Source of the DNA: Alphaproteobacteria bacterium | GTDB lineage: Bacteria > Pseudomonadota > Alphaproteobacteria > CAAGCB01 > CAG-977 | Direction: 5' to 3' | Assembly (NCBI GenBank): GCA_051888155.1 | Contig: JBJFAY010000098.1 | Coordinates: 1-63,612 of the forward strand | DNA: 63,612 nt | Shown here: in pieces, positions 1-63,612 of the stretch | Numbering within the stretch: position 1 is the first letter of the stretch | Layout of the letters: every line of letters starts with the position of its first letter | Made by a program: the position numbers and the translations under genes | Notes under the pieces: model-generated | Seen by the model: only the letters and a program-made list of their open reading frames with translations | The model's database searches: none | Told to the model about the DNA's origin: nothing

Positions 1-396
1 CGTGTCACCGAGATCAAGCCGCTGGGGTCGCACGATATGTTTTTGGCTGAAATTGCCGCCGTTAACGTCGATGATGAGTTTTTAAACGCAGACGGCCTGT
101 TTCAACCGGAAAAAAGCGGTTTAATCGCTTTTTGCCACGGCGGTTATTACGCTCTGGGCGGCAAGATCGGCACTTTCGGTTTTTCGGTCGCCAAAAAGAA
201 ATCCCGCAAACAAAGAATTTCCGAAATAAAGCATGAGCGTCATGCTTTAAAAAAGCAGAAACAAAAAGAAACCGCCGCTTTAAAAGAAAAACCGAAAGAA
301 GAAAAAACAAAGAAAAGTTTTTCTTCCGATCGTCGCCGGCCTGCCGGAAAGACAAAAAATTACCGCAAGCCGTTTAACAATAAAAAAGCTCCGTAA
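1..396 (+). CDS. Flavin reductase-like (FMN-binding split barrel) protein, 3' part; the 5' end lies outside the window. It carries a Lys-rich C-terminal tail.
   Basis: Frame 1 is open from base 1 (RVTEIKPLGSHDMFLAEIAAVNVDDEFL...CHGGYYALGGKIG), which is typical of the C-terminus of flavin reductase domain proteins. About 55 residues of K/E/R-rich tail follow. Confidence 0.6.
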   Translation, partial: RVTEIKPLGSHDMFLAEIAAVNVDDEFLNADGLFQPEKSGLIAFCHGGYYALGGKIGTFGFSVAKKKSRKQRISEIKHERHALKKQKQKETAALKEKPKEEKTKKSFSSDRRRPAGKTKNYRKPFNNKKAP

Positions 397-409
397 CCGG
401 AGCTTTTTT
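382..409. terminator. Bidirectional intrinsic terminator between convergent genes
   Basis: AGCTCCG (387-393) pairs with CGGAGCT (398-404) around a 4-nt loop. It is flanked by an A-run on one side and a T-run on the other. Confidence 0.6.
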
Positions 410-411
410 AT

Positions 412-1122
412 TTATTCGGGTTTTATTTTTTTACAGGCGTCTTCAATCCGGTTTTGCAGTTCGCCGATAAATTCGCGTTTATCCAATCCTTGCGGCATCG
501 CCGGCAAAAATTCGACAATAATCGTGCCTGGATTTTTTAAAAAAGCTTTTTTCCGCCAGAAATATCCGGAATTCAACGCCGTCGGAATAACGGGAACCCC
601 GCATTTTTCATACAACAGCCCGACGCCCGGATTATAACGTGTCGTCGCCCCCGGCGCCGTCCGAGTGCCTTCGGGGAAAATAATGACCGGCCGGTTTTCT
701 TTTAATCTCTTCTCACTGCCTTGTAAAATAGAGCGCATTGCTTTCGTCCCCGAAGACCGGTCAATCGCCACGCACCCCGTCAGCAGCAGATTCCAGCCGA
801 ACAAAGGAATATACAAAAGCTCTTTTTTCAAAATATAGGCCGGAGAAGGCAGTATGGCATGAAAAGCGATTGTTTCCAGCGCCGATTGATGTTTCGACGC
901 GACAATATACCGCCCGTCGGCCGGCAGATTTTCCCGCCCCCGGACTTCGCATTTAATTCCGACGATCCAGCGCAGGCCGAACAACAGCGACTTTCCCCAC
1001 AATCTGGCGTTAAAGCTGCGCGCCTGCCGGGGCAGTATTCCCGCCAGCAGCCCGGTCAGGCAAAAAAACAACGTTGTCAAAACATAATAGATATTAAACA
1101 AAAGCGATCTGATCAGTTTCAT
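412..1122 (-). CDS. plsC: 1-acyl-sn-glycerol-3-phosphate (lysophospholipid) acyltransferase
   Basis: N-terminal TM segment, an HQSxxE variant of the H(X4)D acyltransferase block (ASKHQSALETI), and an FPEGTR motif. Confidence 0.8.
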   Translation of the reverse strand: MKLIRSLLFNIYYVLTTLFFCLTGLLAGILPRQARSFNARLWGKSLLFGLRWIVGIKCEVRGRENLPADGRYIVASKHQSALETIAFHAILPSPAYILKKELLYIPLFGWNLLLTGCVAIDRSSGTKAMRSILQGSEKRLKENRPVIIFPEGTRTAPGATTRYNPGVGLLYEKCGVPVIPTALNSGYFWRKKAFLKNPGTIIVEFLPAMPQGLDKREFIGELQNRIEDACKKIKPE

Positions 1123-1736
1123 TTCGAACCTGCCGTTTCAATGTTAAAAGAAGTCGTTGAAAAAGGAAAAAAATGGCTGACGGCGACAACAAGGAATTTC
1201 ATATATTCCGATGTAATCAAAGCAAACGTTCCCGGCCATTTCCACCATTCGTCATGTTTGACGGTCTGCGGGAAAACCGGGTGCGGAATGATAACGGCGT
1301 CGGGCATCACGTCTTTAAATTCGGACAGACTGCGCGGCATATGATAAGACGCCGTCACCAAACGCAGCGATTTAAACCCGTTCCGGTTCAGCCAGTCTTT
1401 GCTTTCCAAAGCGTTTTCGCGCGTATTGCACGCCACGTGTCCCAAAGTAATTTTATCTCCCAATTCTTCGGGCAGTTCATTAATCGTTTGCGCCAGCAAA
1501 ATCCAGTCTACTTTTTCATTCACGCCGGAAATCAGCAACTTTTCAGCCTTTTGCCGTTTCAACAAATCAACCGCCGCGGCCACACGTTCCGTTCCTCCTG
1601 TCAGAACGACAATCGCATCGGTTGTCGTTCCCGTGTCTTCAGGCCCCCGGTTGACCAAAGAAGCGAACCAAAACAATCCGCCCGTCCAAGCGGCAAACAA
1701 GATGAATATGACCGGCGGCACTTTTTTGCGCATCAT
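1119..1736 (-). CDS. ElyC/SanA/YdcF (DUF218) family envelope protein
   Basis: VVLTGGTERV...LLISGV core plus an N-terminal TM segment. I chose the start at MMRKK (ATG 1736), which overlaps the ftsX stop as ATGA. The longer ORF to 1829 would overlap ftsX. Confidence 0.7.
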   Translation of the reverse strand: MMRKKVPPVIFILFAAWTGGLFWFASLVNRGPEDTGTTTDAIVVLTGGTERVAAAVDLLKRQKAEKLLISGVNEKVDWILLAQTINELPEELGDKITLGHVACNTRENALESKDWLNRNGFKSLRLVTASYHMPRSLSEFKDVMPDAVIIPHPVFPQTVKHDEWWKWPGTFALITSEYMKFLVVAVSHFFPFSTTSFNIETAGSK

Positions 1737-2629
1737 AACATTCGCCTGAGAGTTCTCTGCACTGTCCAATAAGCCGTCAGCGTTGACAAAACAACCGCCA
1801 AAACGGGGACAAGACATAATAAAATCCATGACGCCGTATCAAATCTGGCTTCCGAAAGCAGGCCGCCCTGAATATCGCCGGCAAGAGAAGACAATAAAAA
1901 CAAAATCGGCAACACCCCCAAAAATCCCGCGGCCGCCCCGATACACGCCAGAAACGCCGTTCTTTTGGCATACTGTTTGGAAATATAGCCGTCATGAGCG
2001 CCGGTCTGATGCAGCAGCTCGATCACCGGCTTATGAACGGCCAAAGAAGAACACGTAACGTAAATAACAATAACGGACGTCGTGGCAATCACCAGACTCA
2101 GCAAAGCCGAAGCCAGCAAATCTAGCGTCTGCACCAGCCGGATCAACTTGCCCAACCATAACTTGTGCACGTCCAGCGAAGCGTTCGGCGTATTTTTATT
2201 TAATAAAGCTTTTAACATATCCAGATCGACTTCCGCCCCCGGAATCAGCCGCACGTCAATTAAATGCGGCATCGGCAGATCGTCCAATAAAAAAGTATCC
2301 CCCAACCACGGGCGCAGCAAATCTTTCATCTGGCTGTCCGTCAAAACGTTTGCCGACGCGATCCCGGCCGTTTTGCGCAGGATATCCAAAACCTCCTGCG
2401 TTTCCTGCTGCGTTTTTTTCTTATTGACCCGTCCGTTTTCCTCGATCGGAATCACCTGAACCGTCAAAGACCCGGAAATCGACCGGCTCCAGCGTGACAG
2501 CATCGAGTTTAACGACAGCGTTCCCGCCGTTGTCAAACCCGCAAAAAACACCATCAACATGACCATCCACGGCAAAAACCACCCGGACGTATCGCTGGCA
2601 AACGGCAGATCGCTGGTACGTCTAAACAC
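1733..2629 (-). CDS. ftsX: Cell division ABC-type permease-like protein FtsX
   Basis: Four-TM topology with a large periplasmic loop. It lies immediately downstream of ftsE and overlaps it by 8 nt. Confidence 0.8.
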   Translation of the reverse strand: MFRRTSDLPFASDTSGWFLPWMVMLMVFFAGLTTAGTLSLNSMLSRWSRSISGSLTVQVIPIEENGRVNKKKTQQETQEVLDILRKTAGIASANVLTDSQMKDLLRPWLGDTFLLDDLPMPHLIDVRLIPGAEVDLDMLKALLNKNTPNASLDVHKLWLGKLIRLVQTLDLLASALLSLVIATTSVIVIYVTCSSLAVHKPVIELLHQTGAHDGYISKQYAKRTAFLACIGAAAGFLGVLPILFLLSSLAGDIQGGLLSEARFDTASWILLCLVPVLAVVLSTLTAYWTVQRTLRRML

Positions 2630-3347
2630 GCGGCGCCTCCGTTCTTAAATAAGCCTGATCCGGCGAATAACCGACCGGATAAACCGTCAGCCGACCGTTT
2701 GTCAAATGCATGCGCGGATAAGGAAAAGTCCGGATCAGTCCTTCGTTATGTGTTGCGATCACAACCGTCGTGCCGCGCCGGTTCAGCTCCATAAACAAAC
2801 GCATCAGCCGCGCGGCGGATTTGTCGTCCATGTTTCCCGTCGGTTCGTCGGCCAGCAGGATCTGCGGCCGGTTAATCACCGCGCGGGCGATCGCCACGCT
2901 TTGTTTCTGCCCCCCGGACAAAGTCGGCGGTTTGGCATTCAAATGCGCCCCCAACCCGACCCACATCAACAATTCGGCGACACGTTTTTGAATCTCGTTT
3001 TCGTCATAGCCGGCAACGCGCAAAGGCAAAGCGACATTATCAACGGCCGACAGATGATCCAGCAGTCTGAAATCCTGAAAAACGACGCCGATTTTGCGTC
3101 TGATTTCGGGCAAATCGTCCCTGGCGATGCTCCGCACCGCTTTGCCGAACAGCTTGACATGGCCTCGCGTCGGGCTTTGCGCCAGATACAACAGGCTGAG
3201 CAAAGACGTTTTTCCCGCGCCGCTTTCCCCCGTCAGAAAGTGAAAAGACCCGGCGGGCAAAGCAAACGAAACGTCTTTCAGGACTTCGGCGCCCTGCCCG
3301 TAACGCAGGCCGACGGCGTCAAATTCTATGACATGCGGTACCGTCAC
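2622..3347 (-). CDS. ftsE: Cell division ATP-binding protein FtsE
   Basis: Walker A GESGAGKTS, ABC signature LSGGQKQ, Walker B LLADEPTGNMD. Confidence 0.9.
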   Translation of the reverse strand: MTVPHVIEFDAVGLRYGQGAEVLKDVSFALPAGSFHFLTGESGAGKTSLLSLLYLAQSPTRGHVKLFGKAVRSIARDDLPEIRRKIGVVFQDFRLLDHLSAVDNVALPLRVAGYDENEIQKRVAELLMWVGLGAHLNAKPPTLSGGQKQSVAIARAVINRPQILLADEPTGNMDDKSAARLMRLFMELNRRGTTVVIATHNEGLIRTFPYPRMHLTNGRLTVYPVGYSPDQAYLRTEAPRV

Positions 3348-3457
3348 TGATTTCTCCCGTTGTTTTGACAGCCATATTTAAACACATCTGAAAAAAGAAG
3401 TTAACATTTTATACGTAAATCTGCATAATACTATATTAAATTTTACGGGAAACAAAA

Positions 3458-4105
3458 ATGCTGATCACCTGTCCGCAATGCCTGACAAACTATGATGTTC
3501 CTTCGGTTTTGGAAGAAACCGGACAAAAGGTAAAGTGCGTCAAATGCGGCTGCGTGTGGGAAATAGACGACGCGACGGTCGAACCCGAAGCGGAAGACCT
3601 GCCAAATTTCGATGACGAAGCAATCGCTTTTGACCCCGCGCCGGCCGCCGAAATCGGCGAACCCGACATTCCCATGCCGGCTTTTCAGGATTTTTTCAAG
3701 CCTCCGGAAAAAAAAGAACCTGATTTTTCAAAATGGATCCGGCCTTTGTACTTTGTCAGCCTGTTCTGTATCGCCGCTTCGATTTACCTGTTTTTCTTCC
3801 GTTCTCCCGCGCGCGCCCCGGTGACGCTGCAAACGCTGGCTTATGAATCCGTGCAGGAAGAATACAAAACTTATTTGGTACTGCACGCGGCGGCTTTTAA
3901 CAACACGGATAAAGAAGTCATTCCGGAAATGTTCAACGTGCGTTTTTCCGATGAAAACGGCCGCTTGTTGACGGCGACCGACATTGCTTCGCCCGTTTCG
4001 GCGCTGCCGGCGCGCGGCATGGAGCAAATCGACCTGAAAATCGAACGGCCGCCGTCGCATACGGCTCAGGCCGCCGTCACCCTGACAAATTTCAAAACAC
4101 GTTAA
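3458..4105 (+). CDS. MJ0042-type zinc-ribbon domain membrane protein
   Basis: N-terminus is ITCPQCLTNYDV...KCVKCGCVWE (CxxC...CxxC), followed by an acidic linker, one TM segment and a C-terminal domain. Confidence 0.65.
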   Translation: MLITCPQCLTNYDVPSVLEETGQKVKCVKCGCVWEIDDATVEPEAEDLPNFDDEAIAFDPAPAAEIGEPDIPMPAFQDFFKPPEKKEPDFSKWIRPLYFVSLFCIAASIYLFFFRSPARAPVTLQTLAYESVQEEYKTYLVLHAAAFNNTDKEVIPEMFNVRFSDENGRLLTATDIASPVSALPARGMEQIDLKIERPPSHTAQAAVTLTNFKTR

Positions 4106-5361
4106 AGCCACGGCGCCGGACGGGTCAAAGCCAGCATATCGTCAAAGCTCTGACGTTCGCGGATAACGGCATAACCGGCGCCGTTGACCAGGACTTCGGC
4201 GCATAAAGGACGGAAATTATAATTCGATCCCATCGACGATCCGTAAGCTCCCGCCGTCTTTATCACAACCAGATCTCCCGCTTTCATCGCCGGCAGCAGC
4301 CTGTCTTTGCCGAAGACGTCGCTGCTTTCGCAAATCGGGCCGACAACGTCATAAGAATGATCGTTTTGTCCTTCTTTTACGGCGGCAATTCCATGATAAG
4401 CTTCATAAATCGCCGGACGGATCAGATCGTTCATGCCGGCGTCCAGAACCAAAAACCGCTTGGTTTCCGTCTGTTTGACCCGTACGGCGCGCGACACAAG
4501 AACCGCCGATTGAGCCACCAGAAAACGTCCCGGTTCAAAAACGATTTCACACTCCAGTCCGCCCAAAATCTTACCAACCAAAGCCATATAGTCTTGCGCA
4601 GAAGGCGGATTGTCCATCTCCCGATAAGCAACGCCCAGCCCGCCGCCGATATCAATCGTGCGGATATCAATTCCGTCATCGCGCAGCCGGCGCACAATTT
4701 CCGCCGCCCGTTCAAAAGCTTCCTCAAACGGTTCCATCTCCAGCAGCTGCGAACCGACGTGCACGTCTATGCCGACCGGCAGCAGCCCCTTTGATTCGGA
4801 AAACAGGCGATACAAAGAACGAGCCTTTTTCCAGTCAACGCCGAACTTGTTTTCTTTTTTGCCGGTTGTCATTTTATAATGCGTATGCGCGTCAACGTCC
4901 GGATTAATACGTAAAGCTATTCTGGCTTTTTTACCGGCCAGCGCCGCGATTTCGTCCAGCATTAATGTTTCTTCTTCGGATTCGACATTAATCTGCTTAA
5001 TATTGTTTTCAACGGCCAGCGTTAATTCTTCTCTGGTTTTCCCAACGCCGGAAAAAACAATCTTATCGGCCGGAATACCGGACTTTAACGCCAACAGTAA
5101 CTCGCCGCCGGAAACAATGTCCGCCCCCGCGCCCAAGCCGGCCAACAGCTTTAAAACAGACGGATTAGCGTTGCTTTTTACGGCAAAGCAAGTCAGCGAC
5201 TTTTTTAAAATTTTTTTCGCCGCGCCGTCAAAAGCCCGGAAATGATCCGTAATTCCCTGCTGGGAATAAACGTAAAAAGGCGTCGGGACATTTTTGGCAA
5301 TATCGGAAATTGCGATGTCTTCAATATATAATTGTCCGTTTTGATAATGAAAGGCGTTCAT
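4102..5361 (-). CDS. lysA: Diaminopimelate decarboxylase
   Basis: PLP-dependent fold-III decarboxylase pattern (FYVYS..., CFAVKSN, GGGLGV, EPGR, CESSD). I chose the start at MNAFHYQNG (5361), directly after the stop of the upstream lipoprotein gene. Confidence 0.9.
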   Translation of the reverse strand: MNAFHYQNGQLYIEDIAISDIAKNVPTPFYVYSQQGITDHFRAFDGAAKKILKKSLTCFAVKSNANPSVLKLLAGLGAGADIVSGGELLLALKSGIPADKIVFSGVGKTREELTLAVENNIKQINVESEEETLMLDEIAALAGKKARIALRINPDVDAHTHYKMTTGKKENKFGVDWKKARSLYRLFSESKGLLPVGIDVHVGSQLLEMEPFEEAFERAAEIVRRLRDDGIDIRTIDIGGGLGVAYREMDNPPSAQDYMALVGKILGGLECEIVFEPGRFLVAQSAVLVSRAVRVKQTETKRFLVLDAGMNDLIRPAIYEAYHGIAAVKEGQNDHSYDVVGPICESSDVFGKDRLLPAMKAGDLVVIKTAGAYGSSMGSNYNFRPLCAEVLVNGAGYAVIRERQSFDDMLALTRPAPWL

Positions 5362-5362
5362 T

Positions 5363-5581
5363 TTATTTTCCCGTTTCCAAAGATTCATTAAGTTCCCAAA
5401 TACTTTCCGGCTGTTTTTCTTGCGTCGGCATTGTTTGAACGGTCTTTTGCGCCGGACGCGGTTCACGCCGGGCCGGATACTGGCGCGGATAAGTCGTTCC
5501 CGGCGGAAAATCAAGCTTACCCCGCTTTCCGCAGCCGGTCAGACATAACACACACAATAAAACGGCGGCAATCGTTTTCAT
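5363..5581 (-). CDS. Small lipoprotein, LptM/YifL-like
   Basis: Lipobox LTGC followed by GKRGKLDFPPG. A small lipoprotein directly upstream of a DAP-pathway gene is a recurrent arrangement. Confidence 0.55.
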   Translation of the reverse strand: MKTIAAVLLCVLCLTGCGKRGKLDFPPGTTYPRQYPARREPRPAQKTVQTMPTQEKQPESIWELNESLETGK

Positions 5582-5670
5582 GTAAAAAGCTCTTTCCTTT
5601 TTGATTCTGCGCTCAGAATAGCAACTGTTAAAAACTTATTCACTCTTTTTTTTTATCTTAAAAAAGGGAA

Positions 5671-6381
5671 ATGAAAAAAATGCACGGATTTGTTTTTTAT
5701 CTGCTTTTCGGGCTGCTGGCGTCGTTTACCGTAAATGCACAGACGACGGGAAACATCTCGATTAAAAATGCTTTGGCGCCGCAGACTTTTAAGCTGTATC
5801 CTCGGCCGATTTTAGCGCCGACGGCCGATTTTCAGGACGAAAACGGCAGGAAAATTTCTTTGCGCGATTTCCGGGGGAAAATCGTCTTATTGAATATCTG
5901 GTCAACGTCGTGCGCCCAGTGCGTTATTGAACTGCCGATGCTGGACCGGCTGCAAAAAGATATGGGCGGTATGAAATTTCATGTCATCGCGTTGTCATCG
6001 GATCTGGAACCTTTGCCCGTTTTGCGCCGTTTTTGGGTCAACCGGGGAATTAAGCATTTAAAAATCTATTCGGATCCGCAGGCTCGTTTTTCTCAGGCCG
6101 CCGACGTTAAAGGCCTGCCGACGACTTTTTTAATCGACGAAGAAGGACGCGAAGTCGGCCGGATTCGAGGAATCGCCGAATGGGACGGCCCGAAAATCAA
6201 AGCGCAGATCCGCGACCTGATCCGCACGGCCAAAGAAAAAGCCGCCCGAAAAGCCGAAGCTAAAGAAGAAACGCCTCCTGTTTCCAAACAACCCCTCGCG
6301 GCAGAACAACCGAAATCCGCGGAGTCTGTTCCGCCGCCGCCCGTCCGGCCGGCGGAAGAAATTCAAAGCTGGTTTAAATAA
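5671..6381 (+). CDS. TlpA-like periplasmic thiol:disulfide oxidoreductase (redoxin fold) with a Lys/Glu/Pro-rich C-terminal extension
   Basis: Signal peptide, a WSTSCAQC (CxxC) motif and thioredoxin-fold spacing. Confidence 0.75.
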   Translation: MKKMHGFVFYLLFGLLASFTVNAQTTGNISIKNALAPQTFKLYPRPILAPTADFQDENGRKISLRDFRGKIVLLNIWSTSCAQCVIELPMLDRLQKDMGGMKFHVIALSSDLEPLPVLRRFWVNRGIKHLKIYSDPQARFSQAADVKGLPTTFLIDEEGREVGRIRGIAEWDGPKIKAQIRDLIRTAKEKAARKAEAKEETPPVSKQPLAAEQPKSAESVPPPPVRPAEEIQSWFK

Positions 6382-6479
6382 CAGGAGAAACCTTATCTTT
6401 TTAAAAAAAGCTTGATTCTGTTGTAAAAAGGGCTAAAAAAATCACTTTCTGATACAGCGCTCAGACATGGAGGCCCCCT

Positions 6480-6956
6480 ATGACCAAACCGCGCTATTTA
6501 ACAATTTCTTGGGAACAGTTCCACAGCGACGCTCGGACACTGGCGTCAAAATTAATCAATCGCAAAGATCTGAAAAAAATCATCTGCGTTACCCGCGGCG
6601 GCCTGTTTCCCGCCGCCGTTTTGGCAAGAGAATTGGAAATCCGCTGGATCGACACCATCTGCGTGGCCGGTTATGATGAAGAAACGCGCGGAAGTCAGGC
6701 TTCTTTGTTAAAGGTTCCCGAAACGGACGGCGAAGGCGTTTTAGTCGTTGACGATCTGGTTGATTCCGGCAGAACCGGACGGATTATCCGCGAATTAATG
6801 CCTAAAGCCTATTTCGTTACCATGTACGCCAAACCCAAAGGACAGGAAGTCGTTGACGATTTCGTTGTTTCCGTCGATCAGGATACATGGATATTATTTC
6901 CGTGGGAAGCTGAGTTATCTCCCGCTTCTCCGCTGGTTCGACGACAAGAAGATTAA
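6480..6956 (+). CDS. gpt: Xanthine-guanine phosphoribosyltransferase
   Basis: Collinear with enterobacterial Gpt (TISWEQFHSDARTLASKL, VTRGGLFPAAVLARELEIR, VVDDLVDSGRT, DTWILFPWE). GGAGG ribosome-binding site. Confidence 0.9.
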   Translation: MTKPRYLTISWEQFHSDARTLASKLINRKDLKKIICVTRGGLFPAAVLARELEIRWIDTICVAGYDEETRGSQASLLKVPETDGEGVLVVDDLVDSGRTGRIIRELMPKAYFVTMYAKPKGQEVVDDFVVSVDQDTWILFPWEAELSPASPLVRRQED

Positions 6957-6982
6957 AGTTTAGATTAAAGCTTTATATAAAA

Positions 6983-7014
6983 ACAGACCGGCTCTTGTCC
7001 GGCCTGTTTTTTTT
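6983..7014. terminator. Intrinsic terminator after gpt, shared with the convergent hdeD-like gene
   Basis: ACAGACCGG / CCGGCCTGT stem with one mismatch and a 7-nt loop, followed by T8. Confidence 0.6.
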
Positions 7015-7549
7015 AATTTTCAGCCAACTTTTTCCAGGCCATATATTCTCCAACGCCCAGACAGCCGTATAAAATCAGGTATAATCCCAACATCAAAGAG
7101 ATCGTAAAGACTCCGATCATCGGGTGGCTGAGAATCAGAAAACCGAATAACACTCCGATAATTCCCGAAGCCAGCGTCCATTTCCAGAAAATCAAACCGG
7201 AAGATCTGGCGTCAATACTGAACGCAATTTGAATGACGCCGACGCACAAAACCCAGATTGCCAGCAGAACCGGCAGTGAAGAAACGGTCACGCCCAAATT
7301 TGTCATTAAAATCACTCCGACGATTATATCCAGCAGCCCCAAGGCCAACAAACCGCCGGACGGATATGAAAAAAACGCCGCCAAATATCCGATTCCACCC
7401 AGCAGAAATACAATCCCCAGATAAAGCGCCATTGCCAGCAAAGCCGTATCGGGATTAAACCACGTAAAAATACCGGCAAGAATCATCAATATACCGAAAA
7501 TCAGAACGCTTTTGCTTACTTTGATATTGTTGTTTTCTAAAGTTGCCAT
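7013..7549 (-). CDS. HdeD/DUF308 family membrane protein
   Basis: Six predicted TM helices with repeated GxxxG-rich segments. I chose the start at MATLENN (7549), which is preceded by AAGGAGAA. Confidence 0.6.
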   Translation of the reverse strand: MATLENNNIKVSKSVLIFGILMILAGIFTWFNPDTALLAMALYLGIVFLLGGIGYLAAFFSYPSGGLLALGLLDIIVGVILMTNLGVTVSSLPVLLAIWVLCVGVIQIAFSIDARSSGLIFWKWTLASGIIGVLFGFLILSHPMIGVFTISLMLGLYLILYGCLGVGEYMAWKKLAEN

Positions 7550-7826
7550 GTCATTCTCCTTTTGATTTCCTAATTTAACAAATAATTTGCCGTAATTATG
7601 CTTGTCTTTAAGTTGATAATAAAAATATTTCCTTTTTTGTTTCATTTCAAATGCACCTTGTCACTGTACGCATTTTCGGTCAAGAAATTGATTTGATTTT
7701 TTTATCTGCCCGGGTTATCCTGATTTTGTTAAAAATCAACTCTGACAGAGGGTGTATGTTGGAAATTGCAGTAAAAGGGTAATGGGCTTTTCTATACCGC
7801 ATTACCTGTAAAAACATCGGACAGAT

Positions 7827-7880
7827 ATGAAAATATCTGTGTTTTGGTATGTCATTTTACTTGCAGAGAATCCAACATGA
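7827..7880 (+). promoter_or_regulatory. 17-codon leader ORF ([17 protein letters not shown]). Its TGA overlaps the ATG of the topAI-like gene. The ORF starts inside the hairpin CAGATAT-GAAA-ATATCTG.
   Basis: ATG at 7827 and stop at 7878-7880. The toxin ATG is at 7877-7879, giving an ATGA overlap. The hairpin spans 7822-7839. Confidence 0.4.
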
Positions 7881-8134
7881 ATATTTCTAAACCGGAACAA
7901 AGAACGCTTCACGTCCTTGCCCAGGGCGGCCGGATTACTCATACGCGCGGCGAAAGGGGAAAAATCGAAAAAATTATTTGCTTCACCCGCGATGGTCTTG
8001 TACTTTCCGACTGTACTTTGAACGTTTTTAAAAAACTTAAATCGAAACGATTAATCAGTTCAGAAAACGGCAGCCCGTACCGTATCAATTCAAAAGGCCT
8101 GAAAGCCGTACGATCTCAAACAGATAACCGCTAA
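7877..8134 (+). CDS. topAI: YjhX/TopAI family toxin (topoisomerase I inhibitor)
   Basis: [22 protein letters not shown]...[27 protein letters not shown]...DNR is collinear with E. coli YjhX as I remember it. Confidence 0.85.
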
Positions 8135-8153
8135 CTTTCAAAAGGATACTTTT

Positions 8154-8669
8154 ATGATTAATATCAGACCCGAAATCCCTGGGGATTATGATGAAATCCG
8201 CCGGCTTGTCCGCAAATCTTTTGAAACCGCCGAACATACAAACGGCGACGAATATAATCTGGTCGGCCGTTTAAGAAACAGCGACGCTTATATTCCCGGA
8301 CTTTCTCTTGTTGCCGAGCGGAACGGAAAACTTGTCGGACATATTATGTTTACTCAAATACGCGCCGGAAAAACAATGCAGCTGATCTTAGCTCCATTAT
8401 CCGTTTTGCCGGAATATCAAAAACAGGGAATAGGCAGTGCGCTGATCACGGCGGGACACGCAGCCGCGCAAAAAACGGAATATGAATTTTCCGTTCTGGT
8501 CGGCCATGCGTCTTATTATCCGAAATTCGGTTACCGTCCGGCAGCGGAATTCGGACTGAAATGCCCGATTGAAGTTCCCGCGGAATGTTTTATGGCTTTT
8601 AACCTGAAAGGCAGAAAGACATTCCTGAACGCGGAGATTGAGTTTCCGCCGGCATTTTTTGAAAAGTAA
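8154..8669 (+). CDS. yjhQ: GNAT N-acetyltransferase in the position of the YjhQ antitoxin
   Basis: GNAT motif A (QKQGIGSALI). It lies 19 nt downstream of the topAI-like gene, the same order as E. coli yjhX-yjhQ. Confidence 0.65.
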   Translation: MINIRPEIPGDYDEIRRLVRKSFETAEHTNGDEYNLVGRLRNSDAYIPGLSLVAERNGKLVGHIMFTQIRAGKTMQLILAPLSVLPEYQKQGIGSALITAGHAAAQKTEYEFSVLVGHASYYPKFGYRPAAEFGLKCPIEVPAECFMAFNLKGRKTFLNAEIEFPPAFFEK

Positions 8670-8674
8670 CTTCT

Positions 8675-8929
8675 CTATATATGAGAGCCGCTATCAGATC
8701 GAAACCACAGCCGCGCCTGTTCCCGGTCGGGAACTCCGCCGGCAAATACAATTTTTCCGTCAATAATCACCGCGGGCGTTGATATTACGCCATAAGAAAT
8801 AATTTCGGCCATATCTTCTATTTTTTCAACCGTCCCTGTAAAGCCGGCATTTTCGGCAGCTTCTTGAACAACACGCAAAACGGCTTTGCATTTTGAACAC
8901 CCTGCCCCCAACACTTTAATCTCTTTCAT
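8675..8929 (-). CDS. Thioredoxin-fold redox-active disulfide protein (small, CxxC)
   Basis: MKEIKVLGAGCSKCK... matches the short thioredoxin-like family commonly found next to ArsP-type permeases. Confidence 0.7.
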   Translation of the reverse strand: MKEIKVLGAGCSKCKAVLRVVQEAAENAGFTGTVEKIEDMAEIISYGVISTPAVIIDGKIVFAGGVPDREQARLWFRSDSGSHI

Positions 8930-8938
8930 ATTATTCTC

Positions 8939-9901
8939 CTATAATAAGTTTAATAAGTACCCGGTTATAATAAAGGCAGTCATCAGATATCCGATAAATA
9001 TACCCAGCAGCCTGTACGTAAATACTTTTTTCAACATCATCATTTCAGGCAAAGAAATCGCAGCAATACTCATAAAAGCGGCCAAAGCCGTTCCGATCGG
9101 GACTCCCTTCATTAACAGAACTTGGATTAAGGGAACGACGCCGGCTTGTGAAGCATAAAGCGGAATACCCGCAATCACTGCGGACGGGACGGCCCAAATA
9201 TTGTCAGCGCCCATATACTTGACAAAAAGTTCTTGCGGAATATAACCGTGAATAAAAGCGCCGATCGCAAGACCGACTACAATATAAAGAAATAAAGATC
9301 TTACCGTATTAATGGCAAAATTGTTTGCATATTTAATTAAAGCCGCCGTTTTTTCTTTTATATTTTTGCAATTACACATCTGAGGAATAGCCGGAATAAT
9401 TTTAAGAATCAAATAACGTTCCATATTAAATTTATCCGCTAAATATCCGGCTAAAACTGAAATGATTGTTCCGGATATAATATAAACGGACACAATATAA
9501 ATACCGTATTTTCCCATAGACAGCAGCATAAAAGCCGCAATTTCACTGATCAAAGGAGAACTGACCAAAAACGCCGTACTTACACCGAAAGGAACGCCGG
9601 CCGCTAAAAACCCCATAAATAAAGGGATTGACGAACAAGAACAAAACGGCGTAACAGCTCCGAGGAACACGGCGAAGAAATAGCCGCCTCTGCGAGATTT
9701 CCCGGATAAACAATTTCTGACTTTTTCAGGATTTAATTGTGAACGGAATAAAGAAACAAAAAAGATTAACACATAAAGCAAAACAAAAATTTTGCTACAG
9801 TCTTCAATAAAGAAATGAACTGCCTGCCCGAAATGAGTATCCGGAGATATTCTCATTCGAGCAACAGACCAATCTGCAAGTTTTGTAAAAATTGCTAACA
9901 C
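8939..9901 (-). CDS. ArsP/DUF318-type permease
   Basis: Polytopic membrane protein with Cys clusters (FCSCSSIPLF, CNCK). Overlaps the arsR-like stop. Confidence 0.7.
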   Translation of the reverse strand: MLAIFTKLADWSVARMRISPDTHFGQAVHFFIEDCSKIFVLLYVLIFFVSLFRSQLNPEKVRNCLSGKSRRGGYFFAVFLGAVTPFCSCSSIPLFMGFLAAGVPFGVSTAFLVSSPLISEIAAFMLLSMGKYGIYIVSVYIISGTIISVLAGYLADKFNMERYLILKIIPAIPQMCNCKNIKEKTAALIKYANNFAINTVRSLFLYIVVGLAIGAFIHGYIPQELFVKYMGADNIWAVPSAVIAGIPLYASQAGVVPLIQVLLMKGVPIGTALAAFMSIAAISLPEMMMLKKVFTYRLLGIFIGYLMTAFIITGYLLNLL

Positions 9902-10224
9902 CCGCCATTCTCCTCACAGCAATCGGCCAACAAGAAACGAACAATTTCTTTAACCAAACAACAGCATGGCTTATAAAACACTTTTTTTCCGATTTTTTCT
10001 GATTTGCATAAACCGGCATTTTCTAACAGACTGATATGAAAACACAAAGTTGTCCGCGGCATATTTCCCAATTTTTCTGCCAATTCTCCTTGATTCAGAC
10101 CATTTTTGCTGTTTTTAACCAACAAATGGAAAATAGCTAACCTTGTTTCATTACCCAAAGCATCAAATGCCATAATAATTTGTTCGTTTTTCATGGATTT
10201 TCCCGATTTTGAAAGCCTATCCAT
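9895..10224 (-). CDS. ArsR/SmtB family metalloregulator
   Basis: ALGNETRLAIFHLL winged-HTH core and a C-terminal Cys cluster (CCCLV...DCCEENGGC). The start could instead be ATG 10194. Confidence 0.75.
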   Translation of the reverse strand: MDRLSKSGKSMKNEQIIMAFDALGNETRLAIFHLLVKNSKNGLNQGELAEKLGNMPRTTLCFHISLLENAGLCKSEKIGKKVFYKPCCCLVKEIVRFLLADCCEENGGC

Positions 10225-10230
10225 TTCTAT

Positions 10231-10250
10231 ATAACTAGAAATATAGTTAT
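10231..10250. promoter_or_regulatory. Candidate ArsR operator: perfect inverted repeat ATAACTA-N6-TAGTTAT
   Basis: Read directly from the sequence, immediately upstream of the arsR-like ORF. Confidence 0.45.
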
Positions 10251-10571
10251 TAAAAAAATAGTCAAGAATATTTTTCAGCTTTAGATGCTGAACTTTTCAA
10301 AACCAAGCGAATCATTATGCCATGATATGCGGGAAAGACGCGAATCATCACCTTTCTTATTACAATAAAAAGTACATAATTAAATATGAATTTTTACACT
10401 CTGTTTTAGACCGCTTACCATGCGAAGCGAGTCTAAAAACAAATGTAGAAAAGAGCTTTAAGAACTCTTTAAAAGTCCGTTTTTGCCAGTCTAAAAATGA
10501 TTGTCAAAAAGTCTAAATATAATTGTCGCGCCACACTCCTGCGGGGCTTCTAATCCCGGTTCACCTAAAAT

Positions 10572-10607
10572 AAAAAAAACCACCCTCACGGGTGGATTTT
10601 TTTATTT
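10572..10607. terminator. Intrinsic terminator downstream of tRNA-Glu
   Basis: CCACCC-TCAC-GGGTGG hairpin flanked by A8 and a T-rich run. Confidence 0.6.
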
Positions 10608-10683
10608 TGGCGACCCCAGGGGGATTCGAACCCCCGTTACCGCCGTGAAAGGGCGATGTCCTAGGCCTCTAGACGATGGGGTC
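10608..10683 (-). tRNA. tRNA-Glu (anticodon UUC)
   Basis: The minus strand reads GACCCCATCGTCTAGAGGCCTAGGACATCGCCCTTTCACGGCGGTAACGGGGGTTCGAATCCCCCTGGGGTCGCCA. It has a 7-bp acceptor stem, anticodon loop CUUUCAC, T-loop GGTTCGAATCC and an encoded CCA. Confidence 0.95.
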
Positions 10684-10764
10684 ATCGTGTCAAGTCGGCT
10701 TATATATAAAGATTATCCGGCCGGCCGTCAACACATTTTACACATAAAACGCATTTTTTTTACT

Positions 10765-11454
10765 TTAATCATAATTCCGCATCAAACCAACCAGCTTTCC
10801 CTGAATCGTTATGCGCTCGGAACTGTATGTCCGCGTTTCATAATCCTTATTGCACGGTTCCAGCAAAACGGCATTCCCCTTGCGTCTGATCTTTTTCAGC
10901 GTTACTTCACACCCGTCAACCAAAGCAACCGCAATTTCTCCGTTTTCTACCGAGTTTGTCCGCCGGATAATAACCGTGTCTCCGTCTAAAATCCCGGCGT
11001 CAATCATCGAATCGCCCGCAACCGTCAAAGCATAATGCTCCCCGTTGCCGATCATATTCGCCGGAACGGCCACCGTTTCATTACTGCGCAAAGCTTCAAT
11101 CGGCGTACCGGCCGCAATCTTGCCATAACGCGGCAATTCAACCGAATTGGCCGCCAGATTTTCGCTTAAACGCGAAAAAGACCGAGTCGTCTGTCTGTTG
11201 ACCAGATCTCTGGCCGACATAACCTGACATTCCCCCTGATTGTCCGGCAGGCGCAAAACCTCCAGAGCTCTGGCCCGATTCGGCAGACGGCGGATAAATC
11301 CGCGTTCTTCCAAACCGGAAATCAAACGGTGAATCCCTGATTTGGATTTCAAACCTATCGCCTCTTTCATTTCTTCAAATGACGGAGAAACGCCGTCTTC
11401 ACGCAAACGCTTTTCGATTAACATCAGCAGTTGGTATTGTCTTTTCGTCAGCAT
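10765..11454 (-). CDS. lexA: LexA repressor
   Basis: N-terminal wHTH (LTKRQYQLLMLIEKRL...SPSFEEM) and S24 peptidase motifs (VAGDSMIDAGILDGD, K in LKKI). Confidence 0.9.
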   Translation of the reverse strand: MLTKRQYQLLMLIEKRLREDGVSPSFEEMKEAIGLKSKSGIHRLISGLEERGFIRRLPNRARALEVLRLPDNQGECQVMSARDLVNRQTTRSFSRLSENLAANSVELPRYGKIAAGTPIEALRSNETVAVPANMIGNGEHYALTVAGDSMIDAGILDGDTVIIRRTNSVENGEIAVALVDGCEVTLKKIRRKGNAVLLEPCNKDYETRTYSSERITIQGKLVGLMRNYD

Positions 11455-11484
11455 AAAACCTCCGCGAACAAAGTTTCTCTTTTT

Positions 11485-11499
11485 GTTCTACTTTAGTTC
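11485..11499. promoter_or_regulatory. Alphaproteobacterial-type SOS box GTTC-N7-GTTC upstream of lexA
   Basis: GTTCTACTTTAGTTC lies 31 nt upstream of the lexA start codon. Confidence 0.65.
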
Positions 11500-11576
11500 T
11501 TTATTTTTATCAAGAAAATTTTTAATCTTTTCACATATATTTTCAAAGAAAACATATTTGCCGGAGTCTTTTAAGT

Positions 11577-12569
11577 TTGTTTTTTATCCGTTTTTTTGTT
11601 TATTTCATTTTGTTTTTTTACGGGTCGGCCGCCTTTGCCGTTTCCCCTTGGGGCAGCATGGATTCCCCGCCGCGGGCAGCATTAAAAGGCGTCTGGGGAA
11701 ATGAAAATCCAATTTCCGAAAATGACGAAAAAGACGCTTTCACTGTCGCGGGATTGTTTTTTACCGATAAAGAAGAATCAGACGAAGAGATTCCTCTGCC
11801 GCCGTGGCTGGAATACGCCGTTGCCATACCGGACGTTGATGAAAACAGCCCGATGATTGCGATTGTTATTGACGACTTGGGCGTCAACCGGAAAATGACA
11901 AAAGAAGTTCTGGCTTTGCCGGGGCCATTAACAGCTTCTTTTTTGTATTATGCCGACGATTTGCCCGGTCAGACACAAAAGGCCAGAGCGGCCGGGCATG
12001 AACTGTTGGTGCATACGCCGATGGAACCGGTTAACGCCAAATTCGACCCCGGACCGGGGGCTTTACGTACGGGAATGACGGCGGAAGAAATAAAAGACAG
12101 GTTGAATTTGATGCTGGATTCATTTCCCGGATATGTCGGCATTAACAACCATATGGGCAGCCGTTTTACCGCCGACAGCCGGGCGATGCAAACCGTTATG
12201 GAAGAAGTTGAAAAAAGAGGATTGCTTTTTTTGGATTCCTTGACTTCCAACCGCAGTATCGCCAAAAAAATCGCTCAGGAAAAAAATATTCCCTACGCCG
12301 TCCGTAATGTTTTTTTAGACAATTCGCAAAACGAGCGGGAAATAATGAAACAGCTTTTTTTGCTGGAAAAGCATGCCCGCAGACACCGTTTTGCCGTCGG
12401 GATCGGCCACCCGCACAAAGCGACGCTCAACGCTTTAAAAAAATGGATCCCGCAGGCAAAACAAAAAGGATTCGTTTTCGTACCGGTCAGTATGATCGCC
12501 GTTTATTTACAGGACGAAACACAATCTGAAAATATCGGGGCTTTAAATCTTCACGACGAATGGGAATAA
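11577..12569 (+). CDS. Divergent polysaccharide deacetylase (YibQ-like) family protein
   Basis: IAIVIDDLG, HTPME, NNHMGS and GIGHPH blocks plus an N-terminal TM segment. The listed start is TTG, so the exact start is uncertain. Confidence 0.7.
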   Translation: MFFIRFFVYFILFFYGSAAFAVSPWGSMDSPPRAALKGVWGNENPISENDEKDAFTVAGLFFTDKEESDEEIPLPPWLEYAVAIPDVDENSPMIAIVIDDLGVNRKMTKEVLALPGPLTASFLYYADDLPGQTQKARAAGHELLVHTPMEPVNAKFDPGPGALRTGMTAEEIKDRLNLMLDSFPGYVGINNHMGSRFTADSRAMQTVMEEVEKRGLLFLDSLTSNRSIAKKIAQEKNIPYAVRNVFLDNSQNEREIMKQLFLLEKHARRHRFAVGIGHPHKATLNALKKWIPQAKQKGFVFVPVSMIAVYLQDETQSENIGALNLHDEWE

Positions 12570-12571
12570 AA

Positions 12572-12961
12572 TTATTCCAATGTGACGCTGTCCAGACTTC
12601 CCGGTTCTTCCCCCAATAAAATCGCTAAATTTTTCAGATATCTCAATCCGTTGTATTTTCTGTATTCTTCAATAGAGGCTTCTTTTTTAGCCGCCTCAAC
12701 GGCTTCATCAGCTTTGGGCAGCATCATGGGCAGAAAAGTAACAGCCCCGCTGACCGGTTCGCGCTGGATTTCCAGCCAGCCGTTTGTCAAAGAAAATAAA
12801 TATGTCGCAATAGAAGACGGTTCTTTTACGATTTTTACTTTTAACCCGGAAAAATTATGCCGCAAAAGCATTTCATGAGGTTCTACATACTGCGTTGTAA
12901 AAATGCCGCGCACGTCAGTATCTAAAAAATCATTAATCATAATTACGGGCAATTCGGGCAT
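12572..12961 (-). CDS. Hypothetical protein
   Basis: Start at MPELPVIM is preceded by AAAGGAGGAAAAAA. I recognised no family. Confidence 0.5.
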   Translation of the reverse strand: MPELPVIMINDFLDTDVRGIFTTQYVEPHEMLLRHNFSGLKVKIVKEPSSIATYLFSLTNGWLEIQREPVSGAVTFLPMMLPKADEAVEAAKKEASIEEYRKYNGLRYLKNLAILLGEEPGSLDSVTLE

Positions 12962-12974
12962 TTTTTCCTCCTTT

Positions 12975-13166
12975 TTAAAAACGGATTCCATTATACGAAA
13001 AACAGGAAAAAAAACAAAATAAAAGCTCCGGATATTGTTTACCGAAGCTTTTTCTGTATTTTTCCCGGCGGGAATATATTTTTTTGTTTTTTATTACTCT
13101 TTTTTTGTATTTTCCGGAACAAAGCAGTTCATACGCGACCGGATCTCTCTTTTTCTTTGGTTTCAT
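12975..13166 (-). CDS. ArfA-like alternative ribosome-rescue factor (candidate)
   Basis: MKPKKKRDPVAYELLCSGKYKKRVIKNKKIYSRREKYRK... resembles the ArfA core (..A.E.LL...F+.[12 protein letters not shown].RK). It has a hydrophobic C-terminal tail, an AAGGAA ribosome-binding site and an in-ORF terminator. Confidence 0.5.
   Translation of the reverse strand: MKPKKKRDPVAYELLCSGKYKKRVIKNKKIYSRREKYRKSFGKQYPELLFCFFSCFSYNGIRF
12999..13052 (-). terminator. Intrinsic terminator located inside the ArfA-like ORF
   Basis: 11-bp stem (13021-13031 pairs with 13042-13052) with a 10-nt loop. It is fully paired on the minus-strand RNA (one G-U) but has a C-A mismatch on the plus strand. A U-rich tract follows on the minus strand (13020 down to about 12999). 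Confidence 0.6.
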
Positions 13167-13296
13167 CAAACATTCCTTTCTTTTCACAAACACATAAAAA
13201 TATTGAACAAATTAAATAAAGAGTCAACATCTTGCGCAAGAAAACGATTTACTCTTCGTTTAAGGAGTATATCCACTGCAAAACCGGAGGAAAACC

Positions 13297-14256
13297 ATGA
13301 ACAAAAAGACGGGAGAAATCTTATTTCTTTTAAGTATAGCTTCATTTTTTTGTATGGGCATTACCGTTTCAAACGCCACGCCGAAAACGCACAAATTCAG
13401 CACGACCATTGAAAAAGAACGCCCGCAGTTAAACGAAGAAACCAGACGCCTGATCGCGGCTTACCGTGAAAATCCGACAGAAGAAAACCGCGCCGCATTA
13501 AGAAAACAGGTTGAGAAGAACTATGACAATGTCATAGCCCGCAAAACAGCCAAGCTGGAAGAATTAAAACAAACGGCTCGGCACAAATCCAAGATCCTTG
13601 AAATGCAGGAAATTGTTGATGAAGTTATCCGGGACAAAGAAAACCGCATTGAACAAAGTATGCGCCGTTTTACCGATCCGCGTTTGCGCCCCGGCGTGCG
13701 TCAGGCCAAAGACGGATATCTGCCCGTTTTGGGTGCGGCGCAAGATGTTGAAATTGCCAACACGCCGGTAACAAAAGAGGAATACGCCGTTTTTTTAAAA
13801 CAAACCGGCAAACCTGAACAACCGTTTTCCGAATATGAAGCCAAATACCCCGTCACAAACATTTCCTATCATGACGCTGCCGCATACGCCCGATGGCTTT
13901 CCGAACAAGATGAAAGAACAACCTATCGCCTGCCGACCGAAAAAGAATGGGAATTAGCCGCCGGCCATATGCCCAAAGACGCAGATTTTAATAACGGTAT
14001 TCAAATGACGACAAGCGCCGTAGACGCTTATAAAGACACTTTATCGGCCAGCGGCGCGATTGACATGTGGGGGAACTGTTGGGAATGGACGTCAACGTCC
14101 AGAAACGACGCTGGTAAAGCGGTCAAAGGCGGATCTTTTGATTCGCCGCGCATGAAATGCCGCACGGAAGAACGCGAAGAAAGCCGCGATCCGGCCAAAG
14201 GATATAACAACGTTTGCTTTCGCCTGATTCGGGAAAGACAAAATCAGCCTTTTTAA
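13297..14256 (+). CDS. Secreted formylglycine-generating-enzyme (SUMF1/FGE) domain protein
   Basis: Signal peptide and coiled-coil N-terminal half. The C-terminal half has YPVTNISYHDAAAYARWLS, WEWT, GGSF and CFRL blocks. Confidence 0.7.
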   Translation: MNKKTGEILFLLSIASFFCMGITVSNATPKTHKFSTTIEKERPQLNEETRRLIAAYRENPTEENRAALRKQVEKNYDNVIARKTAKLEELKQTARHKSKILEMQEIVDEVIRDKENRIEQSMRRFTDPRLRPGVRQAKDGYLPVLGAAQDVEIANTPVTKEEYAVFLKQTGKPEQPFSEYEAKYPVTNISYHDAAAYARWLSEQDERTTYRLPTEKEWELAAGHMPKDADFNNGIQMTTSAVDAYKDTLSASGAIDMWGNCWEWTSTSRNDAGKAVKGGSFDSPRMKCRTEEREESRDPAKGYNNVCFRLIRERQNQPF

Positions 14257-14272
14257 TTTAAGGAGAAAAATT

Positions 14273-14599
14273 ATGAAAAAACTATTCATTTTTGCCTTAC
14301 TGGGATTATTGACCGCCGGATTCAATTCCCCTGCGCTTGCCGAAGAAAACAGCACAACAGAAACCACTGCAGAACAAAGAGACGGGCTAAAGGAAGGGTT
14401 AAAAGAAGGACATAAAAAAGCCCCGGACGATATGAAAGAAGGAATGAAAGACGGCCTGAAATACGGATTAAAAGACGGATTAAAGGAAGGATTGAAAGAC
14501 GGCGACAAAAAGAACGCCGCGGCTTCTAAACCCGTCCGAAAGAAAAAATTAAAGCAAGGACTGAAAAACAGCCATAAAAATATTGAATCCGCAGAATAA
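14273..14599 (+). CDS. Small secreted protein built from (K/E)(D/E)GL(K) repeats
   Basis: Signal peptide, then KEGLKEGHKK...MKEGMKDGLKYGLKDGLKEGLKDG. AGGAGA ribosome-binding site. Confidence 0.6.
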   Translation: MKKLFIFALLGLLTAGFNSPALAEENSTTETTAEQRDGLKEGLKEGHKKAPDDMKEGMKDGLKYGLKDGLKEGLKDGDKKNAAASKPVRKKKLKQGLKNSHKNIESAE

Positions 14600-14684
14600 C
14601 CGATATCATCAAAGCTCCCTTGCTCGCTTTTTTAACGACATGGGGGCTTTTTTGTATTTCATTTATTTCCTTATTAAAACAAAA

Positions 14685-14710
14685 GCCTCCGGCGGTTTTC
14701 CGCCGGAGAC
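14685..14710. terminator. Bidirectional intrinsic terminator between the repeat-protein gene and ppdK
   Basis: CTCCGGCGG-TTTT-CCGCCGGAG hairpin with T-rich runs on both strands. Confidence 0.6.
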
Positions 14711-14732
14711 TTATTCTTTGCCTTTCCTGTTC

Positions 14733-14797
14733 GGAGAACGTCCCGTCCCTACGGCGAGTAGCCCCGCCGGAAGGGCGTTGTCCCCGCACGGGGAGTG
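14733..14797 (-). repeat. GC-rich mini-hairpin repeat cluster (REP-like) starting immediately after the ppdK stop codon
   Basis: The minus strand reads TAG|CACTCCCCGTGCGGGGACAACGCCCTTCCGGCGGGGCTACTCGCCGTAGGGACGGGACGTT. The same unit types occur at 49433-49530. Confidence 0.7.
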
Positions 14798-17476
14798 CTA
14801 GGCGTTGCGTACAGCCGCCTGAGCCGCAGCCAGACGCGCGATAGGCACGCGGAACGGCGAGCAGGAAACGTACGTCAAACCGACGCGGTGGCAGAAATCA
14901 ATCGTTGCCGGATCGCCGCCGTGTTCGCCACAAATGCCCAGTTTGATGTTCGGGCGGGTCTTACGGCCTTTTTCAACAGCCATCTGAACCAGCTGGCCGA
15001 CGCCTTCTTCATCAATGGATTTGAACGGATCCTTGGCGAAAATGCCTTTGGCAACGTAATTCGGCAGGAAAGATCCTGCGTCGTCACGGCTCATACCCAA
15101 TGTCGTCTGCGTCAGGTCGTTCGTTCCGAAGCTGAAGAATTCGGCCGTTTCGGCGACTTTATCAGCTGTCAGAGCGGCACGCGGCATTTCAATCATGGTA
15201 CCAACCATATAATTGAACTTCACACCGGCCTTTTCCATGACTTCTTCCGCTTTCTTCACGATGATCGCTTTCATCATGTCGAGTTCTTTCTTCGTGTCGA
15301 TCAGCGGAACCATGACTTCGGGTTCAACCTGTTTGCCCAATTCCTTGGAAGCTTCGACGGCGGCTTCAAAAATAGCCTGCGCCTGCATTTCCGTAATTTC
15401 AGGATAGGTCAATCCCAGACGGCAGCCGCGCAGCCCCAGCATCGGGTTGGCTTCATGCAGCTGGTGGACGCGCGCCTGAACGGCTTCCAAAGAAATCCCC
15501 AGTTCTTTTGCGATTTCACGCTGTTCCGGTTCTTTCGTCGGCAGGAATTCGTGCAAAGGCGGATCCAACAGACGAATCGTAACGGGAAGACCTTCCAAAG
15601 CCAAGAACAATCCTTTGAAGTCTTCGCGCTGATACGGCAGCAGCTTCGCCAAAGCGGCGCGGCGTGCTTCTTCGTTTTCAGCCAGAATCATTTCACGCAT
15701 GTGCTTAATGCGCATCGGATCAAAGAACATGTGTTCCGTACGGCACAAGCCGATTCCTTCGGCGCCGAATTTACGGGCGACCTGCGCGTCATGCGGCGTA
15801 TCGGCGTTCGTGCGGACTTTCAGCTTGCGGACTTCATCGGCCCAGCCCATGAACACACCGAAATCGCCGGTCAGTTCGGCGTCTTTCAAAGCAACGGCGC
15901 CATTGATAACTTCACCGGTCGTGCCGTCCAGCGTAATAACGTCGCCTTCTTTGATTTCAACGCCTTTGATATTCATCTTCTTGGCCGCGTAATCGACTTT
16001 AACGTCGGAAGCGCCGCAGACAGCCGGCGTTCCCATACCGCGGGCGACAACGGCCGCGTGAGACGTCATACCGCCGCGCGCCGTCAAAATACCCTGAGAA
16101 GAGTGCATGCCGTGAATGTCTTCCGGAGACGTTTCAACACGAACCAGAACGACTTTCTTGCCTTCTTCGGCCCATTTTTCGGCGTCATCGGCCGAAAAAA
16201 CAACCTGACCGACGGCGGCGCCCGGAGAAGCGTTCAAAGCCTGCGTCAACAGACGGCCTTCTTTAATCGCGTCTTTCTTGGCTTTCGGATCCAAAGTCGG
16301 GTGCAGCAGATCGTCCAACTGCTTCGGTTCAACACGCATCAAAGCGGTTTTCTTGTCGATCAAGCCTTCGTTGACCATATCGACCGCCATTTTCACGGCG
16401 GCAGCGGCCGTACGTTTGCCGTTACGGGTCTGTAACATGTACAGTTTGCCGTTCTGAATGGTAAATTCCATATCCTGCATATCACGGTAATGCTTTTCCA
16501 GCGTTTCGCGGATATCGCACAACTGCTTATACAGTTCCGGCATTGCTTCTTCCATGCAAGGCAGATCGGAACCGCGTTCCTTTTTGCCTTCTTTGGAAAT
16601 CTGCTGCGGCGTGCGGATACCGGCCACGACGTCTTCACCCTGAGCCTTGATCAAAAATTCGCCGTAGAAAGCGTTTTTACCCGTGGACGGGTCGCGCGAG
16701 AAGCATACGCCCGTCGCGGAATCATCACCGGCATTACCGAATACCATTGTCTGAACGTTAACGGCCGTACCCCAGTCTTCGGGAATATCGTTCAATTTAC
16801 GATAATAAATAGCGCGGTCGACCATCCAACTCATAAACACGGCGCCGATACCGCCCCATAACTGTTCATTGGGATCCTGCGGAACGGGTTTGCCGAATTT
16901 TTCGCCGATTTTTTTGTATTCGGCAATCAGTTCTTTCAAATCGTCAACCATCATATCGGTATCGGATTTGTATCCTTTTTTGTCTTTCAAAGCTGTCAGG
17001 GCATGTTCAAAGTTTTCATGTTTTACACCCATCACAACGTCGGAATACATCTGAATGAAACGGCGGTAGGAGTCATAAGCGAAACGTTCGTCGCCGGACG
17101 CTTTGGCCAGACCTTTTACCGTTTCGTCCGTCAACCCCAGGTTCAGAACGGTGTCCATCATGCCCGGCATGGAAATACGAGCGCCGGAACGGACGGAAAA
17201 CAGCAGCGGATCATTCGGATCTGCAAACTTTTTGCCAACGATCGCTTCACAATGCGCGACGCCTTCTTTGACCTGTTCGGCCAGATCGGCGGGGAATGTT
17301 TTGCCGTTAGCGTAATAATATGTGCAGACTTCGGTGGAAATCGTGAAGCCGGGAGGAACGGGAATTCCGATCGAGCTCATTTCCGCCAGGTTAGCACCTT
17401 TGCCGCCCAACAAGTTTTTGTCGGAAGCTTTACCTTCGGCTTTTCCGTTGCCGAATTTATAAACCCATTTTGTCAT
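14798..17476 (-). CDS. ppdK: Pyruvate, phosphate dikinase
   Basis: 892 aa, collinear with PPDK (MTKWVY.FG...GGKGANLAEM, GGMTSHAAVVARG, CGEHGGDP). Confidence 0.95.
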   Translation of the reverse strand: MTKWVYKFGNGKAEGKASDKNLLGGKGANLAEMSSIGIPVPPGFTISTEVCTYYYANGKTFPADLAEQVKEGVAHCEAIVGKKFADPNDPLLFSVRSGARISMPGMMDTVLNLGLTDETVKGLAKASGDERFAYDSYRRFIQMYSDVVMGVKHENFEHALTALKDKKGYKSDTDMMVDDLKELIAEYKKIGEKFGKPVPQDPNEQLWGGIGAVFMSWMVDRAIYYRKLNDIPEDWGTAVNVQTMVFGNAGDDSATGVCFSRDPSTGKNAFYGEFLIKAQGEDVVAGIRTPQQISKEGKKERGSDLPCMEEAMPELYKQLCDIRETLEKHYRDMQDMEFTIQNGKLYMLQTRNGKRTAAAAVKMAVDMVNEGLIDKKTALMRVEPKQLDDLLHPTLDPKAKKDAIKEGRLLTQALNASPGAAVGQVVFSADDAEKWAEEGKKVVLVRVETSPEDIHGMHSSQGILTARGGMTSHAAVVARGMGTPAVCGASDVKVDYAAKKMNIKGVEIKEGDVITLDGTTGEVINGAVALKDAELTGDFGVFMGWADEVRKLKVRTNADTPHDAQVARKFGAEGIGLCRTEHMFFDPMRIKHMREMILAENEEARRAALAKLLPYQREDFKGLFLALEGLPVTIRLLDPPLHEFLPTKEPEQREIAKELGISLEAVQARVHQLHEANPMLGLRGCRLGLTYPEITEMQAQAIFEAAVEASKELGKQVEPEVMVPLIDTKKELDMMKAIIVKKAEEVMEKAGVKFNYMVGTMIEMPRAALTADKVAETAEFFSFGTNDLTQTTLGMSRDDAGSFLPNYVAKGIFAKDPFKSIDEEGVGQLVQMAVEKGRKTRPNIKLGICGEHGGDPATIDFCHRVGLTYVSCSPFRVPIARLAAAQAAVRNA

Positions 17477-17493
17477 GGTGGTTAGATATCTCC

Positions 17494-19647
17494 TTACCCT
17501 TCAATTACAGAAAAATCAGCGACGCCGCCCATTGCGCGCACGATCATTGATAACATGCGCAGACGGTTGGCGCGACGCTGAACGTCGTCACAGTTTACCT
17601 GGACTTTTTCAAAAAACGCATCGACGGGGCCGCGCAGTTTTGCCAGCTCCTCCATTGCGCCTTCGAAATCGTCCGAAGCAATCTTCTTTGAACTGTTTAA
17701 CATAACTTGATCCAGCGCGTCAAACAATGCTCCTTCCTGATCGGCGCCGAACAATGCTTTGTCCGGCATTTGCGTATAAGAGCATTTATCTTTTCCTTCT
17801 TCGATCCGGACGATATTTGCTGCGCGGCGGTATGCCGTCAGCAGATTTTCCCCGTCTTCGGTTGAAAGAAATTTCGTCAAAGCGCGGACGCGCGCGATAA
17901 CACGGCACAGATCAATCAATTCAACATTATTTCCCTGTGCCAAACCGTAAACAGCCGAAATATAGTCATGGCGCACGCCTTTATCTTTCATCTCGACTTT
18001 CAGCCGTTCGGCAATAAAGCCCATTAATGAAATCATCTGGCGTACGGACCAGTTAATTAAAACGGTCGGTTCTCCGTTTTCATTTCTTTTTTCAGATTCC
18101 GTCATTGCTTCGGCAACGGCGGCCTGCGCCGAATCGCCGTAAACGGCGCGGGAAGCGTTTAATATCTGAAAAATCGGCATATTGATTTTGTTTTCTAAAA
18201 TCAGCCGGACGATCCCCAGCGCGGCGCGACGCAGCGCGAAAGGATCTTTTGACCCCGTCGGTTTCTGATCAATCAGCCAGAACCCGACCAAAGTATCGAC
18301 TTTATCCGCCAAAGCGACGGCAATACTGACCGGCGCGGACGGACAAGCGTCCTTCGGCCCCAGCGGAGAATAATGCTCGGCAACCGCATTGGCGACCGCG
18401 TCGTTTTCCCCGTCAAAACGCGCATAATACCGCCCCATAATTCCCTGCAGTTCGGGAAATTCCCCGACCATGCCGGTGGACAAATCGGCTTTGCACAGCA
18501 AGGCCGCGCGATCGGCGTCGGCGGCGTCCGCCCCCGGAATGTACTTCAGCAATTCAGGCAGCAGCCGGCGCATACGTTCGATTTTATCGGCGACAGAACC
18601 CAGCTTGGCGTGAAAAACGCGCGCCTGCAGTTTTTCAACCTTTGAAGCCAGCGTCGTTTTGCGGTCTTCGTCCCAGAAAAACCGCGCGTCTGACAAACGG
18701 GCGCGCAGAACGCGTTCGTTGCCGGCAATGATTTCTCTGCCGTCATCGGCCGTTTTCATATTGGCGACGACAATAAACCGCGGCGCCATTTTGCCGTTTT
18801 CGTCCGTCATGCAGAAATATTTCTGATTTGTCCGCATGGACGTAATCAATACTTCTTGCGGAACGGACATGAATTCATCGTCAATTTTTCCCATTAAAGG
18901 CACGGGATATTCCGCCAGCCCGGCGACTTCGTTGAGCAGCCCTTCGTCTTCCAACAGTTTATATCCGGCGCTTTCAGCCAAAGCGTGCGCCCGTTCGGAA
19001 ATAATTTTTTTGCGTTCTTCGGGATCAATCAGAACAAAAGCGTCGCGGATTTTTTTCTGATAATCCGCGAAATTCTTTACTTCAAACGCCGCCGGAGCCA
19101 AAAAACGATGCCCGCAGGTTTTATTGTCCGATTTTACGCCGGCGAATTCTACCGGAACGACCGCCCCGTCGAACAGACACACGATCGCATGCAAAGGGCG
19201 CACCCAATGTTCCCGATGTTCCGCCCAGCGCATGGATTTCGGCCAGGGAAAAGTCGTCAGCAGAGCCGTTACCGTTTCCTGCAAAACTTCGGCGGTCGGA
19301 CGGCCTTTGCGCGACAGGGAAACGAAATAAAACGTTCCTTTCGGCGTTTCGCGGACTTCCAGCTGATCTTTGGTCATATTGACGGAACGCAGAAAACCGT
19401 TCAAAGCCTGTTCCGGCGCTGAAACGGCCGGGCCTTTTTTTTCTTCAACCAGATCGGCCTGCGCGGCGGGCAGCCCTTTGACGCACAGCCCCAGACGGCG
19501 GCTGGCGACGAAAGAAACGGCTTCGTCAAATTTCAGTTCGCTTTTGCTCAAAGCTTCCGTAACGAACTTCCGAATATGCTCCGCGGCGTCCGCCTGCATG
19601 CGGGCGGGGATTTCTTCTGAGAATAATTCAAGGAAAAATTCGCTCAT
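17494..19647 (-). CDS. glyS: Glycine--tRNA ligase beta subunit
   Basis: 717 aa starting MSEFFLELFSEEIPARMQ, directly downstream of glyQ. Confidence 0.9.
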   Translation of the reverse strand: MSEFFLELFSEEIPARMQADAAEHIRKFVTEALSKSELKFDEAVSFVASRRLGLCVKGLPAAQADLVEEKKGPAVSAPEQALNGFLRSVNMTKDQLEVRETPKGTFYFVSLSRKGRPTAEVLQETVTALLTTFPWPKSMRWAEHREHWVRPLHAIVCLFDGAVVPVEFAGVKSDNKTCGHRFLAPAAFEVKNFADYQKKIRDAFVLIDPEERKKIISERAHALAESAGYKLLEDEGLLNEVAGLAEYPVPLMGKIDDEFMSVPQEVLITSMRTNQKYFCMTDENGKMAPRFIVVANMKTADDGREIIAGNERVLRARLSDARFFWDEDRKTTLASKVEKLQARVFHAKLGSVADKIERMRRLLPELLKYIPGADAADADRAALLCKADLSTGMVGEFPELQGIMGRYYARFDGENDAVANAVAEHYSPLGPKDACPSAPVSIAVALADKVDTLVGFWLIDQKPTGSKDPFALRRAALGIVRLILENKINMPIFQILNASRAVYGDSAQAAVAEAMTESEKRNENGEPTVLINWSVRQMISLMGFIAERLKVEMKDKGVRHDYISAVYGLAQGNNVELIDLCRVIARVRALTKFLSTEDGENLLTAYRRAANIVRIEEGKDKCSYTQMPDKALFGADQEGALFDALDQVMLNSSKKIASDDFEGAMEELAKLRGPVDAFFEKVQVNCDDVQRRANRLRMLSMIVRAMGGVADFSVIEG

Positions 19648-19650
19648 GGC

Positions 19651-20538
19651 TTATCCCTCCGCCTTTAAATGCCCGCGGCTTTTCAGCCAACCTTCGCAGC
19701 ACCCTTTGGCCAAAGCGCGCACACGCCCGATATAAGCGGCGCGCTCGGTTACGCTGATCACGCCTCTGGCGTCCAGCAGGTTAAACAGGTGCGAAGCCTT
19801 GATGCACTGATCGTATGCCGGCAGAGGAATCTCCGCCTTTAACAAAGCCTGACATTCTTTTTCCGCGTCCTTAAAGTGCTGTAAAAGCAAGGACGTATCG
19901 GCGCATTCAAAATTGTATTTGGAATATTCGACTTCGTTTTGATGAAACACGTCGCCGTAAGTCACCCCTTCGCCGTTAAAATCCAGATCATAAACGTTTT
20001 CAACGCCTTGAATATACATTGCCAGCCGTTCCAGCCCATAGGTCAGTTCGGCGCAGACCGGAGAACATTCGAAGCCGCCGACCTGCTGGAAATAAGTGAA
20101 CTGCGACACTTCCATGCCGTCGCACCAGACTTCCCAGCCCAGCCCCCAAGCGCCCAGCGTCGGGCTTTCCCAGTCGTCTTCGACAAAGCGGATATCATGA
20201 TGCGCCGGATCAATACCCAATACTTTCAGACTGTCCAGATACAGCTCCTGCACATTTTCCGGCGAAGGTTTCAGAATCGCCTGATACTGATAATAATGCT
20301 GTAAACGGTTAGGATTTTCGCCGTAACGGCCGTCAACGGGGCGCCGGGACGGCTGGACATACGCCGCTTTCCAATGTTCCGGCCCCAAAGCGCGCAAAAT
20401 CGTCGCGGGGTGAAACGTGCCGGCGCCGACCTCCATGTCATAAGGCTGCAGAATAACGCACCCTTTTTGCGCCCAATAGGCATGCAGTTTAAGGATCAGT
20501 GACTGGAAATCGCTTCCTGTTTTATTAACCATTGTCAA
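19651..20538 (-). CDS. glyQ: Glycine--tRNA ligase alpha subunit
   Basis: [36 protein letters not shown]... is highly conserved GlyQ sequence. Confidence 0.95.
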
Positions 20539-20700
20539 CTCGAGTTAAAGTTATTAAACGTTTTAAAACTTTGCGAAAAAAATACTTCCGAATACCGCAC
20601 AGGTCAAGGAAAATTCTTATCCGGAAAAGATAAAGTTGATAAAAGCCGCTCCGGCTTGTAATAATGGGGACAGGAATATCTTGGGATAAAGGAAAAAGCA

Positions 20701-21600
20701 ATGAAAATCAGCGTGGTCATTCCCGTTTACAACGCGGTGCAAGACGTTCAAAAATGTCTGGAAAGCGTCAAAGAAAACTTTGATTTTTCCGATGGCGAAG
20801 TCCTTATCGTCGATGATTGTTCACAAGACGAAACCGCTGATTATTTAAAAAAAGAAGCCGCCGCCAATCCCGACAAATTCACGCTGATGCGCAACGGCGA
20901 AAACAGCGGGTTTCCGAAAACCTGCAACAACGGCATAGCCAAAGCGCAAGGGGAAATCGTCGTTTTGCTGAACAGCGACACAATGATCCCCGCCGGCTTT
21001 AACGCTAAAATCGCCGCCTGTTTCGATTCCGATCCGCTGATCGCGATCGCATCGCCGATTGCGTCTTACAGCGGTTCCTATTTTATCCCTTTGCGCGACG
21101 GGGAAACGGTCGCGTCAATGAATGAAAAGATTGAACGATTACACGTTCCGACATATCCGACTATTCCGACGGCCGAAGGGTTCTGCCTTTGCCTGCGCAA
21201 ATCAGCGCTGGATAAATTCGGCGCTTTGGACGAGATCTACGGCAAAGGGTTCAACGAAGAACGCGACCTGTCGTTCCGTATGTCGTCGAAAGGCCTGCGC
21301 TGCGCTTTAATCGATAATTTATACGTTTATCACAAACGCCACGCATCGTTCGGCAGCGCGGCGCGCAAACAACAACTGGAAAGGAATGATAAAATTTTCA
21401 AAGACCGCTGGGGCGATCTGGTTAAACAGGAAAAAGATTTTACAAAGCACCGCAACCCGATTGACGCGCTGCGCCGCCAAATCCAGCCGAAATATTTTAA
21501 AAAAGGTTTATTTTATTCCAAATCCGTCCTGCCCGACAAAACGGTTTGGCGTATATTCGGCGTTAAAATCATGAAAAAGCACACGGGGAGGGGGCAATAA
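20701..21600 (+). CDS. Family 2 glycosyltransferase
   Basis: ISVVIPVYN...VDDCSQD...LNSD (DxD-type GT-A motifs). Confidence 0.8.
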   Translation: MKISVVIPVYNAVQDVQKCLESVKENFDFSDGEVLIVDDCSQDETADYLKKEAAANPDKFTLMRNGENSGFPKTCNNGIAKAQGEIVVLLNSDTMIPAGFNAKIAACFDSDPLIAIASPIASYSGSYFIPLRDGETVASMNEKIERLHVPTYPTIPTAEGFCLCLRKSALDKFGALDEIYGKGFNEERDLSFRMSSKGLRCALIDNLYVYHKRHASFGSAARKQQLERNDKIFKDRWGDLVKQEKDFTKHRNPIDALRRQIQPKYFKKGLFYSKSVLPDKTVWRIFGVKIMKKHTGRGQ

Positions 21601-21728
21601 CCCTTTTTGGAGCAACTTTTACGTTCAAAACTTTTCCTTTTATCGCAAAAGTTTGTTGTCCGCCTGAAAATTTTTCCGGTCTACCCGCCGCCTTTTATGA
21701 AATATCCGCTGTCTTACCGGATATTGAG

Positions 21729-23232
21729 TTGGTTTCGTTTGACATTTTCGATACGGCCGTCGTACGGCTGCTGCCCCGTCCGAAAGATTTGTTCAAAATT
21801 ATTGAAAAACAATATGCCCTTCCGTCGTTTTATAAAAACAGACGCCTTGCAGCCCGCTTGGTTCGCGCAGAAAATAAAGCAAAAGGGATTTTAGAAATCA
21901 CATTGGACGAGATTTACGACCGGCTGCGCGCAATCGACTCTTCAATCACTCTGAAAGCCGAGGAACTAAAACAAGCGGAAATCAATTTGGAACTTCGTTT
22001 GTGCCGCCGAAATAACGAAATCGGCGCATTATTTGATTATCTGAAAAAAAAACGGTAAAAAAATCTGTTTTACTTCAGATATGTATCTGCCCGGAAACGT
22101 CGTTGAACAAATATTAAAAAAATGCGGTTATGAAAAATACGATTTTCTTTATTTATCAAGCCAAGATAGACTGACAAAAAAAGACGGCGGACGGTTTTTA
22201 AATTGTTCGGCTCCCGAACGGATCTTGCATATCGGCGATAATGAAGACGCTGATTTTTTTACCCCTCTACGATCGGGATTAAACGCATTTTTGTATAAAC
22301 GTTCTTTTCATTGTTTTTTATCCGGCCGTTTAATGAAAAAAAACAAAAAAAATCTTTATCTGGATTTTGCCGGCTGTCTGGCAAAACAAAAAGACTTCCC
22401 GTCCTACTGGTTTTCAATCGGTTATCAATATGTCGATCCGTTACTGAGCTGTTTTTGCACTTGGTTAAAAAAAGAAACGGCGGATTTCGTTTCAAATCCG
22501 CTTTGTTTTTTGGCACGGGACGGCATGATAATGCGTCATGTTTATGAAACGATGTTTCCCAAAGAGACGACGACTTATCTTTATTGTTCGCGCGCTTTGA
22601 CGTCAAACACGGACTGCCGTGAAACATACGTTGATTATTTAAAGCAGACGCTTCCGCCCTGTTTTTGCGTCATTGACGTCGGACGAAAAGGAACAATTCA
22701 AGATAATTTAAAACGCCTGCTGCCTGAAACAAAAATTAACGGATATTATGTCGATTTGCGTATTTCCTCTTCGGACAAATCCGGTTTTTACACAAACGGC
22801 GACAAAAATCACCGCCGTTTTCTGGATTTTTTAGACTTTTTGTTCATGGCTCCCGCTTCCCTGTGTATCGGCATTGAAAAAAAAGACGGTCTTTTCGCGC
22901 CTGTTTACCTGCCGATTGACGCAGATGAAAGAAAACGCCATGAAATCGCTGACGAAATTCACAGCGGTACGCTTGCTTTTATCCGCGACGCAGCGGCTTT
23001 CACGGATATTCTCTCGGCTGACAGTTCTGCGGAAAACGTATTGAACATATTAGAAATTTTGCTGCGTTTCCCAAAGCAGGAACAAAAGTATTTGGAAAAC
23101 ATTAAAATTCCGTTCGGCATGAAAAACGAAAAAAGCCGTTTTCTGCTTTCACCGCGGTTAAACATAAAATGCTTGTATCACCCCGTATCGTTTTTTAACA
23201 TTTGGCGCAAAAGCACGATCAAAAGATTTTAA
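21729..23232 (+). pseudogene. HAD-superfamily (COG5610-like) hydrolase gene split into two ORFs by a frame break in an A9 tract (22044-22052)
   Basis: ORF1 carries the HAD motif I (SFDIFDT). Removing one A gives ...DYLKKNGKKICFTSDMYLPG... and continues into ORF2 (HIGDNEDADF, motifs III/IV). ORF2 has no ribosome-binding site. Confidence 0.65.
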
Positions 23233-23257
23233 ACGGCCGCGCCATATTTGCTTAATG

Positions 23258-24106
23258 TTATTTTGCTCTGCCAGTGTGAAAAAACTTTTTGATTTTCAAA
23301 AACAAACGCTTTCGCCTGATTCGCGCCGCTTCCTGCTCTTCCTTTTCTTCGGCATACATGGACAGACGGCCTTTGGCTTCTTGCAGCAGATCGTTCGTTC
23401 TGGCCAGCATAAAACTGGTCGGCGTATCAACCCAGTCGCCGCGCCCTTTGCCGCACGGCGTTTTGGATTGCACCTTTTTAAACATATTGCCCAAAGCGGG
23501 AAACAGGCTTTTGCCCAAAAATCCCGTAACGGGCATTTTGACCGTTTCCAGAGTATAATCCGCGCGTTTTAAGGTATAAGAATTATTACATTTCGTTAAA
23601 ATATGCGCCAGACGGGAATGTACTTTAAAAACGTCTTTAGCGTCAGCCGCGTCCAGAGCTTCTTGAAAAACTTCGTCTTTTTCGATTTCCGCATCAAAAA
23701 AATCGGCCGGCGCAGACATTTCCGATAAAATAATATTCAAATCCAATCCGTCTTCTTCGGGATCAATGTCCAGATGTTCGTGCATAACGCCGCGCACAAC
23801 GGCGGACAACAGCGCGTCGAACAAAAACTCTTCATTCGTCCAGAGCTGTTCTTTTTCCCCCATTGTTATGGCTTTTTGATCCAGTACCTGATGAGCGCGG
23901 TATAATTCCAGCCATTTTTCGGGGTTATCCTTATCTTTCAACAATTCGGCCGCTTTTGTTTTTTCCAGCGCTTTTACGGCCTGCCGCAAAGCCTGACAGT
24001 CCTTTAAATTTTTTACGGCGTCAACCAAAGCGAACGTCTGCCAGCGTTCCAGAGCCTCCTTAATCTGTTTTTCATTTTCAAATGTGACGAACGAACCGTC
24101 CTGCAT
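23258..24106 (-). CDS. Hypothetical protein (acidic, helical)
   Basis: Long ORF with coding-like composition. I recognised no motif. Confidence 0.5.
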   Translation of the reverse strand: MQDGSFVTFENEKQIKEALERWQTFALVDAVKNLKDCQALRQAVKALEKTKAAELLKDKDNPEKWLELYRAHQVLDQKAITMGEKEQLWTNEEFLFDALLSAVVRGVMHEHLDIDPEEDGLDLNIILSEMSAPADFFDAEIEKDEVFQEALDAADAKDVFKVHSRLAHILTKCNNSYTLKRADYTLETVKMPVTGFLGKSLFPALGNMFKKVQSKTPCGKGRGDWVDTPTSFMLARTNDLLQEAKGRLSMYAEEKEEQEAARIRRKRLFLKIKKFFHTGRAK

Positions 24107-24236
24107 AAAGACCTCATCTATTTATTTTTTTTATTTTCTTTAAAAGCCGGGGAAAAGTCAATTCCCCACCGGTGAAAGAATTCTTTAAGCCTTTTATTTT
24201 ATACTGCCGTTAAATAAAAAAACAGGGAGAAAAACC

Positions 24237-24791
24237 ATGATACGCCTTTTTGCCGGTATTGAACTGCCCGAAGAAATCAAAGAACAGCTTTACGCTCTGC
24301 GCGGCGGTGTTCCGAACGCCAAATGGGTGGAAAAAGACAACCTGCACATCACGCTGCGCTTTATCGGCAATATTGACGAAGACGACGCCAATGATCTGCA
24401 CGACGGTTTTATGCAGCTCCGCGCGCCCGCTTTTGATTTGCAAATGGCGCAGGTGGGATTTTTCGCAAACGGTCTGCAAATGCGTCATCTGTGGGCCGGC
24501 GTCAGTAATTATCAGGCGCTGGATTTTCTGCATGATAAGCTGGAAAGCGTCGTTTCCCGCCACCGTCTGCCGCCCGATAAACATAAATTTCACGCCCACT
24601 GCACGCTGGCCAAACTTTACGGCGCCGGCGTCGAAGACGTGCATAAATTTTTAGAATACAATAATCTGTTCCGGTCGCCGGAATTCCATATCGACCACTT
24701 CACGCTGTTTTCCAGCCACCCGCGCACCGACGGCGACGGTTCTTATTACCGTGTCGAAGCGCAGTATCCTCTGTTCGGATATTGGCAGTAA
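24237..24791 (+). CDS. thpR: RNA 2',3'-cyclic phosphodiesterase (2H family, LigT/ThpR)
   Basis: Two HxT/S motifs (LHITLRF and HCTLAK) at the spacing expected for the 2H fold. Confidence 0.8.
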   Translation: MIRLFAGIELPEEIKEQLYALRGGVPNAKWVEKDNLHITLRFIGNIDEDDANDLHDGFMQLRAPAFDLQMAQVGFFANGLQMRHLWAGVSNYQALDFLHDKLESVVSRHRLPPDKHKFHAHCTLAKLYGAGVEDVHKFLEYNNLFRSPEFHIDHFTLFSSHPRTDGDGSYYRVEAQYPLFGYWQ

Positions 24792-24794
24792 CGG

Positions 24795-26021
24795 CTAAAT
24801 ATAATCGGAAATATACGGGCTTTCGTGCAAAATAACGTCATCTAACCGGCGGACCGCGTCTATATCGCCTTCAATGCGTTCGGCACGGAACAACTGCAAT
24901 GCCGTTTTATACCCCAGCAGCAGCGCCGTTAAAGTCGCAACGGACATACGGACATGGTAACGGGCGATATCATCTTTAACGATTTTGCATTTGCCTTTTT
25001 TAAATAAAACGGTCAGTTTGGTATTGTTCCAGTCCAAAAAAGAATCCGTCACTTCAATAGCGATACGTACTCCCTTTTCATTAGGGTTACAGTTGTATTT
25101 TTTTAAAAATTCCGCCACGTCGACAATGCGCCCCATAATATACGGCCGGATCGTTTCGCGGATATCGCCGTCATTCATATAAAAAGCGATCGGTTCGTTG
25201 AAATAAGTGTTGCCACGCACTTCGTCGATCATGGAATCATGCGCGCGGATATATTCCCACAGTCCTTTTTGCGCTTCCGTGTTCAAATAAATCATTTCCT
25301 TGATATGCATGACGTCGTCTTTAATCAGATACACCATGTATCCCAAAGGTTTTTCTTTCGCATCATAATAGACCGCGACGGCCGTATCGTCTTCGTCCCA
25401 GCGCCAATATTCCTCCCATGCCAGTTTGTCACGGTATAAACAGCCGTGCGTCTGTTTGGCAAAATGCGTATGCAAATCCATAAAATCTTCATTTTCCCAA
25501 TTTACGCGGCGCACAAATCCCGACACTTTAGCCTGTACGGGAATTTGACGGTCTTTGACCGTATAAGAAATCTTATTGGAAATAATTTCCCAGCCGAATT
25601 TACGGTACAGCGGAATGGAATAAGGATAAAGCAAAGCCAGCAGCTGCCCTTTTTCCCTCATTCGGATCAAGCTTTTGTGCATCAGGCCGGACATAATGCC
25701 CTTGCCTGAATATTCGGGATACGTGCAGACGCTGGTGATGAATCCGATCGGATAAGAAGAATCGTAAATATTCATTTTTAACGGATAAACGGCGAACTGG
25801 GAAACCAGTTCTTTACGGTCGAAGCACCCCAGAACGTCGGCGCGTTCCAATACGGGGAATTTAGACTGCTTGATTTCGTCGGCCCGCCAGCCCGTGCGCA
25901 TCAGTTCGTCTTCCGTTACTTGAAAAGAATACCGCAGAAGGGCGTTGTATTGATCCAGATCTTTTGTAGATAAATTTCTGATGGAAAATTTTGACTTTTT
26001 ATCTTTTTTTGAGTCGCTCAT
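24795..26021 (-). CDS. Eis-like GNAT acetyltransferase with a C-terminal SCP2-like domain
   Basis: About 400 aa with a GNAT core (YPEYSGKGIMSGLM) and the three-domain length typical of Eis-type enzymes. I chose the start at MSDSKK (26021). Confidence 0.65.
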   Translation of the reverse strand: MSDSKKDKKSKFSIRNLSTKDLDQYNALLRYSFQVTEDELMRTGWRADEIKQSKFPVLERADVLGCFDRKELVSQFAVYPLKMNIYDSSYPIGFITSVCTYPEYSGKGIMSGLMHKSLIRMREKGQLLALLYPYSIPLYRKFGWEIISNKISYTVKDRQIPVQAKVSGFVRRVNWENEDFMDLHTHFAKQTHGCLYRDKLAWEEYWRWDEDDTAVAVYYDAKEKPLGYMVYLIKDDVMHIKEMIYLNTEAQKGLWEYIRAHDSMIDEVRGNTYFNEPIAFYMNDGDIRETIRPYIMGRIVDVAEFLKKYNCNPNEKGVRIAIEVTDSFLDWNNTKLTVLFKKGKCKIVKDDIARYHVRMSVATLTALLLGYKTALQLFRAERIEGDIDAVRRLDDVILHESPYISDYI

Positions 26022-26227
26022 GCGATATTCCTTTGAAGATTTTTCAATCCGTATAAAATTTCCGGCAGGCAAAACGTTCCGCGGCTCTGACGACGCAGAA
26101 TCAGATTTTCAATAATGCGGAAATATTTTCATACGAACGTTTTACCTTTATTCCTCTAAAGGATAGTATGAAATACTCGGGCTTGTCAACTCGAAGGGCG
26201 CAGAACCTGTTCGGCAAACAGAAAGAT

Positions 26228-26458
26228 CTACGCCTGCGGCTTTTCCTGCGGCGGGGTTATTTTGACGGATTTCCACTGACGCGGATCCAAAAGAGCGGAC
26301 AAAGCGACTGTTACGGTTCTTTCGTTTCCGCCCTGCTCGTTTAAACGGACATGCGGCGGCAGATCGGGAAATTCAATGACTCGTTCCACCAGCCATTTTG
26401 ACGACAAACCGCTGGCTTTTTGAAAAACATCGTTGGGCTGTACAGGGTATTTTGCCAT
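26228..26458 (-). CDS. Small hypothetical protein
   Basis: 76-codon ORF with no recognised motif. Confidence 0.35.
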   Translation of the reverse strand: MAKYPVQPNDVFQKASGLSSKWLVERVIEFPDLPPHVRLNEQGGNERTVTVALSALLDPRQWKSVKITPPQEKPQA

Positions 26459-26550
26459 TTTATCACGCTCTTTCTTCGTTAATGACTTACGGTTTCCTAC
26501 CGTAATAAAACAACATTCTAAATCAAGACTTCCCGAAGTTCAAATAAAAG

Positions 26551-28848
26551 TTACTTTTGAATCAAACGGCGCAGTTCGGCAATCCTTCGGACGGCGTCGT
26601 CAGACCTGCGCATAAATTCCACGCGCAGCCGCTTTGCTCCGGCGGCCAGCATTTCGCGTTTTTTCACGACGGGCCGTTTTGACAACAGAAAATGACGACA
26701 GTTCTTCATCACGGAAACAAATTCGCCGTACCTTGACGCGATTATTTCCTGCCGGTTTCCGCCGCACTTTTGACATTTTCCGTCCAAAGCCGCATACGGA
26801 CACGTTTCCGATACGAACAAAGGCGGATCCTGATAAATAACTCCCGCCGCCATATCGGGAAAAGCGGCAAATAAAAAAGCGGGATCCGGCGTTTCGGGCG
26901 ACACGACAAATCCGGACGCACCCATGTCCGACAACGCCTGCGCCGCGGAAGAATTGGCAACATAAACCGGCCAGTCGAAAGACAGATCGACTTTCCGCCC
27001 TTTAAAAACGCTTAACCCCCATACGTTGCCGATTTCAAATTTTTCATATCCGGCAGTCATTAAAGCCTGAACACGGCGCTTTAACGATTCCGTTTCCCAT
27101 GCTCTGGCAACGGCCGGCAGAGCAAAACGGGTTTTTTCTTTCGGCAGCATATTCGGCAAAACCGCCGGCGTATCCGGCGATAATTCAAAAACGATTTCGT
27201 CAACCGGAACATCTTCCCGAACCAGCGCCGCCGCCAAAGCCGGATCGTCCGTTTTAACGCTGTAAAAAACAGCGCCGGACGGCGAAACAAACGCCGGAAA
27301 CGTTTCCTGTTTTAAAATGTTTTCTTTTTCCCGCGTTTTTTGTTCCTGCCGCGCCTGCGTCAATACTGCCCCGGCCTGCTCATACAACCGCCGGCGCAAT
27401 TCATTTAAAACAGACAGCGGCACAAACAGCTTTTCAGGATTTTCGACAGTCAGCCCGCCTAAAACAAGCCCTGTCCCGCCCGTTTTTGAAAAAGCGTCAT
27501 AAATCGCTTTTCGTACCGTTTCAAAGGATTTTGCCGCGGTAAAATTCCCCGGCAACGAAACGGTTATTCCCGCCGCTTCGGCGGAAATACCGTCGCTTTT
27601 TACGACGACGCCGACCGAAACAACATTTTCCGCGGCTTCCGATTCTTTCGGTTTTGTATAGGGATACGCTTTCTTTACCGCCCCCGAAGAAGACAAATAA
27701 ACCGCCGCGCCGACCGGAATAAACGGCGCTTTTTCCGGCAGAGCGATTTCTGCCCGGCTGCCCGCCGGCGCTTCAAAAACATTTCTGCCCTTTACACGCA
27801 GCGTTTCGGCCGAAAATCCGAAAGGCCGCTCCGTCTTCGGCAGATCAATCTGTATGCCGTCATACCGCCCGACCGCCGCCGCAGTTTTAAAACAGATGAA
27901 TCTGTCTTTGCCATGCATCGAAAAACCTTCGATTTTTCCTAAAGCCAACCCGCGGTGCCCGACGATATCGGGATCGACGACGCCGAAATTCCGCCGTCCC
28001 TTTAAATACAGTTCCGTTGTCGGACGGCTGAAAATACAACGGATCCCGTCGCGTTTTTCCGCCAGCGTTTTCCGGTCTGTTTCCCCGTCCAGAATCGAAC
28101 GGTAATAATCAGTAACGGCGGAAACGTACAACGGACTTTTTTTACGCCCTTCAATCTTCAAAGCTGTTACGCCCGCTTTTTCCAACAGGCGCACATTTTC
28201 CTCCTGCGCCATATCTTTCATGGAAAAGACATGTTTCGATTCGCCGGCAACGTTAAACGGCTCGCGGCAGGGATAAACGCATTTTCCCCGGTTGGCGCTG
28301 CGGCCCGCATAAATTGAAGAAAACAAGCATAAGCCGCTGTAACAGTAACACAAAGCGCCGTGAATAAAGACTTCTTTTTCAATTCCCGGCACACGACAGA
28401 TATCCGTAATTTCGTCCAAAGTCAGCTCGCGCGCCAGAACAACGCGCTTAAATCCGAGATCGCGCAAAGCCTCCGCCCCTTCGCGGTTATGAACGGCCAT
28501 CTGCGTGCTGGCATGCAGCCGCAAAGCGGGAAAATATTTTTTAATCAGCCGCGCCGTTCCATGATCCTGAACGATCACCCCGTCGGCGCCGGCCGCGGCG
28601 ATTATTTGCAGCGTTTCAATCAGATCGGCTTTTTCATTTTCAAAAAAAACCGTGTTGACCGCCGTCAGCACTTTTTTGCCGTTTTCATGCGCATAACGCA
28701 CAAAACCGGCAAATTTATCCGGCGTAAAGTTTTCAGCTTCGGCTCTGGCCGAAAAACGGGTCAGTCCCAGATAAACCGCGTCCGCCCCATAGGCAAAAGC
28801 GGCATACCCCGATTCGATCTGCCCTGCGGGCGCCAACAATTCAACCAT
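26551..28848 (-). CDS. Long peptidase-U32 family protein
   Basis: U32 signature region EVFIHGALCYCYSGLCLFSS...RSANRGKCVYPCR, followed by a C-terminal Cys-rich extension. Confidence 0.8.
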   Translation of the reverse strand: MVELLAPAGQIESGYAAFAYGADAVYLGLTRFSARAEAENFTPDKFAGFVRYAHENGKKVLTAVNTVFFENEKADLIETLQIIAAAGADGVIVQDHGTARLIKKYFPALRLHASTQMAVHNREGAEALRDLGFKRVVLARELTLDEITDICRVPGIEKEVFIHGALCYCYSGLCLFSSIYAGRSANRGKCVYPCREPFNVAGESKHVFSMKDMAQEENVRLLEKAGVTALKIEGRKKSPLYVSAVTDYYRSILDGETDRKTLAEKRDGIRCIFSRPTTELYLKGRRNFGVVDPDIVGHRGLALGKIEGFSMHGKDRFICFKTAAAVGRYDGIQIDLPKTERPFGFSAETLRVKGRNVFEAPAGSRAEIALPEKAPFIPVGAAVYLSSSGAVKKAYPYTKPKESEAAENVVSVGVVVKSDGISAEAAGITVSLPGNFTAAKSFETVRKAIYDAFSKTGGTGLVLGGLTVENPEKLFVPLSVLNELRRRLYEQAGAVLTQARQEQKTREKENILKQETFPAFVSPSGAVFYSVKTDDPALAAALVREDVPVDEIVFELSPDTPAVLPNMLPKEKTRFALPAVARAWETESLKRRVQALMTAGYEKFEIGNVWGLSVFKGRKVDLSFDWPVYVANSSAAQALSDMGASGFVVSPETPDPAFLFAAFPDMAAGVIYQDPPLFVSETCPYAALDGKCQKCGGNRQEIIASRYGEFVSVMKNCRHFLLSKRPVVKKREMLAAGAKRLRVEFMRRSDDAVRRIAELRRLIQK

Positions 28849-29719
28849 TAAACTCCACCCCTGAAACGCGCATTGTTCCGGCGGTCAGAACCGCTCGACC
28901 GCCGACGGGCCATACGGCCGATCCGGCCTGATGCCCGTAAGGAAATCCCGAAAACACGGGCCGGTTTATTCTGTGTTTCCACTCGTTTAAAACGTCTTCA
29001 ATCGTTCCGTCCGCCGGATCTTTTGCTTTGCAGTCCATAAAGACTCCGAAAATAACGGCCGCCGTTTTTTCAAACACTCCGGCATTTTCCAACTGCGTCA
29101 TCAACCGGTCGATCACATAGGGTTCTTCACTGAGATCTTCCAACACAAGAATATTACCGGACATATCCGGAAAATAAGGCGTTCCGAGCAATCCGGCGAT
29201 CAAAGACAGACACCCGCCGACCAGCCGTCCGGCAATTTCTCCGCCGTCATAATCGGATTCAAGCCCGGAAAAAACCTGTTCCCGCCCGCTTAAACAATCA
29301 GACAAAGACTGTTCCGTATAAGGAAACATTTCGCGCCCGTGACGCGGCTTCATCAAATAGCCCGAGAAACTGATCAATCCTGATTTTTCCAGTAAAGCCA
29401 GCTGCAACGCGGTCGTATCGCTTAACCCGACAAACGGTTTTTTATGAGCGGCTATCAACCGGTAGTCAAGCATTCCCAACATTCTGGTAGACCCGTACCC
29501 CCCGCAGGCCGCCATAATCACATCGACCTCGTTATCGCGGAATAATGCGGCCAAATCAGCGGCGCGTTCTTCGTCCGATCCGGCAAGAAAACGATTTTTT
29601 GCGTATAGATGCGCCGATTCTTTGATTTGATATCCCTTGCTTTTCCAATAAGCTATACCGCCGGCCAGAACGTTTTCGTCAACGGCGCCGGACGGCGTCA
29701 GAACACCGATGGTTTTCAT
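28841..29719 (-). CDS. ldcA: LD-carboxypeptidase (peptidase S66, LdcA-like)
   Basis: FLAGSDEERAADL, ACGGYGS and later H/E blocks typical of S66. Confidence 0.8.
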   Translation of the reverse strand: MKTIGVLTPSGAVDENVLAGGIAYWKSKGYQIKESAHLYAKNRFLAGSDEERAADLAALFRDNEVDVIMAACGGYGSTRMLGMLDYRLIAAHKKPFVGLSDTTALQLALLEKSGLISFSGYLMKPRHGREMFPYTEQSLSDCLSGREQVFSGLESDYDGGEIAGRLVGGCLSLIAGLLGTPYFPDMSGNILVLEDLSEEPYVIDRLMTQLENAGVFEKTAAVIFGVFMDCKAKDPADGTIEDVLNEWKHRINRPVFSGFPYGHQAGSAVWPVGGRAVLTAGTMRVSGVEFNG

Positions 29720-31083
29720 GCGACAGCCTCATAAATACTGCGGGCAAAATCACTCAGCGTTTCATCGCGCGCGCCCATAATGACAATTCTGTCCCCTTTG
29801 GCGGCCAGCCCTTTGACCAGCGTCGTTATCTTTTTGCGGTCGGGAATAAAGTGCACGCGCTTTCCCGTGCGTTCCAGATCTCTGACCAGATCGGCCGAAG
29901 AAATATCTTTCTGCGCCGTCCCGCCGGCATAATAAATCTCCTGCATAATCAACGTATCGTCCAAACTCAACAGACGATCAAACGCTTCGACAATACCGGC
30001 GCGCATGATTTTCGTCGGTTTAAATCCGTGCGGCTGATAAATAACGATTAATCTGCCTTTATATTCTTTTAAAGCGCTTAACGCGGCAGAAATTTTTTCG
30101 GGATTATGAGCAAAATCATCAATAACGGCAATGCCTTTTTTCGTTACGCCGACCGTTTCCAGACGCCGGTGTATTCCTTTGAAAGACTCCAAGGCCTTCA
30201 AAGCCTGATTTCTGGGGATTCCGATCATTTCCGCCGCCGCGACGGCAGCCAAAGCATTGGCGACGTTATGCCGCCCGATCACCGGCAGAAAAACCTCTTC
30301 GCCGTCCAGCATAAAACGCACCCCGTTTTCAACGGGAGTAATATTCACGGCTTTTAAATCCGCGTCCGTTCCCTGAACGGAAAAAGACAACACGTTCGAA
30401 TTGCGGTTCTTTAACGCAATCGTATCGGCATTATCCGCATTCAGCACGGCGCCGACGGACGCCCGTTCAACAAAATCGCCGAACAATACTTTTAATTCTT
30501 CAATCGGTTTATGATCCAAAGAAATTGACGTAACGATCGAAACGGCCGGCTTGTATAATTCTATCGACCCGTCGCTTTCATCAGCTTCGATAACACAGAA
30601 AGCGCCGCGGCCCGCAATAACGTTTCCCATTCCCAGCGAATCCGCATAATTTAACATCACTCCGCCATTAATAACGCTGGGATCGACGCCGGCTTCTTTT
30701 AAAATATGACCGATCATGCCCGTAGTCGTTGTCTTGCCGCTGGTGCCGCCGACGGCAATACCGTTGTGTTCATGCAGGAAATCAGCCAGAATCTGCGCCC
30801 GCGTAAATACCGGCACATTTAACTGCCGGGCTTTTATGACGTCGGGAATCGTTTCTTCCACGGCCGAAGAAACGACCAAAGCGTCCGTTTGAGCGTCAAT
30901 TCCGCCGCCGTCTTGGGCAAACAGACGGATCCCCTGATTTTCCAGGATATGAAACTTTTCCGCATACAACCCCGCGTCCCGGGATCTGTCCGACCCGCAG
31001 ATATCCGCCCCTTTGTTTTTCAAAGCAAGAGCAAGAGAGCTCATACCGCTGCCGCCGACGCCGCAAAAAAAGTATTTTTTCAT
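29716..31083 (-). CDS. Mur ligase family protein (MurC/Mpl-like)
   Basis: GVGGSGMSSLA, GGTSGKTTTT, EADESDGS, SFKGIHRR and DDFAHNPEK blocks. Start at MKKYFF (31083). The 4-nt overlap with ldcA suggests a recycling (Mpl-like) role. Confidence 0.75.
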   Translation of the reverse strand: MKKYFFCGVGGSGMSSLALALKNKGADICGSDRSRDAGLYAEKFHILENQGIRLFAQDGGGIDAQTDALVVSSAVEETIPDVIKARQLNVPVFTRAQILADFLHEHNGIAVGGTSGKTTTTGMIGHILKEAGVDPSVINGGVMLNYADSLGMGNVIAGRGAFCVIEADESDGSIELYKPAVSIVTSISLDHKPIEELKVLFGDFVERASVGAVLNADNADTIALKNRNSNVLSFSVQGTDADLKAVNITPVENGVRFMLDGEEVFLPVIGRHNVANALAAVAAAEMIGIPRNQALKALESFKGIHRRLETVGVTKKGIAVIDDFAHNPEKISAALSALKEYKGRLIVIYQPHGFKPTKIMRAGIVEAFDRLLSLDDTLIMQEIYYAGGTAQKDISSADLVRDLERTGKRVHFIPDRKKITTLVKGLAAKGDRIVIMGARDETLSDFARSIYEAVA

Positions 31084-31193
31084 TACATTCTCCCGTTTCA
31101 TGAAACAAAATACATTTTTTATATGTAAAAAAAGATAAATTAAGGTAAACTGAGTTTAAAGTTTTCTTCTCTTTACGTCAAAAGGAGTTTGCA

Positions 31194-31991
31194 ATGCGCT
31201 TCAGCCGCTTATTTGTTTTTTCGCTTGTCTTCACAGGATCAGCCCTGTCCGCGCAGGCACAATATACGTCCAGATCGGCAGCGCCGACTGAAACTGCGCC
31301 AAAAACCGGGACAAACGCCGCAGCTCCCGCGCCGGCCGCAAAAACAAATCCGTATACCGGAACAAGAACTGCAGCTCCCGCGCCGACGGCAAAAACAAAT
31401 CCGTACACCGGAACAAGCGCCGCAACAGCCGCGCCGGCCGCAAAAACAAATCCGTATACCGGGACAGGCGCCGCGGCAGCCGCGCCGAACACAAAACAGC
31501 AGCAACAGCAACCGGCACAAGCGGTATTTCGTCCGCGGCCGCAGCAGCCTGCGGCTATGCCTCAAACAGCAGAAGACGATGAACTGCCCTCATTTGACGC
31601 TTTAGAAAAACCGGCCGCGGCCGCGCAGGGATCTAATCTGCCTCCTCCACCGCCCCCGCCGCCTCCTAAAGGAGAAATCTGGATTTATATGGCCGACGCT
31701 TCCTACGAAAATCCAACGGGATATAAAATGTCTTGTGATTGGAAGATTGTTTTACAAAACAGAACAGATACTACCATCAAAAAATTGAATATCACTTATA
31801 CTTTACTTAACGTTAATTATCCGTTGAGTTTTATGGGCATTGCTCCAAATTCTTCATATGTATGGGATCAAGCCATGTATTCGGAAAAATGTCCGGCAAT
31901 GGTACAGTCCAAGCCGAAAATAAATGTTATCTCATGCAAATTGGGAACCGTTACCAATCAAGACTGTTCAAAATATATTGTTGTGAAATAA
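31194..31991 (+). CDS. Secreted low-complexity repeat protein with a C-terminal globular domain
   Basis: Signal peptide, three copies of AAPAPAAKTNPYTGT, a poly-Q run, a P9 run, then about 110 aa of ordinary sequence. Confidence 0.65.
   Translation: MRFSRLFVFSLVFTGSALSAQAQYTSRSAAPTETAPKTGTNAAAPAPAAKTNPYTGTRTAAPAPTAKTNPYTGTSAATAAPAAKTNPYTGTGAAAAAPNTKQQQQQPAQAVFRPRPQQPAAMPQTAEDDELPSFDALEKPAAAAQGSNLPPPPPPPPPKGEIWIYMADASYENPTGYKMSCDWKIVLQNRTDTTIKKLNITYTLLNVNYPLSFMGIAPNSSYVWDQAMYSEKCPAMVQSKPKINVISCKLGTVTNQDCSKYIVVK
31320..31475 (+). repeat. Tandem repeat of about 51 bp, three copies, in frame
   Basis: GCAGCTCCCGCGCCGGCCGCAAAAACAAATCCGTATACCGGAACA... recurs with few substitutions. Confidence 0.8.
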
Positions 31992-32006
31992 TCCGGACAA
32001 TTTTCG

Positions 32007-33782
32007 GTGAATCGTTTTTTATACCGCTTTGTTTTCTGGACGGGAATTTTTTTGTGCGCCGGCCGGCCGGTCGGCGCAGAAGAATTAATCCGATTAATTC
32101 CGCCGTCCGAAGCGGAAAATACTTCTGAAACAGCCGTATTGTCATCGCTGGACAAGGCTTTGTATACTCAGATTTTTTCCCATTTGGACAACGGCGCGTT
32201 CAAAGAAGCGGAAATTTTGTTGGAAACAGTCGAAGACGATTTGTTGAAAGGATATATTCTGGCGCAGATTTATCTGGCCGAAGAATCTCAGCCGACAAAA
32301 AAACAGCTGGGCGACTGGTTGAAAAAATATGCCGATCTGCCGATTGCCGAAGAAGTTTATAATTTAGCCGCAAAGAAAAAAGCGCCTCTGCCGCGAAAAA
32401 AGCCGTCCGATCCGGCGGCACATATGGCAGCCGGAGCCTGTACTTCCATACGAATCGCCGATCCGATTGATTTGGTTTTTTTTAAAAGAGCCGCTTATGT
32501 TCCCGAACCGGAACGCAAAAAAGTCCGTACGTCCATGTTGTATTTTTCCTCGGCAATCCGCCGCGGCAAAACACTGGCCGCCAAGTTGCACTTAAATGAA
32601 AAACATGTCAAAAAACATCTGTCGCAAAAAGACCGCGACGATTCTTTGACAGCGCTGGCTTTCGCTTATTTTATTGACCGGCAGGACGAAAAAGCCTGGG
32701 AAACGATTCAAGAACCGGTCAAACGAGCGGATAAACGTAATCCGACGGCTCATTGGGTTGCCGGATTGACGGCTTTTCGTATGCAGAAATGGGAAGAAGC
32801 CGAAAAAGCGTTTAAGACTCTGGCCGCTCACCCGAAAGCCATTCCGACGCAAAAATCCGCGGCGGCATTTTGGACAACGCGCGTTTTGTTAAAAACAAAA
32901 AAATACAGAGAAATAAATTCTTATCTGCAACAAGCGGCGACTGCCGCGCCGAATTTCTTTTACGGCATTCTGGCTCAAAGGGCTCTGGGCTGGCCGATCG
33001 GCCATTCCTGGAAAAGTTCTTCACTGGAAAAACCGGACATGGACGCCGTTTTAAAAGAACTGGGCGGACGCAGAGCCGTTGCTTTTGTTCAGATCGGACA
33101 AATGGATTTTGCAGAAAAAGAGCTGATTAAACTTTACGCCGAAAATAAAAAGCTGCGCAAACAGCTGTTGGCTTATGCGGAATCGGTTACCGAATATCCG
33201 GATCTCAGCGTACGGCTGGCCGCTTTGTCCGGAGAAATCGAAACGCCGGACGGCGATGACGCTTTATTCCCCTACCCTAACTGGACTCCGACAAACGGCT
33301 GGCAGCTGGATAAAGCGCTGGTATACGCTTTTGTCCGTCAGGAATCCTGCTTCAAAAATCGGGCGTTCAGCAAAGCCGGCGCCCGCGGAGTCATGCAGTT
33401 GATGCCGTCTACGGCGCGATTAATGGCGCGGCGGCTAAAACAACCTTATCAGCTCAGCCGGCTGCATAAAATTCCTTATAACCTGATGATCGGGCAAGAA
33501 TTAATCAAAACGCTTTTGAATTACACAGCGATCGACGGCAACCTTTTAATGACAATCGCGTCTTATAACTGCGGACCGAAGAACACCGTTAAATGGCAGA
33601 AACGTGAAGATTTCAAAGATGATCCCTTAATGTTTGTCGAAGGCATACCGTCGCGGGAAACACGCGGCTTTGTCAAAAAAGTCATGGGCAATTACTGGAT
33701 CTACCGCAGCTTGTTCGGCGGAGATTTATCGTCGATTGACGATGTTCTGGCCGGGAAATATCCGGTTTATAAACCTCAATAA
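32007..33782 (+). CDS. Soluble lytic murein transglycosylase (Slt family)
   Basis: Helical superhelix N-terminal domain and an SLT catalytic block (VRQESCFKNRAFSKAGARGVMQLMPSTA). GTG start. Confidence 0.8.
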   Translation: MNRFLYRFVFWTGIFLCAGRPVGAEELIRLIPPSEAENTSETAVLSSLDKALYTQIFSHLDNGAFKEAEILLETVEDDLLKGYILAQIYLAEESQPTKKQLGDWLKKYADLPIAEEVYNLAAKKKAPLPRKKPSDPAAHMAAGACTSIRIADPIDLVFFKRAAYVPEPERKKVRTSMLYFSSAIRRGKTLAAKLHLNEKHVKKHLSQKDRDDSLTALAFAYFIDRQDEKAWETIQEPVKRADKRNPTAHWVAGLTAFRMQKWEEAEKAFKTLAAHPKAIPTQKSAAAFWTTRVLLKTKKYREINSYLQQAATAAPNFFYGILAQRALGWPIGHSWKSSSLEKPDMDAVLKELGGRRAVAFVQIGQMDFAEKELIKLYAENKKLRKQLLAYAESVTEYPDLSVRLAALSGEIETPDGDDALFPYPNWTPTNGWQLDKALVYAFVRQESCFKNRAFSKAGARGVMQLMPSTARLMARRLKQPYQLSRLHKIPYNLMIGQELIKTLLNYTAIDGNLLMTIASYNCGPKNTVKWQKREDFKDDPLMFVEGIPSRETRGFVKKVMGNYWIYRSLFGGDLSSIDDVLAGKYPVYKPQ

Positions 33783-35659
33783 CCCTCTTCTTCCAAAGGC
33801 GGCAGAGAAATATCGTGAACGACTTTTCCCCAAATCTGCGCGGGCAGGCCGCCGCCCGTTACTTTTTTCATCGGCGTTTCGTCATCATTACCGACCCATA
33901 TTCCGGCTGCCAGTTCCTGCGTATAACCGATGAACCAGGCGTCGCGGTAATTTTGCGTCGTTCCTGTTTTTCCCTTGGCCAAAACCGTCGGATTGGCCTG
34001 TTGGCCCGTCCCGTATTGAATAACGTCAATTAAAACGGAATCCAACTCGGCGACATAGCGCGGATTAACCAATCTGGCGCGCCCGCTGTCGGAACGAGAA
34101 TACAGCACCTGCCCGTTTTGCCCCAAAATTTCCGTAATTCCGTAAGGTGTTACCGCAAATCCTCCGTTTAACAAAGACGCATACGCCGCCACAGCGTCAA
34201 TCAAGCGCGTCTGACAAACCCCCAGAGCGATCGCCCCGTTCGCTTCGCAATCAGATCCGGCAATACCGAATTTACGCGCCGTTTTTAATACGGAACGGAC
34301 GCCCGTCTTTACAGCCGTCGCGACGGCTACCGTGTTGACGGAATGAACCAAAGCGTCATGCAGGGAAATACGGCCGTAGTATTTTCCGCTGAAGTTTTTA
34401 GGACTCCAGCCGTTCAGATAAAGCGGTTTGTCTTCAACAAAATCAGAAGCGGCGGCTCCTTGTTCGAAAGCGGTTAAATAAACAAAGGGTTTAATTGCCG
34501 ATCCGATCTGCCGGCGCGCTTCAACCGCGCGGTTAAACTGGCTGAAACGATAATCTTTTCCGCCGGTCATGGCAAGAACCGCGCCGTCCTGATCCATAAT
34601 GACGCCGGCTGCCTGCGTGACGTTTTTTTCTTTAGCTTCCTCTGAATTCAAAGCGCTGACGATTTCTTTATCCAAAATGATCTGTTTATCAGGGCGCAGA
34701 GTCGTCTTAACAACAATATCCTGTCCGATACTGCCCAGATAAGCTTCGGTTTCATCTGCGATCCAGTCCGTGAAATAAAAAACGGATTTGCTTTTATCCT
34801 TTTCCGCCACCGCGCCGGTTTCCGCAGCGTTCAAAGCCGTTTTAGCTGAAACGAATCCCGCTTTGACCATATTGGCCAGAACCAGTCTGGCCCGCTTATC
34901 CGCCGCCTGCGGGTGAGTCAGAGGATTATAACGGCTCGGCGCTTTTAACACGCCGGCCAAAACGGCCGCCTGATATAAATTCAGACGCCGGGCTTTTACG
35001 CCGTAATACTTTTGCGCGGCGGCTTCAATGCCGTAAGTCCCGGCTCCGAAATAAACGCGATTCAAATAAATCGTTAATATCTGATCTTTTGTCAGTTTGT
35101 ATTCCAGCCAGAAAGACAGCAGCAGCTCTTGCACTTTGCGCCGGATTGTTTTTTCCGAAGACAAAAACAGATTTTTGGCCACCTGCTGCGTTAAGGTGCT
35201 GGCTCCCTGCGCTTTGCGCCCTTTAATAAGATTGACCGTCAAAGCGCGCGCCACAGAACGCGGATCAATGCCGAAATGCGAATAAAAGCGTCTGTCTTCG
35301 GTTGCGATAACCGCTTGCGCCACATAATCAGGCAGCCGTTTTAATTCCACGGGACGGCCGTACTGCGATCCGTAAGACGCAATTTCCGAACCGTCCGCCG
35401 CCAAAATATAAATTTTCGGCGCCCGCGGATTTTTAACGGCTTTTTCAATATCCGGCAAGGTTACCGCGCAATGCCCGATATAAACGGCAATGACAGCCGC
35501 CGCGCCGAGGACGAATCGAATCGTCCGCCTGTTCAGAAAAAAAGCCCGTAACAGCCCGATTCCTTTTGCCGGACGCGGAAAAGGCCGTTTTTGCGTCTTT
35601 TTTCCCGACTCGGCGGATTTTTTGCGCTTTGCCGGCTGACTTCCTGTCTTTTTTGTCAT
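33776..35659 (-). CDS. Class A penicillin-binding protein (PBP1A family)
   Basis: GT51 motifs (ATEDRRFYSHFGIDP, GASTLTQQ) and transpeptidase motifs (SAIKP, SVN, KTGTT). Confidence 0.9.
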   Translation of the reverse strand: MTKKTGSQPAKRKKSAESGKKTQKRPFPRPAKGIGLLRAFFLNRRTIRFVLGAAAVIAVYIGHCAVTLPDIEKAVKNPRAPKIYILAADGSEIASYGSQYGRPVELKRLPDYVAQAVIATEDRRFYSHFGIDPRSVARALTVNLIKGRKAQGASTLTQQVAKNLFLSSEKTIRRKVQELLLSFWLEYKLTKDQILTIYLNRVYFGAGTYGIEAAAQKYYGVKARRLNLYQAAVLAGVLKAPSRYNPLTHPQAADKRARLVLANMVKAGFVSAKTALNAAETGAVAEKDKSKSVFYFTDWIADETEAYLGSIGQDIVVKTTLRPDKQIILDKEIVSALNSEEAKEKNVTQAAGVIMDQDGAVLAMTGGKDYRFSQFNRAVEARRQIGSAIKPFVYLTAFEQGAAASDFVEDKPLYLNGWSPKNFSGKYYGRISLHDALVHSVNTVAVATAVKTGVRSVLKTARKFGIAGSDCEANGAIALGVCQTRLIDAVAAYASLLNGGFAVTPYGITEILGQNGQVLYSRSDSGRARLVNPRYVAELDSVLIDVIQYGTGQQANPTVLAKGKTGTTQNYRDAWFIGYTQELAAGIWVGNDDETPMKKVTGGGLPAQIWGKVVHDISLPPLEEEGY

Positions 35660-35758
35660 CTTTTTTAAATAGGTTACTATTTATTAATAAAGCTGGAACA
35701 CAATCGAAACATAGACCTGAAGAGCTTAAAACCAAGTTAAATTCAAGGACCTTATATC

Positions 35759-35974
35759 ATGACAGCCGCGTTTTCCCCTCAAAAGAAACTTTCTTTGAAA
35801 ATAGACGCTCCCCTTTATTCCCTGTTGGAAAAACAGGCGGACGAAACCGGCGTCGGATTGAACGATTTTATTCAACAGCTGCTGGCGGACGCAATGAACG
35901 ACTGGTGCGAATACTGCGATACGTTGCGCCGTTTATCGTCTGACGACGAACCCAGACATCTTTGTTTAAAATAG
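35759..35974 (+). CDS. Ribbon-helix-helix (Arc/HicB-C-like) DNA-binding protein; orphan
   Basis: KKLSLKIDAPLYSLLEKQADETGVGLNDFIQQLL pattern. There is no adjacent toxin ORF. Confidence 0.5.
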   Translation: MTAAFSPQKKLSLKIDAPLYSLLEKQADETGVGLNDFIQQLLADAMNDWCEYCDTLRRLSSDDEPRHLCLK

Positions 35975-35984
35975 TACCGGATTA

Positions 35985-36018
35985 CAAAAAAACCGCTTTA
36001 AACAAGCGGTTTTTTTTA
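35985..36018. terminator. Bidirectional intrinsic terminator
   Basis: AACCGCTT-TAAAC-AAGCGGTT flanked by A7 and T8. Confidence 0.7.
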
Positions 36019-36020
36019 TC

Positions 36021-36986
36021 TTAACGCACCTTTCCGATCCTTGCCGCAATCACTGCCGCGTCAGGCTGCGGCCGGGAAAACTTTTCCGGATCGTTTTCAA
36101 TACTTTTCCGGGCGGCGGGCGCGCGAGTCAGTAAAGCGCTTATTTTTTCCGCCGATTCCTTATTGACCGCGACATAATGCCCGCTTTCCAAAACCTTCGG
36201 GTTTTCCGAGAAATAACAGCTGCCGTCGTTATTCAGACACAACTCTTTAACAATTTTTGCCGCCGGCTGAGAAACAGCATACGTGTCGGCCAGATGATCG
36301 CCGCGGTCTTCACGCCGTTGCATCATTTCAACCTGATACGCTTCGTCATAAGCTTTTTTGACCGGTTCATTGTCATACCAAGCCAGAAAAGCCGCCGTGC
36401 GCGCATGGCCGTTTTGCAAAGCGTTGTCTTCATATAAAGCGTATTCAAAAGCTTTTCCGATCGCGCGGTTGTCCGGCTGGCGGCAAAAAGCGAATAAAGG
36501 AGTCTCATTGCCTTTTTCCATCATTTCTCCCAGCGCCTGAACAGCCGTCGCCTGAGCGTCCGCTTCAACGGCGCGGGTACGCATAATGTTCGTTTTAACC
36601 GTTTCCCTGCGAGGCCGCTTATCATCGCTGGCGTCATATTCGCCGCGTTCAAATTGCCCGGCATGACGGCATTCATGAATCAAAACGCCGACCAAAACAT
36701 CGTCTTTGCTGACAGGATTTAAAATAATATTCTTATTTTCCTTATTGCACCCGCCGTTGCAGCCGAAAGCAAACTCCATACCCAGTTTATAACCGGCCTT
36801 GCTGGCGATTTCCAACGTCTGCCGGCCGGTTTCGGATTCGACAATCTGATTAATCATACCCGTAATGCGTTCTTGAACGGACTTGTCGCCGGCGATTTCA
36901 AACGGCGGCTGTAAATTTTGCTTTAAAGAAGCCTCTTTCTGTCCGGCGGGAACGGATTGTTCGAAATTTTGTTGTAAAACGGGCAT
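36021..36986 (-). CDS. HExxH-motif protein (putative zinc metallopeptidase-like), last gene of the MCE operon
   Basis: LIHECRHAGQ motif. Start at MPVLQQ (36986), sharing one nucleotide with the upstream stop codon (TAATG). Confidence 0.5.
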   Translation of the reverse strand: MPVLQQNFEQSVPAGQKEASLKQNLQPPFEIAGDKSVQERITGMINQIVESETGRQTLEIASKAGYKLGMEFAFGCNGGCNKENKNIILNPVSKDDVLVGVLIHECRHAGQFERGEYDASDDKRPRRETVKTNIMRTRAVEADAQATAVQALGEMMEKGNETPLFAFCRQPDNRAIGKAFEYALYEDNALQNGHARTAAFLAWYDNEPVKKAYDEAYQVEMMQRREDRGDHLADTYAVSQPAAKIVKELCLNNDGSCYFSENPKVLESGHYVAVNKESAEKISALLTRAPAARKSIENDPEKFSRPQPDAAVIAARIGKVR

Positions 36987-37585
36987 TATCTTTGACCTTT
37001 TTTCAAATTTTTCAACGCATAATCGGCTATGGTGTACCCCAGATCCTTTAACAACCGCTGTTCCGCCCGGACGACGCCGGCATACGTATCGTCCACGGGA
37101 GCAATCAAAGTAGAGCGCGTCCGGTAAATCATATTGCCTGAATTCGACATGATTGTCCACCAGGTATCCAATACGGCTTCTTTGTCAAAAGTCGCGTCAA
37201 ATCTTAAAACCTCGACGAACAGACGGTATGGAAACAAATCCCTGTTCAGATTGATCTGTTTGGCCGCCGGATATCCCATGCGTTCGGAAACGGCGCCGGC
37301 CAAAACGCGGGGGAAAACGTCGCTCAGCTGTTCCGCCCAACGGTTGAATTCGGAAGCCGTCAACGTCACCGAATCGGCCCGCCGGATCACAATCTGCGGC
37401 TTGTCCAGATAATTCGGAATAAAAACCGGTTCAATGCCGATTAAAATACGATCCGCATTTTTCAACGTTACGCTTTGTTCGGGCATAACGTTGCTGTCCA
37501 AAACATAAAATGTCGACGGACGAGAAAAACCGCACGCCCCCATAAAAACAGCGGCGGCAAAAATCAGACAAAAACGCTTTTTCAT
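36986..37585 (-). CDS. PqiC/DUF330-type ABC-transport auxiliary lipoprotein
   Basis: Lipobox FMGAC, about 200 aa, positioned after an MCE gene. Confidence 0.65.
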   Translation of the reverse strand: MKKRFCLIFAAAVFMGACGFSRPSTFYVLDSNVMPEQSVTLKNADRILIGIEPVFIPNYLDKPQIVIRRADSVTLTASEFNRWAEQLSDVFPRVLAGAVSERMGYPAAKQINLNRDLFPYRLFVEVLRFDATFDKEAVLDTWWTIMSNSGNMIYRTRSTLIAPVDDTYAGVVRAEQRLLKDLGYTIADYALKNLKKGQR

Positions 37586-38409
37586 CGGGATCCTCCTTTT
37601 CCTCTTAACAACGCTTCGGGGTGACGTTCCAGATAATCCGACCAGTTGCGCAAAGACTGCGCCGCCGCGCTGAAATTACGCAGCATTTTATTCAAATCCA
37701 GCATCGTCCTGGAATCTTCGTCAAAAGAATTTAACGCATTTTCCATTTTCTGAGCAACCTGAGATAAAGAACGAGTCAGCGTCGAAACGTCTTTCATAAC
37801 CGCCGGCGAATCGCTGTTAATCAGGCGGATCAGATCATTGGCTTCGCTCAGCAGGTTGTTCAAATTCGCCATTGTCTGACGCAGCGGCAGTTTTTGTAAA
37901 GTCTGCAACAATTCTTCGCTGGTTGACGGCAGAGTCGGAATTTCAATTATTTTCGGATTGTGTTTTTGTAAAATGACCGGCGTTCCGGGATAATAACTTA
38001 ATCCGATCATCATCTGCCCGGTCAGCAGACTCTGATTTTCCAGTTTTGCGCGTAGCCCCTTTGCAATCATTTTATCCGTAAATTCCTGAACATCTTCTTT
38101 GGAATGACCTCTGGAATTTAAAACGACAAAGCTATTTTCATTCGTTTCAATATAAACCGGAATCTGGACTTCCATCGTCTGAACGTCCGTCACCAGAGAA
38201 ATACCGATGACCCGTCCGATCGGAACGCCGTTAAACACGACGGGCGAACCGACGTTCAACCCTTTGATCGACCCTTGAAAATATAGAACATACTTAATCG
38301 AGCGCGAAAAAAACCTGTCCTGATTAATTAACAGAAACGTAGCGATAAAAATAAAAAAAGCCGCCAGTATAAAAATACCGATTAATTTTGGATTTGCTTT
38401 TTGAACCAT
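37582..38409 (-). CDS. MCE/MlaD family substrate-binding protein
   Basis: N-terminal TM segment, MCE domain (GLNVGSPVVFNGVPIGRV) and a C-terminal helical region. Confidence 0.8.
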   Translation of the reverse strand: MVQKANPKLIGIFILAAFFIFIATFLLINQDRFFSRSIKYVLYFQGSIKGLNVGSPVVFNGVPIGRVIGISLVTDVQTMEVQIPVYIETNENSFVVLNSRGHSKEDVQEFTDKMIAKGLRAKLENQSLLTGQMMIGLSYYPGTPVILQKHNPKIIEIPTLPSTSEELLQTLQKLPLRQTMANLNNLLSEANDLIRLINSDSPAVMKDVSTLTRSLSQVAQKMENALNSFDEDSRTMLDLNKMLRNFSAAAQSLRNWSDYLERHPEALLRGKGGSR

Positions 38410-38419
38410 CGTTTTTTCC

Positions 38420-39175
38420 TTATTTTTTCCCGCGTGTTAAAAAATGTTCAATCGTCTCGTTCGGCGGATTTTTCAACAGCTCGTTCGGATCGCCGTGAGC
38501 AATCGCCGTTTTCGTCCGCGCGTCCAGATAAATCGAATTTGTGCCGATTGCAAAAATGGAAGGCAGTTCGTGCGTAACCATGACAATCGTCGTATGCAGG
38601 TTTTCCTTGATCTGCAAAATCAGATCGTCAAGATTTTTGGAACTGATCGGATCCAGCCCGGCGGACGGTTCGTCAAAGAAAACGATTTGCGGATCCAGCG
38701 CCAACGCTCTGGCCAGACCCGCGCGTTTTTTCATACCGCCGCTGATTTCGGCAGGATAATAATCCTGAAAACCGCCCAACCCGACCAGATCAAGTTTCAA
38801 CGCAACGATATCCCGTATTTCCGCGGGCGTTAAGTCCGTATACTGTTCCAAAGGCAGAGCAATATTTTCCGCCAAAGTCATGGACGACCATAAAGCGCCG
38901 CTTTGATACAAAATTCCGGCTTTGCGCATCGCCGCGTCACGATCGGCTTTTGTGGCGTTTTCTCCCCAAAAGGGCTTTCCGGCAAACTTTTCCGAACCTT
39001 TTACCGGACGTTTCAACCCCGTCAGCACCGTCAGCAACGTGCTTTTGCCGCAGCCGCTGCCGCCCATGATAATAAAAACGTCCTCCGCATTGACCGTAAA
39101 ATTAACGTCATGCATGATAACGTTTTCACCGTAAGCCACTGTTAAATCTTTTATTTCCAGAAACGGTTCCGCCAT
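38420..39175 (-). CDS. MlaF-like ABC transporter ATP-binding protein
   Basis: GGSGCGKST, ISGGMKKR and FFDEPSAGLD motifs. Start at MAEPFLEIK (39175). Confidence 0.85.
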   Translation of the reverse strand: MAEPFLEIKDLTVAYGENVIMHDVNFTVNAEDVFIIMGGSGCGKSTLLTVLTGLKRPVKGSEKFAGKPFWGENATKADRDAAMRKAGILYQSGALWSSMTLAENIALPLEQYTDLTPAEIRDIVALKLDLVGLGGFQDYYPAEISGGMKKRAGLARALALDPQIVFFDEPSAGLDPISSKNLDDLILQIKENLHTTIVMVTHELPSIFAIGTNSIYLDARTKTAIAHGDPNELLKNPPNETIEHFLTRGKK

Positions 39176-39177
39176 GG

Positions 39178-40305
39178 CTATACTCCGAACACGCTGAAAA
39201 TAAAGGTCAGGATCGCCGTTGCGACGGTCATCCATACGATGGAATTTACGACGGCCGACGTGGTCGCATATCCGACGGCCGAAGCGTTCCGGCCGCAGTT
39301 AATTCCCTGATAACACCCGCACAAAGCGATAATCACGCCGTAAGCGGAACCGTGCACGATTCCGATAATAATATTTTTCATCGACAGCGCTTTCAACGTC
39401 ATGCGGAAATAATCTTCCGGCGACAGCCCCAACATAAAGATACCGACGAACGCCCCGCCCAAAATACCCATCAAATCGGCATAAACCGTTAAAAGCGGCA
39501 TCATTAAAGACAATGCCAGCACACGCGGCAGAACCAGAAAATCAAACGGAGAAATTCCCATTGTTTTTAGCGCGTCGACTTCTTCGTTGACCTGCATGGA
39601 TCCCAGCGTCGCCGCATACGACGCTCCGGTCCGCCCGGCCATAATCACGCCGCCCATAATCGCGCCCATGACGCGCGTAACGGCAATCGCAACCAGACTG
39701 GACACATAAATCTGCGCGCCGAACATTTTCAGCTGGATTGACCCGACAAACGCCAAGATCAGCCCGACCAGAAAACAAATTAAAGAAACAATCGGAAACG
39801 CTTTGGCGCCGGCTTCCTGAATTTCAGACAGAATATCCACTTTGCGCACAACGGCCCGTTTCAGCAGAAAACGGACGACAGAAGCATATGTCTGACGCGC
39901 GAACAAATAGGCCGCTTGCGTCGCTTCCCATGAACGCAAAGAAACATTTCCCAAAAAAACCAGAAAAGATTCTTTTTGATCAGTCTGTCCGGCTTGCGTA
40001 TATTCGGGTACGGCAAAAGCCAAAGCCAGCAGGGATTCAATGCCTTCCGGAAAATTTTCCAGCGTATAGGCGACCTTGTTTTTTTTGCATAAAGAAAGAA
40101 CATGAACCAAAAAGGCCACCAGCTGGCTGTCCCAGCGTGTAATCTCTTTGCCGTTCAAAACGACGCGCGCAAACCGGGGATCGGCAAATTCGCCGAAAAT
40201 GCCGTCACGGTTGTCAAGATGCGATTCAAGCAGCCATTCCCCCGATAAAACAAGTTCCGCGGAATTATTTTGTTCATCTTTTTTTAATACGGCGGCAGCA
40301 GACAT
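39178..40305 (-). CDS. MlaE-family permease with an N-terminal STAS-like extension
   Basis: C-terminal half has the MlaE TM pattern (MGISPFDFLVLPRVLA). An extra domain of about 120 aa sits at the N-terminus. Confidence 0.75.
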   Translation of the reverse strand: MSAAAVLKKDEQNNSAELVLSGEWLLESHLDNRDGIFGEFADPRFARVVLNGKEITRWDSQLVAFLVHVLSLCKKNKVAYTLENFPEGIESLLALAFAVPEYTQAGQTDQKESFLVFLGNVSLRSWEATQAAYLFARQTYASVVRFLLKRAVVRKVDILSEIQEAGAKAFPIVSLICFLVGLILAFVGSIQLKMFGAQIYVSSLVAIAVTRVMGAIMGGVIMAGRTGASYAATLGSMQVNEEVDALKTMGISPFDFLVLPRVLALSLMMPLLTVYADLMGILGGAFVGIFMLGLSPEDYFRMTLKALSMKNIIIGIVHGSAYGVIIALCGCYQGINCGRNASAVGYATTSAVVNSIVWMTVATAILTFIFSVFGV

Positions 40306-40312
40306 AAATTCT

Positions 40313-41245
40313 TTAATTCCCTTTAAATTGATCCGGCTGTCGGTCAGCCAGCGCCTGAAAATCCAGCGGCGTCAGTTCATATTGTAAAATCAGATGTTTA
40401 ATAATATCAGGATATTTAAATGTCTTGTAGGGAAAATTTATCAGCAAATGGGCTATAGAATATCCCCTCATCGGATTATTTGAACGCCGGTACTTTTCAC
40501 GGGCGATTCTGTAATTTTCAAAATATCCGTTTGTATTCAGATAATGAATCTGGCTGATCACCGCGTCATATAAGGAATTAAAGACCTTGATTCTGTACTG
40601 CGGTCCTTCTTTTTGCGCTTCGTCGGGAACAGCGCCGCGGCCGTCCCAGTCGCGCTGATTGAAAACCGCGTTATATTCCCGGGCGTATCTGCCGGTGCCA
40701 AAACCGGAATCCTGCGCCGCCATTGTCAAAAGCAGCGTCGGCGTTACGCCGTCAACCCGCGGAATCAAAGAATTAAATAACGTATCCAAATCATCGGACG
40801 GCTTGACGTCATACCGTTTGACCCATTCTCTCAATTCGTCCATGGACTGCGCCGACAAATCTCCGGTATCGTCAAATTCCCGCTTTAAACGCATCAGCCG
40901 TTCCCGTTCGGCGGCCAGCGTTTCATTGGCTTTTAAAACAACGGGCAGCATCATTTCATAAAACAGAGCCGGGCGGACTTCATCGTATTTTTCCCGATTA
41001 AAATCTTCAGGCACAGATTGAACAAACAACCTCGGCACAGGTTTGTTTTCTTTCAGATGATGAATCATATCGTAATCGTATTCCCGGAAAATCCGCTGCA
41101 GCTGAGCCGTCTTAACGGGTGGAATAAAAACTCCGTCCGCCGTTTTTTTTACTGCGGGCATATCGTCGCCAAAAAAATGCAGCGCCGCCGCAACCGCTCC
41201 GATTATAAAAACCGCACAAACAAGATAAAAAAGCTTTTTATTCAT
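40313..41245 (-). CDS. Bax-like glucosaminidase-domain protein
   Basis: N-terminal TM segment. The pattern LLLTMAAQDSGFGTGRYAREYNAVFNQ...YLNTNGYFENYR parallels E. coli Bax. Confidence 0.65.
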   Translation of the reverse strand: MNKKLFYLVCAVFIIGAVAAALHFFGDDMPAVKKTADGVFIPPVKTAQLQRIFREYDYDMIHHLKENKPVPRLFVQSVPEDFNREKYDEVRPALFYEMMLPVVLKANETLAAERERLMRLKREFDDTGDLSAQSMDELREWVKRYDVKPSDDLDTLFNSLIPRVDGVTPTLLLTMAAQDSGFGTGRYAREYNAVFNQRDWDGRGAVPDEAQKEGPQYRIKVFNSLYDAVISQIHYLNTNGYFENYRIAREKYRRSNNPMRGYSIAHLLINFPYKTFKYPDIIKHLILQYELTPLDFQALADRQPDQFKGN

Positions 41246-42332
41246 TTTCCGCCTGCCGGATAATCTGCGTCATTTCCGTTAAATCCATTGCCGCCTGCGC
41301 CAAATAAAATCCCAGCCCCAGCAAATGATTGGGGGCGAACTGCGTTTCCGCCGCGCCGTTGACGACGATCATCGGCTGCAGCAATACGGCTTGTTTCAAA
41401 GACGATACGGCTTTTTCCCATTTATTTTTCAAAACCTCATCTGAAAACGCTTCTTTAAAGTCCGTCTTCAGATCGCGCGTGATCAGAAAATAAACATAAG
41501 ACCGGCCTTTAATATTATAAAAGACATTATCGGCCTGCGTATCCAAAATTTGTTTTTCTCCTGCGGCGACCTGACGGTTGATTTCGCCGATACATTCTTT
41601 CAGATTATCCGCCAAATCGCCGGCGATTGTTTTCAAAGCGTCCGCCGATGCGTTAAAAGTCTGCCGTCCTTCTTTTACTTCCGATTCATATTCCAGGATC
41701 AAGTGTCTGGCGGTTCTGTATTTTTTCACCGAAGAAACGGCGGGTTTCCATGCGTCGATGTGCCATACGGACGCCGGATACGCCAGCCGTTCCGCCGCGT
41801 TTTTCAAAGATTCCGCCTGCGGATTGACGCGGGCGAAGACAGCCGCCGTTTTTTGCGCGCCGTCAATAATACCCGTTTGAAAAGCCGGCATATTGTCCAA
41901 AAGAGCCGCCGGAAAAAAGAACGGCAGATTCGGTGTAAAAGCATGTTTATCAACCTCACGCCCGATCAATTCGGCCAGAGTATTTAAGGATTGAATCTGC
42001 TTATCTTTGACTTCGCCGGCGCCGAAACGGGGGTTAAGGTCGATCCGGTGGTACAGCAGAGCGCCCGCGGGATAATACAAAATGACAAAAGCGAAAATGC
42101 CACCCAAAGCCCAATGCCACCATTTCATGACAAAAGAAACGATTTTTTCTTTGGCCGGCGGAGTAAAATCGACGCCGGATTTTAAAAACAATTTTACTTT
42201 TTCCCACAAAATTGCAAAAGCGTCCGTTATATTTTTAAAAAAGGCCGGCGTTTGTTTTTGCTTTGCCCGATCGGCTGTTTTTTGGAAAAAATCCTTTGCG
42301 AACCGTACGGTTTTATCCAGCTTTTCTTTCAT
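41238..42332 (-). CDS. Membrane-anchored hypothetical protein (possibly DUF2333-like), first gene of the operon
   Basis: One TM segment (WWHWALGGIFAFVILYY). Overlaps the next gene by 8 nt. Confidence 0.45.
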   Translation of the reverse strand: MKEKLDKTVRFAKDFFQKTADRAKQKQTPAFFKNITDAFAILWEKVKLFLKSGVDFTPPAKEKIVSFVMKWWHWALGGIFAFVILYYPAGALLYHRIDLNPRFGAGEVKDKQIQSLNTLAELIGREVDKHAFTPNLPFFFPAALLDNMPAFQTGIIDGAQKTAAVFARVNPQAESLKNAAERLAYPASVWHIDAWKPAVSSVKKYRTARHLILEYESEVKEGRQTFNASADALKTIAGDLADNLKECIGEINRQVAAGEKQILDTQADNVFYNIKGRSYVYFLITRDLKTDFKEAFSDEVLKNKWEKAVSSLKQAVLLQPMIVVNGAAETQFAPNHLLGLGFYLAQAAMDLTEMTQIIRQAENE

Positions 42333-42443
42333 TTTCCCGCCCCGTTTAACAATAAGACTGTCTTCTTATCATACGCATCGGCTGGTAAAATGCCACTGAA
42401 TTTATATAAGAAAAAATTTTTTTGGCAAAATAGCGCTTCGGCG

Positions 42444-42474
42444 CTTGCGAAAAGAAAACAGGTTTCTTATATAA
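42444..42474 (+). promoter_or_regulatory. Candidate RpoH (sigma-32)-type promoter for dnaKJ
   Basis: CTTG (42444-42447), N18, CTTATATAA (42466-42474). This resembles the alphaproteobacterial CTTG-N17/18-CYTATNT consensus. Confidence 0.45.
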
Positions 42475-42528
42475 AGCTGCGATAGTTGCCGAACTCGGTT
42501 AAATTTACAAGGAAAAGAGGTTTTTTTT

Positions 42529-44445
42529 ATGGGAAAAGTAATCGGTATTGACTTAGGAACAACAAATTCCTGTTTTGCTATTATGGACGGCAAAGACGCC
42601 CGCGTTATTGAAAACGCGGAAGGCGCGCGCACAACGCCGTCAATGGTCGCTTTTACGCAAGGGGGGGAAAGACTGGTCGGACAAGCTGCAAAACGTCAGG
42701 CCGTCACAAATCCGGAAGGCACCTTTTTCGCGATCAAACGTTTAATCGGCCGCCGCTTTACGGACAAGCAGGTTGAAAAAGCCAAAACGCTGGTGCCGTA
42801 TCATATCATTGCCGGCGAAAACGGCGACGCCTGGGTTGAAGCGCACGATAAAAAATACGCTCCCAGCCAGGTATCCGCTTTTATTTTGCAGAAGTTAAAG
42901 GAAGACGCCGAAGCTTATCTGGGCGAACCGGTGACGCAGGCCGTCATTACGGTTCCCGCTTACTTTGACGACTCTCAGCGTCAGGCAACCAAAGACGCCG
43001 GCAAAATCGCCGGATTGGAAGTCCTGCGTATCATCAACGAACCGACGGCGGCGGCTTTGGCTTACGGGTTGGATAAAAAAGCCAGCGGCACGATTGTCGT
43101 TTACGACCTGGGTGGCGGAACCTTCGACGTTTCCATTTTGGAAATCGGCGACGGCGTTTTTGAAGTCAAGGCGACAAACGGCGATACGTTCCTGGGCGGC
43201 GAAGATTTCGACGCGCGCATCATTAACTATCTGGCCGACGAATTTCAAAAAGAACAGGGCATCGACCTGCGTCAGGACAAACTGGCTTTGCAGCGTTTGA
43301 AAGAAGGCGCCGAAAAAGCCAAAATCGAATTGTCTTCGGCTCAGCAGACCGAAATTAACCTGCCGTTTATCACGGCGGATGCGTCCGGTCCGAAACATTT
43401 AAACATCAAACTGACGCGCGCAAAAATGGAATCTTTGGTCGAAGACCTGCTGGAACGCACGAAACTGCCGTGTGAAAAGGCTTTGAAAGACGCGGGTTTA
43501 AAGGCTTCCGACATTGATGAAGTCATCTTGGTCGGCGGTATGACCCGTATGCCCAAAGTACAGGAAATCGTCAAAGACTTTTTCGGCCGCGAACCGCACA
43601 AAGGCGTAAACCCGGACGAAGTCGTCGCTTTGGGCGCGGCGATTCAGGGCGGCGTGTTAAAAGGCGACGTTAAAGACGTTCTTTTGTTGGACGTTACGCC
43701 GCTGTCTTTGGGAATTGAAACGCTGGGCGGCGTGTTTACGCGCTTAATCGACCGCAACACGACGATTCCGACGCGCAAATCTCAGGTGTTTTCAACGGCG
43801 GAAGACGGCCAGACGGCCGTGACGATCCGCGTATTCCAGGGCGAACGCGAAATGACGGCGGACAACAAACTGCTGGCGCAGTTTGATCTGGTCGGCATAC
43901 CGGCCGCGCCGCGCGGCATGCCGCAGATCGAAGTCACGTTTGACATCGACGCCAACGGTATTGTCAACGTATCCGCAAAAGACAAGGCGACCGGCAAAGA
44001 ACAGACCGTCCGCGTTCAGTCTTCCGGCGGATTGAGCGAAGCCGATATTGACAAAATGGTCAAAGACGCCGAAGCGCACGCTTCCGAAGACAAAAAGAAA
44101 AAAGAAGCCGTCGAAGCCAGAAACAAAGCCGAAAGCCTGATCCACGCCACGGAAAAGAACTTAAAAGACCTGGGCGACAAAGTTTCCGCGGCCGACAAAG
44201 AAAAAGTCGAAGCCGACATCAAGGCGCTGCAGGACGTTTTGGAATCCGGCGACGTAGCGACGATTAACGCGAAGTCCGAAGCTTTAATGCAGTCTTCGAT
44301 GAAAATCGGCGAAGCTTTGTACAAAGCGCAGCAGGAAACGACTTCCGCAGGCGCCCAGCCCGGCGCGGACGCTTCCGCTTCCGCGGAATCCAAACCTGAC
44401 GAAGGCGTTGTTGATGCTGATTTCGAAGAAGTCAAAAAAGACTAA
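42529..44445 (+). CDS. dnaK: Chaperone DnaK (Hsp70)
   Basis: [14 protein letters not shown]..., DLGGGTFD and the rest of the protein are full-length collinear with DnaK. Confidence 0.98.
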
Positions 44446-44527
44446 CGCTTGCTAATTAATAGCCGTTCGGGGTACAAATAAGTCCTCCGAACGGTTTTTC
44501 CGTACCTGATATAAGGTTGATAACGAT

Positions 44528-45673
44528 ATGGCTAAACAAGATTACTATGAACTTTTGGGGATAAGCAAAGACGCTTCCGACGTGGAAATTAAAAAAGCTT
44601 ACCGGTCTATGGCGATGAAATATCACCCGGACCGCAACCCCGGCAATAAAGAAGCGGAAATAAAATTCAAGGAAGTCACGGAAGCTTATGAAATCTTGAA
44701 AGACGGCCAGAAACGCGCCGCGTACGACCGTTACGGCCATGCCGCTTTCGCTCAGGGCGCCGGCGCCGGATTCGGCGGCGGTTTCGGCGGATTCAACTTT
44801 GATTTCAGCGGCGCAGGTTTCGGCAATATTTTCGAAGATATCTTCAGCGAATTTATGGGCGGCGCCGCCGGCCGTTCCCGTTCGTCCCAATACGCCGGAC
44901 GACGCGGAGCCGATATCCGCTATGATCTGGAAGTCACGCTGGAAGAAGCTTATCACGGCCTGAAAAAAGAAATCGAAATCCAAACGGCCGTGCGCTGCGA
45001 CGAATGCGACGGAACGGGCGCGGCGGCAGGATCAAAGGCCGAAACATGCGATATGTGCCACGGCACCGGCCGCGTGCGCCGGCAGTCCGGCTTTTTTATC
45101 GAAGAAAGAATGTGTCCGGCCTGTCAGGGAACGGGACAGGTGATTAAGAATCCTTGTAAAAAATGCAAGGGAACAGGAAAGGTTTCTCAAAAGAAAGTTC
45201 TGGAAGTCAACATTCCGGCCGGCATTGATTCCGAAAACAGAATGCGCCTGTCCGGTCAGGGCGAAGCCGGTTTGAACGGCGGCCCGAACGGCGATCTGTA
45301 TATTTTCGTTCATGTCAAACCGCACCCGATTTTTAAACGCGACGGAGCGGATCTGCATTGTGAAATCCCCTTATCCATGACAACGGCGGCCTTAGGGGGG
45401 AACATTGAAATTCCCTGCATTGACGGATCGACGGAAAAGGTCACGATCAGCGCTGGCACGCAAACCGGCGAAGAAGTCCGGCTGCGTAAAAAGGGCATGT
45501 CGATTTTGCAAAACAAGAACGTCGGGGATTTGTTTGTGCGGTTCAAGGTGGAAACGCCGACCAAACTGACGGCCAGACAAAAAGAACTGCTCCAGCAGTT
45601 TGAAGCCGAAAGCAAAGGGAACAGTCCCGAATCAGCCGGTTTTTTTGAAAAGCTTAAAGATTTGCTGAAATAA
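44528..45673 (+). CDS. dnaJ: Co-chaperone DnaJ
   Basis: J domain (YHPDRNPG), G/F region and four CxxCxGxG zinc-finger repeats. Confidence 0.97.
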
Positions 45674-45678
45674 AGCGC

Positions 45679-45963
45679 TTAAGACAACCGGTTAAGCCAA
45701 AATTCCAAATGTAAGAAAAAGAACAGCGCATAGTAAAACAGCGCTGTTTTTTTCATGTTTTTACAGTACAGGCAATATCCCGCCGCGCCGGAACCGGCGG
45801 CGATTGCCGCGCAAAACGACATCAGACAGGCAAAAACGGTTGAAAAAACTGTTATTTCTTCCCGCCATAACAGATAAAGGGCGAAAGACAGGAAAAAAAA
45901 CGCAGAAACAAAAAGATACAGAAAAAACGCATATTTCAGAAACAACCGAATATTTTTCTTCAT
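45679..45963 (-). CDS. Small 3-TM membrane protein (candidate immunity-like), paralogue of 45960..46304
   Basis: MKKNIRLF..., three hydrophobic helices and a basic loop YCKNMKK. ATGA overlap with the upstream gene. Confidence 0.55.
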   Translation of the reverse strand: MKKNIRLFLKYAFFLYLFVSAFFFLSFALYLLWREEITVFSTVFACLMSFCAAIAAGSGAAGYCLYCKNMKKTALFYYALFFFLHLEFWLNRLS

Positions 45964-46304
45964 CTTTTCTCCTGTTTTTCCATTACGGCAGAAACGCCGT
46001 TGTCATTCCAATCCGCGTATAAAGACCCCATTCCCCAGAAACAAAGCTGCATAAAAAAGAACCATGCAAAAAAAACGGCCGCCGCTTTTTTCTGCTTTTT
46101 CAAATAAAGAACGCACGCGGTCATTCCGGCAGCGGCAGGAAGAGCAAAGAATGAAAAAACAAATATTAACAACCGCGATACGCCGGTTTCCCAAATAAAG
46201 AAAGCGATCAAAAATACCGACGTCAAAGTTGTTAAAGCCAGATACGGCAAAAACAAAGCGGCGAATAAAACGGCCGGAATTTTCTTTAATTTTGTTTTAA
46301 TCAT
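45960..46304 (-). CDS. Small 3-TM membrane protein (candidate immunity-like)
   Basis: MIKTKLKK..., three helices and a basic loop YLKKQKK. Confidence 0.55.
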   Translation of the reverse strand: MIKTKLKKIPAVLFAALFLPYLALTTLTSVFLIAFFIWETGVSRLLIFVFSFFALPAAAGMTACVLYLKKQKKAAAVFFAWFFFMQLCFWGMGSLYADWNDNGVSAVMEKQEKR

Positions 46305-46333
46305 AAAAGATCTCTTTTCTTCTTTTTGAGATT

Positions 46334-46975
46334 TTACTTAAATCTGTTTTTCTTCGCCCATTGTTCACAATCTTCGTTTTTATTGAAATACCCATGCCAA
46401 GCTCCCCGAAGATTATTGTTCATATCCTTTATAACCCCTTTTACACCACCATAGCGTTCGCGTAATTCACGATTAAATGCTTTTTCTTTAAAATCCCGAA
46501 CTTCTTTAAATGCCCCTAGCGCTAATATCCCACCAAATCCTATTTCTCCTTTTTGTGCCGCCCGACATGATAATTCCAGATGTTTTTCTCCATCATCTTT
46601 GCTTTCGTTCTTCAATCTATCATAGTGTTTTTTTATATCCAAACAATCTTGTTTTTGCTTTTCTATAAAGGACAGCTTTTTATTAATATTCGTCTCTGTT
46701 TCTCCTTTCGGCTCTAATCTACCATCAACTGTTAGATTATTCATCTTTTGATAACTTCGTATGCTTTCTTCTAACGGCTTATCCATAAAAGAACGTTCAT
46801 AAAAGGTTGGAGAAACACCTTTATAGGTTCCAACTTTTTCCATAGCATTTCTGACAGCATTTATATCGTTTAAATCATTTGCTTCCATTGGCCGGACTGT
46901 ATGCCGTAACTTTAAAAAATCATCTATTTGTTCTTCTTTTTTATTTTCCGACTGTTTTTCTTCAAAATCAAACAT
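46334..46975 (-). CDS. Hypothetical protein with a peptidoglycan-binding-like segment (candidate toxin/effector)
   Basis: IRSYQKMNNLTVDGRLEPKGETETNI resembles a PG_binding_1 helix pair. Start at MFDFEEK is preceded by AAAGGAAAAAA. The gene is AT-rich. Confidence 0.45.
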   Translation of the reverse strand: MFDFEEKQSENKKEEQIDDFLKLRHTVRPMEANDLNDINAVRNAMEKVGTYKGVSPTFYERSFMDKPLEESIRSYQKMNNLTVDGRLEPKGETETNINKKLSFIEKQKQDCLDIKKHYDRLKNESKDDGEKHLELSCRAAQKGEIGFGGILALGAFKEVRDFKEKAFNRELRERYGGVKGVIKDMNNNLRGAWHGYFNKNEDCEQWAKKNRFK

Positions 46976-47122
46976 CTGTTTTTTCCTTTCAATTATCAAA
47001 ACTAAACAACAGTTTATATCACAAAATGTTATATATTTCAAGCTTTTTAAAAGTATTCAGTTGGAATGAAACGGTTTTTATAATAAAATACAGTATGTTT
47101 TTATTTTTAACAGAGGTTTTCC

Positions 47123-47923
47123 ATGAAAATAGGCGTTACGGGCTGTGCGGGCCGAATGGGTAAAATGCTTTTAAACCGTGTTTTAACGAATAAAGACTGC
47201 GAACTGGCCGGCGGTTCCGAACGCCGCGAAAGCGGCTTTATCGGCCGCGATCTGGGGGAAGTGATCGGGGTCAGGCCGCTGGGCGTTTCGGTAACGTCTT
47301 ATCCTTTCGAACTGTTCAACGCCTGCGACGCCGTCTTGGATTTCACCGCGCCGGCGGCTACCGTCGAACATGCTAAAATCGCGGCGGAAACAGGGAAAAT
47401 CCTGATCGTCGGCACAACGGGGTTAAGCGCGGATCAAATGGAAATCCTGAAAAAATGCGCCGAAAAAACCGTTATTGTCGCCGCCCCGAACATGAGCATA
47501 GGGGTCAATCTGCTGTTTGCTTTGGTCAAACAGGCGGCGGCGGTTTTAGATCCTTCTTATGATATCGAAATCGTCGAAATGCACCACCGCAACAAAGCCG
47601 ACGCGCCGTCCGGAACGGCGCTGGGTCTGGGCAATGCCGCGGCTCAAGGACGGCAGATTGAATTAAAAGACGCAGCCCGTTATGAACGCCACGGCAATAC
47701 GGGCGTCCGGCCGGTCGGTGAAATCGGCTTTGCCGCCCTGCGCGGCGGAGACGTCGTCGGCGATCACACGGTTATTTTTGCCGGACAGGGCGAACGCATC
47801 GAACTGACGCACAAGGCTTCTTCCCGCGAAATCTTTGCCGACGGCGCGATCAAAGCCGCTTTATGGGCGCAAAATAAACCGAAAGGGTTATATTCCATGC
47901 AGGACGTTTTGGGGTTAAAGTAA
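47123..47923 (+). CDS. dapB: 4-hydroxy-tetrahydrodipicolinate reductase
   Basis: MKIGVTGCAGRMG (NAD(P)-binding), EMHHRNKADAPSGTA and HKA.SR blocks. Confidence 0.92.
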   Translation: MKIGVTGCAGRMGKMLLNRVLTNKDCELAGGSERRESGFIGRDLGEVIGVRPLGVSVTSYPFELFNACDAVLDFTAPAATVEHAKIAAETGKILIVGTTGLSADQMEILKKCAEKTVIVAAPNMSIGVNLLFALVKQAAAVLDPSYDIEIVEMHHRNKADAPSGTALGLGNAAAQGRQIELKDAARYERHGNTGVRPVGEIGFAALRGGDVVGDHTVIFAGQGERIELTHKASSREIFADGAIKAALWAQNKPKGLYSMQDVLGLK

Positions 47924-47950
47924 TTTTTTTCTCCGGACAAAAGGATTTGT

Positions 47951-48466
47951 ATGAAAAAACTGATTTTTACCGCCGTTTTCATTTTACTTTCTTCCGCAGC
48001 GCAAGCCGGCATGTACGTTTCCGCCGGCATCGGATTAAACGTCAATGACAGCAAAACAACTCAAAATGGAATAAAAAACGACTATGACAATTCAGCCTTT
48101 TATTCAGGAGCTTTGGGATACGCCCTGCCCGTACTGCCGCTACGCGCAGAAATAGAAGGCGTCTATTCCAAAAGCAATATCAAAGACGCGCCGGGACACA
48201 TGACGGTTTACGGCGTTTTGGCGAATGCTTACGCCCGGATTCCCGTTTTGGGACTTTATGTCGGCGCAGGAGGCGGATATGCTTCCGTCAAAAACAAAAC
48301 AACTCCCGTCTATCAGGGAATCGCCGGTCTGGAATACGGTTTGTTCGGGTTAAATCTGGGAATAGAATACAGACATCTTCAATCCGGAAAAGACATAAAA
48401 GACCTGAACGAAAAATCCCGTTTCCGGACAGACGTTCTGATGTTAAAAGCCCGCTTTGAATTTTAA
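47951..48466 (+). CDS. Small outer-membrane beta-barrel protein
   Basis: Signal peptide, alternating hydrophobic beta-strand pattern and a C-terminal ...ARFEF. Confidence 0.7.
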   Translation: MKKLIFTAVFILLSSAAQAGMYVSAGIGLNVNDSKTTQNGIKNDYDNSAFYSGALGYALPVLPLRAEIEGVYSKSNIKDAPGHMTVYGVLANAYARIPVLGLYVGAGGGYASVKNKTTPVYQGIAGLEYGLFGLNLGIEYRHLQSGKDIKDLNEKSRFRTDVLMLKARFEF

Positions 48467-48643
48467 CGTCCGGTTTCACTGTTTATTGACGATTGTATTC
48501 GCACCGCAGATGAAGTAGACTTGTTTAACATATCCGTTTTGCCGCACAGCCGCCGGCTGATGCGAAAACAGATATTCCAGTTCGTTTAAATTCTTTTTAG
48601 CTATATTGCATTTTAAACGATTTCGTTACTTTATGGAGAAGAC

Positions 48644-49432
48644 ATGATAGATACGAAAGCTTTTTTTAAACTCACTTACGGGCTGTACGTCGTCGGCGTT
48701 AAATGCGGCGCGAAATTCGGCGGCTGCGTTGTTGACGCCGTCATGCAGACAACCGTTCAGCCGCATACGCTGGTCATTTGCTGCAATCAGGGGACTCGGA
48801 CGCGGGAATGTATTGAAGAAACCAAAGAATTTACGCTTTCCGTTTTATCTGAAACGACGGATCCGTTTATTATCGGCAATTTCGGCTTTCAATCCTGCCG
48901 TCTGGCCGATAAGTGGGAAAAAATCCCGCACCATCTGATGAACGGTCTGCCCGTTTTAGATGACGCGGCCGCGTATTTATACTGCAAGGTTCTGGAAACA
49001 AAGCAGCTGTCGACGCACACGCTGTTTTTCTGCGAAGTCACGGACGCGCAGGACGGCGCGGGAAAAGCCCTGAGCTATACGGCGTATCAGGAATCATGGA
49101 AACCGAAAGTCATGGAAGCTTTTAAAACCGGAAAATGTTCACAAAATATTAAAGGAGAAAATACAATGACCAAATGGGTATGTAAAGTTTGCGGATATGA
49201 ATACGAAGGCGACGAACTGCCGGCGGATTACGTCTGTCCCGTCTGCGGCGTCGGCCCGGATCAATTTGAAAAAGTAGAAGAAAAAGCCGAAAAACCGGCC
49301 GCCAAAAAAGAAAAATGGGTTTGCTCCGTCTGCGGATACGTCTATGACGGCGATACCCCGTTTGAAGACCTGCCGGACGATTATGTCTGCCCCGTTTGTC
49401 AGCAGCCTAAAAGCGTTTTTGAAAAAGAATAA
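48644..49432 (+). CDS. Flavin reductase domain fused to two rubredoxin domains (high-molecular-weight rubredoxin type)
   Basis: N-terminus has the flavin-reductase fold pattern. Two copies of W.C..CGY.Y.GD...P.DY.CP.C follow. Confidence 0.8.
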
Positions 49433-49530
49433 CTACTCCCCGTAGGGGGCTACTGCCCGTAGGGGGATAACGTCCTCCCGACGGGCACTACCCGTGCGGG
49501 GAAAACGTCCTCCGGACAGGGGATTAGGCC
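49433..49530 (+). repeat. GC-rich mini-hairpin repeat cluster starting immediately after the stop codon
   Basis: TAA|CTACTCCCCGTAGGGGGCTACTGCCCGTAGGGGGATAACGTCCTCCCGACGGGCACTACCCGTGCGGGGAAAACGTCCTCCGGACAGGGG. It includes the left arm (49450-49485) of a 36-nt inverted repeat. Confidence 0.75.
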
Positions 49531-49728
49531 GTGCCGGCGGTATAAATAAATAATCTTTACCTGTCAGCAAACTTATTCTATCATTGCTCCCGCAGCCGGC
49601 AGGCCGGCTGCGGAGTGTCACAGCTCCTCAATATGGAAAATAATCCCGCCCTTTTTACGAGGGAGCCGGGGAGATAAGCATATTTATGTCGAATAACTCG
49701 GACTGTCCATATTGCAGTTGTGAACTCC

Positions 49729-49769
49729 CTCACCTTAAGGACTAATCCTTAAGGTGAGTTTGTTTTTTT
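49729..49769 (+). terminator. Strong intrinsic terminator in an otherwise gene-free region
   Basis: Perfect 12-bp stem CTCACCTTAAGG / CCTTAAGGTGAG with a 6-nt loop, then TTTGTTTTTTT. Confidence 0.7.
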
Positions 49770-49835
49770 GAATAAAGTTACGGTTCTACCTCCCGTCGGG
49801 AGGACGTTGTGCCTCGGCCGCCGGCCGCCCGTCGA
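49754..49835 (+). repeat. Direct repeat copy 1 (about 82 nt)
   Basis: GTGAGTTTGTTTTTTTGAATAAAGTTACGGTTCTACCTCCCGTCGGGAGGACGTTGTGCCTCGGCCGCCGGCCGCCCGTCGA. It recurs at 49902-49982 with a few changes. Confidence 0.8.
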
Positions 49836-49863
49836 GAGGACGTTATCCCCCTACGGGCAGTAG
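49828..49863 (-). repeat. Right arm of the 36-nt inverted repeat (35/36 match to 49450-49485)
   Basis: Its reverse complement is CTACTGCCCGTAGGGGGATAACGTCCTCTCGACGGG. Confidence 0.8.
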
Positions 49864-49901
49864 TCGGGAGGACGTTGGGCTGGTGGCGGCGCCACCCGGC
49901 C

Positions 49902-49982
49902 GTGAGTTTGTTTTTTTGAACAAAGTCGCGGTTCTATCCCCGTCGGGAGGACGTTGTGCCTCGGCCGCCGGCCGCCCGTCGA
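49902..49982 (+). repeat. Direct repeat copy 2
   Basis: See copy 1. It is preceded by its own imperfect GC hairpin and T-run. Confidence 0.8.
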
Positions 49983-50181
49983 TTTCAAATATCATCTGGC
50001 GGAAACGTTCAGAACGGAACGGCTGAAACACGGTTTCGCCATGGTTGAAGAATTATTCGAAGCCTGCCGTCTTTCAAATACCGAACTGATGCAGCTGGAA
50101 ATCGGCAAAATTCCCAGTATTCACGTGATCTTTCGGCTGGCCTGTTTTTACAAAAAACGGGTCCGGATTTCTTTGATATAA
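49954..50181 (+). pseudogene. XRE-family HTH ORF whose 5' end is buried in the repeat; possibly truncated
   Basis: LAETFRTERLKHGFAMVEELFEACRLSNTELMQLEIGKIPSIHVIFRLA is an XRE HTH. The only available start is a TTG inside repeat copy 2, with no ribosome-binding site. Confidence 0.4.
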
Positions 50182-50189
50182 CTTGATAT

Positions 50190-50222
50190 AAAAAAGCCCT
50201 CTGAGAACAGAGGGCTTTTCCT
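50190..50222. terminator. Bidirectional intrinsic terminator downstream of htpG
   Basis: AGCCCTCTG-AGAA-CAGAGGGCT flanked by A5 and T4. Confidence 0.7.
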
Positions 50223-50233
50223 TTTTACGTCGT

Positions 50234-52096
50234 CTATTGTTCAACGGCGGACATCATAAAATCCGTCACGCGCTGTGAAAACGCCGCGGGATCTTTGATC
50301 GGTTCGCCTTCAATGATTTTCGCCTGGTCAAACAACACCTGCACCAACGCTTTGTTCGTATCGCCCGTATCGCCGGCCGCGACTTTCGCCGCCAGCTTTT
50401 TAATCAGCGGGTGGCGCGGGTTAATATCAAAATAACGGTTGCTGACGTACAAAGACGGCTGGTTATGCTGGCGCATCAGGCGTTCCAGATGAATCGACGC
50501 TTCGCCGTCGCCGGTCGAAAGGGCAACCGGGCTTTTGGTCAGACGTTCCGTCGTGCGGACTTCTTTAACTTCGTCGCCGACAATTTCTTTCATAAATTTT
50601 GTCAGCGCGTCCAAATCGGCCTGCGGCGCTTTTTCCAGCTTGTCGGATTGATCCGTAATTAACAGCGTTTCCAATTCCTGCGCGCCGGCATTGACCGATT
50701 TAATCGGCTTTTCCTTATACTGCGTCAACCCCTGCGGCCAAAATTCGTCAATCGGATCGGTTAAAAGCAAAACTTCAATCCCGCGGGCGGCAAAGCCTTC
50801 CAGCTGCGGATTGTTGCGCAGAACGCTCAAATCATCGCCGGTAATGTAATAGATGCTCTTTTGGCCGTCTTTCATGCGGGAAATATAATCCGCAAGCGTT
50901 GTCAGACCGTCGCCGTTCGTCGAATAAAAACGGCAGAGCTCGGCGATTTCTTCGCGGTTATAGGAATCTTCAAAAATGCCTTCTTTCAGCACGGCGCCAA
51001 AAGCGTTCCAGAACGTCAGATATTCCTGTTCGTTTTCGGAACGTTTTTTCAATTCGCCCAGAATACGGCGGACAACGCCTGTTTTGATCTTTGCCAGAAC
51101 GGGGGTTTTTTGCAGCATTTCACGTGAAACGTTCAGCGGCAGTTCTTTGGTATCAATAACGCCCTGAACAAAGCGCAGGTAATTCGGCAACATGTCTGGC
51201 ACCTGATCGGTGATGAAAACACGGTTGATATACAGCTTGATCTGCGCGTTGCGGTTGGGTTGGAATATGTCAAAAGGCGTCTTGGTCGGAATAAACATCA
51301 GGGCCGTGTATTCGATCGTGCCTTCGGCTTTATAGTGCAGGATATCCCACGGGTCGTCAAAAGCGTGCGAGATATGGCGGTAAAAATCTTTGTACTGCGC
51401 GTCGGTGATGTCGGCTTTGTTGCGCGTCCACAAAGCGCTGGCCATGTTGATCGTTTCCGTTTCGCCCATGTAATGCATAATCACGGGAAAAGAAATATGA
51501 TCGGAAAACTGGCGCACGATGCGGCGGACTTCGGAAGCTTCGGCGTATTGATATGCGTCCGGTTTTAAATAAAGCGTGATTTTCGTGCCGCGGGAAACGT
51601 CTTTTTCTTCGGTGATCGTAAAGGATCCTTTTCCCGTTGACGTCCACAGCCAGCCTTCTTCTTCTCCGGCTTTGCGGGAACGCACTTCGACTTTTTCCGC
51701 AACCATGAACGCCGAATAAAATCCGACGCCGAATTGGCCGATAATCGTCGCGTCCTTTTGTTTGTCGCCGGTCAGGTTATTTAAAAATTCCGCCGAACCG
51801 GAACGCCCGATAGATCCCAGATCTTTAATCAAATCCTGTTTGTTCATGCCGATGCCGTTGTCGGCGATCGTCAACGTATGGGCGTCTTTGTCAGGGGTAA
51901 TATCAATTCTAAATTCACCGTCCCCTTTGGCGATATCCGGCTTCATAATCGCGGCATAGCGCAGTTTGTCGCAGGCGTCCGATGCGTTTGAAACCAATTC
52001 CCTTAAAAAAATGTCCGTATCCGAATAAAGAGCGTTGACAACAATATCTAAAATTTTGCCGACTTCAGCTTGAAATTGCATTTTTTCTTCCGACAT
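50234..52096 (-). CDS. htpG: Chaperone HtpG (Hsp90)
   Basis: FQAEVGKILDIVVNALYSDTDIFLRELVSNASDA... is full-length collinear with HtpG. Confidence 0.95.
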   Translation of the reverse strand: MSEEKMQFQAEVGKILDIVVNALYSDTDIFLRELVSNASDACDKLRYAAIMKPDIAKGDGEFRIDITPDKDAHTLTIADNGIGMNKQDLIKDLGSIGRSGSAEFLNNLTGDKQKDATIIGQFGVGFYSAFMVAEKVEVRSRKAGEEEGWLWTSTGKGSFTITEEKDVSRGTKITLYLKPDAYQYAEASEVRRIVRQFSDHISFPVIMHYMGETETINMASALWTRNKADITDAQYKDFYRHISHAFDDPWDILHYKAEGTIEYTALMFIPTKTPFDIFQPNRNAQIKLYINRVFITDQVPDMLPNYLRFVQGVIDTKELPLNVSREMLQKTPVLAKIKTGVVRRILGELKKRSENEQEYLTFWNAFGAVLKEGIFEDSYNREEIAELCRFYSTNGDGLTTLADYISRMKDGQKSIYYITGDDLSVLRNNPQLEGFAARGIEVLLLTDPIDEFWPQGLTQYKEKPIKSVNAGAQELETLLITDQSDKLEKAPQADLDALTKFMKEIVGDEVKEVRTTERLTKSPVALSTGDGEASIHLERLMRQHNQPSLYVSNRYFDINPRHPLIKKLAAKVAAGDTGDTNKALVQVLFDQAKIIEGEPIKDPAAFSQRVTDFMMSAVEQ

Positions 52097-52178
52097 TATA
52101 ACCTCCCAGTTAACAAACGTGCTTTAATTAGGTGCGACTGCGGCAGATTTCAACCCTTTATATGAAAGTTTTTCAAGA

Positions 52179-54704
52179 ATGGAACGGATTTTAACAGCTT
52201 TGCTCGGCCCGACGAATACGGGGAAAACTTATCTGGCCGTTGAAAAAATGTTAACGCATGAATCCGGCATGATCGGGTTTCCTCTGCGGCTGCTGGCGCG
52301 CGAAAACTACGACAGAATCGCGCGGCTGAAAGGAGCGGAAAACGTTGCTTTGATCACGGGCGAAGAAAAAATCATGCCGGACAATCCGTCTTATTTCGTC
52401 TGCACGGTTGAAGCGATGCCTTTGGACCGTCCGGTCGATTTTCTGGCGGTTGACGAAATTCAAATGGCCGCCGACGTTGAACGCGGGCATATTTTCACGG
52501 ATCGTCTGCTGCATGCGCGCGGCGACAGGGAAACGATGTTTCTGGGCGCGGAAACGATCAAGCCTTTGTTGAAACGGCTGATCCCGGAAACGGAAATCGA
52601 AACGCGCCCCCGATTTTCAAAATTAAGCTATACGGGAATAAAGAAAATCACGCGGCTGCCCGCGCGTTCGGCCATTATCGGGTTTTCGGTGCAGGACGTG
52701 TACGCTTTGGCCGAATTGATCCGCCGGCAAAAAGGCGGCGCGGCCGTCGTTATGGGCGCGCTCAGCCCTCGGACGAGAAACGCGCAGGTCGATATGTTTC
52801 AATCCGGCGAAGTCGATTATCTGGTGGCGACCGACGCGATCGGCATGGGGCTGAATATGGATATTTCTCATGTCTGTTTTACGTCTTTGCGCAAATTCGA
52901 CGGACAGAAAATGCGCGCTTTGTCCGCGGCCGAACTGGCGCAGATTGCCGGACGCGCCGGCCGGTACATGAAAGACGGAACGTTCGGCGCGGCTGCGGAA
53001 GCGTCCGCTTTGACGCAAGATGTGATCGACAGGATTGAAGAACACCGCTTTGAACCTTTATCCCACCTGTTTTGGCGCAATCCCGATTTAAAAACGACGT
53101 CTTTGGACGCCTTGATTTACAGCTTGAATATCCGTCCGTCTTTGCCCGGTCTGGTCGGCGCGCGCAAAGCCGAAGACCAGCAGGCGTTGGAATCTTTGGC
53201 GCGGGACACGGGGATTGTCCGGCTGGCAAATCATGCTTCGCGCGTCAAGCTGTTATGGGAAATCTGCCAGATTCCCGATTTCCGCAAAGTAACGCCCGAA
53301 GCCCATGCGCGTTTGTTATCGCAGATTTACCGTCTGATCTTGGACAAAGGACGTTTGCCGCAGGATTGGTTTGAAAAACAGGTAAAAATACTGGACAATA
53401 CCAACGGAGATATTGATGTTGTTACGGGACGTATTGCAGGAATCAGAATTTGGACGTATATTGCGCAAAGAAAAGAATGGATCGACCGGTCGGCGTACTG
53501 GCGGGACATGACGAGAGCCGTTGAGGACAGATTATCCGATGCTTTGCATCAAAAACTGGCGCAGCGGTTCGTGGACAAGCGTACATCTGTTTTGGTAAAA
53601 GGTATGAAAACACAGGTAGAATTATTTACAAAGATCGAAGAAGACGGCTCGGTTGAAGTCGAAGGGCAATCTGTCGGAAAAATGGAAGGGCTGCGTTTCG
53701 TGCCGATTACGGGCGCCGGAAAGTTTGCCGACCGCGTTTTGATTTCCGCGGCGGAAAAGGCTTTGCAGGCCGAATTTCAAAACAGAATCACGGCGATTCT
53801 CAATGCGCCCGAAGACGTTTTTACGCTGGAAAACGACGCGCAGATTTTATGGCGGGGACAGGCGCTGGGAAAAGTCGTTAAAGGACGCGATATTCTGCAC
53901 CCCGTCGTTGCTTTAAGCGTGCATGAAACAATCGAACAGGCGCAGATTGATCAGGTAAAAACACGCCTGAACGGCTGGCTGGAAGTATATCTGGCCAATA
54001 AAATCGCGCCGCTGTTCGCGGCTTTGCGCACGCTGGACGAAGAAAACGCTTCCGGTTCCGCCCGCGGTATTTTATGGCAGGTCGCCGAACAGCTGGGGAC
54101 GATGCCGCGTGAAAAAGTATTCGATTTAATCAAGGGGTTGAACGAAACGGATAAAAAGGTGCTGGCTAAAGCCGGCATGCGGCTGGGACATGATTATTTG
54201 TTTTTCCCGATGCTGTTAAAGCCCGCGGCTCAGCGCGTCTGCGCAATTTTATGGAAAATCTGGTTTGATAAAACACAGTATGCGACCGGATTTGCGATTG
54301 ACGGCAAGATGTCGTTTGCCGTCGAACGCGGCGTACCGCGCGCTTTGTATCTGGTACAGGGGTATGCTCTGGCGGGAACGCGGGCGATCCGTGTCGACGT
54401 TATGGAACGCTTTACGGCAAAGCTGCGCGAAATTACGCGGCAGGATAAAGGAAAACCGCAAGTTTTACCGCTGGATCTGTTGTCGATTGCCGGACTGAAG
54501 CGCGACGAAGCCGAAGAAGTATTCGGATTTTTAGGCTTTCGTGTTACCAAAGAAAAACAAACGGCAACCGTCGGCGAAGAAACCAAAGAAACCGAAATTT
54601 TGATGATTCAGCCGAAGTTTAAAAAACGCAAAGCCGAAACAAAGACCGAACCGGTCGATATGACTTCGCCGTTTGCGGCTTTGGCTTCTTTGAAAAAGAA
54701 ATGA
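52179..54704 (+). CDS. SUV3-like helicase-related protein
   Basis: GPTNTGKT Walker A, DEIQ box and SF2 C-terminal motifs (ATDAIGMGLN, QIAGRAGR), followed by a long C-terminal extension. Confidence 0.75.
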   Translation: MERILTALLGPTNTGKTYLAVEKMLTHESGMIGFPLRLLARENYDRIARLKGAENVALITGEEKIMPDNPSYFVCTVEAMPLDRPVDFLAVDEIQMAADVERGHIFTDRLLHARGDRETMFLGAETIKPLLKRLIPETEIETRPRFSKLSYTGIKKITRLPARSAIIGFSVQDVYALAELIRRQKGGAAVVMGALSPRTRNAQVDMFQSGEVDYLVATDAIGMGLNMDISHVCFTSLRKFDGQKMRALSAAELAQIAGRAGRYMKDGTFGAAAEASALTQDVIDRIEEHRFEPLSHLFWRNPDLKTTSLDALIYSLNIRPSLPGLVGARKAEDQQALESLARDTGIVRLANHASRVKLLWEICQIPDFRKVTPEAHARLLSQIYRLILDKGRLPQDWFEKQVKILDNTNGDIDVVTGRIAGIRIWTYIAQRKEWIDRSAYWRDMTRAVEDRLSDALHQKLAQRFVDKRTSVLVKGMKTQVELFTKIEEDGSVEVEGQSVGKMEGLRFVPITGAGKFADRVLISAAEKALQAEFQNRITAILNAPEDVFTLENDAQILWRGQALGKVVKGRDILHPVVALSVHETIEQAQIDQVKTRLNGWLEVYLANKIAPLFAALRTLDEENASGSARGILWQVAEQLGTMPREKVFDLIKGLNETDKKVLAKAGMRLGHDYLFFPMLLKPAAQRVCAILWKIWFDKTQYATGFAIDGKMSFAVERGVPRALYLVQGYALAGTRAIRVDVMERFTAKLREITRQDKGKPQVLPLDLLSIAGLKRDEAEEVFGFLGFRVTKEKQTATVGEETKETEILMIQPKFKKRKAETKTEPVDMTSPFAALASLKKK

Positions 54705-55075
54705 GCGATTCACAACGAATCGACAAATGGCTTTACTTTACACGTTTTGCGAAAACCCGCGCGGCGGCGCAGGAAATGATCGCCGGCGGGCATGTGGCCG
54801 TTAATGATGAAAAAGTCCTGAAAGCCAGCCGGGAAATAAAAACGGGCGATGAATTGAATATTCTGCGCAGTTCCGTTCGGTTTTTCGTGCGCGTGACGGG
54901 ATTTGCCGAAAAAAGAGTCGGCGCTCCCGTCGCCCGGACATTATATGAACAGCTGCGCGATCCGGAAAATTTGGCTCCGCCGCCGAAAAAAGCGTTTGAA
55001 TTCCGCGTAGCCGGATCAGGCCGTCCGACTAAACGTGACAGACGGGCGATCAACCGACTGAAAGGGAAATTTTAG
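54701..55075 (+). CDS. hslR: S4-domain RNA-binding protein (Hsp15/HslR-like)
   Basis: RIDKWLYFTRFAKTRAAAQEMIAGGHVAVN S4 motif. ATGA overlap with the helicase gene. Confidence 0.75.
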   Translation: MSDSQRIDKWLYFTRFAKTRAAAQEMIAGGHVAVNDEKVLKASREIKTGDELNILRSSVRFFVRVTGFAEKRVGAPVARTLYEQLRDPENLAPPPKKAFEFRVAGSGRPTKRDRRAINRLKGKF

Positions 55076-56216
55076 CTTTCATTAATGACTTTTTTGTCGT
55101 TGAAATAATTTTGTTTTTCCACAAAACAACGTCTTTTATCGCCAGCTTTTGTTGCGCCGTGATGAATGATTCCATAAAATGATAGTCAATGCTTTTATCG
55201 TCTATAACAGGAAGCCATAGGAGATCTTTTTTTATTTTTTCTTTTGAAATTGAATCTCCCCATGAATATTTATCATGAAGGCTTTTATATAGAGCCGACA
55301 CTAAAAATAAGAAATGTTTATATGTTTTATTTATTTCTATTTTTAATGATAACGATAAATTGTGACTGTCGTTTGAAAAATAATTTTTTTCTTGATATGT
55401 GATAACCATTGACTTCCCTGCAATCATAATGGAATTTCCTTTTTCTAAAAAAGATTTATCATACGAAATATATGTAAGAATAGAATTGTTTGTTTCTCCG
55501 GCTGTTACATAAGGATAATTTCCACTATTCGGTACAATTTGATTTTTTAAGATACTATGAGTGTTTTTAACTGAAAAAATTCCATTTTCACCTGTTATTT
55601 TAAATTCTTTAAACCGGATTTTTCCGTTTTTAAAATCGTCCAGCGCTGTTTGTTCGGCAGCTGTTAAATCGTAATCTTCCAATCCGGCGGCGCGCAGGTA
55701 TGTTGCAAGCTCGCTGACGCACGCTTGTTCAAGCTCGCAAATATAGTGTTCCATATAATCGAAAGCGAGGGATTTATTTAAAGTTGGTAAAATGATTTCA
55801 TGTTTGGCCAATTCGTTTAGCTTATATCCACTCTGTTGGCCATTATATTTAGAAATAAATTTTTGAATATGAGTTACTAAATAAAGAGCAATAAATCTGT
55901 TAATTTCAAAATTAGGTTTTAATACGTTGATGTTTTGAGAACAATAATATTCGCTTTCTTGAAATTTGGCATATTTGTAGTTTCCTATGACAGTCGCTGT
56001 AATTGTATTTTTTTCATTCGGATTAAAATCTTGAAGAGAAATTTTTCCTTTAATCCCGTTATTATCATCAACTCTTCCAACAAAGTTAATCCCCTTTTCA
56101 GTAAAAGTTAGTTTGCCTTCATCTAGAGATTTACTTCCTTTAATCTGGAATAATTGTGCATGTTCCAGTGTGTATTTTTCCCATTTGCCCCCGTTGGATT
56201 CAAATTCTTTTTTCAA
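55050..56216 (-). CDS. Restriction-modification specificity subunit with two target-recognition domains (HsdS/BcgIB-like)
   Basis: Two similarly sized variable halves are separated by a helical spacer (YICELEQACVSELATYLRAAGLEDYDLTAAEQ) and followed by a C-terminal helical region. It lies 17 nt downstream of the methylase gene. Confidence 0.7.
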   Translation of the reverse strand: MKKEFESNGGKWEKYTLEHAQLFQIKGSKSLDEGKLTFTEKGINFVGRVDDNNGIKGKISLQDFNPNEKNTITATVIGNYKYAKFQESEYYCSQNINVLKPNFEINRFIALYLVTHIQKFISKYNGQQSGYKLNELAKHEIILPTLNKSLAFDYMEHYICELEQACVSELATYLRAAGLEDYDLTAAEQTALDDFKNGKIRFKEFKITGENGIFSVKNTHSILKNQIVPNSGNYPYVTAGETNNSILTYISYDKSFLEKGNSIMIAGKSMVITYQEKNYFSNDSHNLSLSLKIEINKTYKHFLFLVSALYKSLHDKYSWGDSISKEKIKKDLLWLPVIDDKSIDYHFMESFITAQQKLAIKDVVLWKNKIISTTKKSLMKAKISLSVG

Positions 56217-56233
56217 CTGTTCCAGACGAGGGC

Positions 56234-58243
56234 TTACAGAAAATTTTCAGGTGTTCCTTCTTCTTTTAAAATTGTTGACACTTTCCACGCCAGATAATCT
56301 GCGACTGTTTTCCTAAAATCGGATTCGGTCGGAATCGTGTCCACCTGTTTGTGCTGCGCGTATGTCCAATCGTCGCCGTTCAGGGAAATCGTGTCCTCTA
56401 TCACGCAATCGTCAAAATAATGTGTCGCCCTTTTGCGGTTTAAAACGATGTCGGCGACTTCGCGATAGCGGCCGGCGGCGTCGCCCGTGTTTTTTAAATT
56501 AACGTCCGCACTTGATTTTTTGCGGTTTTGGCGTGTATAGCCGTCGTTTGAAAAATCAATGCATTTCACCAGATTGTCCGCGCCGTGCGGAACGCCGACG
56601 TCGAAAACGTAAATTGCCGTCTGCACGCCCGCTTTACCGCAAAAGATGTCGCTCATGTGAATCGCGGCAACCAGCGTGTTGCGTTTCAATATTTCCTTTG
56701 TGTAGGGCAAACCGTTGCCGCTGCCGGCGTTTTCCTGAATCAAAATCGCGGCGCGTCCGCCCGACATGCGGCTTAACGCGCGTTCAACGAAAACAAACCC
56801 TTTTCCTTTGGCGGAATAGGGCGGATTTAAAAGGAACACATCGGCGGGAAACGGCGTGTCTTTTTGCGTTCCCTGTTCGTAATTGCCGTTAAATTCGGTC
56901 AGGGAATCCTTGTGCAGAATGTTGCACGACCCGTCCCCCATCAAAATCATGTTCAAAACCGCCAACATATAAATGTCGGCGCGCAATTCAACGCCAAGCA
57001 GCTGAAAATACTTGATGTGTGCGATTTTTTCGGCGCGTTCCCGCGGGCTGGTGATCGTTTTTTCCGCGTCGTCAATCATTTGCTTCATTGCGGAAATCAA
57101 AAATCCCGCGCTGCCCGTCGCATAGTCCCAAACATAGCTGTCCTTGTTGACTTTGCACAGTTTCGCCATAAATTCGCAGACATAGCGCGGGGTCAGCACG
57201 ACGTCGTTTTTATCGCCGTCCGGAATATCCACCCATTCGTTCAACACATTGAACAATCTGCCCGTAAAATCCAAATGCCGCGCGGACGTGAAAATCGGCA
57301 TGATGTCGTTTTTAATGACGGTGTAAACGGTTTTTATCGCGCTTTCGCCATTTTTAGGCTTGTAAATCTGCGAATAAATGAACACTTGCGACAAATCGGA
57401 AACGATCAGTTCCCGTTTTTCCTTGGGCAGATTCTTTTCGTTTAAAAAGTCGGCTATTTTGTTGACGACGATCTTTCCGTCGTTTGAATTTTCCCCCGTG
57501 TCGCCCTTTAAATCCGTTATTTCCAACGGGGAAACCCTGCCGTCGACGCCCAAAGCCGCCATAATCAGCCCCGCCACCAGCTGAACGCGCGATCCGACGG
57601 ATATTTTCAATTCGTCGTGCATTTTTTGGTTTAACGCTTTCAGCTTGATTTCGATCTGATTTTCATAATCTTTGGCTTTCGCTTCTTTTTCCTCTTCGGT
57701 TAAAGAAAGCGCGTCGATTTTCTGAACGAAGCTTTCAAAGTTTTCCGGATACAGAAAACTTAAATCGCTGTAATCGCCGACTTTTTTCGGAATACAAAAA
57801 TTGTTCGCCGAAACGTAATAAACGCCCAGTTCCGTTTTGATTTCGCCCGCGTCTTCGTACCCGTTCACGCCGACGGCGACGGATTCCTTGTACGACATTG
57901 TGTTTTTCACAATCGCGTCGGCGTAATGAACCGCCCCGTTCACCGCGTATTTTTGAATGTTGGACGGTTTTGAATTGTCGATTTCTCCGTTCGGCGCGGT
58001 TTTGATCAAAGATCCCTTAGTTCCTTTGACTTCAATCATCACGGGGATTTTGCGGTTGGTCTTCGTCGTCAGAAACAATTTGATGTCGGGATAGTTGTTT
58101 CCTTTTCCGCCGCTTTTGGACGGGGCGTTTTTCAACGCGTCGTCAATTTCGGCGTTAATATTTTCGGTTTTGGTAAACGTCCGGCATTTTTTCAGCTGTT
58201 CCTTGGCAATGTTTTCGATTTTTTCTTCGATACTGGGCATCAA
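56234..58243 (-). CDS. BcgIA-like bifunctional restriction endonuclease / N6-adenine DNA methyltransferase (type IIB candidate)
   Basis: N-terminal PD...(E)xK-like motif (YPDIKLF...IEVKG), methyltransferase motif I (DYATGSAGFL) and motif IV (NPPY). Confidence 0.65.
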   Translation of the reverse strand: MMPSIEEKIENIAKEQLKKCRTFTKTENINAEIDDALKNAPSKSGGKGNNYPDIKLFLTTKTNRKIPVMIEVKGTKGSLIKTAPNGEIDNSKPSNIQKYAVNGAVHYADAIVKNTMSYKESVAVGVNGYEDAGEIKTELGVYYVSANNFCIPKKVGDYSDLSFLYPENFESFVQKIDALSLTEEEKEAKAKDYENQIEIKLKALNQKMHDELKISVGSRVQLVAGLIMAALGVDGRVSPLEITDLKGDTGENSNDGKIVVNKIADFLNEKNLPKEKRELIVSDLSQVFIYSQIYKPKNGESAIKTVYTVIKNDIMPIFTSARHLDFTGRLFNVLNEWVDIPDGDKNDVVLTPRYVCEFMAKLCKVNKDSYVWDYATGSAGFLISAMKQMIDDAEKTITSPRERAEKIAHIKYFQLLGVELRADIYMLAVLNMILMGDGSCNILHKDSLTEFNGNYEQGTQKDTPFPADVFLLNPPYSAKGKGFVFVERALSRMSGGRAAILIQENAGSGNGLPYTKEILKRNTLVAAIHMSDIFCGKAGVQTAIYVFDVGVPHGADNLVKCIDFSNDGYTRQNRKKSSADVNLKNTGDAAGRYREVADIVLNRKRATHYFDDCVIEDTISLNGDDWTYAQHKQVDTIPTESDFRKTVADYLAWKVSTILKEEGTPENFL

Positions 58244-58259
58244 GTGTTTCCTTTAAACG

Positions 58260-58284
58260 AAAAAAGTCGCCTGATGAAGGCGAC
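58260..58284 (-). terminator. Intrinsic terminator in the 5' leader of the RM operon (or the end of an upstream minus-strand RNA)
   Basis: The minus strand reads GTCGCC-TTCATCA-GGCGAC-TTTTTT and ends 16 nt before the start codon. Confidence 0.5.
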
Positions 58285-58563
58285 CGGAAGTTGGAAACTA
58301 CTCTAATGAAATAGTGCGACATATTCGCATATGACAAAAGTGCCGCGGTCAACTAGTATTCCACGGTGTTTTGCATACACTTATTTTGTCGCCTTCCGGT
58401 CGTTTGAACCAGAAGGCGTGCAAAATTATCGTCTTTACACAAGACGCATTAGAGGGGTTTCCACACCCCGGAACATTCATCAGATGTTCCGGTTAAAGGA
58501 TAAAACCCAACGGTTACAAATTTCTTACCGGCAGGGAAATTTTGACTGCTTTCAGATTCGGGC

Positions 58564-58591
58564 TTGAAAAAACGTCAAAATTGTCTATATT
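58564..58591 (+). promoter_or_regulatory. Candidate sigma-70 promoter for the ferredoxin gene
   Basis: TTGAAA-N16-TATATT about 40 nt upstream of the ATG. Confidence 0.4.
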
Positions 58592-58630
58592 GCTTTACGT
58601 CATACAAAACTAGTTTTGAGGAGATTTAAT

Positions 58631-58855
58631 ATGGCTTCTGTTGTTAATGATTCCTGCGTAAAGTGCCTGACCTGCGTTGACGTCTGCCCGGTCGGCGCGT
58701 TCGTCGAACTCGATACGCAGGTCGTCGTCAATCCCGACACCTGCATCGACTGCGGCGTATGCATTTCCGAATGTCCGCAGGGCGCTATCACCACCGAAGA
58801 TGAAGCTGATGAAAAATGGATTAAGTTTAACGCCGAAGAATCGCAGAAAGCTTAA
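58631..58855 (+). CDS. 2x[4Fe-4S] ferredoxin
   Basis: Two CxxCxxCxxxCP motifs (CVKCLTCVDVCP and CIDCGVCISECP). GAGGAG ribosome-binding site. Confidence 0.85.
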   Translation: MASVVNDSCVKCLTCVDVCPVGAFVELDTQVVVNPDTCIDCGVCISECPQGAITTEDEADEKWIKFNAEESQKA

Positions 58856-58868
58856 TTAAAAAAACAGA

Positions 58869-58897
58869 ACCCTCCGGCGCGCCGGAGGGTTTTTTTA
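58869..58897. terminator. Bidirectional intrinsic terminator
   Basis: Perfect palindrome ACCCTCCGGCG/CGCCGGAGGGT followed by T7. Confidence 0.75.
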
Positions 58898-58910
58898 TAT
58901 CCGGAAACAG

Positions 58911-59165
58911 TTATTTGCCGTTATCTTCGGCTTCTTTGATAATTTCCTTTAAATCAACGCCGATACATGAAGCAATCATAAATAAAGTCCGTAAAGTCGG
59001 ACTGTTCTGCTTTTTTTCCATTAAAGTAATCGCCGTACGGCTGATGCCGGTCTGTTCGGATATTTTCAGTTTTGTAATTTTCCGTTCCGCCCGCTTTGCG
59101 GCAAGGATTTCAACGACCTTTTCGGATAATGTTTCGGCATCTTCTCTGTTCATACCATTTAACAT
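58911..59165 (-). CDS. XRE-family HTH transcriptional regulator
   Basis: ITKLKISEQTGISRTAITLMEKKQNSPTLRTLFMIASCIGVDL. Confidence 0.75.
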   Translation of the reverse strand: MLNGMNREDAETLSEKVVEILAAKRAERKITKLKISEQTGISRTAITLMEKKQNSPTLRTLFMIASCIGVDLKEIIKEAEDNGK

Positions 59166-59171
59166 TATTTA

Positions 59172-59208
59172 TTGACGGCGCGATTTAAATGTAATTATAA
59201 TTACATTT
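59172..59208 (+). promoter_or_regulatory. Near-consensus promoter TTGACG-N18-TATAAT overlapped by a perfect 22-bp palindrome (candidate XRE operator)
   Basis: TTGACG at 59172-59177 and TATAAT at 59196-59201. The palindrome AAATGTAATTA|TAATTACATTT spans 59187-59208. Confidence 0.5.
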
Positions 59209-59455
59209 GTGCCGGCAAAGTGAAAAAGCATCTGCCAAAACGGTTAGGAAAAACAACTTTTCCAAAGAAATAATTTACAGGGACAAACGAAATGGATCGC
59301 AATCTTATTGATAATTTTATTCTGATAAAAAGAATCTATCTGTTCGGATTGCCGATTATAAAAGTATGTATTGAAAAATATAAAACAAAATATTTTCTGT
59401 TTAATATTATTCCTTTTTTTGAAATCAGCGTAAAAAATATTGATTCTAAAATAAA

Positions 59456-60463
59456 ATGACAACAATTCCTGAAATTTCAGTTATCATTCCCGTTTACAAT
59501 GTTGAAAAATTCCTGCCGCAAGCTTTGGATTCGTTGTTGTCGCAAACATTTTCGGATTTCGAAGGCGTCTGCGTTGACGACGGCAGCTCTGACAAAAGTG
59601 CGGAAATATTGGCCGCTTATGCCGGCAAAGACAGCCGTCTGCGGGTAATCAGCCAGAAAAATCAAGGCGTTTCGGCGGCCAGAAATACGGCGCTTGACGC
59701 CGCGCGGGGGAATTATATTGTTTTTCTGGATCCCGATGATTTGATTCATATTCGGTTTTTGGAAATTATGCTGGAAAAAATAAAGCGGACGAAAGCAGAT
59801 TTCGTCTGGTGTGACACGGTCAGGATCAGCGGCGGGGGCGCCGACGTCAACGCGCCGCTTTCCAATCAATGGCGCAGCTTTTTTATCTCTGAGCCGTTGG
59901 AAAAATTTGTCCTGCAAGAACAACCCTGTCTTAAAGCGGCGTTGTGGGATAAGATTTTCAAAGCTGAATTGTTTAATCATCTGCGCTTTGAAACGAACGT
60001 TTATGTCGCGGAAGATTTTATTTTGATGCTTTCGCTGCTGCGCAAAGCCGGAAATGCCGTTTATATCAATGCCGCGCTGAAATATTACCGGATCCATGAA
60101 AACAGTCTGATGCACTCCGGGCTGACGGAAAAATATGTTGACGGGCATATAACGGCATATTTTCTGTTAAAAGCGCGCTGCGCGGATTTGCCTTTATCCG
60201 AAAAAGCCGGGAAGAAACTGGCTTGCCGGCTGACAAAAATGTTGTATCGCGCCTGCGTTTGTTCACCGTATAAAAAGGCGCGTCAAAACAAAATTGTTTT
60301 TCAATTTTGGGAAAAATACAGCGCCGTATTAACGCAAATGGTGCTGAAAAAAGAATTGGATATTTCTTTACTGGATTTTAAAAAACGCTGTTTAATGCGC
60401 CTTTTTTTACTGAAGAAATTTAAACTGTTAAACTTTTTCCTGAAAATTCAGAGCCTGAAATGA
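59456..60463 (+). CDS. Family 2 glycosyltransferase
   Basis: ISVIIPVYNVEKFL...VDDGSSD...LDPDD. Confidence 0.8.
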   Translation: MTTIPEISVIIPVYNVEKFLPQALDSLLSQTFSDFEGVCVDDGSSDKSAEILAAYAGKDSRLRVISQKNQGVSAARNTALDAARGNYIVFLDPDDLIHIRFLEIMLEKIKRTKADFVWCDTVRISGGGADVNAPLSNQWRSFFISEPLEKFVLQEQPCLKAALWDKIFKAELFNHLRFETNVYVAEDFILMLSLLRKAGNAVYINAALKYYRIHENSLMHSGLTEKYVDGHITAYFLLKARCADLPLSEKAGKKLACRLTKMLYRACVCSPYKKARQNKIVFQFWEKYSAVLTQMVLKKELDISLLDFKKRCLMRLFLLKKFKLLNFFLKIQSLK

Positions 60464-61290
60464 CTAAAGTTTCCGTTTTAATGCCGATCTATAATACGAA
60501 TCCGCTTTATTTAAAAACGGCGGTCGAATCTGTTTTAAACCAACCGTTGACGGATTTTGAATTACTGATTTTAAATGATTCCCCGGATAACCGGGAATTG
60601 AAAAATATTATTGCCGGTTATAACGACAGCCGTATCGTTTATATGGAAAACGATCGCAATATCGGTATTTCGGCCAGCCGCAACAAATTATTAAAAGCTG
60701 CCGGCGCACAATATATCGCCATTATGGATCATGATGATATTTCTCTGCCCGGCCGGCTGGAAAAACAGGCTTTGTATCTGGACGCACACCCGGATACAGG
60801 AGTTACGGGCTGTAATATCAAAAGGATCGGCACAAAAATTGTTTCCGATTTTCCGATTGATAATAAATCCGTTAAATCCGCTTTACCGGACGGCTGCGTC
60901 ATCGCGCATACGGCGGCTATGATCCGCAAATCCGTTTTGACGGATAATAATATTTCATGGGAAGACGATTTTTCACCGTGCGAAGATTATATGCTGTGGG
61001 GCAGACTGGCCGGAAAAACACTGTTTCACAATCTGCCGGAAATATTGGTCGAGTATCGTTCTTATCCTGAAAATACATCGCACCGGCGAAATGAAAAAAT
61101 GGCCGAACAGACACTCAGGATACAATACCTGATAAAAAAAGAATATCCGTATCTGTCCGGCAGTTCTTTTCCCGTTGTCAGGTGGATTTACTTATTTTCT
61201 TTTATTCCGTTGATAAAAATAAAAAAACGCAAAAGAAGCATAAGCTTTTTTCTGTTTGGTTTTATTCCGGTATTCCGATACGGCGGTTAA
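60460..61290 (+). CDS. Family 2 glycosyltransferase
   Basis: VSVLMPIYN...LNDSPD...MDHDD. ATGA overlap with the previous glycosyltransferase gene. Confidence 0.8.
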   Translation: MTKVSVLMPIYNTNPLYLKTAVESVLNQPLTDFELLILNDSPDNRELKNIIAGYNDSRIVYMENDRNIGISASRNKLLKAAGAQYIAIMDHDDISLPGRLEKQALYLDAHPDTGVTGCNIKRIGTKIVSDFPIDNKSVKSALPDGCVIAHTAAMIRKSVLTDNNISWEDDFSPCEDYMLWGRLAGKTLFHNLPEILVEYRSYPENTSHRRNEKMAEQTLRIQYLIKKEYPYLSGSSFPVVRWIYLFSFIPLIKIKKRKRSISFFLFGFIPVFRYGG

Positions 61291-61299
61291 GCCGGCGTT

Positions 61300-61980
61300 T
61301 TAAAACCCGCCGGCACTGACGGCGGCGACCAGGCCGGAGGATTTTTCCGTTTCTTCCCGTTTTTCCGTATCGTTTTCGGAAGCGTCAAGATAGTTTCGCT
61401 GTTCGGCTTCATAGTTGTTTTCATCAAAAGCGTGCGCGGAACACCGGCAGCCGTATTCCGATCCCGGATTACCGCCGGCCGGCGGATCCGACCATTTAAA
61501 GACCTGTCCTTCGCGCGCGGCATGTTCGGGACGGACGCGGTCGTCTTCCTGCGTTTCCCAGACATAATAAACGGTTTTCGTCGGTGTATCGGCGTTTTCT
61601 GACAGTTTTTCAATAACTTGCGCCATAACGGATTGATTTTCCAACAACGCTTCAAAATGGGCTTTCATTTTTTCAACCAAAGCGTCATGTTCTGCGCCGC
61701 GGCCGTATAAGTAGTCGCCGCTGTTCAAAATTTCCCGATATTCCGCCGGGGACAACTGCCGGATTTCATCGGGCGAAAGAAGAATAACGACCTGCCCGGG
61801 ATCCAGAGAGAACAAATTCACCGCCGGATTTTTGGCAAAGATTTCCGTAACGGCCAGATTATTTTCCATTGCAATGGTAAAGACCGTTTCCCCTTGCTTA
61901 ACAACATGATTTTTTTCAATCAGATCCCGGCGCGGATAACGATTTAAAGAAGCTCTGTTTTCAAAAATTTCCTTTTCCAA
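61300..61980 (-). CDS. LysM + phage Mu-F/SPP1-gp7-like (MuF) domain segment; probably the 3' part of one gene with 61961..62524
   Basis: LysM segment (HVVKQGETVFTIAMENNLAVTEIFAKNP) and MuF signature (YVWETQEDDRVRPEHAAREGQVFKW...GCRC). The only start is a TTG without a ribosome-binding site. Confidence 0.6.
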   Translation of the reverse strand: MEKEIFENRASLNRYPRRDLIEKNHVVKQGETVFTIAMENNLAVTEIFAKNPAVNLFSLDPGQVVILLSPDEIRQLSPAEYREILNSGDYLYGRGAEHDALVEKMKAHFEALLENQSVMAQVIEKLSENADTPTKTVYYVWETQEDDRVRPEHAAREGQVFKWSDPPAGGNPGSEYGCRCSAHAFDENNYEAEQRNYLDASENDTEKREETEKSSGLVAAVSAGGF

Positions 61981-62524
61981 AGTTTTTTTTTAAATTGGCG
62001 CCGTATTTGTCGTACAGCTTTATTCCCAGTTGGACGGCATTGGCGTCTTTGTTTCTGTCGGAAAAAGTATCACTGATTGAATGACCTTTGGCCGCGTCAT
62101 GTATTTTTGCTCCCCAGTCTAAAGTTCTATCTTTAAAACCTGACATTCTTCCCGCATATCCGTAATGAATATTTGACCAGATGTCATAATCGTAAATATA
62201 TTTTTTGTCACCGGGCAGATATGTTCCGAAAACCGTCGCCGGCTTTTCCGGATTTACAGAAGATTTTTCCGTTTTGTGATAAAATGAAGTCGCATATTTT
62301 CTGATTGTCGGCTTATGATCCCATTTTCCGCCGGATCTGACTAAAGAAAAAAACTTTGGAAAACCGTAATAAACTGACCTTTCGTTTAAATTTTTAACAT
62401 CTTCATCTTTTTCTCTTAATTTCATTTCGTTATATATACCCGCGGAGATATTTTTATATGGGTCATTTTTCTTATTTAAATTGTCAAAACCTTGACTTTT
62501 CGTTCTTTTATTTGTATCATTCAT
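61961..62524 (-). CDS. WDxK / NxHYGYxG-motif domain resembling the polymorphic-toxin type 44 domain (tentative)
   Basis: GGKWDHKPTIRK...DIWSNIHYGYAGRMSGF. The ORF ends 19 nt after an A9 tract (61983-61991). Confidence 0.4.
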   Translation of the reverse strand: MNDTNKRTKSQGFDNLNKKNDPYKNISAGIYNEMKLREKDEDVKNLNERSVYYGFPKFFSLVRSGGKWDHKPTIRKYATSFYHKTEKSSVNPEKPATVFGTYLPGDKKYIYDYDIWSNIHYGYAGRMSGFKDRTLDWGAKIHDAAKGHSISDTFSDRNKDANAVQLGIKLYDKYGANLKKNFGKGNF

Positions 62525-62557
62525 CGTATTGTCCTTTCAGTGATAAGGGTGTTTTTT

Positions 62558-62842
62558 ATGACAAAAAAAGAATTATTATTAAAAATTTTAAAAATAATAA
62601 TTATTTATTCTTATCTTTCCTCTTTGTGTTGCTTCTATTTGATTGTTTTTATGATAGGATTTGAAGGAGAGCTCTTTACTGTAACTCAATTTTATTTAAT
62701 CTTATATGGTGTTCCTCTATCCGCTTCGATTTGTTTTTGGTTTTATCGCAAAAAAATATGCCGTTATTTATTTTGGTTCATCATGACTCTTTCGTTTCCT
62801 TTCGCTCTGCTGTATTTGTTAGGAGAACTTTCCATTATATAA
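62558..62842 (+). CDS. Small 3-TM membrane protein, array copy 1
   Basis: MTKKELLLKILK..., three hydrophobic helices and a basic loop FYRKKICR. Confidence 0.6.
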   Translation: MTKKELLLKILKIIIIYSYLSSLCCFYLIVFMIGFEGELFTVTQFYLILYGVPLSASICFWFYRKKICRYLFWFIMTLSFPFALLYLLGELSII

Positions 62843-62974
62843 CATAACGTGATTAGATGTGCAAGATAAAAAAGGGGCTGATTTTTTAGCAATAGAGGTA
62901 AAAAATGATAACTTATTGATTTTTAACAGTTTTAATTTATTTTATCTTTCTTGGGAAGAATAGGAGGCGTTTTC

Positions 62975-63259
62975 ATGACAAAAAAAGAATTTCTATTAAG
63001 AATTTTAAAAACAGCTCTTATTGGTTACTATTTTTATGAATTATGCTATTTTTATTTAGCAGTTTTACTGATAGCTACAGGTAATGAAATTATTTCTGTA
63101 TTTCAAACGTGTTTAATCTTATATGGTACTCCTCCTTTTGCTTCGATTTGTTTTTGGTTTTATCGCAAAAAAATATGCCGTTATTTATTTTGGTTCATCA
63201 TGACTCTTTCGTTTCCTTTCGCTCTGCTGTATTTGTTAGGAGAACTTTCCATTATATAA
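62975..63259 (+). CDS. Small 3-TM membrane protein, array copy 2 (divergent N-terminal two-thirds, identical C-terminus)
   Basis: MTKKEFLLRILKTALIGYYF...ASICFWFYRKKICRYLFWFIMTLSFPFALLYLLGELSII. AGGAGG ribosome-binding site. Confidence 0.6.
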   Translation: MTKKEFLLRILKTALIGYYFYELCYFYLAVLLIATGNEIISVFQTCLILYGTPPFASICFWFYRKKICRYLFWFIMTLSFPFALLYLLGELSII

Positions 63260-63390
63260 CATAACGTGATTAGATGTGCAAGATAAAAAAGGGGCTGATT
63301 TTTTAGCAATAGAGGTAAAAAATGATAACTTATTGATTTTTAACAGTTTTAATTTATTTTATCTTTTTTGGGAAGAACGGGGGTATTTTC

Positions 63391-63612
63391 ATGACAAAAA
63401 AAAAGAATTGTTATTAAAAATTTTAAAAATAATAATTATTTATTCTTATCTTTATTCTTCGTGTTGCTTCTATTTGATTGTTTTTATGATAGGATTTGAA
63501 GGGGGGCTCTTTACTGTAACTCAATTTTATTTAATCTTATATGGTGTTCCTCTATCCGCTTCGATTTGTTTTTGGTTTTATCGCAAAAAAATATGCCGTT
63601 ATTTATTTTGGT
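63391..63612 (+). pseudogene. Array copy 3 (close to copy 1), out of frame because A9 replaces A7 after the start codon; cut by the window end
   Basis: ATGAC-A9-GAATTG reads MTKKKNCY*. The downstream sequence matches copy 1 apart from a few substitutions. Confidence 0.55.

Follow-up and report, generated by a model that had tools for sequence, protein, structure and literature searches.

A putative divergent member of the ArfA superfamily, with a terminator inside its reading frame, in uncultured gut and rumen Alphaproteobacteria

In the 63,612-nucleotide stretch of alphaproteobacterial DNA analysed here (the whole of which we refer to as the window) a small gene on the minus strand appears to encode a divergent, unannotated member of the ArfA superfamily, which seems to have kept the non-stop, tmRNA-sensing design of ArfA and is presumed to act in ribosome rescue. 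In ten lineages purifying selection acts on the peptide as far as a hairpin within its own reading frame, the hairpin and the U-tract that follows it are themselves conserved, and the conserved part of the peptide resembles the functional core of ArfA. The features on which the argument draws are as follows:

13199 to 13227, minus strand: putative sigma-70-like promoter (-35 TTGACT at 13227-13222, 17-nt spacer, -10 AATATT at 13204-13199), from a consensus scan with 9/12 matches
13174 to 13178, minus strand: Shine-Dalgarno sequence AAGGA, 7 nt 5' of the ATG, read from the sequence
12975 to 13166, minus strand: full 63-codon open reading frame including the TAA stop codon (12977-12975)
13020 to 13166, minus strand: conserved coding part, codons 1-49, MKPKKKRDPVAYELLCSGKYKKRVIKNKKIYSRREKYRKSFGKQYPELL; all homologues are conserved only to about residue 48
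13042 to 13052, minus strand: 5' arm of the hairpin, AAAAGCUUCGG, from sequence, folding and covariation
13032 to 13041, minus strand: 10-nt hairpin loop, from sequence and folding
13021 to 13031, minus strand: 3' arm of the hairpin, CCGGAGCUUUU, from sequence, folding and covariation
13007 to 13020, minus strand: U-tract, AUUUUGUUUUUUUU, read from the sequence
12978 to 13019, minus strand: hydrophobic, non-conserved read-through tail, codons 50-63, FCFFSCFSYNGIRF; tails are wholly different between lineages
12961 to 12572, minus strand: co-directional gene encoding 129 amino acids, starting 13 nt past the stop codon of the small reading frame and about 45 nt past the U-tract

The reading frame from 13166 to 12975 encodes exactly the 63-residue peptide that an earlier note on this DNA had quoted, and the tail that the note had called hydrophobic is FCFFSCFSYNGIRF. 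A longer reading frame from a GTG at 13193 (72 aa) was rejected, as the homologues all begin with MK.KKKR and the GTG is not conserved. Sequence comparison places AAGGA or GGAG at the equivalent position in relatives of the gene, and in alignments the TTGACT...ATAT block is kept in the close relatives L001, L011 and L012; the segment from 13199 to 13227 may well function as the promoter. Codons 1-49 correspond approximately to the predicted product of a terminated, stop-less mRNA.

Relationship of the peptide to ArfA

The Pfam ArfA model (PF03889), by which the earlier note would have had the resemblance to ArfA checked, did not bear it out: the window peptide gave no hit at E<=10 (the curated gathering score is 25.5 bits). 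A scan against NCBIfam likewise returned no ArfA model, and no hit at E<=10 beyond noise. The noise in the Pfam and NCBIfam scans comprised EF-G_D2 and prfC, at E values of about 0.2-0.3. BLASTP of the window peptide against E. coli ArfA, the sequence of which was checked against PDB 5H5U, produced no alignment, for which the low-complexity filter is probably responsible, and no ArfA hit was obtained from the PDB either by phmmer with the window peptide or by hmmsearch with a five-sequence profile of its clade. An enterobacterial ArfA HMM, run with filters off, scored the window copy at 5.1 bits. The DUF7230 model (PF23876; curated threshold 27 bits) had no hit for the window peptide and scored its nearest relatives at 11-16 bits; a literature search on DUF7230 found no papers. 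Since direct searches fail, the case for homology to ArfA is built on profile-profile comparison and on transitive links, the peptide being short and lysine-rich.

The transitive evidence comes from an hmmsearch of the clade profile against 1.8 billion representative proteins, which returned 82 proteins at E<1e-3. With the exception of P0021, a 278-aa repeat protein, these matches (81/82) are small and basic peptides of 35-98 aa that have in common the motif RNPiA.eL..gKY.qRvVKsKK.YsRK.KHK. Within the set of 82, 44 match Pfam DUF7230, 14 match PF03889 (ArfA), and one, P0030, carries the JGI name 'stalled ribosome alternative rescue factor ArfA'. When a profile of the whole family was compared with every PDB chain (E<=10), E. 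coli ArfA was the sole match, with an E value of 5e-6.

Profile-profile comparison by hhalign of the alphaproteobacterial clade (n=9) with enterobacterial ArfA (n=80) gave a P value of 1.5e-5, a score of 27.3 and a probability of 79% over 31 columns, with 35% identity. Because the peptides are lysine-rich, the columns of the clade alignment were shuffled as a control; 300 shuffles scored 9.2 +/- 1.9 and never exceeded 15.9, as opposed to 27.3 for the real alignment (z of about 9.4), and the reversed clade alignment scored 14.6 against ArfA. The clade was also compared with those 44 members of the family to which the ArfA HMM gives less than 10 bits (P 1e-22), and these same sub-threshold members were compared with ArfA (P 4.6e-6; shuffles 6.75 +/- 1.64). 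The resemblance to ArfA that the earlier note had seen by eye is thus significant as remote homology when composition is controlled for, and the computed alignments agree with the one proposed there. At the level of the superfamily, a remote homology to bona fide ArfA is statistically supported by these profile comparisons.

The alignment pairs ArfA from residue 16 (span 16-49) with the window peptide from residue 11, AYELLCSGKYKKRVIKNKK and IYSRREKYRKSF lying on the two sides of a gap, and its core blocks are FRQRVE against YKKRVI, KNKK, and Y-x-R-x-x-KH. The short helix of ArfA at the decoding centre consists of residues 15-24; F25 is in hydrophobic contact with RF2, which Q27-E30 recruit by adding a beta-strand to its domain II/IV sheet; and the basic C-terminal part occupies the empty mRNA channel, where a pocket receives the KH motif (PMC8012679). 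An ArfA of 40 residues has no activity, and the part that is ordered on the ribosome amounts to 46-48 residues (PMC8012679). The positions that are invariant or nearly so in the clade include Y20 (corresponding to F25), R23 within [QK]-R-[VI]-x (corresponding to Q27-E30), K28, K29, Y31 (Y39), R33 (R41) and K36-H37 (K44-H45). Y20 and R23 are invariant, and the segment that aligns to F25-R-Q-R-V-E reads Y-x-Q-R-V-V in the clade consensus and Y-K-K-R-V-I in the window, where residue 22 is K in place of the Q found in most lineages. Both the aromatic residue of ArfA and its RF2-recruiting strand therefore appear to have counterparts in the sequence of the peptide. K36-H37 is found in 7/8 of the alphaproteobacterial-clade lineages compared, the window copy having K36-Y37, and the tail is strongly basic. 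The KGKGS loop lacks its GKG, which leaves a 3-residue gap in every alignment, and I-Y-S comes immediately after KNKK. A transcript that ends in the U-tract would be expected to yield a product of about 49-52 residues, 12-15 of them beyond the KH position; in active E. coli ArfA about 10 residues lie beyond KH, so the lengths are similar. As the peptide scores below the curated ArfA and DUF7230 thresholds and lacks GKG, we file it as a divergent member of the ArfA superfamily and not as ArfA sensu stricto.

A different reading would make this a non-stop-regulated basic peptide that resembles ArfA through convergence or distant ancestry and has another role, for example as a ribosome-binding protein, a hibernation factor or a regulator. 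The failure of curated ArfA models to recognise it would be expected of such a peptide, as would the missing KGKGS loop and an N-terminus (MKPKKKRDP) unlike that of ArfA, and BrfA indicates that a non-stop design together with a KH motif can originate independently (PMC6881298, PMC8012679). We nevertheless consider this unlikely, because the similarity is concentrated on the RF2-recruiting residues (the aromatic and the QRV strand) and on the channel-binding tail, lies far above that of composition-matched shuffles, and is bridged by intermediates that link the peptide to proteins annotated as ArfA. Remote homology to ArfA is the reading that we prefer.

A conserved terminator within the reading frame

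The hairpin of the window copy spans codons 39-49 and, with the U-tract, codons 39-53, whereas the stop follows codon 63; the U-tract thus lies 30 nt or more 5' of the stop codon. The earlier note had described an 11-bp stem (13021-13031 with 13042-13052) that is fully paired on the minus-strand RNA with one G.U, is interrupted by a C-A mismatch on the plus strand, and is followed by a U-rich run still upstream of the stop. Each of these points proved correct: all pairs form, the G.U is U13045-G13028 and is the position of the C-A mismatch on the opposite strand, and the U-rich run at 13020-13007 precedes the TAA at 12977-12975. The minimum free energy of the minus-strand hairpin is -14.7 kcal/mol (z -3.7), a stability that 0/200 dinucleotide shuffles equalled, compared with -10.0 kcal/mol for the same region on the plus strand. 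A generic terminator scan did not report the hairpin at 13052-13021, because it allows loops of 3-8 nt only. The 10-nt loop and an A-U-rich lower stem suggest that the efficiency of the terminator is perhaps moderate. RNase III processing was considered as the main source of the non-stop mRNA and is judged unlikely, the 11-bp stem being short and followed by a U-tract.

Ten lineages with independent downstream sequence were available for comparison (the window, L014, L009/L015, L010, L016, L017, L018, L019, L020 and L021). All ten have a hairpin and U-tract at the equivalent codons, directly after the KHKK motif, and the U-tract follows the hairpin in every one of them despite differing sequence. 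The stems are paired through different sequences, for example GCUUCGG/CCGGAGC, GCUCCGA/UCGGAGC, GCUCCAU/AUGGAGC, GGCUUCGA/UCGGAGCC, UGCUCCGA/UCGGAGCA and CCUCGAA/UUCGAGG, and in L017 a wholly different stem, AAAACCUCGAA/UUCGAGGUUUU, occupies the same place. Among nine ungapped sequences 98% of the cells are paired, both partners have changed in 4/11 pairs, and covariation scores 0.348, compared with 0.152 +/- 0.028 in shuffles. When the 3' arm was slid by 1-3 columns as a control, 24-65% of the cells still paired, and no more than a third of the covariation score remained.

Similarity among the ten lineages ends after about residue 48, at the protein and the DNA level alike. An in-frame stop codon before the U-tract is found in 0/10 lineages, and the reading frames run to 50, 63, 64, 68, 70, 76, about 86, 95, 127 and 195 codons. 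Their stops are scattered through unrelated sequence, the nearest immediately past the U-tract (L019) and the farthest about 145 codons beyond it (L017), and in L017 the extension of the reading frame runs antisense into a convergent gene. The terminator that the earlier note had placed inside the reading frame is therefore conserved, with covariation, and the conservation of the peptide stops at the hairpin. The coding sequence is kept, the in-frame terminator is kept, and a stop codon never occurs at the conserved end, which would be explained most simply by a gene meant for expression from stop-less mRNA. This arrangement, with a stem-loop and terminator upstream of the stop in ten lineages, is consistent with the non-stop architecture of ArfA that the earlier note had recognised here.

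The gene might also encode an ordinary small protein that is read to its annotated stop, the hairpin being a leaky or bidirectional terminator that overlaps the 3' end of the gene. Several lineages do have the hairpin between convergent genes, with A-runs at one flank and U-runs at the opposite flank, an arrangement that could serve both genes, and a loop of 10 nt is less than ideal in a strong terminator. A normal gene, however, would retain a stop codon at its conserved end, and no lineage does; instead, conservation goes no further than the hairpin in any of them, the tails have nothing in common, and reading frames of 50 to 195 codons run in some cases antisense into other genes. We therefore regard an ordinary protein as distinctly improbable, and take expression from a stop-less mRNA as the better account of the conserved terminator.

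Host, genomic neighbourhood and proposed mechanism

A word-indexed search recovered four clusters of close homologues, none of them with a protein name. In a scan of one genome per species, five genome loci were found, all in metagenome-assembled genomes (MAGs) from gut and rumen samples, namely JAJXEL01, URSF01, DGGW01, JAFVAT01 and CAAGCB01. These are labelled Alphaproteobacteria or Rhodospirillaceae in 5/5 cases, in agreement with the alphaproteobacterial context assumed in the earlier note, the assignment being taken from how the five MAGs, which stem from independent projects, are labelled. Members of the clade are confined to uncultured gut and rumen Alphaproteobacteria MAGs and to unlabelled metagenome contigs; none was found in viral contigs by the scan, or in a phage collection by tblastn with the clade peptide. 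The chromosomal order is glyS, PPDK, a variable segment, the small reading frame, the 129-aa unknown gene, a YibQ-like deacetylase, LexA and tRNA-Glu. Within the window, tmRNA and Rfam scans matched tRNA-Glu only, and a search of its six frames for the release-factor GGQ and SmpB motifs gave nothing credible; tmRNA, smpB, arfB and prfB are thus not found in this stretch. The genomes are predicted to have ssrA and smpB elsewhere; arfB occurs in most Alphaproteobacteria, and if these genomes lack it, that would account for their keeping an ArfA-type backup.

The arrangement in the window invites the suggestion that the small reading frame is a leader peptide, and its hairpin a transcription attenuator, for the 129-aa gene at 12961-12572, which in the window and the closest relatives follows on the same strand (in the window 13 nt past the stop of the reading frame and about 45 nt past the U-tract). 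This synteny is broken in other lineages, and we reject the suggestion for that reason as highly improbable. In L014 and L016 the two are kept apart by 1.7-2.1 kb occupied by other genes, yet the 129-aa gene still has an upstream segment (about 55 nt) to itself, which includes a perfect TATAAT (12995-12990 in the window); L009/L015, L010, L017 and L021 have a convergent gene next, on the opposite strand. Moreover, purifying selection acts on the peptide itself, a member of a protein family, and no alternative anti-terminator pairing was seen.

Upstream of the hairpin, differences by codon position number 241/134/383, an excess at third positions, and codon changes between lineages in the conserved coding part number 243 synonymous and 274 nonsynonymous. 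A spurious reading frame, in what would really be a small non-coding RNA or a plain intergenic terminator, might be imagined for a short, lysine-rich, A-rich sequence that matches no curated family, but is scarcely credible given the coding pattern of the codon positions, the conserved start codon and Shine-Dalgarno sequence, the stops that interrupt both remaining forward frames, membership of a family that comprises 82 protein clusters, and the lack of any Rfam match at the locus.

We consider it probable that this divergent ArfA relative works by an ArfA-type rescue mechanism. The gene would be transcribed from its own promoter, and RNA polymerase would stop at the in-frame intrinsic terminator (hairpin 13052-13021, U-tract 13020-13007), with 3' ends predicted within the U-tract at about 13018-13007; as transcription would end within the reading frame, most transcripts would be without a stop codon. 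Ribosomes would stall at the 3' end of the stop-less mRNA with a peptide of about 49-52 residues. When tmRNA-SmpB is working this peptide would be tagged and degraded, and when trans-translation is saturated or lost the untagged peptide would build up. Its basic C-terminal half (KNKK...Y.R..K[H/Y]RK) would then bind ribosomes with an empty mRNA channel, and a class-I release factor, probably RF2, would be recruited through Y20 and the beta-strand segment K22-R23-V24-I25 and would hydrolyse the peptidyl-tRNA. Rare read-through would add the hydrophobic tail, probably destabilising the product as in E. coli ArfA, in which the hydrophobic read-through tail is reported to mark the product for degradation (PMC3989581).

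A divergent ArfA relative with self-limiting non-stop regulation would widen the range of the system to uncultured Alphaproteobacteria of the gut and rumen, and would tie the uncharacterised DUF7230 and phage-borne peptides to ribosome rescue. The gene also suggests a search rule, namely a small basic reading frame in which conservation ends at an in-frame terminator, by which further backup rescue factors may be found. Finding such factors matters for antibiotics directed against trans-translation.

Comparison with known rescue systems

ArfA-type peptides are unstructured off the ribosome. Release-factor-dependent rescue peptides in general are regarded as late inventions of particular lineages, of a kind that searches by sequence overlook. 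ArfT, which works with RF1 or RF2, is likewise small, basic and release-factor-dependent, and to our knowledge no non-stop design has been reported for it. In Francisella tularensis it represents a different, repeat-containing family (PMC6514570), and it is by this description only that we set it apart from the window peptide.

A parallel in design is BrfA of Bacillus subtilis (YqkK; PDB 6SZS), which has a rho-independent terminator within its coding region, is made from non-stop mRNA and is repressed by trans-translation; it is a backup, RF2-dependent rescue factor with a KH motif in its basic C-terminal tail (PMC6881298), and its structure has been deposited as 6SZS (PMC8012679). BrfA belongs to a Bacillus, in contrast to the alphaproteobacterial host here. 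Both ArfA and BrfA show low compatibility across species. The comparison of the family profile with all PDB chains (E<=10) returned ArfA chains only and matched no BrfA, and by sequence the peptide would therefore be related to ArfA and not to BrfA.

DUF7230 (PF23876) and the phage ArfA-like peptides have the core motif of the clade to which the window copy belongs (hhalign P 1e-22). The peptide appears to be related to DUF7230 but is not a member of it by the Pfam model. Several DUF7230 or phage-borne relatives come from phages of Alphaproteobacteria, and gp30 of the pelagiphage HTVC027P has been annotated with an ArfA domain (PMC12753301). The three phage members examined (L022-L024) lie in phage gene arrays and have ordinary stop codons with no in-ORF terminator, and so would escape tmRNA control, whereas the clade of the window is chromosomal and non-stop. 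We tentatively suggest, as a proposal held with rather less conviction than the mechanism itself, that ArfA may belong, as a single branch, to a much larger superfamily of 40-60 aa peptides that recruit release factors; this would include DUF7230 and unclassified clades and would extend over several bacterial classes and their phages, with non-stop cellular members and ordinary-stop phage members. If this is true, ArfA would not be a late and narrow invention of beta- and gammaproteobacteria, and the phage members (of Sinorhizobium, Roseobacter and SAR11 phages), by virtue of their ordinary stop codons, could supply rescue constitutively during infection.

The remaining comparison is with E. 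coli ArfA itself (YhdL; PF03889; PDB 5H5U, 5MDV and 5U4I). Both proteins are small and basic, both genes have a stem-loop upstream of the stop codon, through which the E. coli protein is, and the present one is predicted to be, made from stop-less mRNA, and in both a non-conserved hydrophobic tail is reached by read-through. The motifs common to the two are LL, the aromatic F/Y, QRV in the RF2-recruiting strand, KNKK and Y-x-R-x-x-KH, and the predicted active length is about 50 aa here compared with about 55 aa in E. coli. The window peptide differs in scoring below the curated thresholds, in having a shorter and more basic N-terminus, in the 3-residue gap at the GKG of KGKGS and, in the window copy, in K-Y in place of K-H. 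The RNA element also differs, being a short canonical intrinsic terminator (11 bp and a U-tract) here, whereas the stem of E. coli arfA is longer, imperfect and cleaved by RNase III. Premature termination at the stem-loop has already been observed for E. coli arfA, and an intrinsic terminator is already known for brfA. What is new here is the link to DUF7230 and the phage-borne peptides, and the host class: the gene described here belongs to an alphaproteobacterium, in contrast to ArfA, the range of which is a subset of beta- and gammaproteobacteria (PMC8012679, PMC6881298), arfA having been recorded in 0/2,376 alphaproteobacterial genomes in a 2024 survey of 15,259 genomes (PMC11633108).

Gene content around the small gene

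The segment between the PPDK gene and the small ArfA-like gene is variable (window 13297-14798 compared with 3171-3871 in the related locus L001). An FGE-sulfatase-domain lipoprotein is encoded within this segment in the window and in four related loci (L011-L014), and the window additionally encodes a secreted protein containing GLKEGLKDG repeats. Loci L001-L008 possess instead an HTH_3 regulator and a SHOCT-domain protein at this position. On the other side of the small gene lies a conserved 129-aa gene, which has no match in Pfam or NCBIfam but shows 78-94% identity across the related MAG loci and is always adjoined by genes for a YibQ-like deacetylase and LexA. Its own upstream segment, in which a perfect TATAAT (12995-12990) is accompanied by AAGGAGG, a strong Shine-Dalgarno sequence, is retained even where other genes have been inserted upstream. 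The features concerned are as follows.

Window 14273-14599: secreted 108-aa protein with GLKEGLKDG repeats
Window 12572-12961, minus strand: conserved 129-aa gene, function unassigned
Window about 10608-10683: corresponding place at lexA and tRNA-Glu
L001:7332-8087 and L002:6381-8003: regions beyond lexA and tRNA-Glu with mobile-element genes

The mobile-element genes located past LexA and the tRNA-Glu, which include Mom-like, serine recombinase and HTH proteins, differ among related contigs, and this suggests an integration hot spot beside the tRNA-Glu gene.

Variation in the peptide and its terminator

Codon 37 of the window copy (13058-13056) is UAC and encodes Tyr, in contrast to the KH-motif His found in all seven of the other alphaproteobacterial-clade lineages compared. 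In ArfA and BrfA the KH motif docks into an mRNA-channel pocket (PMC8012679).

A more distant relative, the 50-aa protein P0008 (L019:742-894), has a UAA stop directly 3' of the terminator U-tract (GGAGCCUUUUUUGUAA). Whether its transcripts contain the stop is set by the exact release point, and this locus may thus represent a stage intermediate between designs with a stop and designs without one. At locus L014 (MAG UMGS1296) a convergent gene has been inserted immediately past the U-tract of the small gene.

L014:6161-7753, minus strand: convergent 530-aa membrane protein gene

As this gene overlaps the read-through part of the small ORF, the hairpin probably terminates both convergent genes.

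The wider family and its phage-borne members

Of the 82 relatives recovered with the clade profile, 44 match the Pfam family DUF7230 (PF23876), which is labelled "unknown function", and a literature search for DUF7230 found no papers. Independently of this Pfam result, 44 family members were selected as unrecognised by an ArfA HMM, and even these could be aligned to ArfA (hhalign P 4.6e-6; shuffles 6.75 +/- 1.64). DUF7230 is probably an ArfA-related family. The 278-aa protein P0021, whose match to the clade profile (E 7e-7) covers the profile's C-terminal half, contains five tandem repeats, each with IYSRKEKYLK. It is probably no relative, the match being due to composition or to the repeats.

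Ordinary stop codons close the ORFs of many of the peptide's relatives (39-50 aa), which are located in phage-like gene arrays. Among the genes of these arrays are those for DNA polymerase A, ribonucleotide reductase large subunit, GIY-YIG and Lar proteins, together with runs of tiny ORFs.

L022:2501-2653: stop-ended relative in phage-like array
L023:2276-2395: stop-ended relative in phage-like array
L024:2501-2632: stop-ended relative in phage-like array

Genes of this kind, all carrying a hypothetical annotation, were located by tblastn in Roseobacter phage CRP-13 and in four Sinorhizobium phages, phiM12, phiM7, phiM19 and phiN3; the phage records concerned are MW514247.1, KF381361.1, KR052480.1, KR052481.1 and KR052482.1. 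Taken with the ArfA domain annotation on gp30 of pelagiphage HTVC027P (PMC12753301), these sequences raise the possibility that phages of Alphaproteobacteria carry constitutive ArfA-like peptides.

Follow-up and report, generated by a model that had tools for sequence, protein, structure and literature searches.

Two open reading frames close to the end of the window (the whole stretch of DNA that was analysed, 63,612 nt) are the two halves of one gene, whose protein carries three domains in the order Ntox44, LysM, MuF. The N-terminal domain belongs to the Ntox44 family of polymorphic toxins. Judging from the collections searched, a gene combining these three domains appears to be rare, and their order is the reverse of that in all other sampled Ntox44 proteins and in the MuF toxins described previously. 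On balance, we favour the reading that the locus encodes one three-domain effector of about 408 aa together with its immunity genes: a polymorphic toxin of MuF type that is directed at the envelope, is paired with membrane immunity proteins, and in this species is an orphan lying outside any prophage.

One gene in two frames

ORF A, the 5' half of the split gene, lies on the minus strand (62524..61961; 187 aa), with its ATG at 62524-62522 and a Shine-Dalgarno sequence, AAAGGA, about 8 nt 5' of it. It contains the motifs GGKWDHK and DIWSNIHYGYAGRMSGF. ORF B, the 3' half (minus strand, 61980..61300; 226 aa), has a TTG as its only start, directly past a run of nine A residues and lacking a Shine-Dalgarno sequence or other ribosome-binding site. 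This A9 run, the site of the frame break, occupies 61983-61991 (minus strand; T9 on the plus strand, A9 on the coding strand), and 19 nt separate it from the ORF A stop codon (61963-61961). The preliminary description had reported both the distance from the tract to the end of ORF A and the solitary, unaided TTG of ORF B, and the coordinates and sequence bear this out.

An intact orthologue, P0001 (408 aa, 95% identity, in a cluster of 135 sequences), aligns with both frames: ORF A is 95% identical to its residues 1-180, and ORF B is collinear with residues 183-408. The three domains likewise share a single chain in sister families of 363-430 aa. The alternative is that ORF A and ORF B are separate, independently translated genes, one for a stand-alone toxin and the other for a LysM-MuF protein; an equivalent allele (L043) was indeed split by a gene caller into genes of 188 and 226 aa. 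However, ORF B could begin only at the TTG in the run region; the 20-nt overlap of the two ORFs is owed solely to the frameshift; and ORF A ends, past the A9 run, in seven out-of-frame residues (NFGKGNF*). Moreover, a single 408-aa chain is present in 11 of the 15 listed members of the 95%-identical cluster, and the sister families also are fused. Two independent genes are thus very improbable indeed, and this reading was rejected on the fused orthologues, the TTG without ribosome-binding site, and the out-of-frame tail of ORF A.

Deleting one A joins ORF A and ORF B into a 407-aa protein that reads ...ANLKKTLEKEIFENR... across the junction. The preliminary description had proposed this repair and a single protein of about 410 aa. 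The single protein stands (407 aa when joined, 408 aa in the orthologues); the repair does not. Related loci L001, L002, L004, L006, L007, and L049 read TTA AAA AAA GAA ACT at the break site (A7GA3, encoding ...LKKETLEKE... in a 408-aa protein), 11 nt compared with A9 in the window. Because the relatives read A7GA3, the window has undergone a net loss of 2 nt rather than the gain of one A, and with A7GA3 as the ancestral state the repair is the addition of 2 nt rather than the removal of one. A one-base slip was therefore rejected as the cause of the break. An exact look-up of the window's ORF A sequence matched no record; the A9 allele is thus known from the window alone.

Origin of the frame break

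It is quite possible, at somewhat short of even probability, that A9 is a homopolymer miscall in a long-read assembly, the true run being longer (A11, encoding ...LKKKTLEKE...) and the strain's gene intact. All three coding 9-nt A runs in the window (22044-22052, 61983-61991, and 63396-63404) break frames, and lengthening the run to 10 or 11 restores each of these frames. Nowhere in the 63.6 kb does a run exceed 9; the runs at 61983-61991 and 63396-63404 are the only uncompensated coding indels in 13 kb relative to six related contigs; and intact alleles predominate in public data. Against this, the relatives all have A7GA3 and A7 at the two sites, not pure runs of 10-11, so a miscall would require extra strain changes at both. 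Frameshifted alleles at the same and at the neighbouring A run occur, moreover, in independent assemblies: one additional A at the run broken in the window (metagenomic allele P0050/L043, A8GA3), and one A fewer at the next A7 run (P0009 and P0058). Run lengths across metagenomes thus include A7GA3, A8GA3, and A9.

These +1 and -1 alleles, from different metagenomes, also bear on another reading, in which the break is real and functional: either the tracts are contingency loci that switch by slipped-strand mispairing, or RNA polymerase slips on A9 and restores some full-length protein. Runs of nine A residues reportedly give transcriptional slippage in bacteria. Tracts of this sort would toggle three genes: that of the toxin, one of the immunity copies, and a gene for surface polysaccharide, which lies directly after a glycosyltransferase gene, a classic target of phase variation. 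Nevertheless, the ancestral run is short and interrupted (A7GA3); the window has diverged from it by 2 nt rather than by one slip; and all three runs are exactly 9 and all are off, unlike independent switches. We consider a functional switch improbable.

Other lesions affect the gene as well. It is broken in L007; a 5'-truncated copy in L005 has an IS110 element directly upstream; and two further subfamilies include truncated alleles (P0055 and P0057). We infer that, in the window's species, the locus is an orphan toxin/immunity cassette repeatedly struck by inactivating mutations.

Domains of the joined protein

HMM searches placed all three profiles named in the preliminary description, Phage_Mu_F, LysM, and Ntox44, above their Pfam thresholds, and the agreement far exceeds what chance would give. 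The resemblance of ORF A to toxin type 44, noted there from the GGKWDHK motif, is now a full-length Pfam match: Ntox44 (PF15607; residues 57-173, minus strand 62006..62356) scores 71.6 bits against a gathering score of 24 (E=8.1e-20) and covers profile positions 1-104 of 104. The family motifs DxK, GNxxxG, and DxxxD (Zhang et al. 2012, PMC3482391) correspond here to D69-H-K71, S117-N-I-H-Y-G122, and D156-RNK-D160, with S117 standing where the motif has its first G, a substitution that most family members share. In an alignment of 84 Ntox44 sequences, K71, N118, G122, and G167 are invariant, and the conserved core reaches N-terminally to E33 and extends through G167.

Structure prediction of this N-terminal domain, which had been suggested as a check, gave a confident AF2 model (pLDDT 89.5). 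A Foldseek search of the PDB with the toxin domain alone found no structural neighbour (best E=3.2). A lysozyme-like or known nuclease fold is accordingly unsupported, and the choice between an envelope and a nucleic-acid target cannot be read from the fold.

The LysM peptidoglycan-binding domain (PF01476; joined residues 206-247, minus strand 61783..61908) scores 21.6 bits against a Pfam cut-off of 20.9 in the joined protein. The assignment, made originally by inspection, is upheld by a profile search against PDB LysM domains (E=2e-9) and by the predicted structure, which has the beta-alpha-alpha-beta fold and superimposes on solved LysM domains with an rmsd of 1.1-1.6 A (1.1 A for 5k2l and 5ylg) and TM-scores of 0.83-0.88 (Foldseek).

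The third domain is the MuF or SPP1-gp7 core (PF04233; joined residues 284-363, minus strand 61435..61674), with the pattern W.T..DDRVRPEH..REG.VF.W..PP.GGNPG.EYGCRC. It matches Phage_Mu_F at 49.6 bits against 29.6 (E=7.7e-13; profile positions 32-111 of 112) and TIGR01641 at 46.3 bits against 39.65 (E=4.4e-12). It also matches PHROG 324, head morphogenesis (7.5e-20), and PHROG 4529, minor head protein/DNA pilot; these matches span about 75 residues of profiles 500-1300 positions long, so the core alone is represented. With the full-length model, Foldseek found weak matches in BFVD to minor-capsid/MuF and LysM proteins and, in the PDB, nothing besides LysM matches; a sequence search of the PDB likewise found LysM alone.

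The protein ends in an acidic, variable tail (minus strand 61303..61434; 25 of 42 positions variable) that is predicted to be disordered, with pLDDT below 50 for residues 387-408. The joined protein has no signal peptide. The N-terminus of one homologue (P0061) is hydrophobic and, by eye, signal-peptide-like.

A reversed and rare architecture

Among 1.84 billion representatives, only about five clusters at 50% identity span the profile from toxin to MuF. In 72 of 72 sampled proteins from outside the clade, Ntox44 ends 22-56 residues from the C-terminus, whereas the N-terminal placement (57-173 of 408) is confined, among sampled proteins, to this alphaproteobacterial clade. The reversal that the preliminary description had proposed from the joined sequence therefore holds for the toxin domain, C-terminal in every sampled protein from outside and N-terminal here alone. 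It holds also for the handle, which is N-terminal in the MuF toxins described by Jamet et al. 2017 (PMC5576092).

Variation within the gene clusters in two toxin-domain patches. In patch 1 (residues 42-62; minus strand 62339..62401), 13 of 21 positions vary, compared with about 10% elsewhere, and three mosaic alleles occur among strains that otherwise are 85-95% identical. In patch 2 (residues 128-137; minus strand 62114..62143), 6 of 10 positions vary, and this patch is variable also in a 380-aa sister family. Patch alleles are shuffled between strains.

Adjacent membrane proteins

Upstream of the toxin gene, a tandem array of 417-bp units (62553..63612; 2.5 copies within the window) encodes small membrane proteins, each unit comprising one gene plus a spacer. 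Copy 1 (plus strand, 62558..62842; 94 aa, three predicted TM segments, 'proximal' type) is divergent from the toxin gene, the two start codons being 33 bp apart. Copy 2 (plus strand, 62975..63259; 94 aa, 'distal' type) is identical to copy 1 in its C-terminal half and different in its N-terminal half. Copy 3 ('proximal' type; plus strand, 63391..63612) continues past the window end and is frame-broken, with A9 at 63396-63404 compared with A7 in copy 1 and in relatives. In the three strains compared, the variable N-terminal half of the membrane protein follows the patch-1 allele of the toxin.

The membrane proteins belong to no Pfam, NCBIfam, PHROG, or PADLOC family, and PADLOC found no defence-system match for either the toxin or the membrane protein. 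One to five paralogous multi-pass membrane genes are adjacent to the toxin gene in the window and in 12 of 12 related loci with readable flanks (11 with the N-terminal Ntox44 form; one, L017, with C-terminal Ntox44). These loci span at least four sequence subfamilies. Conserved at every sampled locus of the clade, the small membrane proteins are the best candidates for immunity.

Transmembrane or secreted immunity proteins accompany surface-acting toxins (Zhang et al., PMC3482391). Among wider Ntox44 loci, two of Herpetosiphon type fit: a 130-aa three-TM protein is encoded directly downstream of the classical WXG100-Ntox44 toxins. One actinobacterial locus is ambiguous, its sole membrane neighbour being a convergent TM/PH-domain protein, and two loci are misfits: a cyanobacterial one with no membrane-protein neighbour, and one on a short contig. 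The idea that membrane immunity is universal in Ntox44 systems was accordingly downgraded, and it serves here to lend support and no more. The candidate immunity genes described here are also upstream and divergent, unlike the immediately downstream genes of classical systems.

Genomic context and a possible link to particles

As the preliminary description had remarked, no phage genes are visible in the window, and none occur past the window end in the same-species contigs L006 and L049. A look beyond position 63612 through these two contigs revealed housekeeping genes only, with hisA/hisE, a response regulator, and others upstream. Downstream of the toxin gene is a convergent glycosyltransferase gene (60460..61290), occupying the place where a small immunity ORF might have been immediately downstream. 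Neither a particle nor a secretion system is visible in the window's species.

A sister lineage (the HGM16788 / UBA6411 group) presents a different picture. In L003 and L008-L010, the toxin gene follows genes for portal, scaffold, capsid, tail-tubular A/B, and endolysin, and so closes a podovirus-like head/tail/lysis module. The L003 module has no terminase or integrase gene within 10 kb, and may itself be a remnant. In L015, a distant 503-aa Ntox44-LysM gene adjoins a T7-like module with scaffold, capsid, tubular A/B, internal-virion-protein, and fibre genes, and in L017 the LysM domain is replaced by PG_binding_1. A scan of IMG/VR found no viral contig encoding a relative.

The MuF core has other fusion partners in gut and rumen Alphaproteobacteria: pesticin-type lysozyme, SLT, VgrG3-C/GH46, GH108, and phage-lysozyme domains. 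In five of six loci examined, the MuF-core peptidoglycan-hydrolase gene is followed by an ORF whose N-terminus resembles a signal peptide or that of a lipoprotein. Several MuF-core genes are present per genome, and a putative periplasmic immunity gene accompanies each of them.

A proposed function

Ntox44 was first placed among predicted metal-independent RNases (PMC3482391), and literature searches found no experimental or biochemical characterisation of any member. We propose that the adjacent three-pass membrane proteins are the cognate immunity proteins. If so, the toxin would act on the cell envelope (peptidoglycan, lipid-linked precursors, or membrane) and not on cytoplasmic RNA. In favour of such a target we count the LysM domain and its PG_binding_1 replacement in L017, the N-terminus of P0061, the three-TM neighbours in Herpetosiphon, and the hydrolase partners of the MuF core. 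The MuF core would serve as a trafficking handle. Podovirus-like particles of the sister lineage would take up the protein in their heads through this core, docking at the portal being assumed. When the DNA is ejected, the protein would leave with it and enter the target cell's envelope, where LysM would hold it on the wall.

Virion proteins provide a precedent: the transglycosylase domain of T7 gp16 and the lysozyme domain of phiKMV gp36 open the wall locally during DNA entry. The protein might accordingly be an ejection protein of a virion or gene-transfer agent that opens the recipient wall as DNA enters, rather than a toxin of competition, with the membrane proteins acting as superinfection-exclusion or lysis-control factors. 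The pairing of the MuF core with a wall-binding domain is consistent with this, as are the surroundings of the gene, which in the sister lineage ends a podovirus-like structural/lysis module and in L015 adjoins a T7-like one, and the bona fide peptidoglycan-glycosidase domains of sister MuF-core genes. However, Ntox44 elsewhere is the C-terminal domain of T6SS, T7SS, and RHS toxins, and the toxin fold is not lysozyme-like. Hypervariable, recombining patches and multi-copy, variable neighbours are hallmarks of a toxin/immunity arms race; the gene persists in the window's species without nearby particle genes; and the several MuF-core genes per genome each have a putative periplasmic immunity gene. 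We judge an ejection protein unlikely, and prefer an envelope-directed toxin with its immunity genes.

Comparison with known systems

The favoured toxin/immunity locus shares much with MuF polymorphic toxins (PMC5576092; PMC3482391): a Phage_Mu_F module is joined to a toxin domain common to other polymorphic-toxin families, candidate immunity genes are adjacent, and portal and capsid genes adjoin in the sister lineage. However, the toxin here is N-terminal and the MuF core C-terminal, only a core of about 80 residues is present, and LysM is inserted. The known toxins are encoded in the DNA-packaging/head module of a temperate phage or prophage and have one small downstream immunity ORF; the gene in the window's species lies outside any prophage, and its membrane immunity candidates are upstream, divergent, and multi-copy. 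Ntox44 is absent from the listing for MuF delivery (PMC3482391) and is not among the MuF-toxin domains named in the main text of Jamet et al. (PMC5576092).

With the Ntox44 toxins of T6SS, T7SS, and RHS systems the window gene shares the full-length profile, the DxK, [GS]NxxxG, and DxxxD motifs, and the core from E33 to G167. The 72 proteins sampled outside the clade carry the domain at the very C-terminus, preceded by WXG100, WXG100-like, RHS, or other regions; in the window gene, it is N-terminal and no secretion-system handle is present.

The MuF/TIGR01641 family has SPP1 gp7 as its founding member. Like T7 gp16, phiKMV gp36, and SPP1 gp7, the effector proposed here would be packaged in a head, leave with the DNA, and act in the recipient envelope. 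It does not have the lysozyme or transglycosylase fold of gp16 and gp36, and differs from all three in its toxin-type diversification and putative immunity genes.

Finally, pesticin and VgrG3/TsiV3-type pairs, peptidoglycan hydrolases that act in the periplasm and have immunity proteins of their own, share the envelope-directed logic that we infer for the window gene, and sister MuF-core genes carry such domains along with a downstream signal-peptide or lipoprotein-like ORF. The window gene itself differs in having Ntox44 instead of a glycosidase, and immunity candidates that are integral-membrane rather than periplasmic.

A broader extrapolation is tentative, and we think it more apt to be wrong than right. 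Polymorphic, envelope-directed effectors of gut and rumen Alphaproteobacteria would form a family not described before, with the MuF core as their common handle, interchangeable peptidoglycan-hydrolase or Ntox44 warheads at either end, dedicated periplasmic or membrane immunity, and podovirus-derived delivery. Ntox44 would be an envelope enzyme of new fold and not an RNase, and the slippery A runs would act as on/off switches for the genes of the toxin, an immunity copy, and a surface sugar.

Implications

To our knowledge, MuF toxins are the least understood class with respect to polymorphic-toxin delivery, and their arrival at a target cell has never been demonstrated. A handle at the opposite end suggests that the MuF core works whatever its position in the protein, and the wall-binding domain, together with relatives that bear wall-degrading warheads, points to the recipient envelope as the site of action. 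These observations also provide a concrete hypothesis for Ntox44, a widespread toxin domain without structural relative: membrane-embedded immunity candidates and partners that bind peptidoglycan speak against the prediction, repeated in the literature, that it is an RNase. Moreover, the carrier is an uncultured alphaproteobacterium of the human gut, from a group for which hardly any competitive weapons have been described.

One gene in two frames

On the minus strand, ORF A (62524..61961) begins at an ATG with AAAGGA 8 nt ahead, encodes 187 aa holding GGKWDHK and DIWSNIHYGYAGRMSGF, crosses an A9 tract (61983-61991; T9 on the plus strand), and stops 19 nt past it. ORF B (61980..61300, also minus strand) encodes 226 aa; as the preliminary description held, its sole possible start is a TTG, directly behind the tract, with no ribosome-binding site. 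The frames join upon loss of one A or gain of two, yielding 407 or 408 aa. The single protein proposed in that description exists intact: a search of 5.8 billion proteins returned a 408-aa orthologue, 95% identical to the joined protein over its full length, in a cluster of 135 sequences, together with sister families of 363-430 aa at ~50% and ~40% identity. This protein and all sister families found carry Ntox44 (polymorphic toxin type 44), LysM and MuF in a single chain. Judged from these sequences, ORF A and ORF B are one gene, broken in the window. The carrier is an uncultured human-gut alphaproteobacterium, and an exact look-up found no record of the window's ORF A elsewhere.

Contigs carrying close orthologues are syntenic with the window (84-94% nucleotide identity). 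At the break they read TTA AAA AAA GAA ACT and the window TTA AAA AAA AAC T, so the window has undergone a net 2-nt loss (A7GA3 to A9). Removing one A, as first suggested, does join the frames (407 aa), but the lesion is not one extra A.

Is the break real?

The frame break may well be technical, reflecting a run length miscalled in assembly; this is a substantial possibility, if below an even chance. All three 9-nt A runs in coding sequence of the window break the frame, each of these frames would be open again with 10 or 11 A, and no run in the window exceeds 9. One of these (22044-22052, plus strand) splits a HAD-like gene into ORFs 21729..22058, with the DxDxT motif VSFDIFDTAVV..., and 22081..23232, with ...GKKICFTSDMYLPGN; A8 or A11 would mend its frame. 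(The gene directly follows a glycosyltransferase gene.) Another (63396-63404) lies in the third copy of a membrane-protein gene, at a position that reads A7 in copy 1 and in all relatives. Moreover, six related contigs can be compared with the window over 13 kb, and in that stretch just two coding indels are uncompensated: one in the toxin gene, the other in membrane-protein copy 3. The four longest homopolymer runs in the window (3708-63404) are all exactly 9 nt (5646, intergenic; 22044; 61983; 63396), a pattern that fits either a homopolymer-length ceiling in assembly or hypermutable runs.

Real inactivation of the toxin gene, which we place close to an even chance, draws on other assemblies that hold different frameshifts or disruptions: A8GA3 at the same site (P0050, locus L043); the next A7 run shortened to A6 (homologues P0009 and P0058); a broken copy in the related MAG L007; and truncated alleles in two other subfamilies. 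In L005 (56-2049), an IS110-family transposase gene lies directly upstream of a 5'-truncated homologue, P0036, from which the N-terminal ~130 residues are missing; here the toxin domain has been disrupted independently. A functional switch, or rescue by slippage, seems unlikely.

Other features of the window were also noted. Compared with a 232-kb same-species scaffold (L049), and likewise with L006, the window carries the stretch from htpG through the membrane-protein array in inverted orientation: window 47141-49776 is collinear with L049 3-2692, the breakpoint falls within 49776-50252, and 50252-63612 runs from L049 20495 down to 9332. Type I restriction-modification specificity and methylase genes (55050-58243, minus strand) occupy a variable slot between an S4-domain gene and a ferredoxin gene; L001 has the same genes there, L002 nothing, L004 a nucleotidyltransferase substrate-binding gene, and L049 an autotransporter. 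From their overlap on the minus strand, ORFs 36021..37160 and 36986..37585 (36021-37585) may be another split gene.

A reversed architecture

The joined protein matches Pfam Ntox44 over the entire model (E=8.1e-20) and Phage_Mu_F over profile positions 32-111 of 112 (E=7.7e-13), along with an NCBIfam SPP1-gp7 domain. LysM scores barely over the Pfam threshold, and is backed by predicted structure (rmsd ~1.1 A) and by profile comparison with LysM domains of known structure (E=2e-9). The three domain types named from sequence alone are therefore all present. So are all three Ntox44 motifs described by Zhang et al. (2012; PMC3482391), DxK, GNxxxG and DxxxD; those authors described an all-alpha domain delivered by T2SS, T6SS and T7SS, grouped it with predicted metal-independent RNases, and gave neither an immunity protein nor a MuF link. 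The Ntox44 domain model (pLDDT 89.5) places helices around a three-stranded sheet. It has no structural neighbour in the PDB, so the fold gives no help on the site of action.

MuF toxins as described by Jamet et al. (2017; PMC5576092) carry MuF at the N-terminus and the toxin at the C-terminus, are exclusively prophage-encoded, and usually have a small ORF directly after them. The window protein has the opposite order, toxin first and MuF last, and wider sampling upholds this reversal. A profile of the N-terminal domain retrieved >1,100 Ntox44 proteins. In an 84-sequence sample, Ntox44 lies 22-56 residues from the C-terminus in the 72 proteins outside the alphaproteobacterial clade, typically behind WXG100, WXG100-like or RHS regions; in clade members it occupies residues ~55-205, and a further 200-395 residues lie beyond it. 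Exhaustive HMMER scanning of 1.84 billion cluster representatives turned up the full toxin-to-MuF span in only about five clusters, and N-terminal Ntox44 plus LysM with a different C-terminus in another dozen or so.

Membrane-protein neighbours and variation

A 417-bp tandem array lies upstream of the toxin gene and divergent from it, the start codons being separated by 33 bp. Its genes encode 94-aa proteins with three predicted membrane spans, of two types: the N-terminal halves differ, and the C-terminal halves are almost identical. The window array has at least three genes (proximal, distal, and a frameshifted proximal); two same-species contigs have two. From one to five small multi-pass membrane-protein genes adjoin the Ntox44 gene in every readable related locus (12 besides the window): the 380-aa family, the CAG:977-type family, the 500-aa Ntox44-LysM family, and L017, a PG_binding_1-Ntox44 protein in which Ntox44 is C-terminal. 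The wider Ntox44 family is mixed. Herpetosiphon WXG100-Ntox44 toxins have a 130-aa three-span protein directly downstream; at one locus in Saccharopolyspora the neighbour is a convergent TM/PH-domain protein; and the one cyanobacterial locus showed no membrane-protein neighbour.

Among ten proteins 85-95% identical, variation concentrates in residues 42-62 (patch 1; 13 of 21 positions) and 128-137 (patch 2; 6 of 10), against ~10% of positions in the remaining folded protein. Patch-1 and patch-2 alleles are shuffled between strains, and the same two patches vary in the 380-aa family. Such localised hypervariability and shuffling are, at the sequence level, signs of an arms race. The patch-1 allele matches the type of the proximal membrane protein in three strains, a pairing that is suggestive only.

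Site of action

Five observations point towards the envelope as the place of action. Wall-binding domains accompany the toxin (LysM in the window protein, PG_binding_1 in L017), and the homologue P0061 has, read by eye, a hydrophobic, signal-peptide-like N-terminus. Zhang et al. (PMC3482391) associate membrane immunity proteins with surface-acting toxins; the membrane-protein immunity candidates thus suggest action at the envelope. Genome scanning added 25 loci (L018-L042) from gut and rumen Alphaproteobacteria, one being from another phylum. In most, the same MuF core (YYIWRT..DDKVR..HA.REG.IF....PPEGGNPGEDYNCRCWAEPY) lies near the N-terminus, followed by pesticin-type lysozyme, SLT, VgrG3-C/GH46, GH108 or phage-lysozyme domains. 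Several such genes occur per MAG, often at contig ends, and at five of six examined loci what directly follows is an ORF whose N-terminus resembles that of a signal peptide or lipoprotein, the usual layout of peptidoglycan-hydrolase effector/immunity pairs. These genes, with their swappable C-terminal hydrolase domains, look like an undescribed polymorphic effector/immunity family.

Particle genes and a model

Two other lineages link the toxin to particle modules. In the 380-aa sister lineage (L003, 570-9130; L008-L010), the toxin gene is last in a block of podovirus-type genes (portal, Bbp19-like, scaffold, major head, tail-tubular A/B, a 54-aa possible holin, endolysin), the membrane-protein genes being wedged in between. 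The block sits between tgt and an MFS transporter gene, with no terminase, integrase or replication genes within 10 kb, and may be either the remains of a prophage or a domesticated particle. (Ahead of the block comes an HExxH DUF6782 protein, which has a 30%-identical homologue at ~36204-36869 of the window, minus strand.) In L015, a distant 503-aa Ntox44-LysM gene without MuF lies 2 kb from a T7-like module (scaffold, capsid, tubular A and B, internal virion protein, fibre, terminase fragment). The window itself, as noted at the outset, has no homologue of particle genes. Past the array, two same-species contigs encode a 310-aa protein, a response regulator, a trypsin-like protein and hisA/hisE, and no phage genes; no relative turned up in IMG/VR.

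SPP1 gp7 docks in the capsid and leaves with the DNA. By likeness, the MuF core would dock the window protein in a capsid, to exit together with DNA; LysM would keep it on the wall; the toxin would attack the envelope; and the membrane proteins would confer immunity. The main rival would give the protein no part in competition and have it serve a phage or gene-transfer agent in ejection or in opening the wall. The particle linkage sits readily with this; against it stand toxin-family membership, diversification, and persistence without particle genes. Under the toxin model, the cassette in the window's species would be an orphan, decaying or switched off. The feature is genuine and rare; it is a variation on the MuF polymorphic-toxin theme and provides a useful handle on Ntox44 activity.

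Follow-up and report, generated by a model that had tools for sequence, protein, structure and literature searches.

A tandem array of small membrane-protein genes beside an Ntox44-LysM-MuF toxin gene in gut Alphaproteobacteria: candidate membrane immunity or exclusion genes

What could a run of small genes, nearly identical in their 3' parts and divergent in their 5' parts, be doing in tandem next to a toxin-like gene? The question is raised by the end of a contig from an alphaproteobacterial metagenome-assembled genome (MAG), analysed here at its full length of 63,612 bp (the window). Tandem Repeats Finder reported a sole array in the window, with a period of 417 bp and 2.5 copies (62553-63612, score 1454), and a repeat search retrieved a 215-nt family in three copies at 417- and 418-nt spacing (100, 74 and 97%), together with a 285-nt pair at 95%. 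Copy 1 (62558-62842, forward strand) and copy 2 (62975-63259, forward) are ORFs of 94 codons, both opening with ATGAC-A7-GAA, and are separated by a 132-nt spacer (62843-62974) with a GGAGG ribosome-binding site ahead of copy 2. Their tails are of the same, internal type, while their heads are of types A1 and B, respectively. A second spacer of 131 nt (63260-63390), whose 3' end equals that of the spacer preceding an A9 copy in another locus (L001), leads to copy 3 (63391-63612, forward), which has a type-A head and is cut by the contig end. The block comprising the inner part of TM2, the cytoplasmic loop, TM3, the stop codon and most of the spacer is the same at 236 of 237 positions, by exact count, in unit 1 (62724-62960, forward) and unit 2 (63141-63377, forward). 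The 5' parts of copies 1 and 2 (62558-62723 and 62975-63140) agree at 110 of 166 positions (66%), and copy 3 agrees with copy 1 at 202 of 208, counted past its A-run. The sequence-only reading that preceded this analysis had described at least three consecutive genes of about 94 codons with a period of about 417 bp, sharing a near-identical 3' coding end and spacer and differing strongly in their 5' parts, of which the third is a near-duplicate of the first with a frame-breaking A9, in an array that runs off the window; all of this was borne out, the third gene being partial and ending at 63612.

In copy 3, the A9 at 63396-63404 places the body of the gene out of frame with its ATG. The PGAP model of this copy, ACI4TE_04925 (P0011), is a 112-aa partial protein starting at a GTG in the spacer (63276). 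Such a spacer-encoded N-terminal extension was rejected as a conserved feature, since the corresponding ORF is closed after 8-11 codons elsewhere (L008, L014, L048, L049 and L057). The ribosome-binding site of copy 3 is positioned for the out-of-frame ATG.

The start codon of copy 1 lies head-to-head with that of the toxin gene across a gap of 33 bp (62525-62557). A promoter-like site for the array, TTGACT-17-TATCAT (62492-62520, forward), falls within the first codons of the toxin gene; it matches the consensus at 10 of 12 positions and is found at the same place in L002, although the regional count of such sites does not exceed that in shuffled sequences. A terminator scan found no terminator-like site in the first spacer. 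The idea that each spacer has its own promoter was rejected, as no site came up to the cut-off of the scan, and promoters and terminators were only as numerous as in shuffles. As no spacer promoter was found, we treat the units as one, operon-like, transcription unit. An antisense promoter-like match is present at the 3' end of each unit in the window and absent in L002, and the array region has no Rfam match.

The AlphaFold2 (AF2) model of the 94-aa protein shows three helices (residues 3-34, 40-64 with a break at 50-52, and 66-93; pLDDT 70), as had been expected from the letters alone, and the sequence itself presents three hydropathy peaks, a KK/K-rich N-terminus and an RKKICR loop. By these models the protein has the attributes of a three-helix integral membrane protein with alternating positive charges, predicted to lie in the inner membrane with a cytoplasmic N-terminus and a periplasmic C-terminus. 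Codons 1-12 and 47-77 have a pN/pS of 0.07-0.08; this low ratio, together with the presence of the same ORFs in about 30 independent assemblies, shows that these are real genes under purifying selection. In the variable regions pN/pS is 0.5-0.6, a value also compatible with relaxed constraint, and positive selection was rejected because the ratio nowhere exceeds 1. TM1 and the periplasmic side have high sequence entropy, that of the cytoplasmic side being low, and the pairwise difference over TM1 and the loop is 0.157 versus a background of 0.01-0.03. The protein matched zero families at E ≤ 0.1 in Pfam, NCBIfam, PHROGs and PADLOC; the best match of a sequence-profile search against PDB had E = 0.54, and an HMMER search run exhaustively over 1.84 billion representatives retrieved the family only within its own clade. 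The earlier remark that these proteins resemble nothing recognised therefore stands, and as far as sequence searches go the family is lineage-restricted and previously unannotated.

The same locus occurs in about 30 independent gut-metagenome assemblies, with two copies in about 25 of them and three copies in L048, L057 and L060, in addition to the window; a scan of JGI metagenomes for further arrays yielded only 3 loci. Comparison of these strains shows type-A and type-B heads exchanged between internal and terminal tails, with the exchange points precisely at the conserved block. Elsewhere, the type-B head is joined to the terminal tail (L002 and others) or to a tail of its own (L048), so that type-B heads pair with three different tails overall, and their combination with the internal-type tail was seen only in copy 2 of the window, whose exact product is not on record. 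The exact product of copy 1 recurs in L001, and the A1 head stands at position 1 in the window and at position 3 in L048. The proposal that the conserved blocks serve as recombination substrates thus gained support from the position of the head/tail swaps and the 236/237 identity. The suggested strain comparison for cassette turnover revealed an array that is not invariant, with mostly two copies and three or more in some strains. The broader notion of cassette-like diversification held in part: the reshuffling of heads and tails among strains agrees with it, whereas ordinary unequal crossing-over and gene conversion, rather than a dedicated mechanism, would account for it.

The distal copy is often out of frame or truncated. 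Its tract is A9 in the window and L001, AC-A6 in L048 and L060, A8 in L057, and an in-frame A7 in L061, L068 and L069; truncated distal copies are found in L001, L068 and L069. In copies 1 and 2 the tract is A7 in every locus.

The window is the whole MAG contig and breaks inside the repeat, as is explained by an assembly that stopped there. Because the shared 237-nt block is longer than typical k-mers, the order and total of copies in this contig rest on assembly across the block, and "at least three" is the safe statement of copy number. The repeat as such is neither chance nor solely an artefact, since the same genes are arrayed in about 30 independent assemblies. An artefact confined to this contig would be a chimera in which two co-occurring strains, A-B and A-A', were chained through the 237-nt block, so that the genome really has two copies, and the third copy and the unit with a B head and an internal tail come from different strains. 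The block indeed exceeds the usual k-mer and read lengths, the contig terminates within it, the exact product of copy 2 occurs nowhere else, and copy 1 plus the A9 copy alone would equal the L001 array. Nevertheless, the A-B-A order is also present in L048, whose array has unique flanks on both sides; L060 shows its B-A portion, and in L057 three copies are present, the middle one of type A (these two contigs end inside or just before the first copy). Furthermore, the 3' end of spacer 1 and the B head of the window are alleles not seen in two-copy strains, and the core of copy 3 is normal here and truncated in L001. We consider such a chimera improbable.

All contigs that reach past the first copy carry, 33 bp away and head-to-head, an Ntox44-LysM-MuF gene, and the flanks in the window and the same-species loci contain glycosyltransferase, response-regulator and his genes. 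In other strains this toxin gene is one intact ORF of 408 aa. In the window it is split into a 5' fragment (61961-62524, reverse strand, 187-aa ORF) with the Ntox44 domain (Pfam 1.4e-20, profile positions 1-104 of 104; 3e-20 in the intact allele) and a 3' fragment (61300-61980, reverse, 226-aa ORF) with LysM and a C-terminal MuF motif (Pfam LysM 9.6e-05 and Phage_Mu_F 3.2e-13; NCBIfam phageSPP1_gp7 2.1e-12). Alignment with intact alleles locates the responsible -2 frameshift in a T9 run (A9 on the coding strand, 61983-61991), where L002, L049, L048 and others read AAAAAAAGAAAC and the window reads AAAAAAAAAC. The domains follow each other in the order Ntox44 (residues ~57-173), LysM and MuF, the last matching the C-terminal part alone of its model (positions 32-111 or 51-111 of 112). 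The divergent neighbour, initially described as toxin-like/MuF, could accordingly be named by its Pfam domains. The protein has no signal peptide. The AF2 model of a 98%-identical homologue reaches a pLDDT of ~90 over the Ntox44 domain, and in Foldseek searches of PDB and BFVD all matches fell in the LysM and MuF parts, leaving Ntox44 without a functional structural match. Ntox44 has been predicted to be an RNase, and no immunity family was recorded for it in the survey of PMC3482391. We found no experiment on Ntox44 in the literature; a 2025 preprint reports its enrichment in highly transmissible gut strains.

Within the species, the diversity of the toxin is concentrated in two patches. Patch 1 (codons 41-62; 62339-62404, reverse) has a pairwise difference of 0.12-0.19, a pS of 0.44 and a pN/pS of 0.60, and patch 2 (codons 127-146; 62087-62146, reverse) has a pairwise difference of 0.11 versus a background of 0.01-0.03, and a pN/pS of 0.41 versus 0.09 in the flanking Ntox44 core (codons 63-126). 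All four combinations of patch 1 and patch 2 alleles occur. The patches co-vary with the proximal copy among five haplotypes only, which could be plain linkage.

From these observations, we regard the array as probably a set of membrane immunity or exclusion genes that evolves by unequal recombination and counters an Ntox44 toxin acting at the envelope. The tandem paralogues and the divergent Ntox44-LysM-MuF gene would form a two-part module in which the membrane proteins pair with the Ntox44 domain to provide self-protection or exclusion. If the partners are membrane immunity proteins, Ntox44 would have to act at the cell envelope and not as a cytoplasmic RNase. Specificity may reside, on the side of the membrane protein, in the variable TM1, periplasmic loop and outer halves of TM2 and TM3, and on the side of the toxin in its two hypervariable patches. 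The 237-nt block, from inner TM2 to the spacer end, would be where unequal crossing-over and gene conversion take place, so that strains come to differ in copy number (two, three or more) and in how heads and tails are combined; the distal copy, being redundant, would repeatedly fall out of frame at its 5' poly-A run or become truncated. The sequences directly display the repeat anatomy, the constraint on coding, the variation of copies and cassettes between strains, the domains of the toxin and the linkage in several lineages; protection, topology, envelope target and specificity determinants are what we infer. The immunity reading is supported by the coincidence of the diversity peaks in the toxin patches and in TM1 and the loop of the small gene, by the fusion of a peptidoglycan-binding LysM to the toxin, and by the strict linkage of a 94-aa family found nowhere else. 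Likewise, the window and L056 keep the array beside a broken toxin gene, as L015 probably does too (its contig stops where that gene starts); this is expected for orphan immunity. The reading is weakened by the divergent, upstream position of the genes, unlike the same-strand downstream order of classical pairs, by the route that a leaderless toxin would need to its own periplasm, and by the pN/pS of the variable parts, which fits relaxed constraint. An Ntox44 acting as RNase would need a cytoplasmic immunity protein, which also counts against membrane immunity.

A more specific version would combine a non-RNase envelope Ntox44 on a phage-derived LysM-MuF vehicle, a strain-specific intramembrane repertoire and a distal cassette switched by poly-A slippage. 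We think it rather unlikely in this full form; if true, recognition would proceed via TM1 and the periplasmic face, and the population would keep a variable spectrum of protection.

Toxin relatives at 41-51% identity (UBA6411, HGM16787/8, CAG:977 and others) are in every case accompanied by membrane-protein genes, one to three in tandem, whose polytopic products measure 133, 170/173 or 213-231 aa, and the adjacency extends to at least four lineages. The 170/173-aa family, the only one of these partner families compared with the 94-aa family, showed no detectable homology with it (hhalign probability 0.4%). The small genes are upstream and divergent in the window, L011, L012 and L016-L018, and co-directional only in the CAG:977 lineage; in L011, L012 and L018 the head-to-head gaps measure 28-30 bp with non-homologous membrane genes. 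In L011, L012 and L016-L018 the module comes after a reduced T7-like block, which in L017 matches PHROGs for portal (phrog_332, 8e-112), major head (2e-80), tail tubular A and B and endolysin, with corresponding ORFs and holin- or spanin-like small ORFs in the other loci of this kind. In the L017 block, the interval from the tail tubular B gene to the lysis genes encodes no recognisable internal virion proteins, and in these relatives the toxin gene follows the lysis cassette, outside the packaging module.

This phage context suggests a mechanistic special case of immunity, superinfection exclusion, directed at phage entry and not at bacterial competition. The Ntox44-LysM-MuF protein would sit inside the capsid of a podovirus-like prophage as an ejection or pilot protein, with MuF for packaging, LysM for wall binding and Ntox44 for envelope breaching; the membrane proteins would block incoming relatives, and the module would have stayed in the window's species after loss of the prophage. 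The T7-like block preceding the module, the lack of recognisable internal virion proteins in the L017 block, the match of the MuF part to the PHROGs family 'minor head protein and DNA pilot', and the capsid delivery proposed for MuF toxins (PMC5576092) all speak for it. However, no phage genes adjoin the module in the window or the roughly 30 same-species loci, the MuF model is reduced to its last 60-80 positions, and the Ntox44 proteins of type VI and VII secretion systems (T6SS, T7SS) are clearly interbacterial toxins. A phage origin obtained no support from public viral collections either, as IMG/VR viral contigs contain no relative and the 50,697 phage records of INPHARED no Ntox44, the MuF part alone being matched. 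We hold this variant possible, though on balance unlikely.

The relatives also bear on another role, in which the small proteins are holin-like export factors that pass the leaderless LysM toxin across the inner membrane. A LysM protein without a signal peptide, a tight head-to-head layout suggestive of co-regulation and three TM helices of holin-like size fit this idea. Nevertheless, the small proteins have neither a charged C-terminal tail nor a PHROG or Pfam holin match, the relatives own a separate holin/endolysin/spanin cassette, and the hypervariability, the variant duplicates and the retention beside a broken toxin would be unexpected of an export factor. This makes the release function very unlikely in our view.

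Ntox44 toxins unrelated to this family, of T6SS or T7SS type, likewise have a membrane protein encoded after them in most cases. In Achromobacter, the product encoded after the PAAR-Ntox44 gene has 136 aa and an N-terminal TM helix; proteins with such a helix occupy the immunity position in the T6SS loci of Enterobacter and Klebsiella (155/156 aa) and beside the Treponema Ntox44 (150 aa), and a Streptomyces plasmid Ntox44 has a 103-aa neighbour with three TM helices. Two loci depart from this, with a GNAT protein next to Ntox44 in Actinokineospora and a soluble one of 276 aa in Sinorhizobium; these neighbours without membrane character weaken the immunity reading. On the whole, this role is strengthened by the conserved adjacency of the toxin family to non-homologous polytopic membrane proteins and by the membrane proteins encoded where unrelated Ntox44 toxins would have their immunity gene, as far as gene order can tell. 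The same two adjacencies argue against the idea that the small genes are coincidental neighbours, namely an unrelated, fast-evolving membrane family such as contingency genes or antisense-controlled small toxins. A 94-aa family with neither detectable relatives nor known function, a distal poly-A that varies among strains (A6, A7, A8 and A9) and the antisense match at every unit of the window would fit a chance neighbourhood. However, with three TM helices in 94 aa the protein does not resemble type I toxins in size or shape, and the antisense match is missing in L002. We judge mere coincidence to be very unlikely.

Ntox44 is a widespread toxin domain, and the locus suggests the hypothesis that it acts at the envelope, with protection conferred by small membrane proteins. 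The toxin-patch and head/tail variants would then represent a natural specificity matrix for intramembrane toxin neutralisation. For gut Alphaproteobacteria, it is moreover an example of a MuF toxin with inverted domain order. Arrays of this kind would also be systematically under-represented, because such repeats break MAG assemblies.

Among known systems, the long direct repeats of type I toxin-antitoxin loci (Ldr/Rdl-like) encode proteins of less than about 60 aa with one TM helix and have a conserved antisense RNA, a description from which the array departs. With phase-variable contingency genes it shares a poly-A just past the start, whose strain-dependent length sets the frame of the distal copy; in contrast to them, only the distal copy varies, and the truncated distal copies point to decay rather than switching. 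Pore-forming colicins are countered by integral-membrane immunity proteins. As in the membrane immunity of colicin, CDI and T6SS systems, the array would provide small polytopic inner-membrane proteins against an envelope-acting toxin, with specificity in helices and periplasmic loops, although sequence or profile similarity is lacking and the toxin is an Ntox44 instead of a pore former. A two-TM Imm-CdiI appears among the immunity families in PMC3482391. The three-helix neighbour on the Streptomyces plasmid (WP_123082988.1; Streptomyces sp. ADI95-16, plasmid pADI95-16a) has the same size class and layout and is coupled to an Ntox44 gene, but its gene is a single copy that follows the toxin gene on the same strand, with overlapping start, and no homology with the 94-aa family was detected (hhalign probability 0.1%).

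The MuF toxins of temperate phages (Jamet et al. 2017, PMC5576092) likewise fuse a MuF/SPP1-gp7 motif to a toxin domain in human gut bacteria, and the relatives of the present gene adjoin phage structural and lysis genes, as they do. They differ in having an N-terminal MuF and a C-terminal toxin, whereas the order here is toxin, LysM and MuF, the MuF model being matched in its C-terminal part alone, and the gene lies outside the DNA-packaging module; their hosts are Firmicutes rather than Alphaproteobacteria, and the window's species has no adjacent prophage. The words 'LysM' and 'transmembrane' do not occur in the text of that study. In polymorphic toxin loci (Zhang et al. 2012, PMC3482391), the toxin domain is a swappable C-terminal tip and the partners lie downstream on the same strand; here, the domain is N-terminal and varies in two patches, and the partners, which belong to no Imm family listed there, are transcribed away from the toxin gene on its upstream side, 33 bp from start to start. 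Nevertheless, both share a recognised toxin domain beside small, fast-evolving tandem partner genes, strain turnover by recombination at conserved blocks, and partners retained despite a disrupted toxin, and the array is tandem and strain-varying in the manner of the orphan cassettes of polymorphic toxin-immunity systems.

The tandem repeat at the end of the window (62553-63612; TRF period 417, 2.5 copies, score 1454) comprises a 215-nt segment found three times by a repeat search, at spacings of 417 and 418 nt, together with a 285-nt pair of 95% identity. On the forward strand, it encodes two complete 94-codon ORFs, copy 1 (62558-62842) and copy 2 (62975-63259), and a copy 3 that starts at 63391 and is cut by the window end; all three start with ATGAC-poly(A)-GAA. 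The positions 62724-62960 and 63141-63377, spanning the 3' 40 codons, the stop codon and most of the spacer, are identical at 236 of 237 positions, whereas the 5' 166 nt of copies 1 and 2 agree at only 110/166. Copy 3 matches copy 1 at 202/208 positions and carries an A9 run (63396-63404) in place of the A7 of copies 1 and 2. Therefore, the sequence-only reading was accurate in describing a tandem array of about 94-codon genes with a period of about 417 bp, a nearly identical 3' part and spacer behind divergent 5' parts, and a third copy that nearly duplicates the first but for its A9. The G+C content of the array is 27%, against 47% for the window. The repeated block also includes a promoter-like match (TGCACA-18-TATAAT, 10/12; minus strand, 62834-62863 and 63251-63280) directed into each small gene from its 3' end, in antisense; none such was found for L002, the locus of another strain.

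A homology search found the NCBI partial protein ACI4TE_04925 (MAG 'Alphaproteobacteria bacterium') on the window's contig, and the window is therefore an entire MAG contig ending within the repeat. The shared 237-nt block exceeds assembler k-mers, so that the order and total copy number of this contig hold only as assembled, and its array could be a chimera of two strains, which we consider improbable. The same locus is present in about 30 independent human-gut assemblies, among them UMGS1296 'uncultured Rhodospirillaceae', with an invariant gene order: two GT2 glycosyltransferase genes, the opposite-strand 408-aa gene, the small genes, a 310-aa gene, a response regulator, a trypsin-like protease and his genes. 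In most of them, the array consists of two small genes. Three copies are found in L048, where unique sequence flanks the array on both sides, in the same order as in the window (type A, type B, out-of-frame type A). Third copies also occur in L057 and L060, the contigs of which break off within the first copy or just ahead of it; of this order, L060 displays the type-B and out-of-frame type-A portion, and L057 has type A as the middle copy. The recurrence of the locus across assemblies and the three copies of L048 show that the architecture is real, and it is virtually certain that the small genes are a genuine, strain-variable tandem gene family.

Copies 1 and 2 have an in-frame A7 in every locus. 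The run of the distal copy is A9 in the window, A9 with GAA deleted in L001, AC-A6 in L048 and L060, A8 in L057, and an in-frame A7 in L061, L068 and L069; in L001, L068 and L069 this copy is shortened to 74 codons. The simplest reading is a redundant distal copy decaying at a mutable run, although the same run lengths may reflect phase variation. The A9 puts copy 3 in frame with a 38-codon ORF starting at a spacer GTG (63276-63612), an arrangement shared by L001 with an ATG start. The corresponding PGAP model, a 112-aa partial protein with a spacer start, is unsupported, since other haplotypes do not keep the spacer ORF open, and this start is also disfavoured by the position of the ribosome-binding site.

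The 94-aa protein has no match in Pfam, NCBIfam, PHROGs, PADLOC or PDB sequences, and a profile search of all 1.84 billion cluster representatives recovered only its own clade. The small genes are constrained coding sequence, with pN/pS of 0.07-0.08 in codons 1-12 and 47-77 and of 0.54-0.63 in codons 13-46 and 78-94. An AF2 model (pLDDT 70) consists of three long helices (3-34, 40-64 with a break at residues 50-52, and 66-93), and the hydropathy profile has three peaks. Applying the positive-inside rule to the N-terminus, which is rich in Lys, and to the RKKICR loop suggests an N-in, C-out topology. Under this topology, the cytoplasmic side would scarcely vary, and the variable positions would map to TM1, the periplasmic loop and the outer halves of TM2 and TM3.

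The divergent gene encodes Ntox44 (1.4e-20), LysM and the C-terminal part of Phage_Mu_F/SPP1 gp7. It is a single 408-aa ORF in other strains, but in the window an A-run has lost 2 nt (T9 at 61983-61991, + strand; A7GAAAC to A9C on the coding strand), which divides the gene into ORFs of 187 and 226 aa and leaves the Ntox44 ORF unbroken yet separated from LysM-MuF. Lesions that arose independently are present in L015, with 17 nt deleted, and in L056, with a stop at codon 356. Only 33 bp separate the toxin start codon from that of copy 1, and a promoter-like TTGACT-17-TATCAT for the array, a consensus match only, lies within the first toxin codons and is kept in L002. Several toxin relatives likewise have head-to-head start codons, 28-30 bp apart (4970/5001 in L011, 4972/5001 in L012 and 9951/9980 in L018, against 62524/62558 in the window), so that a 28-33 bp spacing recurs among lineages with non-homologous membrane proteins. 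With such a gap, each promoter must sit inside the opposite gene, and the toxin and array transcripts probably overlap.

Among strains, the heads of the small genes fall into type A, with several alleles, and type B, and the tails are 'internal' (…FPFALLYLLGELSII) or 'terminal' (…LPFTLFYLWVELFLS and variants). The haplotypes are A2-B(terminal), A2-A3(terminal), A4-B(terminal), A1-A'(truncated), A5-B'-A1-like and, in the window, A1-B(internal)-A'. The differing head/tail combinations, with breakpoints located at the conserved block, bear out the earlier proposal of recombination there, and the breakpoint position is as would be expected under unequal crossing-over or gene conversion. Pairwise difference within the species is 0.01-0.03 across the locus, apart from three peaks: two in the toxin (0.11 at codons 127-146 and 0.12-0.19 at codons 41-62) and one in the first small gene, over its TM1/loop region (0.157). 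All four combinations of the toxin patch alleles are seen and their pS is high (0.26-0.44), which suggests old allele classes swapped by recombination. Elsewhere in the window, 55050-58243 is a strain-specific island between a Suv3-like helicase gene and a ferredoxin gene. It encodes a type I-like specificity subunit (Methylase_S 1.4e-26) and an N6 methylase of 669 aa that matches VRR-NUC weakly; other strains of the species have an S4-domain and an autotransporter gene at this site. A 462-aa protein absent from the window (L002 4547-5935; also L003-L005, L008 and L009) combines a ubiquitin domain (Pfam ubiquitin 1.2e-25, eukaryote-type; Rad60-SLD 5e-16) with an autotransporter beta-domain (1.6e-34), so that a gut alphaproteobacterium is predicted to secrete a ubiquitin-like passenger or display it on its surface.

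The 94-aa family is seen solely beside the Ntox44-LysM-MuF toxin. Toxin relatives in other gut Alphaproteobacteria (41-51% identity) always adjoin one to three tandem polytopic membrane-protein genes (133, 170/173 or 213-231 aa), whose composition differs among strains; the 170/173-aa family, the one compared, has no homology to the 94-aa family that a profile comparison could detect. In L017, the locus of one such relative, the 170-aa gene is separated from the toxin gene by a 64-aa hydrophobic ORF (9663-9857), whose C-terminus is similar to that of the L016 membrane protein of 133 aa. This ORF seems to represent a third cassette of a different kind, either a remnant or mis-started, and the relatives' arrays can therefore combine unrelated membrane-protein families. 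In these relatives, the module comes after a reduced T7-like block (L017 512-7523; similar in L011, L012, L016 and L018) with portal, scaffold or protease, major head, tail tubular A and B, holin, endolysin and spanin-like ORFs. In L017, where the module stands at its end, the block has no recognisable internal virion proteins or tail fibre and may be either a prophage in decay or a particle that has been domesticated. This block, and the matches of the MuF part to PHROGs for head morphogenesis and 'DNA pilot' proteins, favour the main alternative, a phage ejection protein with superinfection exclusion. However, in the window's species the module has no phage genes beside it, IMG/VR yielded no relative and INPHARED matched the MuF part only. 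Superinfection exclusion is close to immunity in mechanism.

The immunity position of unrelated Ntox44 toxins is mostly occupied by membrane proteins: a 136-aa protein with an N-terminal TM helix follows an Achromobacter PAAR-Ntox44, and 150-156-aa proteins with N-terminal TM helices follow in Enterobacter and Klebsiella T6SS loci and a Treponema VgrG-linked locus. On plasmid pADI95-16a of Streptomyces sp. ADI95-16 (L066), a 103-aa protein with three predicted TM helices (2390-2701) overlaps the Ntox44 gene stop; without detectable homology to the 94-aa protein, it is its analogue in size and shape from an unrelated phylum. In Actinokineospora, by contrast, this position is taken by a GNAT protein, and in Sinorhizobium by a soluble protein of 276 aa. 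These adjoining membrane proteins, with the fused LysM, argue that Ntox44 may act at the envelope and that protection would be exerted in or at the membrane. This is at odds with the label 'predicted RNase' (PMC3482391), behind which the searchable literature holds no experiment. A protective partner of some kind, immunity and its exclusion variant taken together, is a likely role for the 94-aa proteins, and immunity specifically is a somewhat favoured one. The family is a previously unannotated, clade-restricted, recombining tandem array and the first concrete immunity candidate for Ntox44.

This locus departs from the classical definition of polymorphic toxins in several features: Ntox44 is here N-terminal and the partner genes are divergent and upstream; compared with the MuF toxins (Jamet et al., PMC5576092), the architecture is inverted and lies outside a packaging module. 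In its workings, the locus would be akin both to polymorphic toxin loci with tandem or orphan immunity genes and to membrane immunity against envelope-acting toxins.
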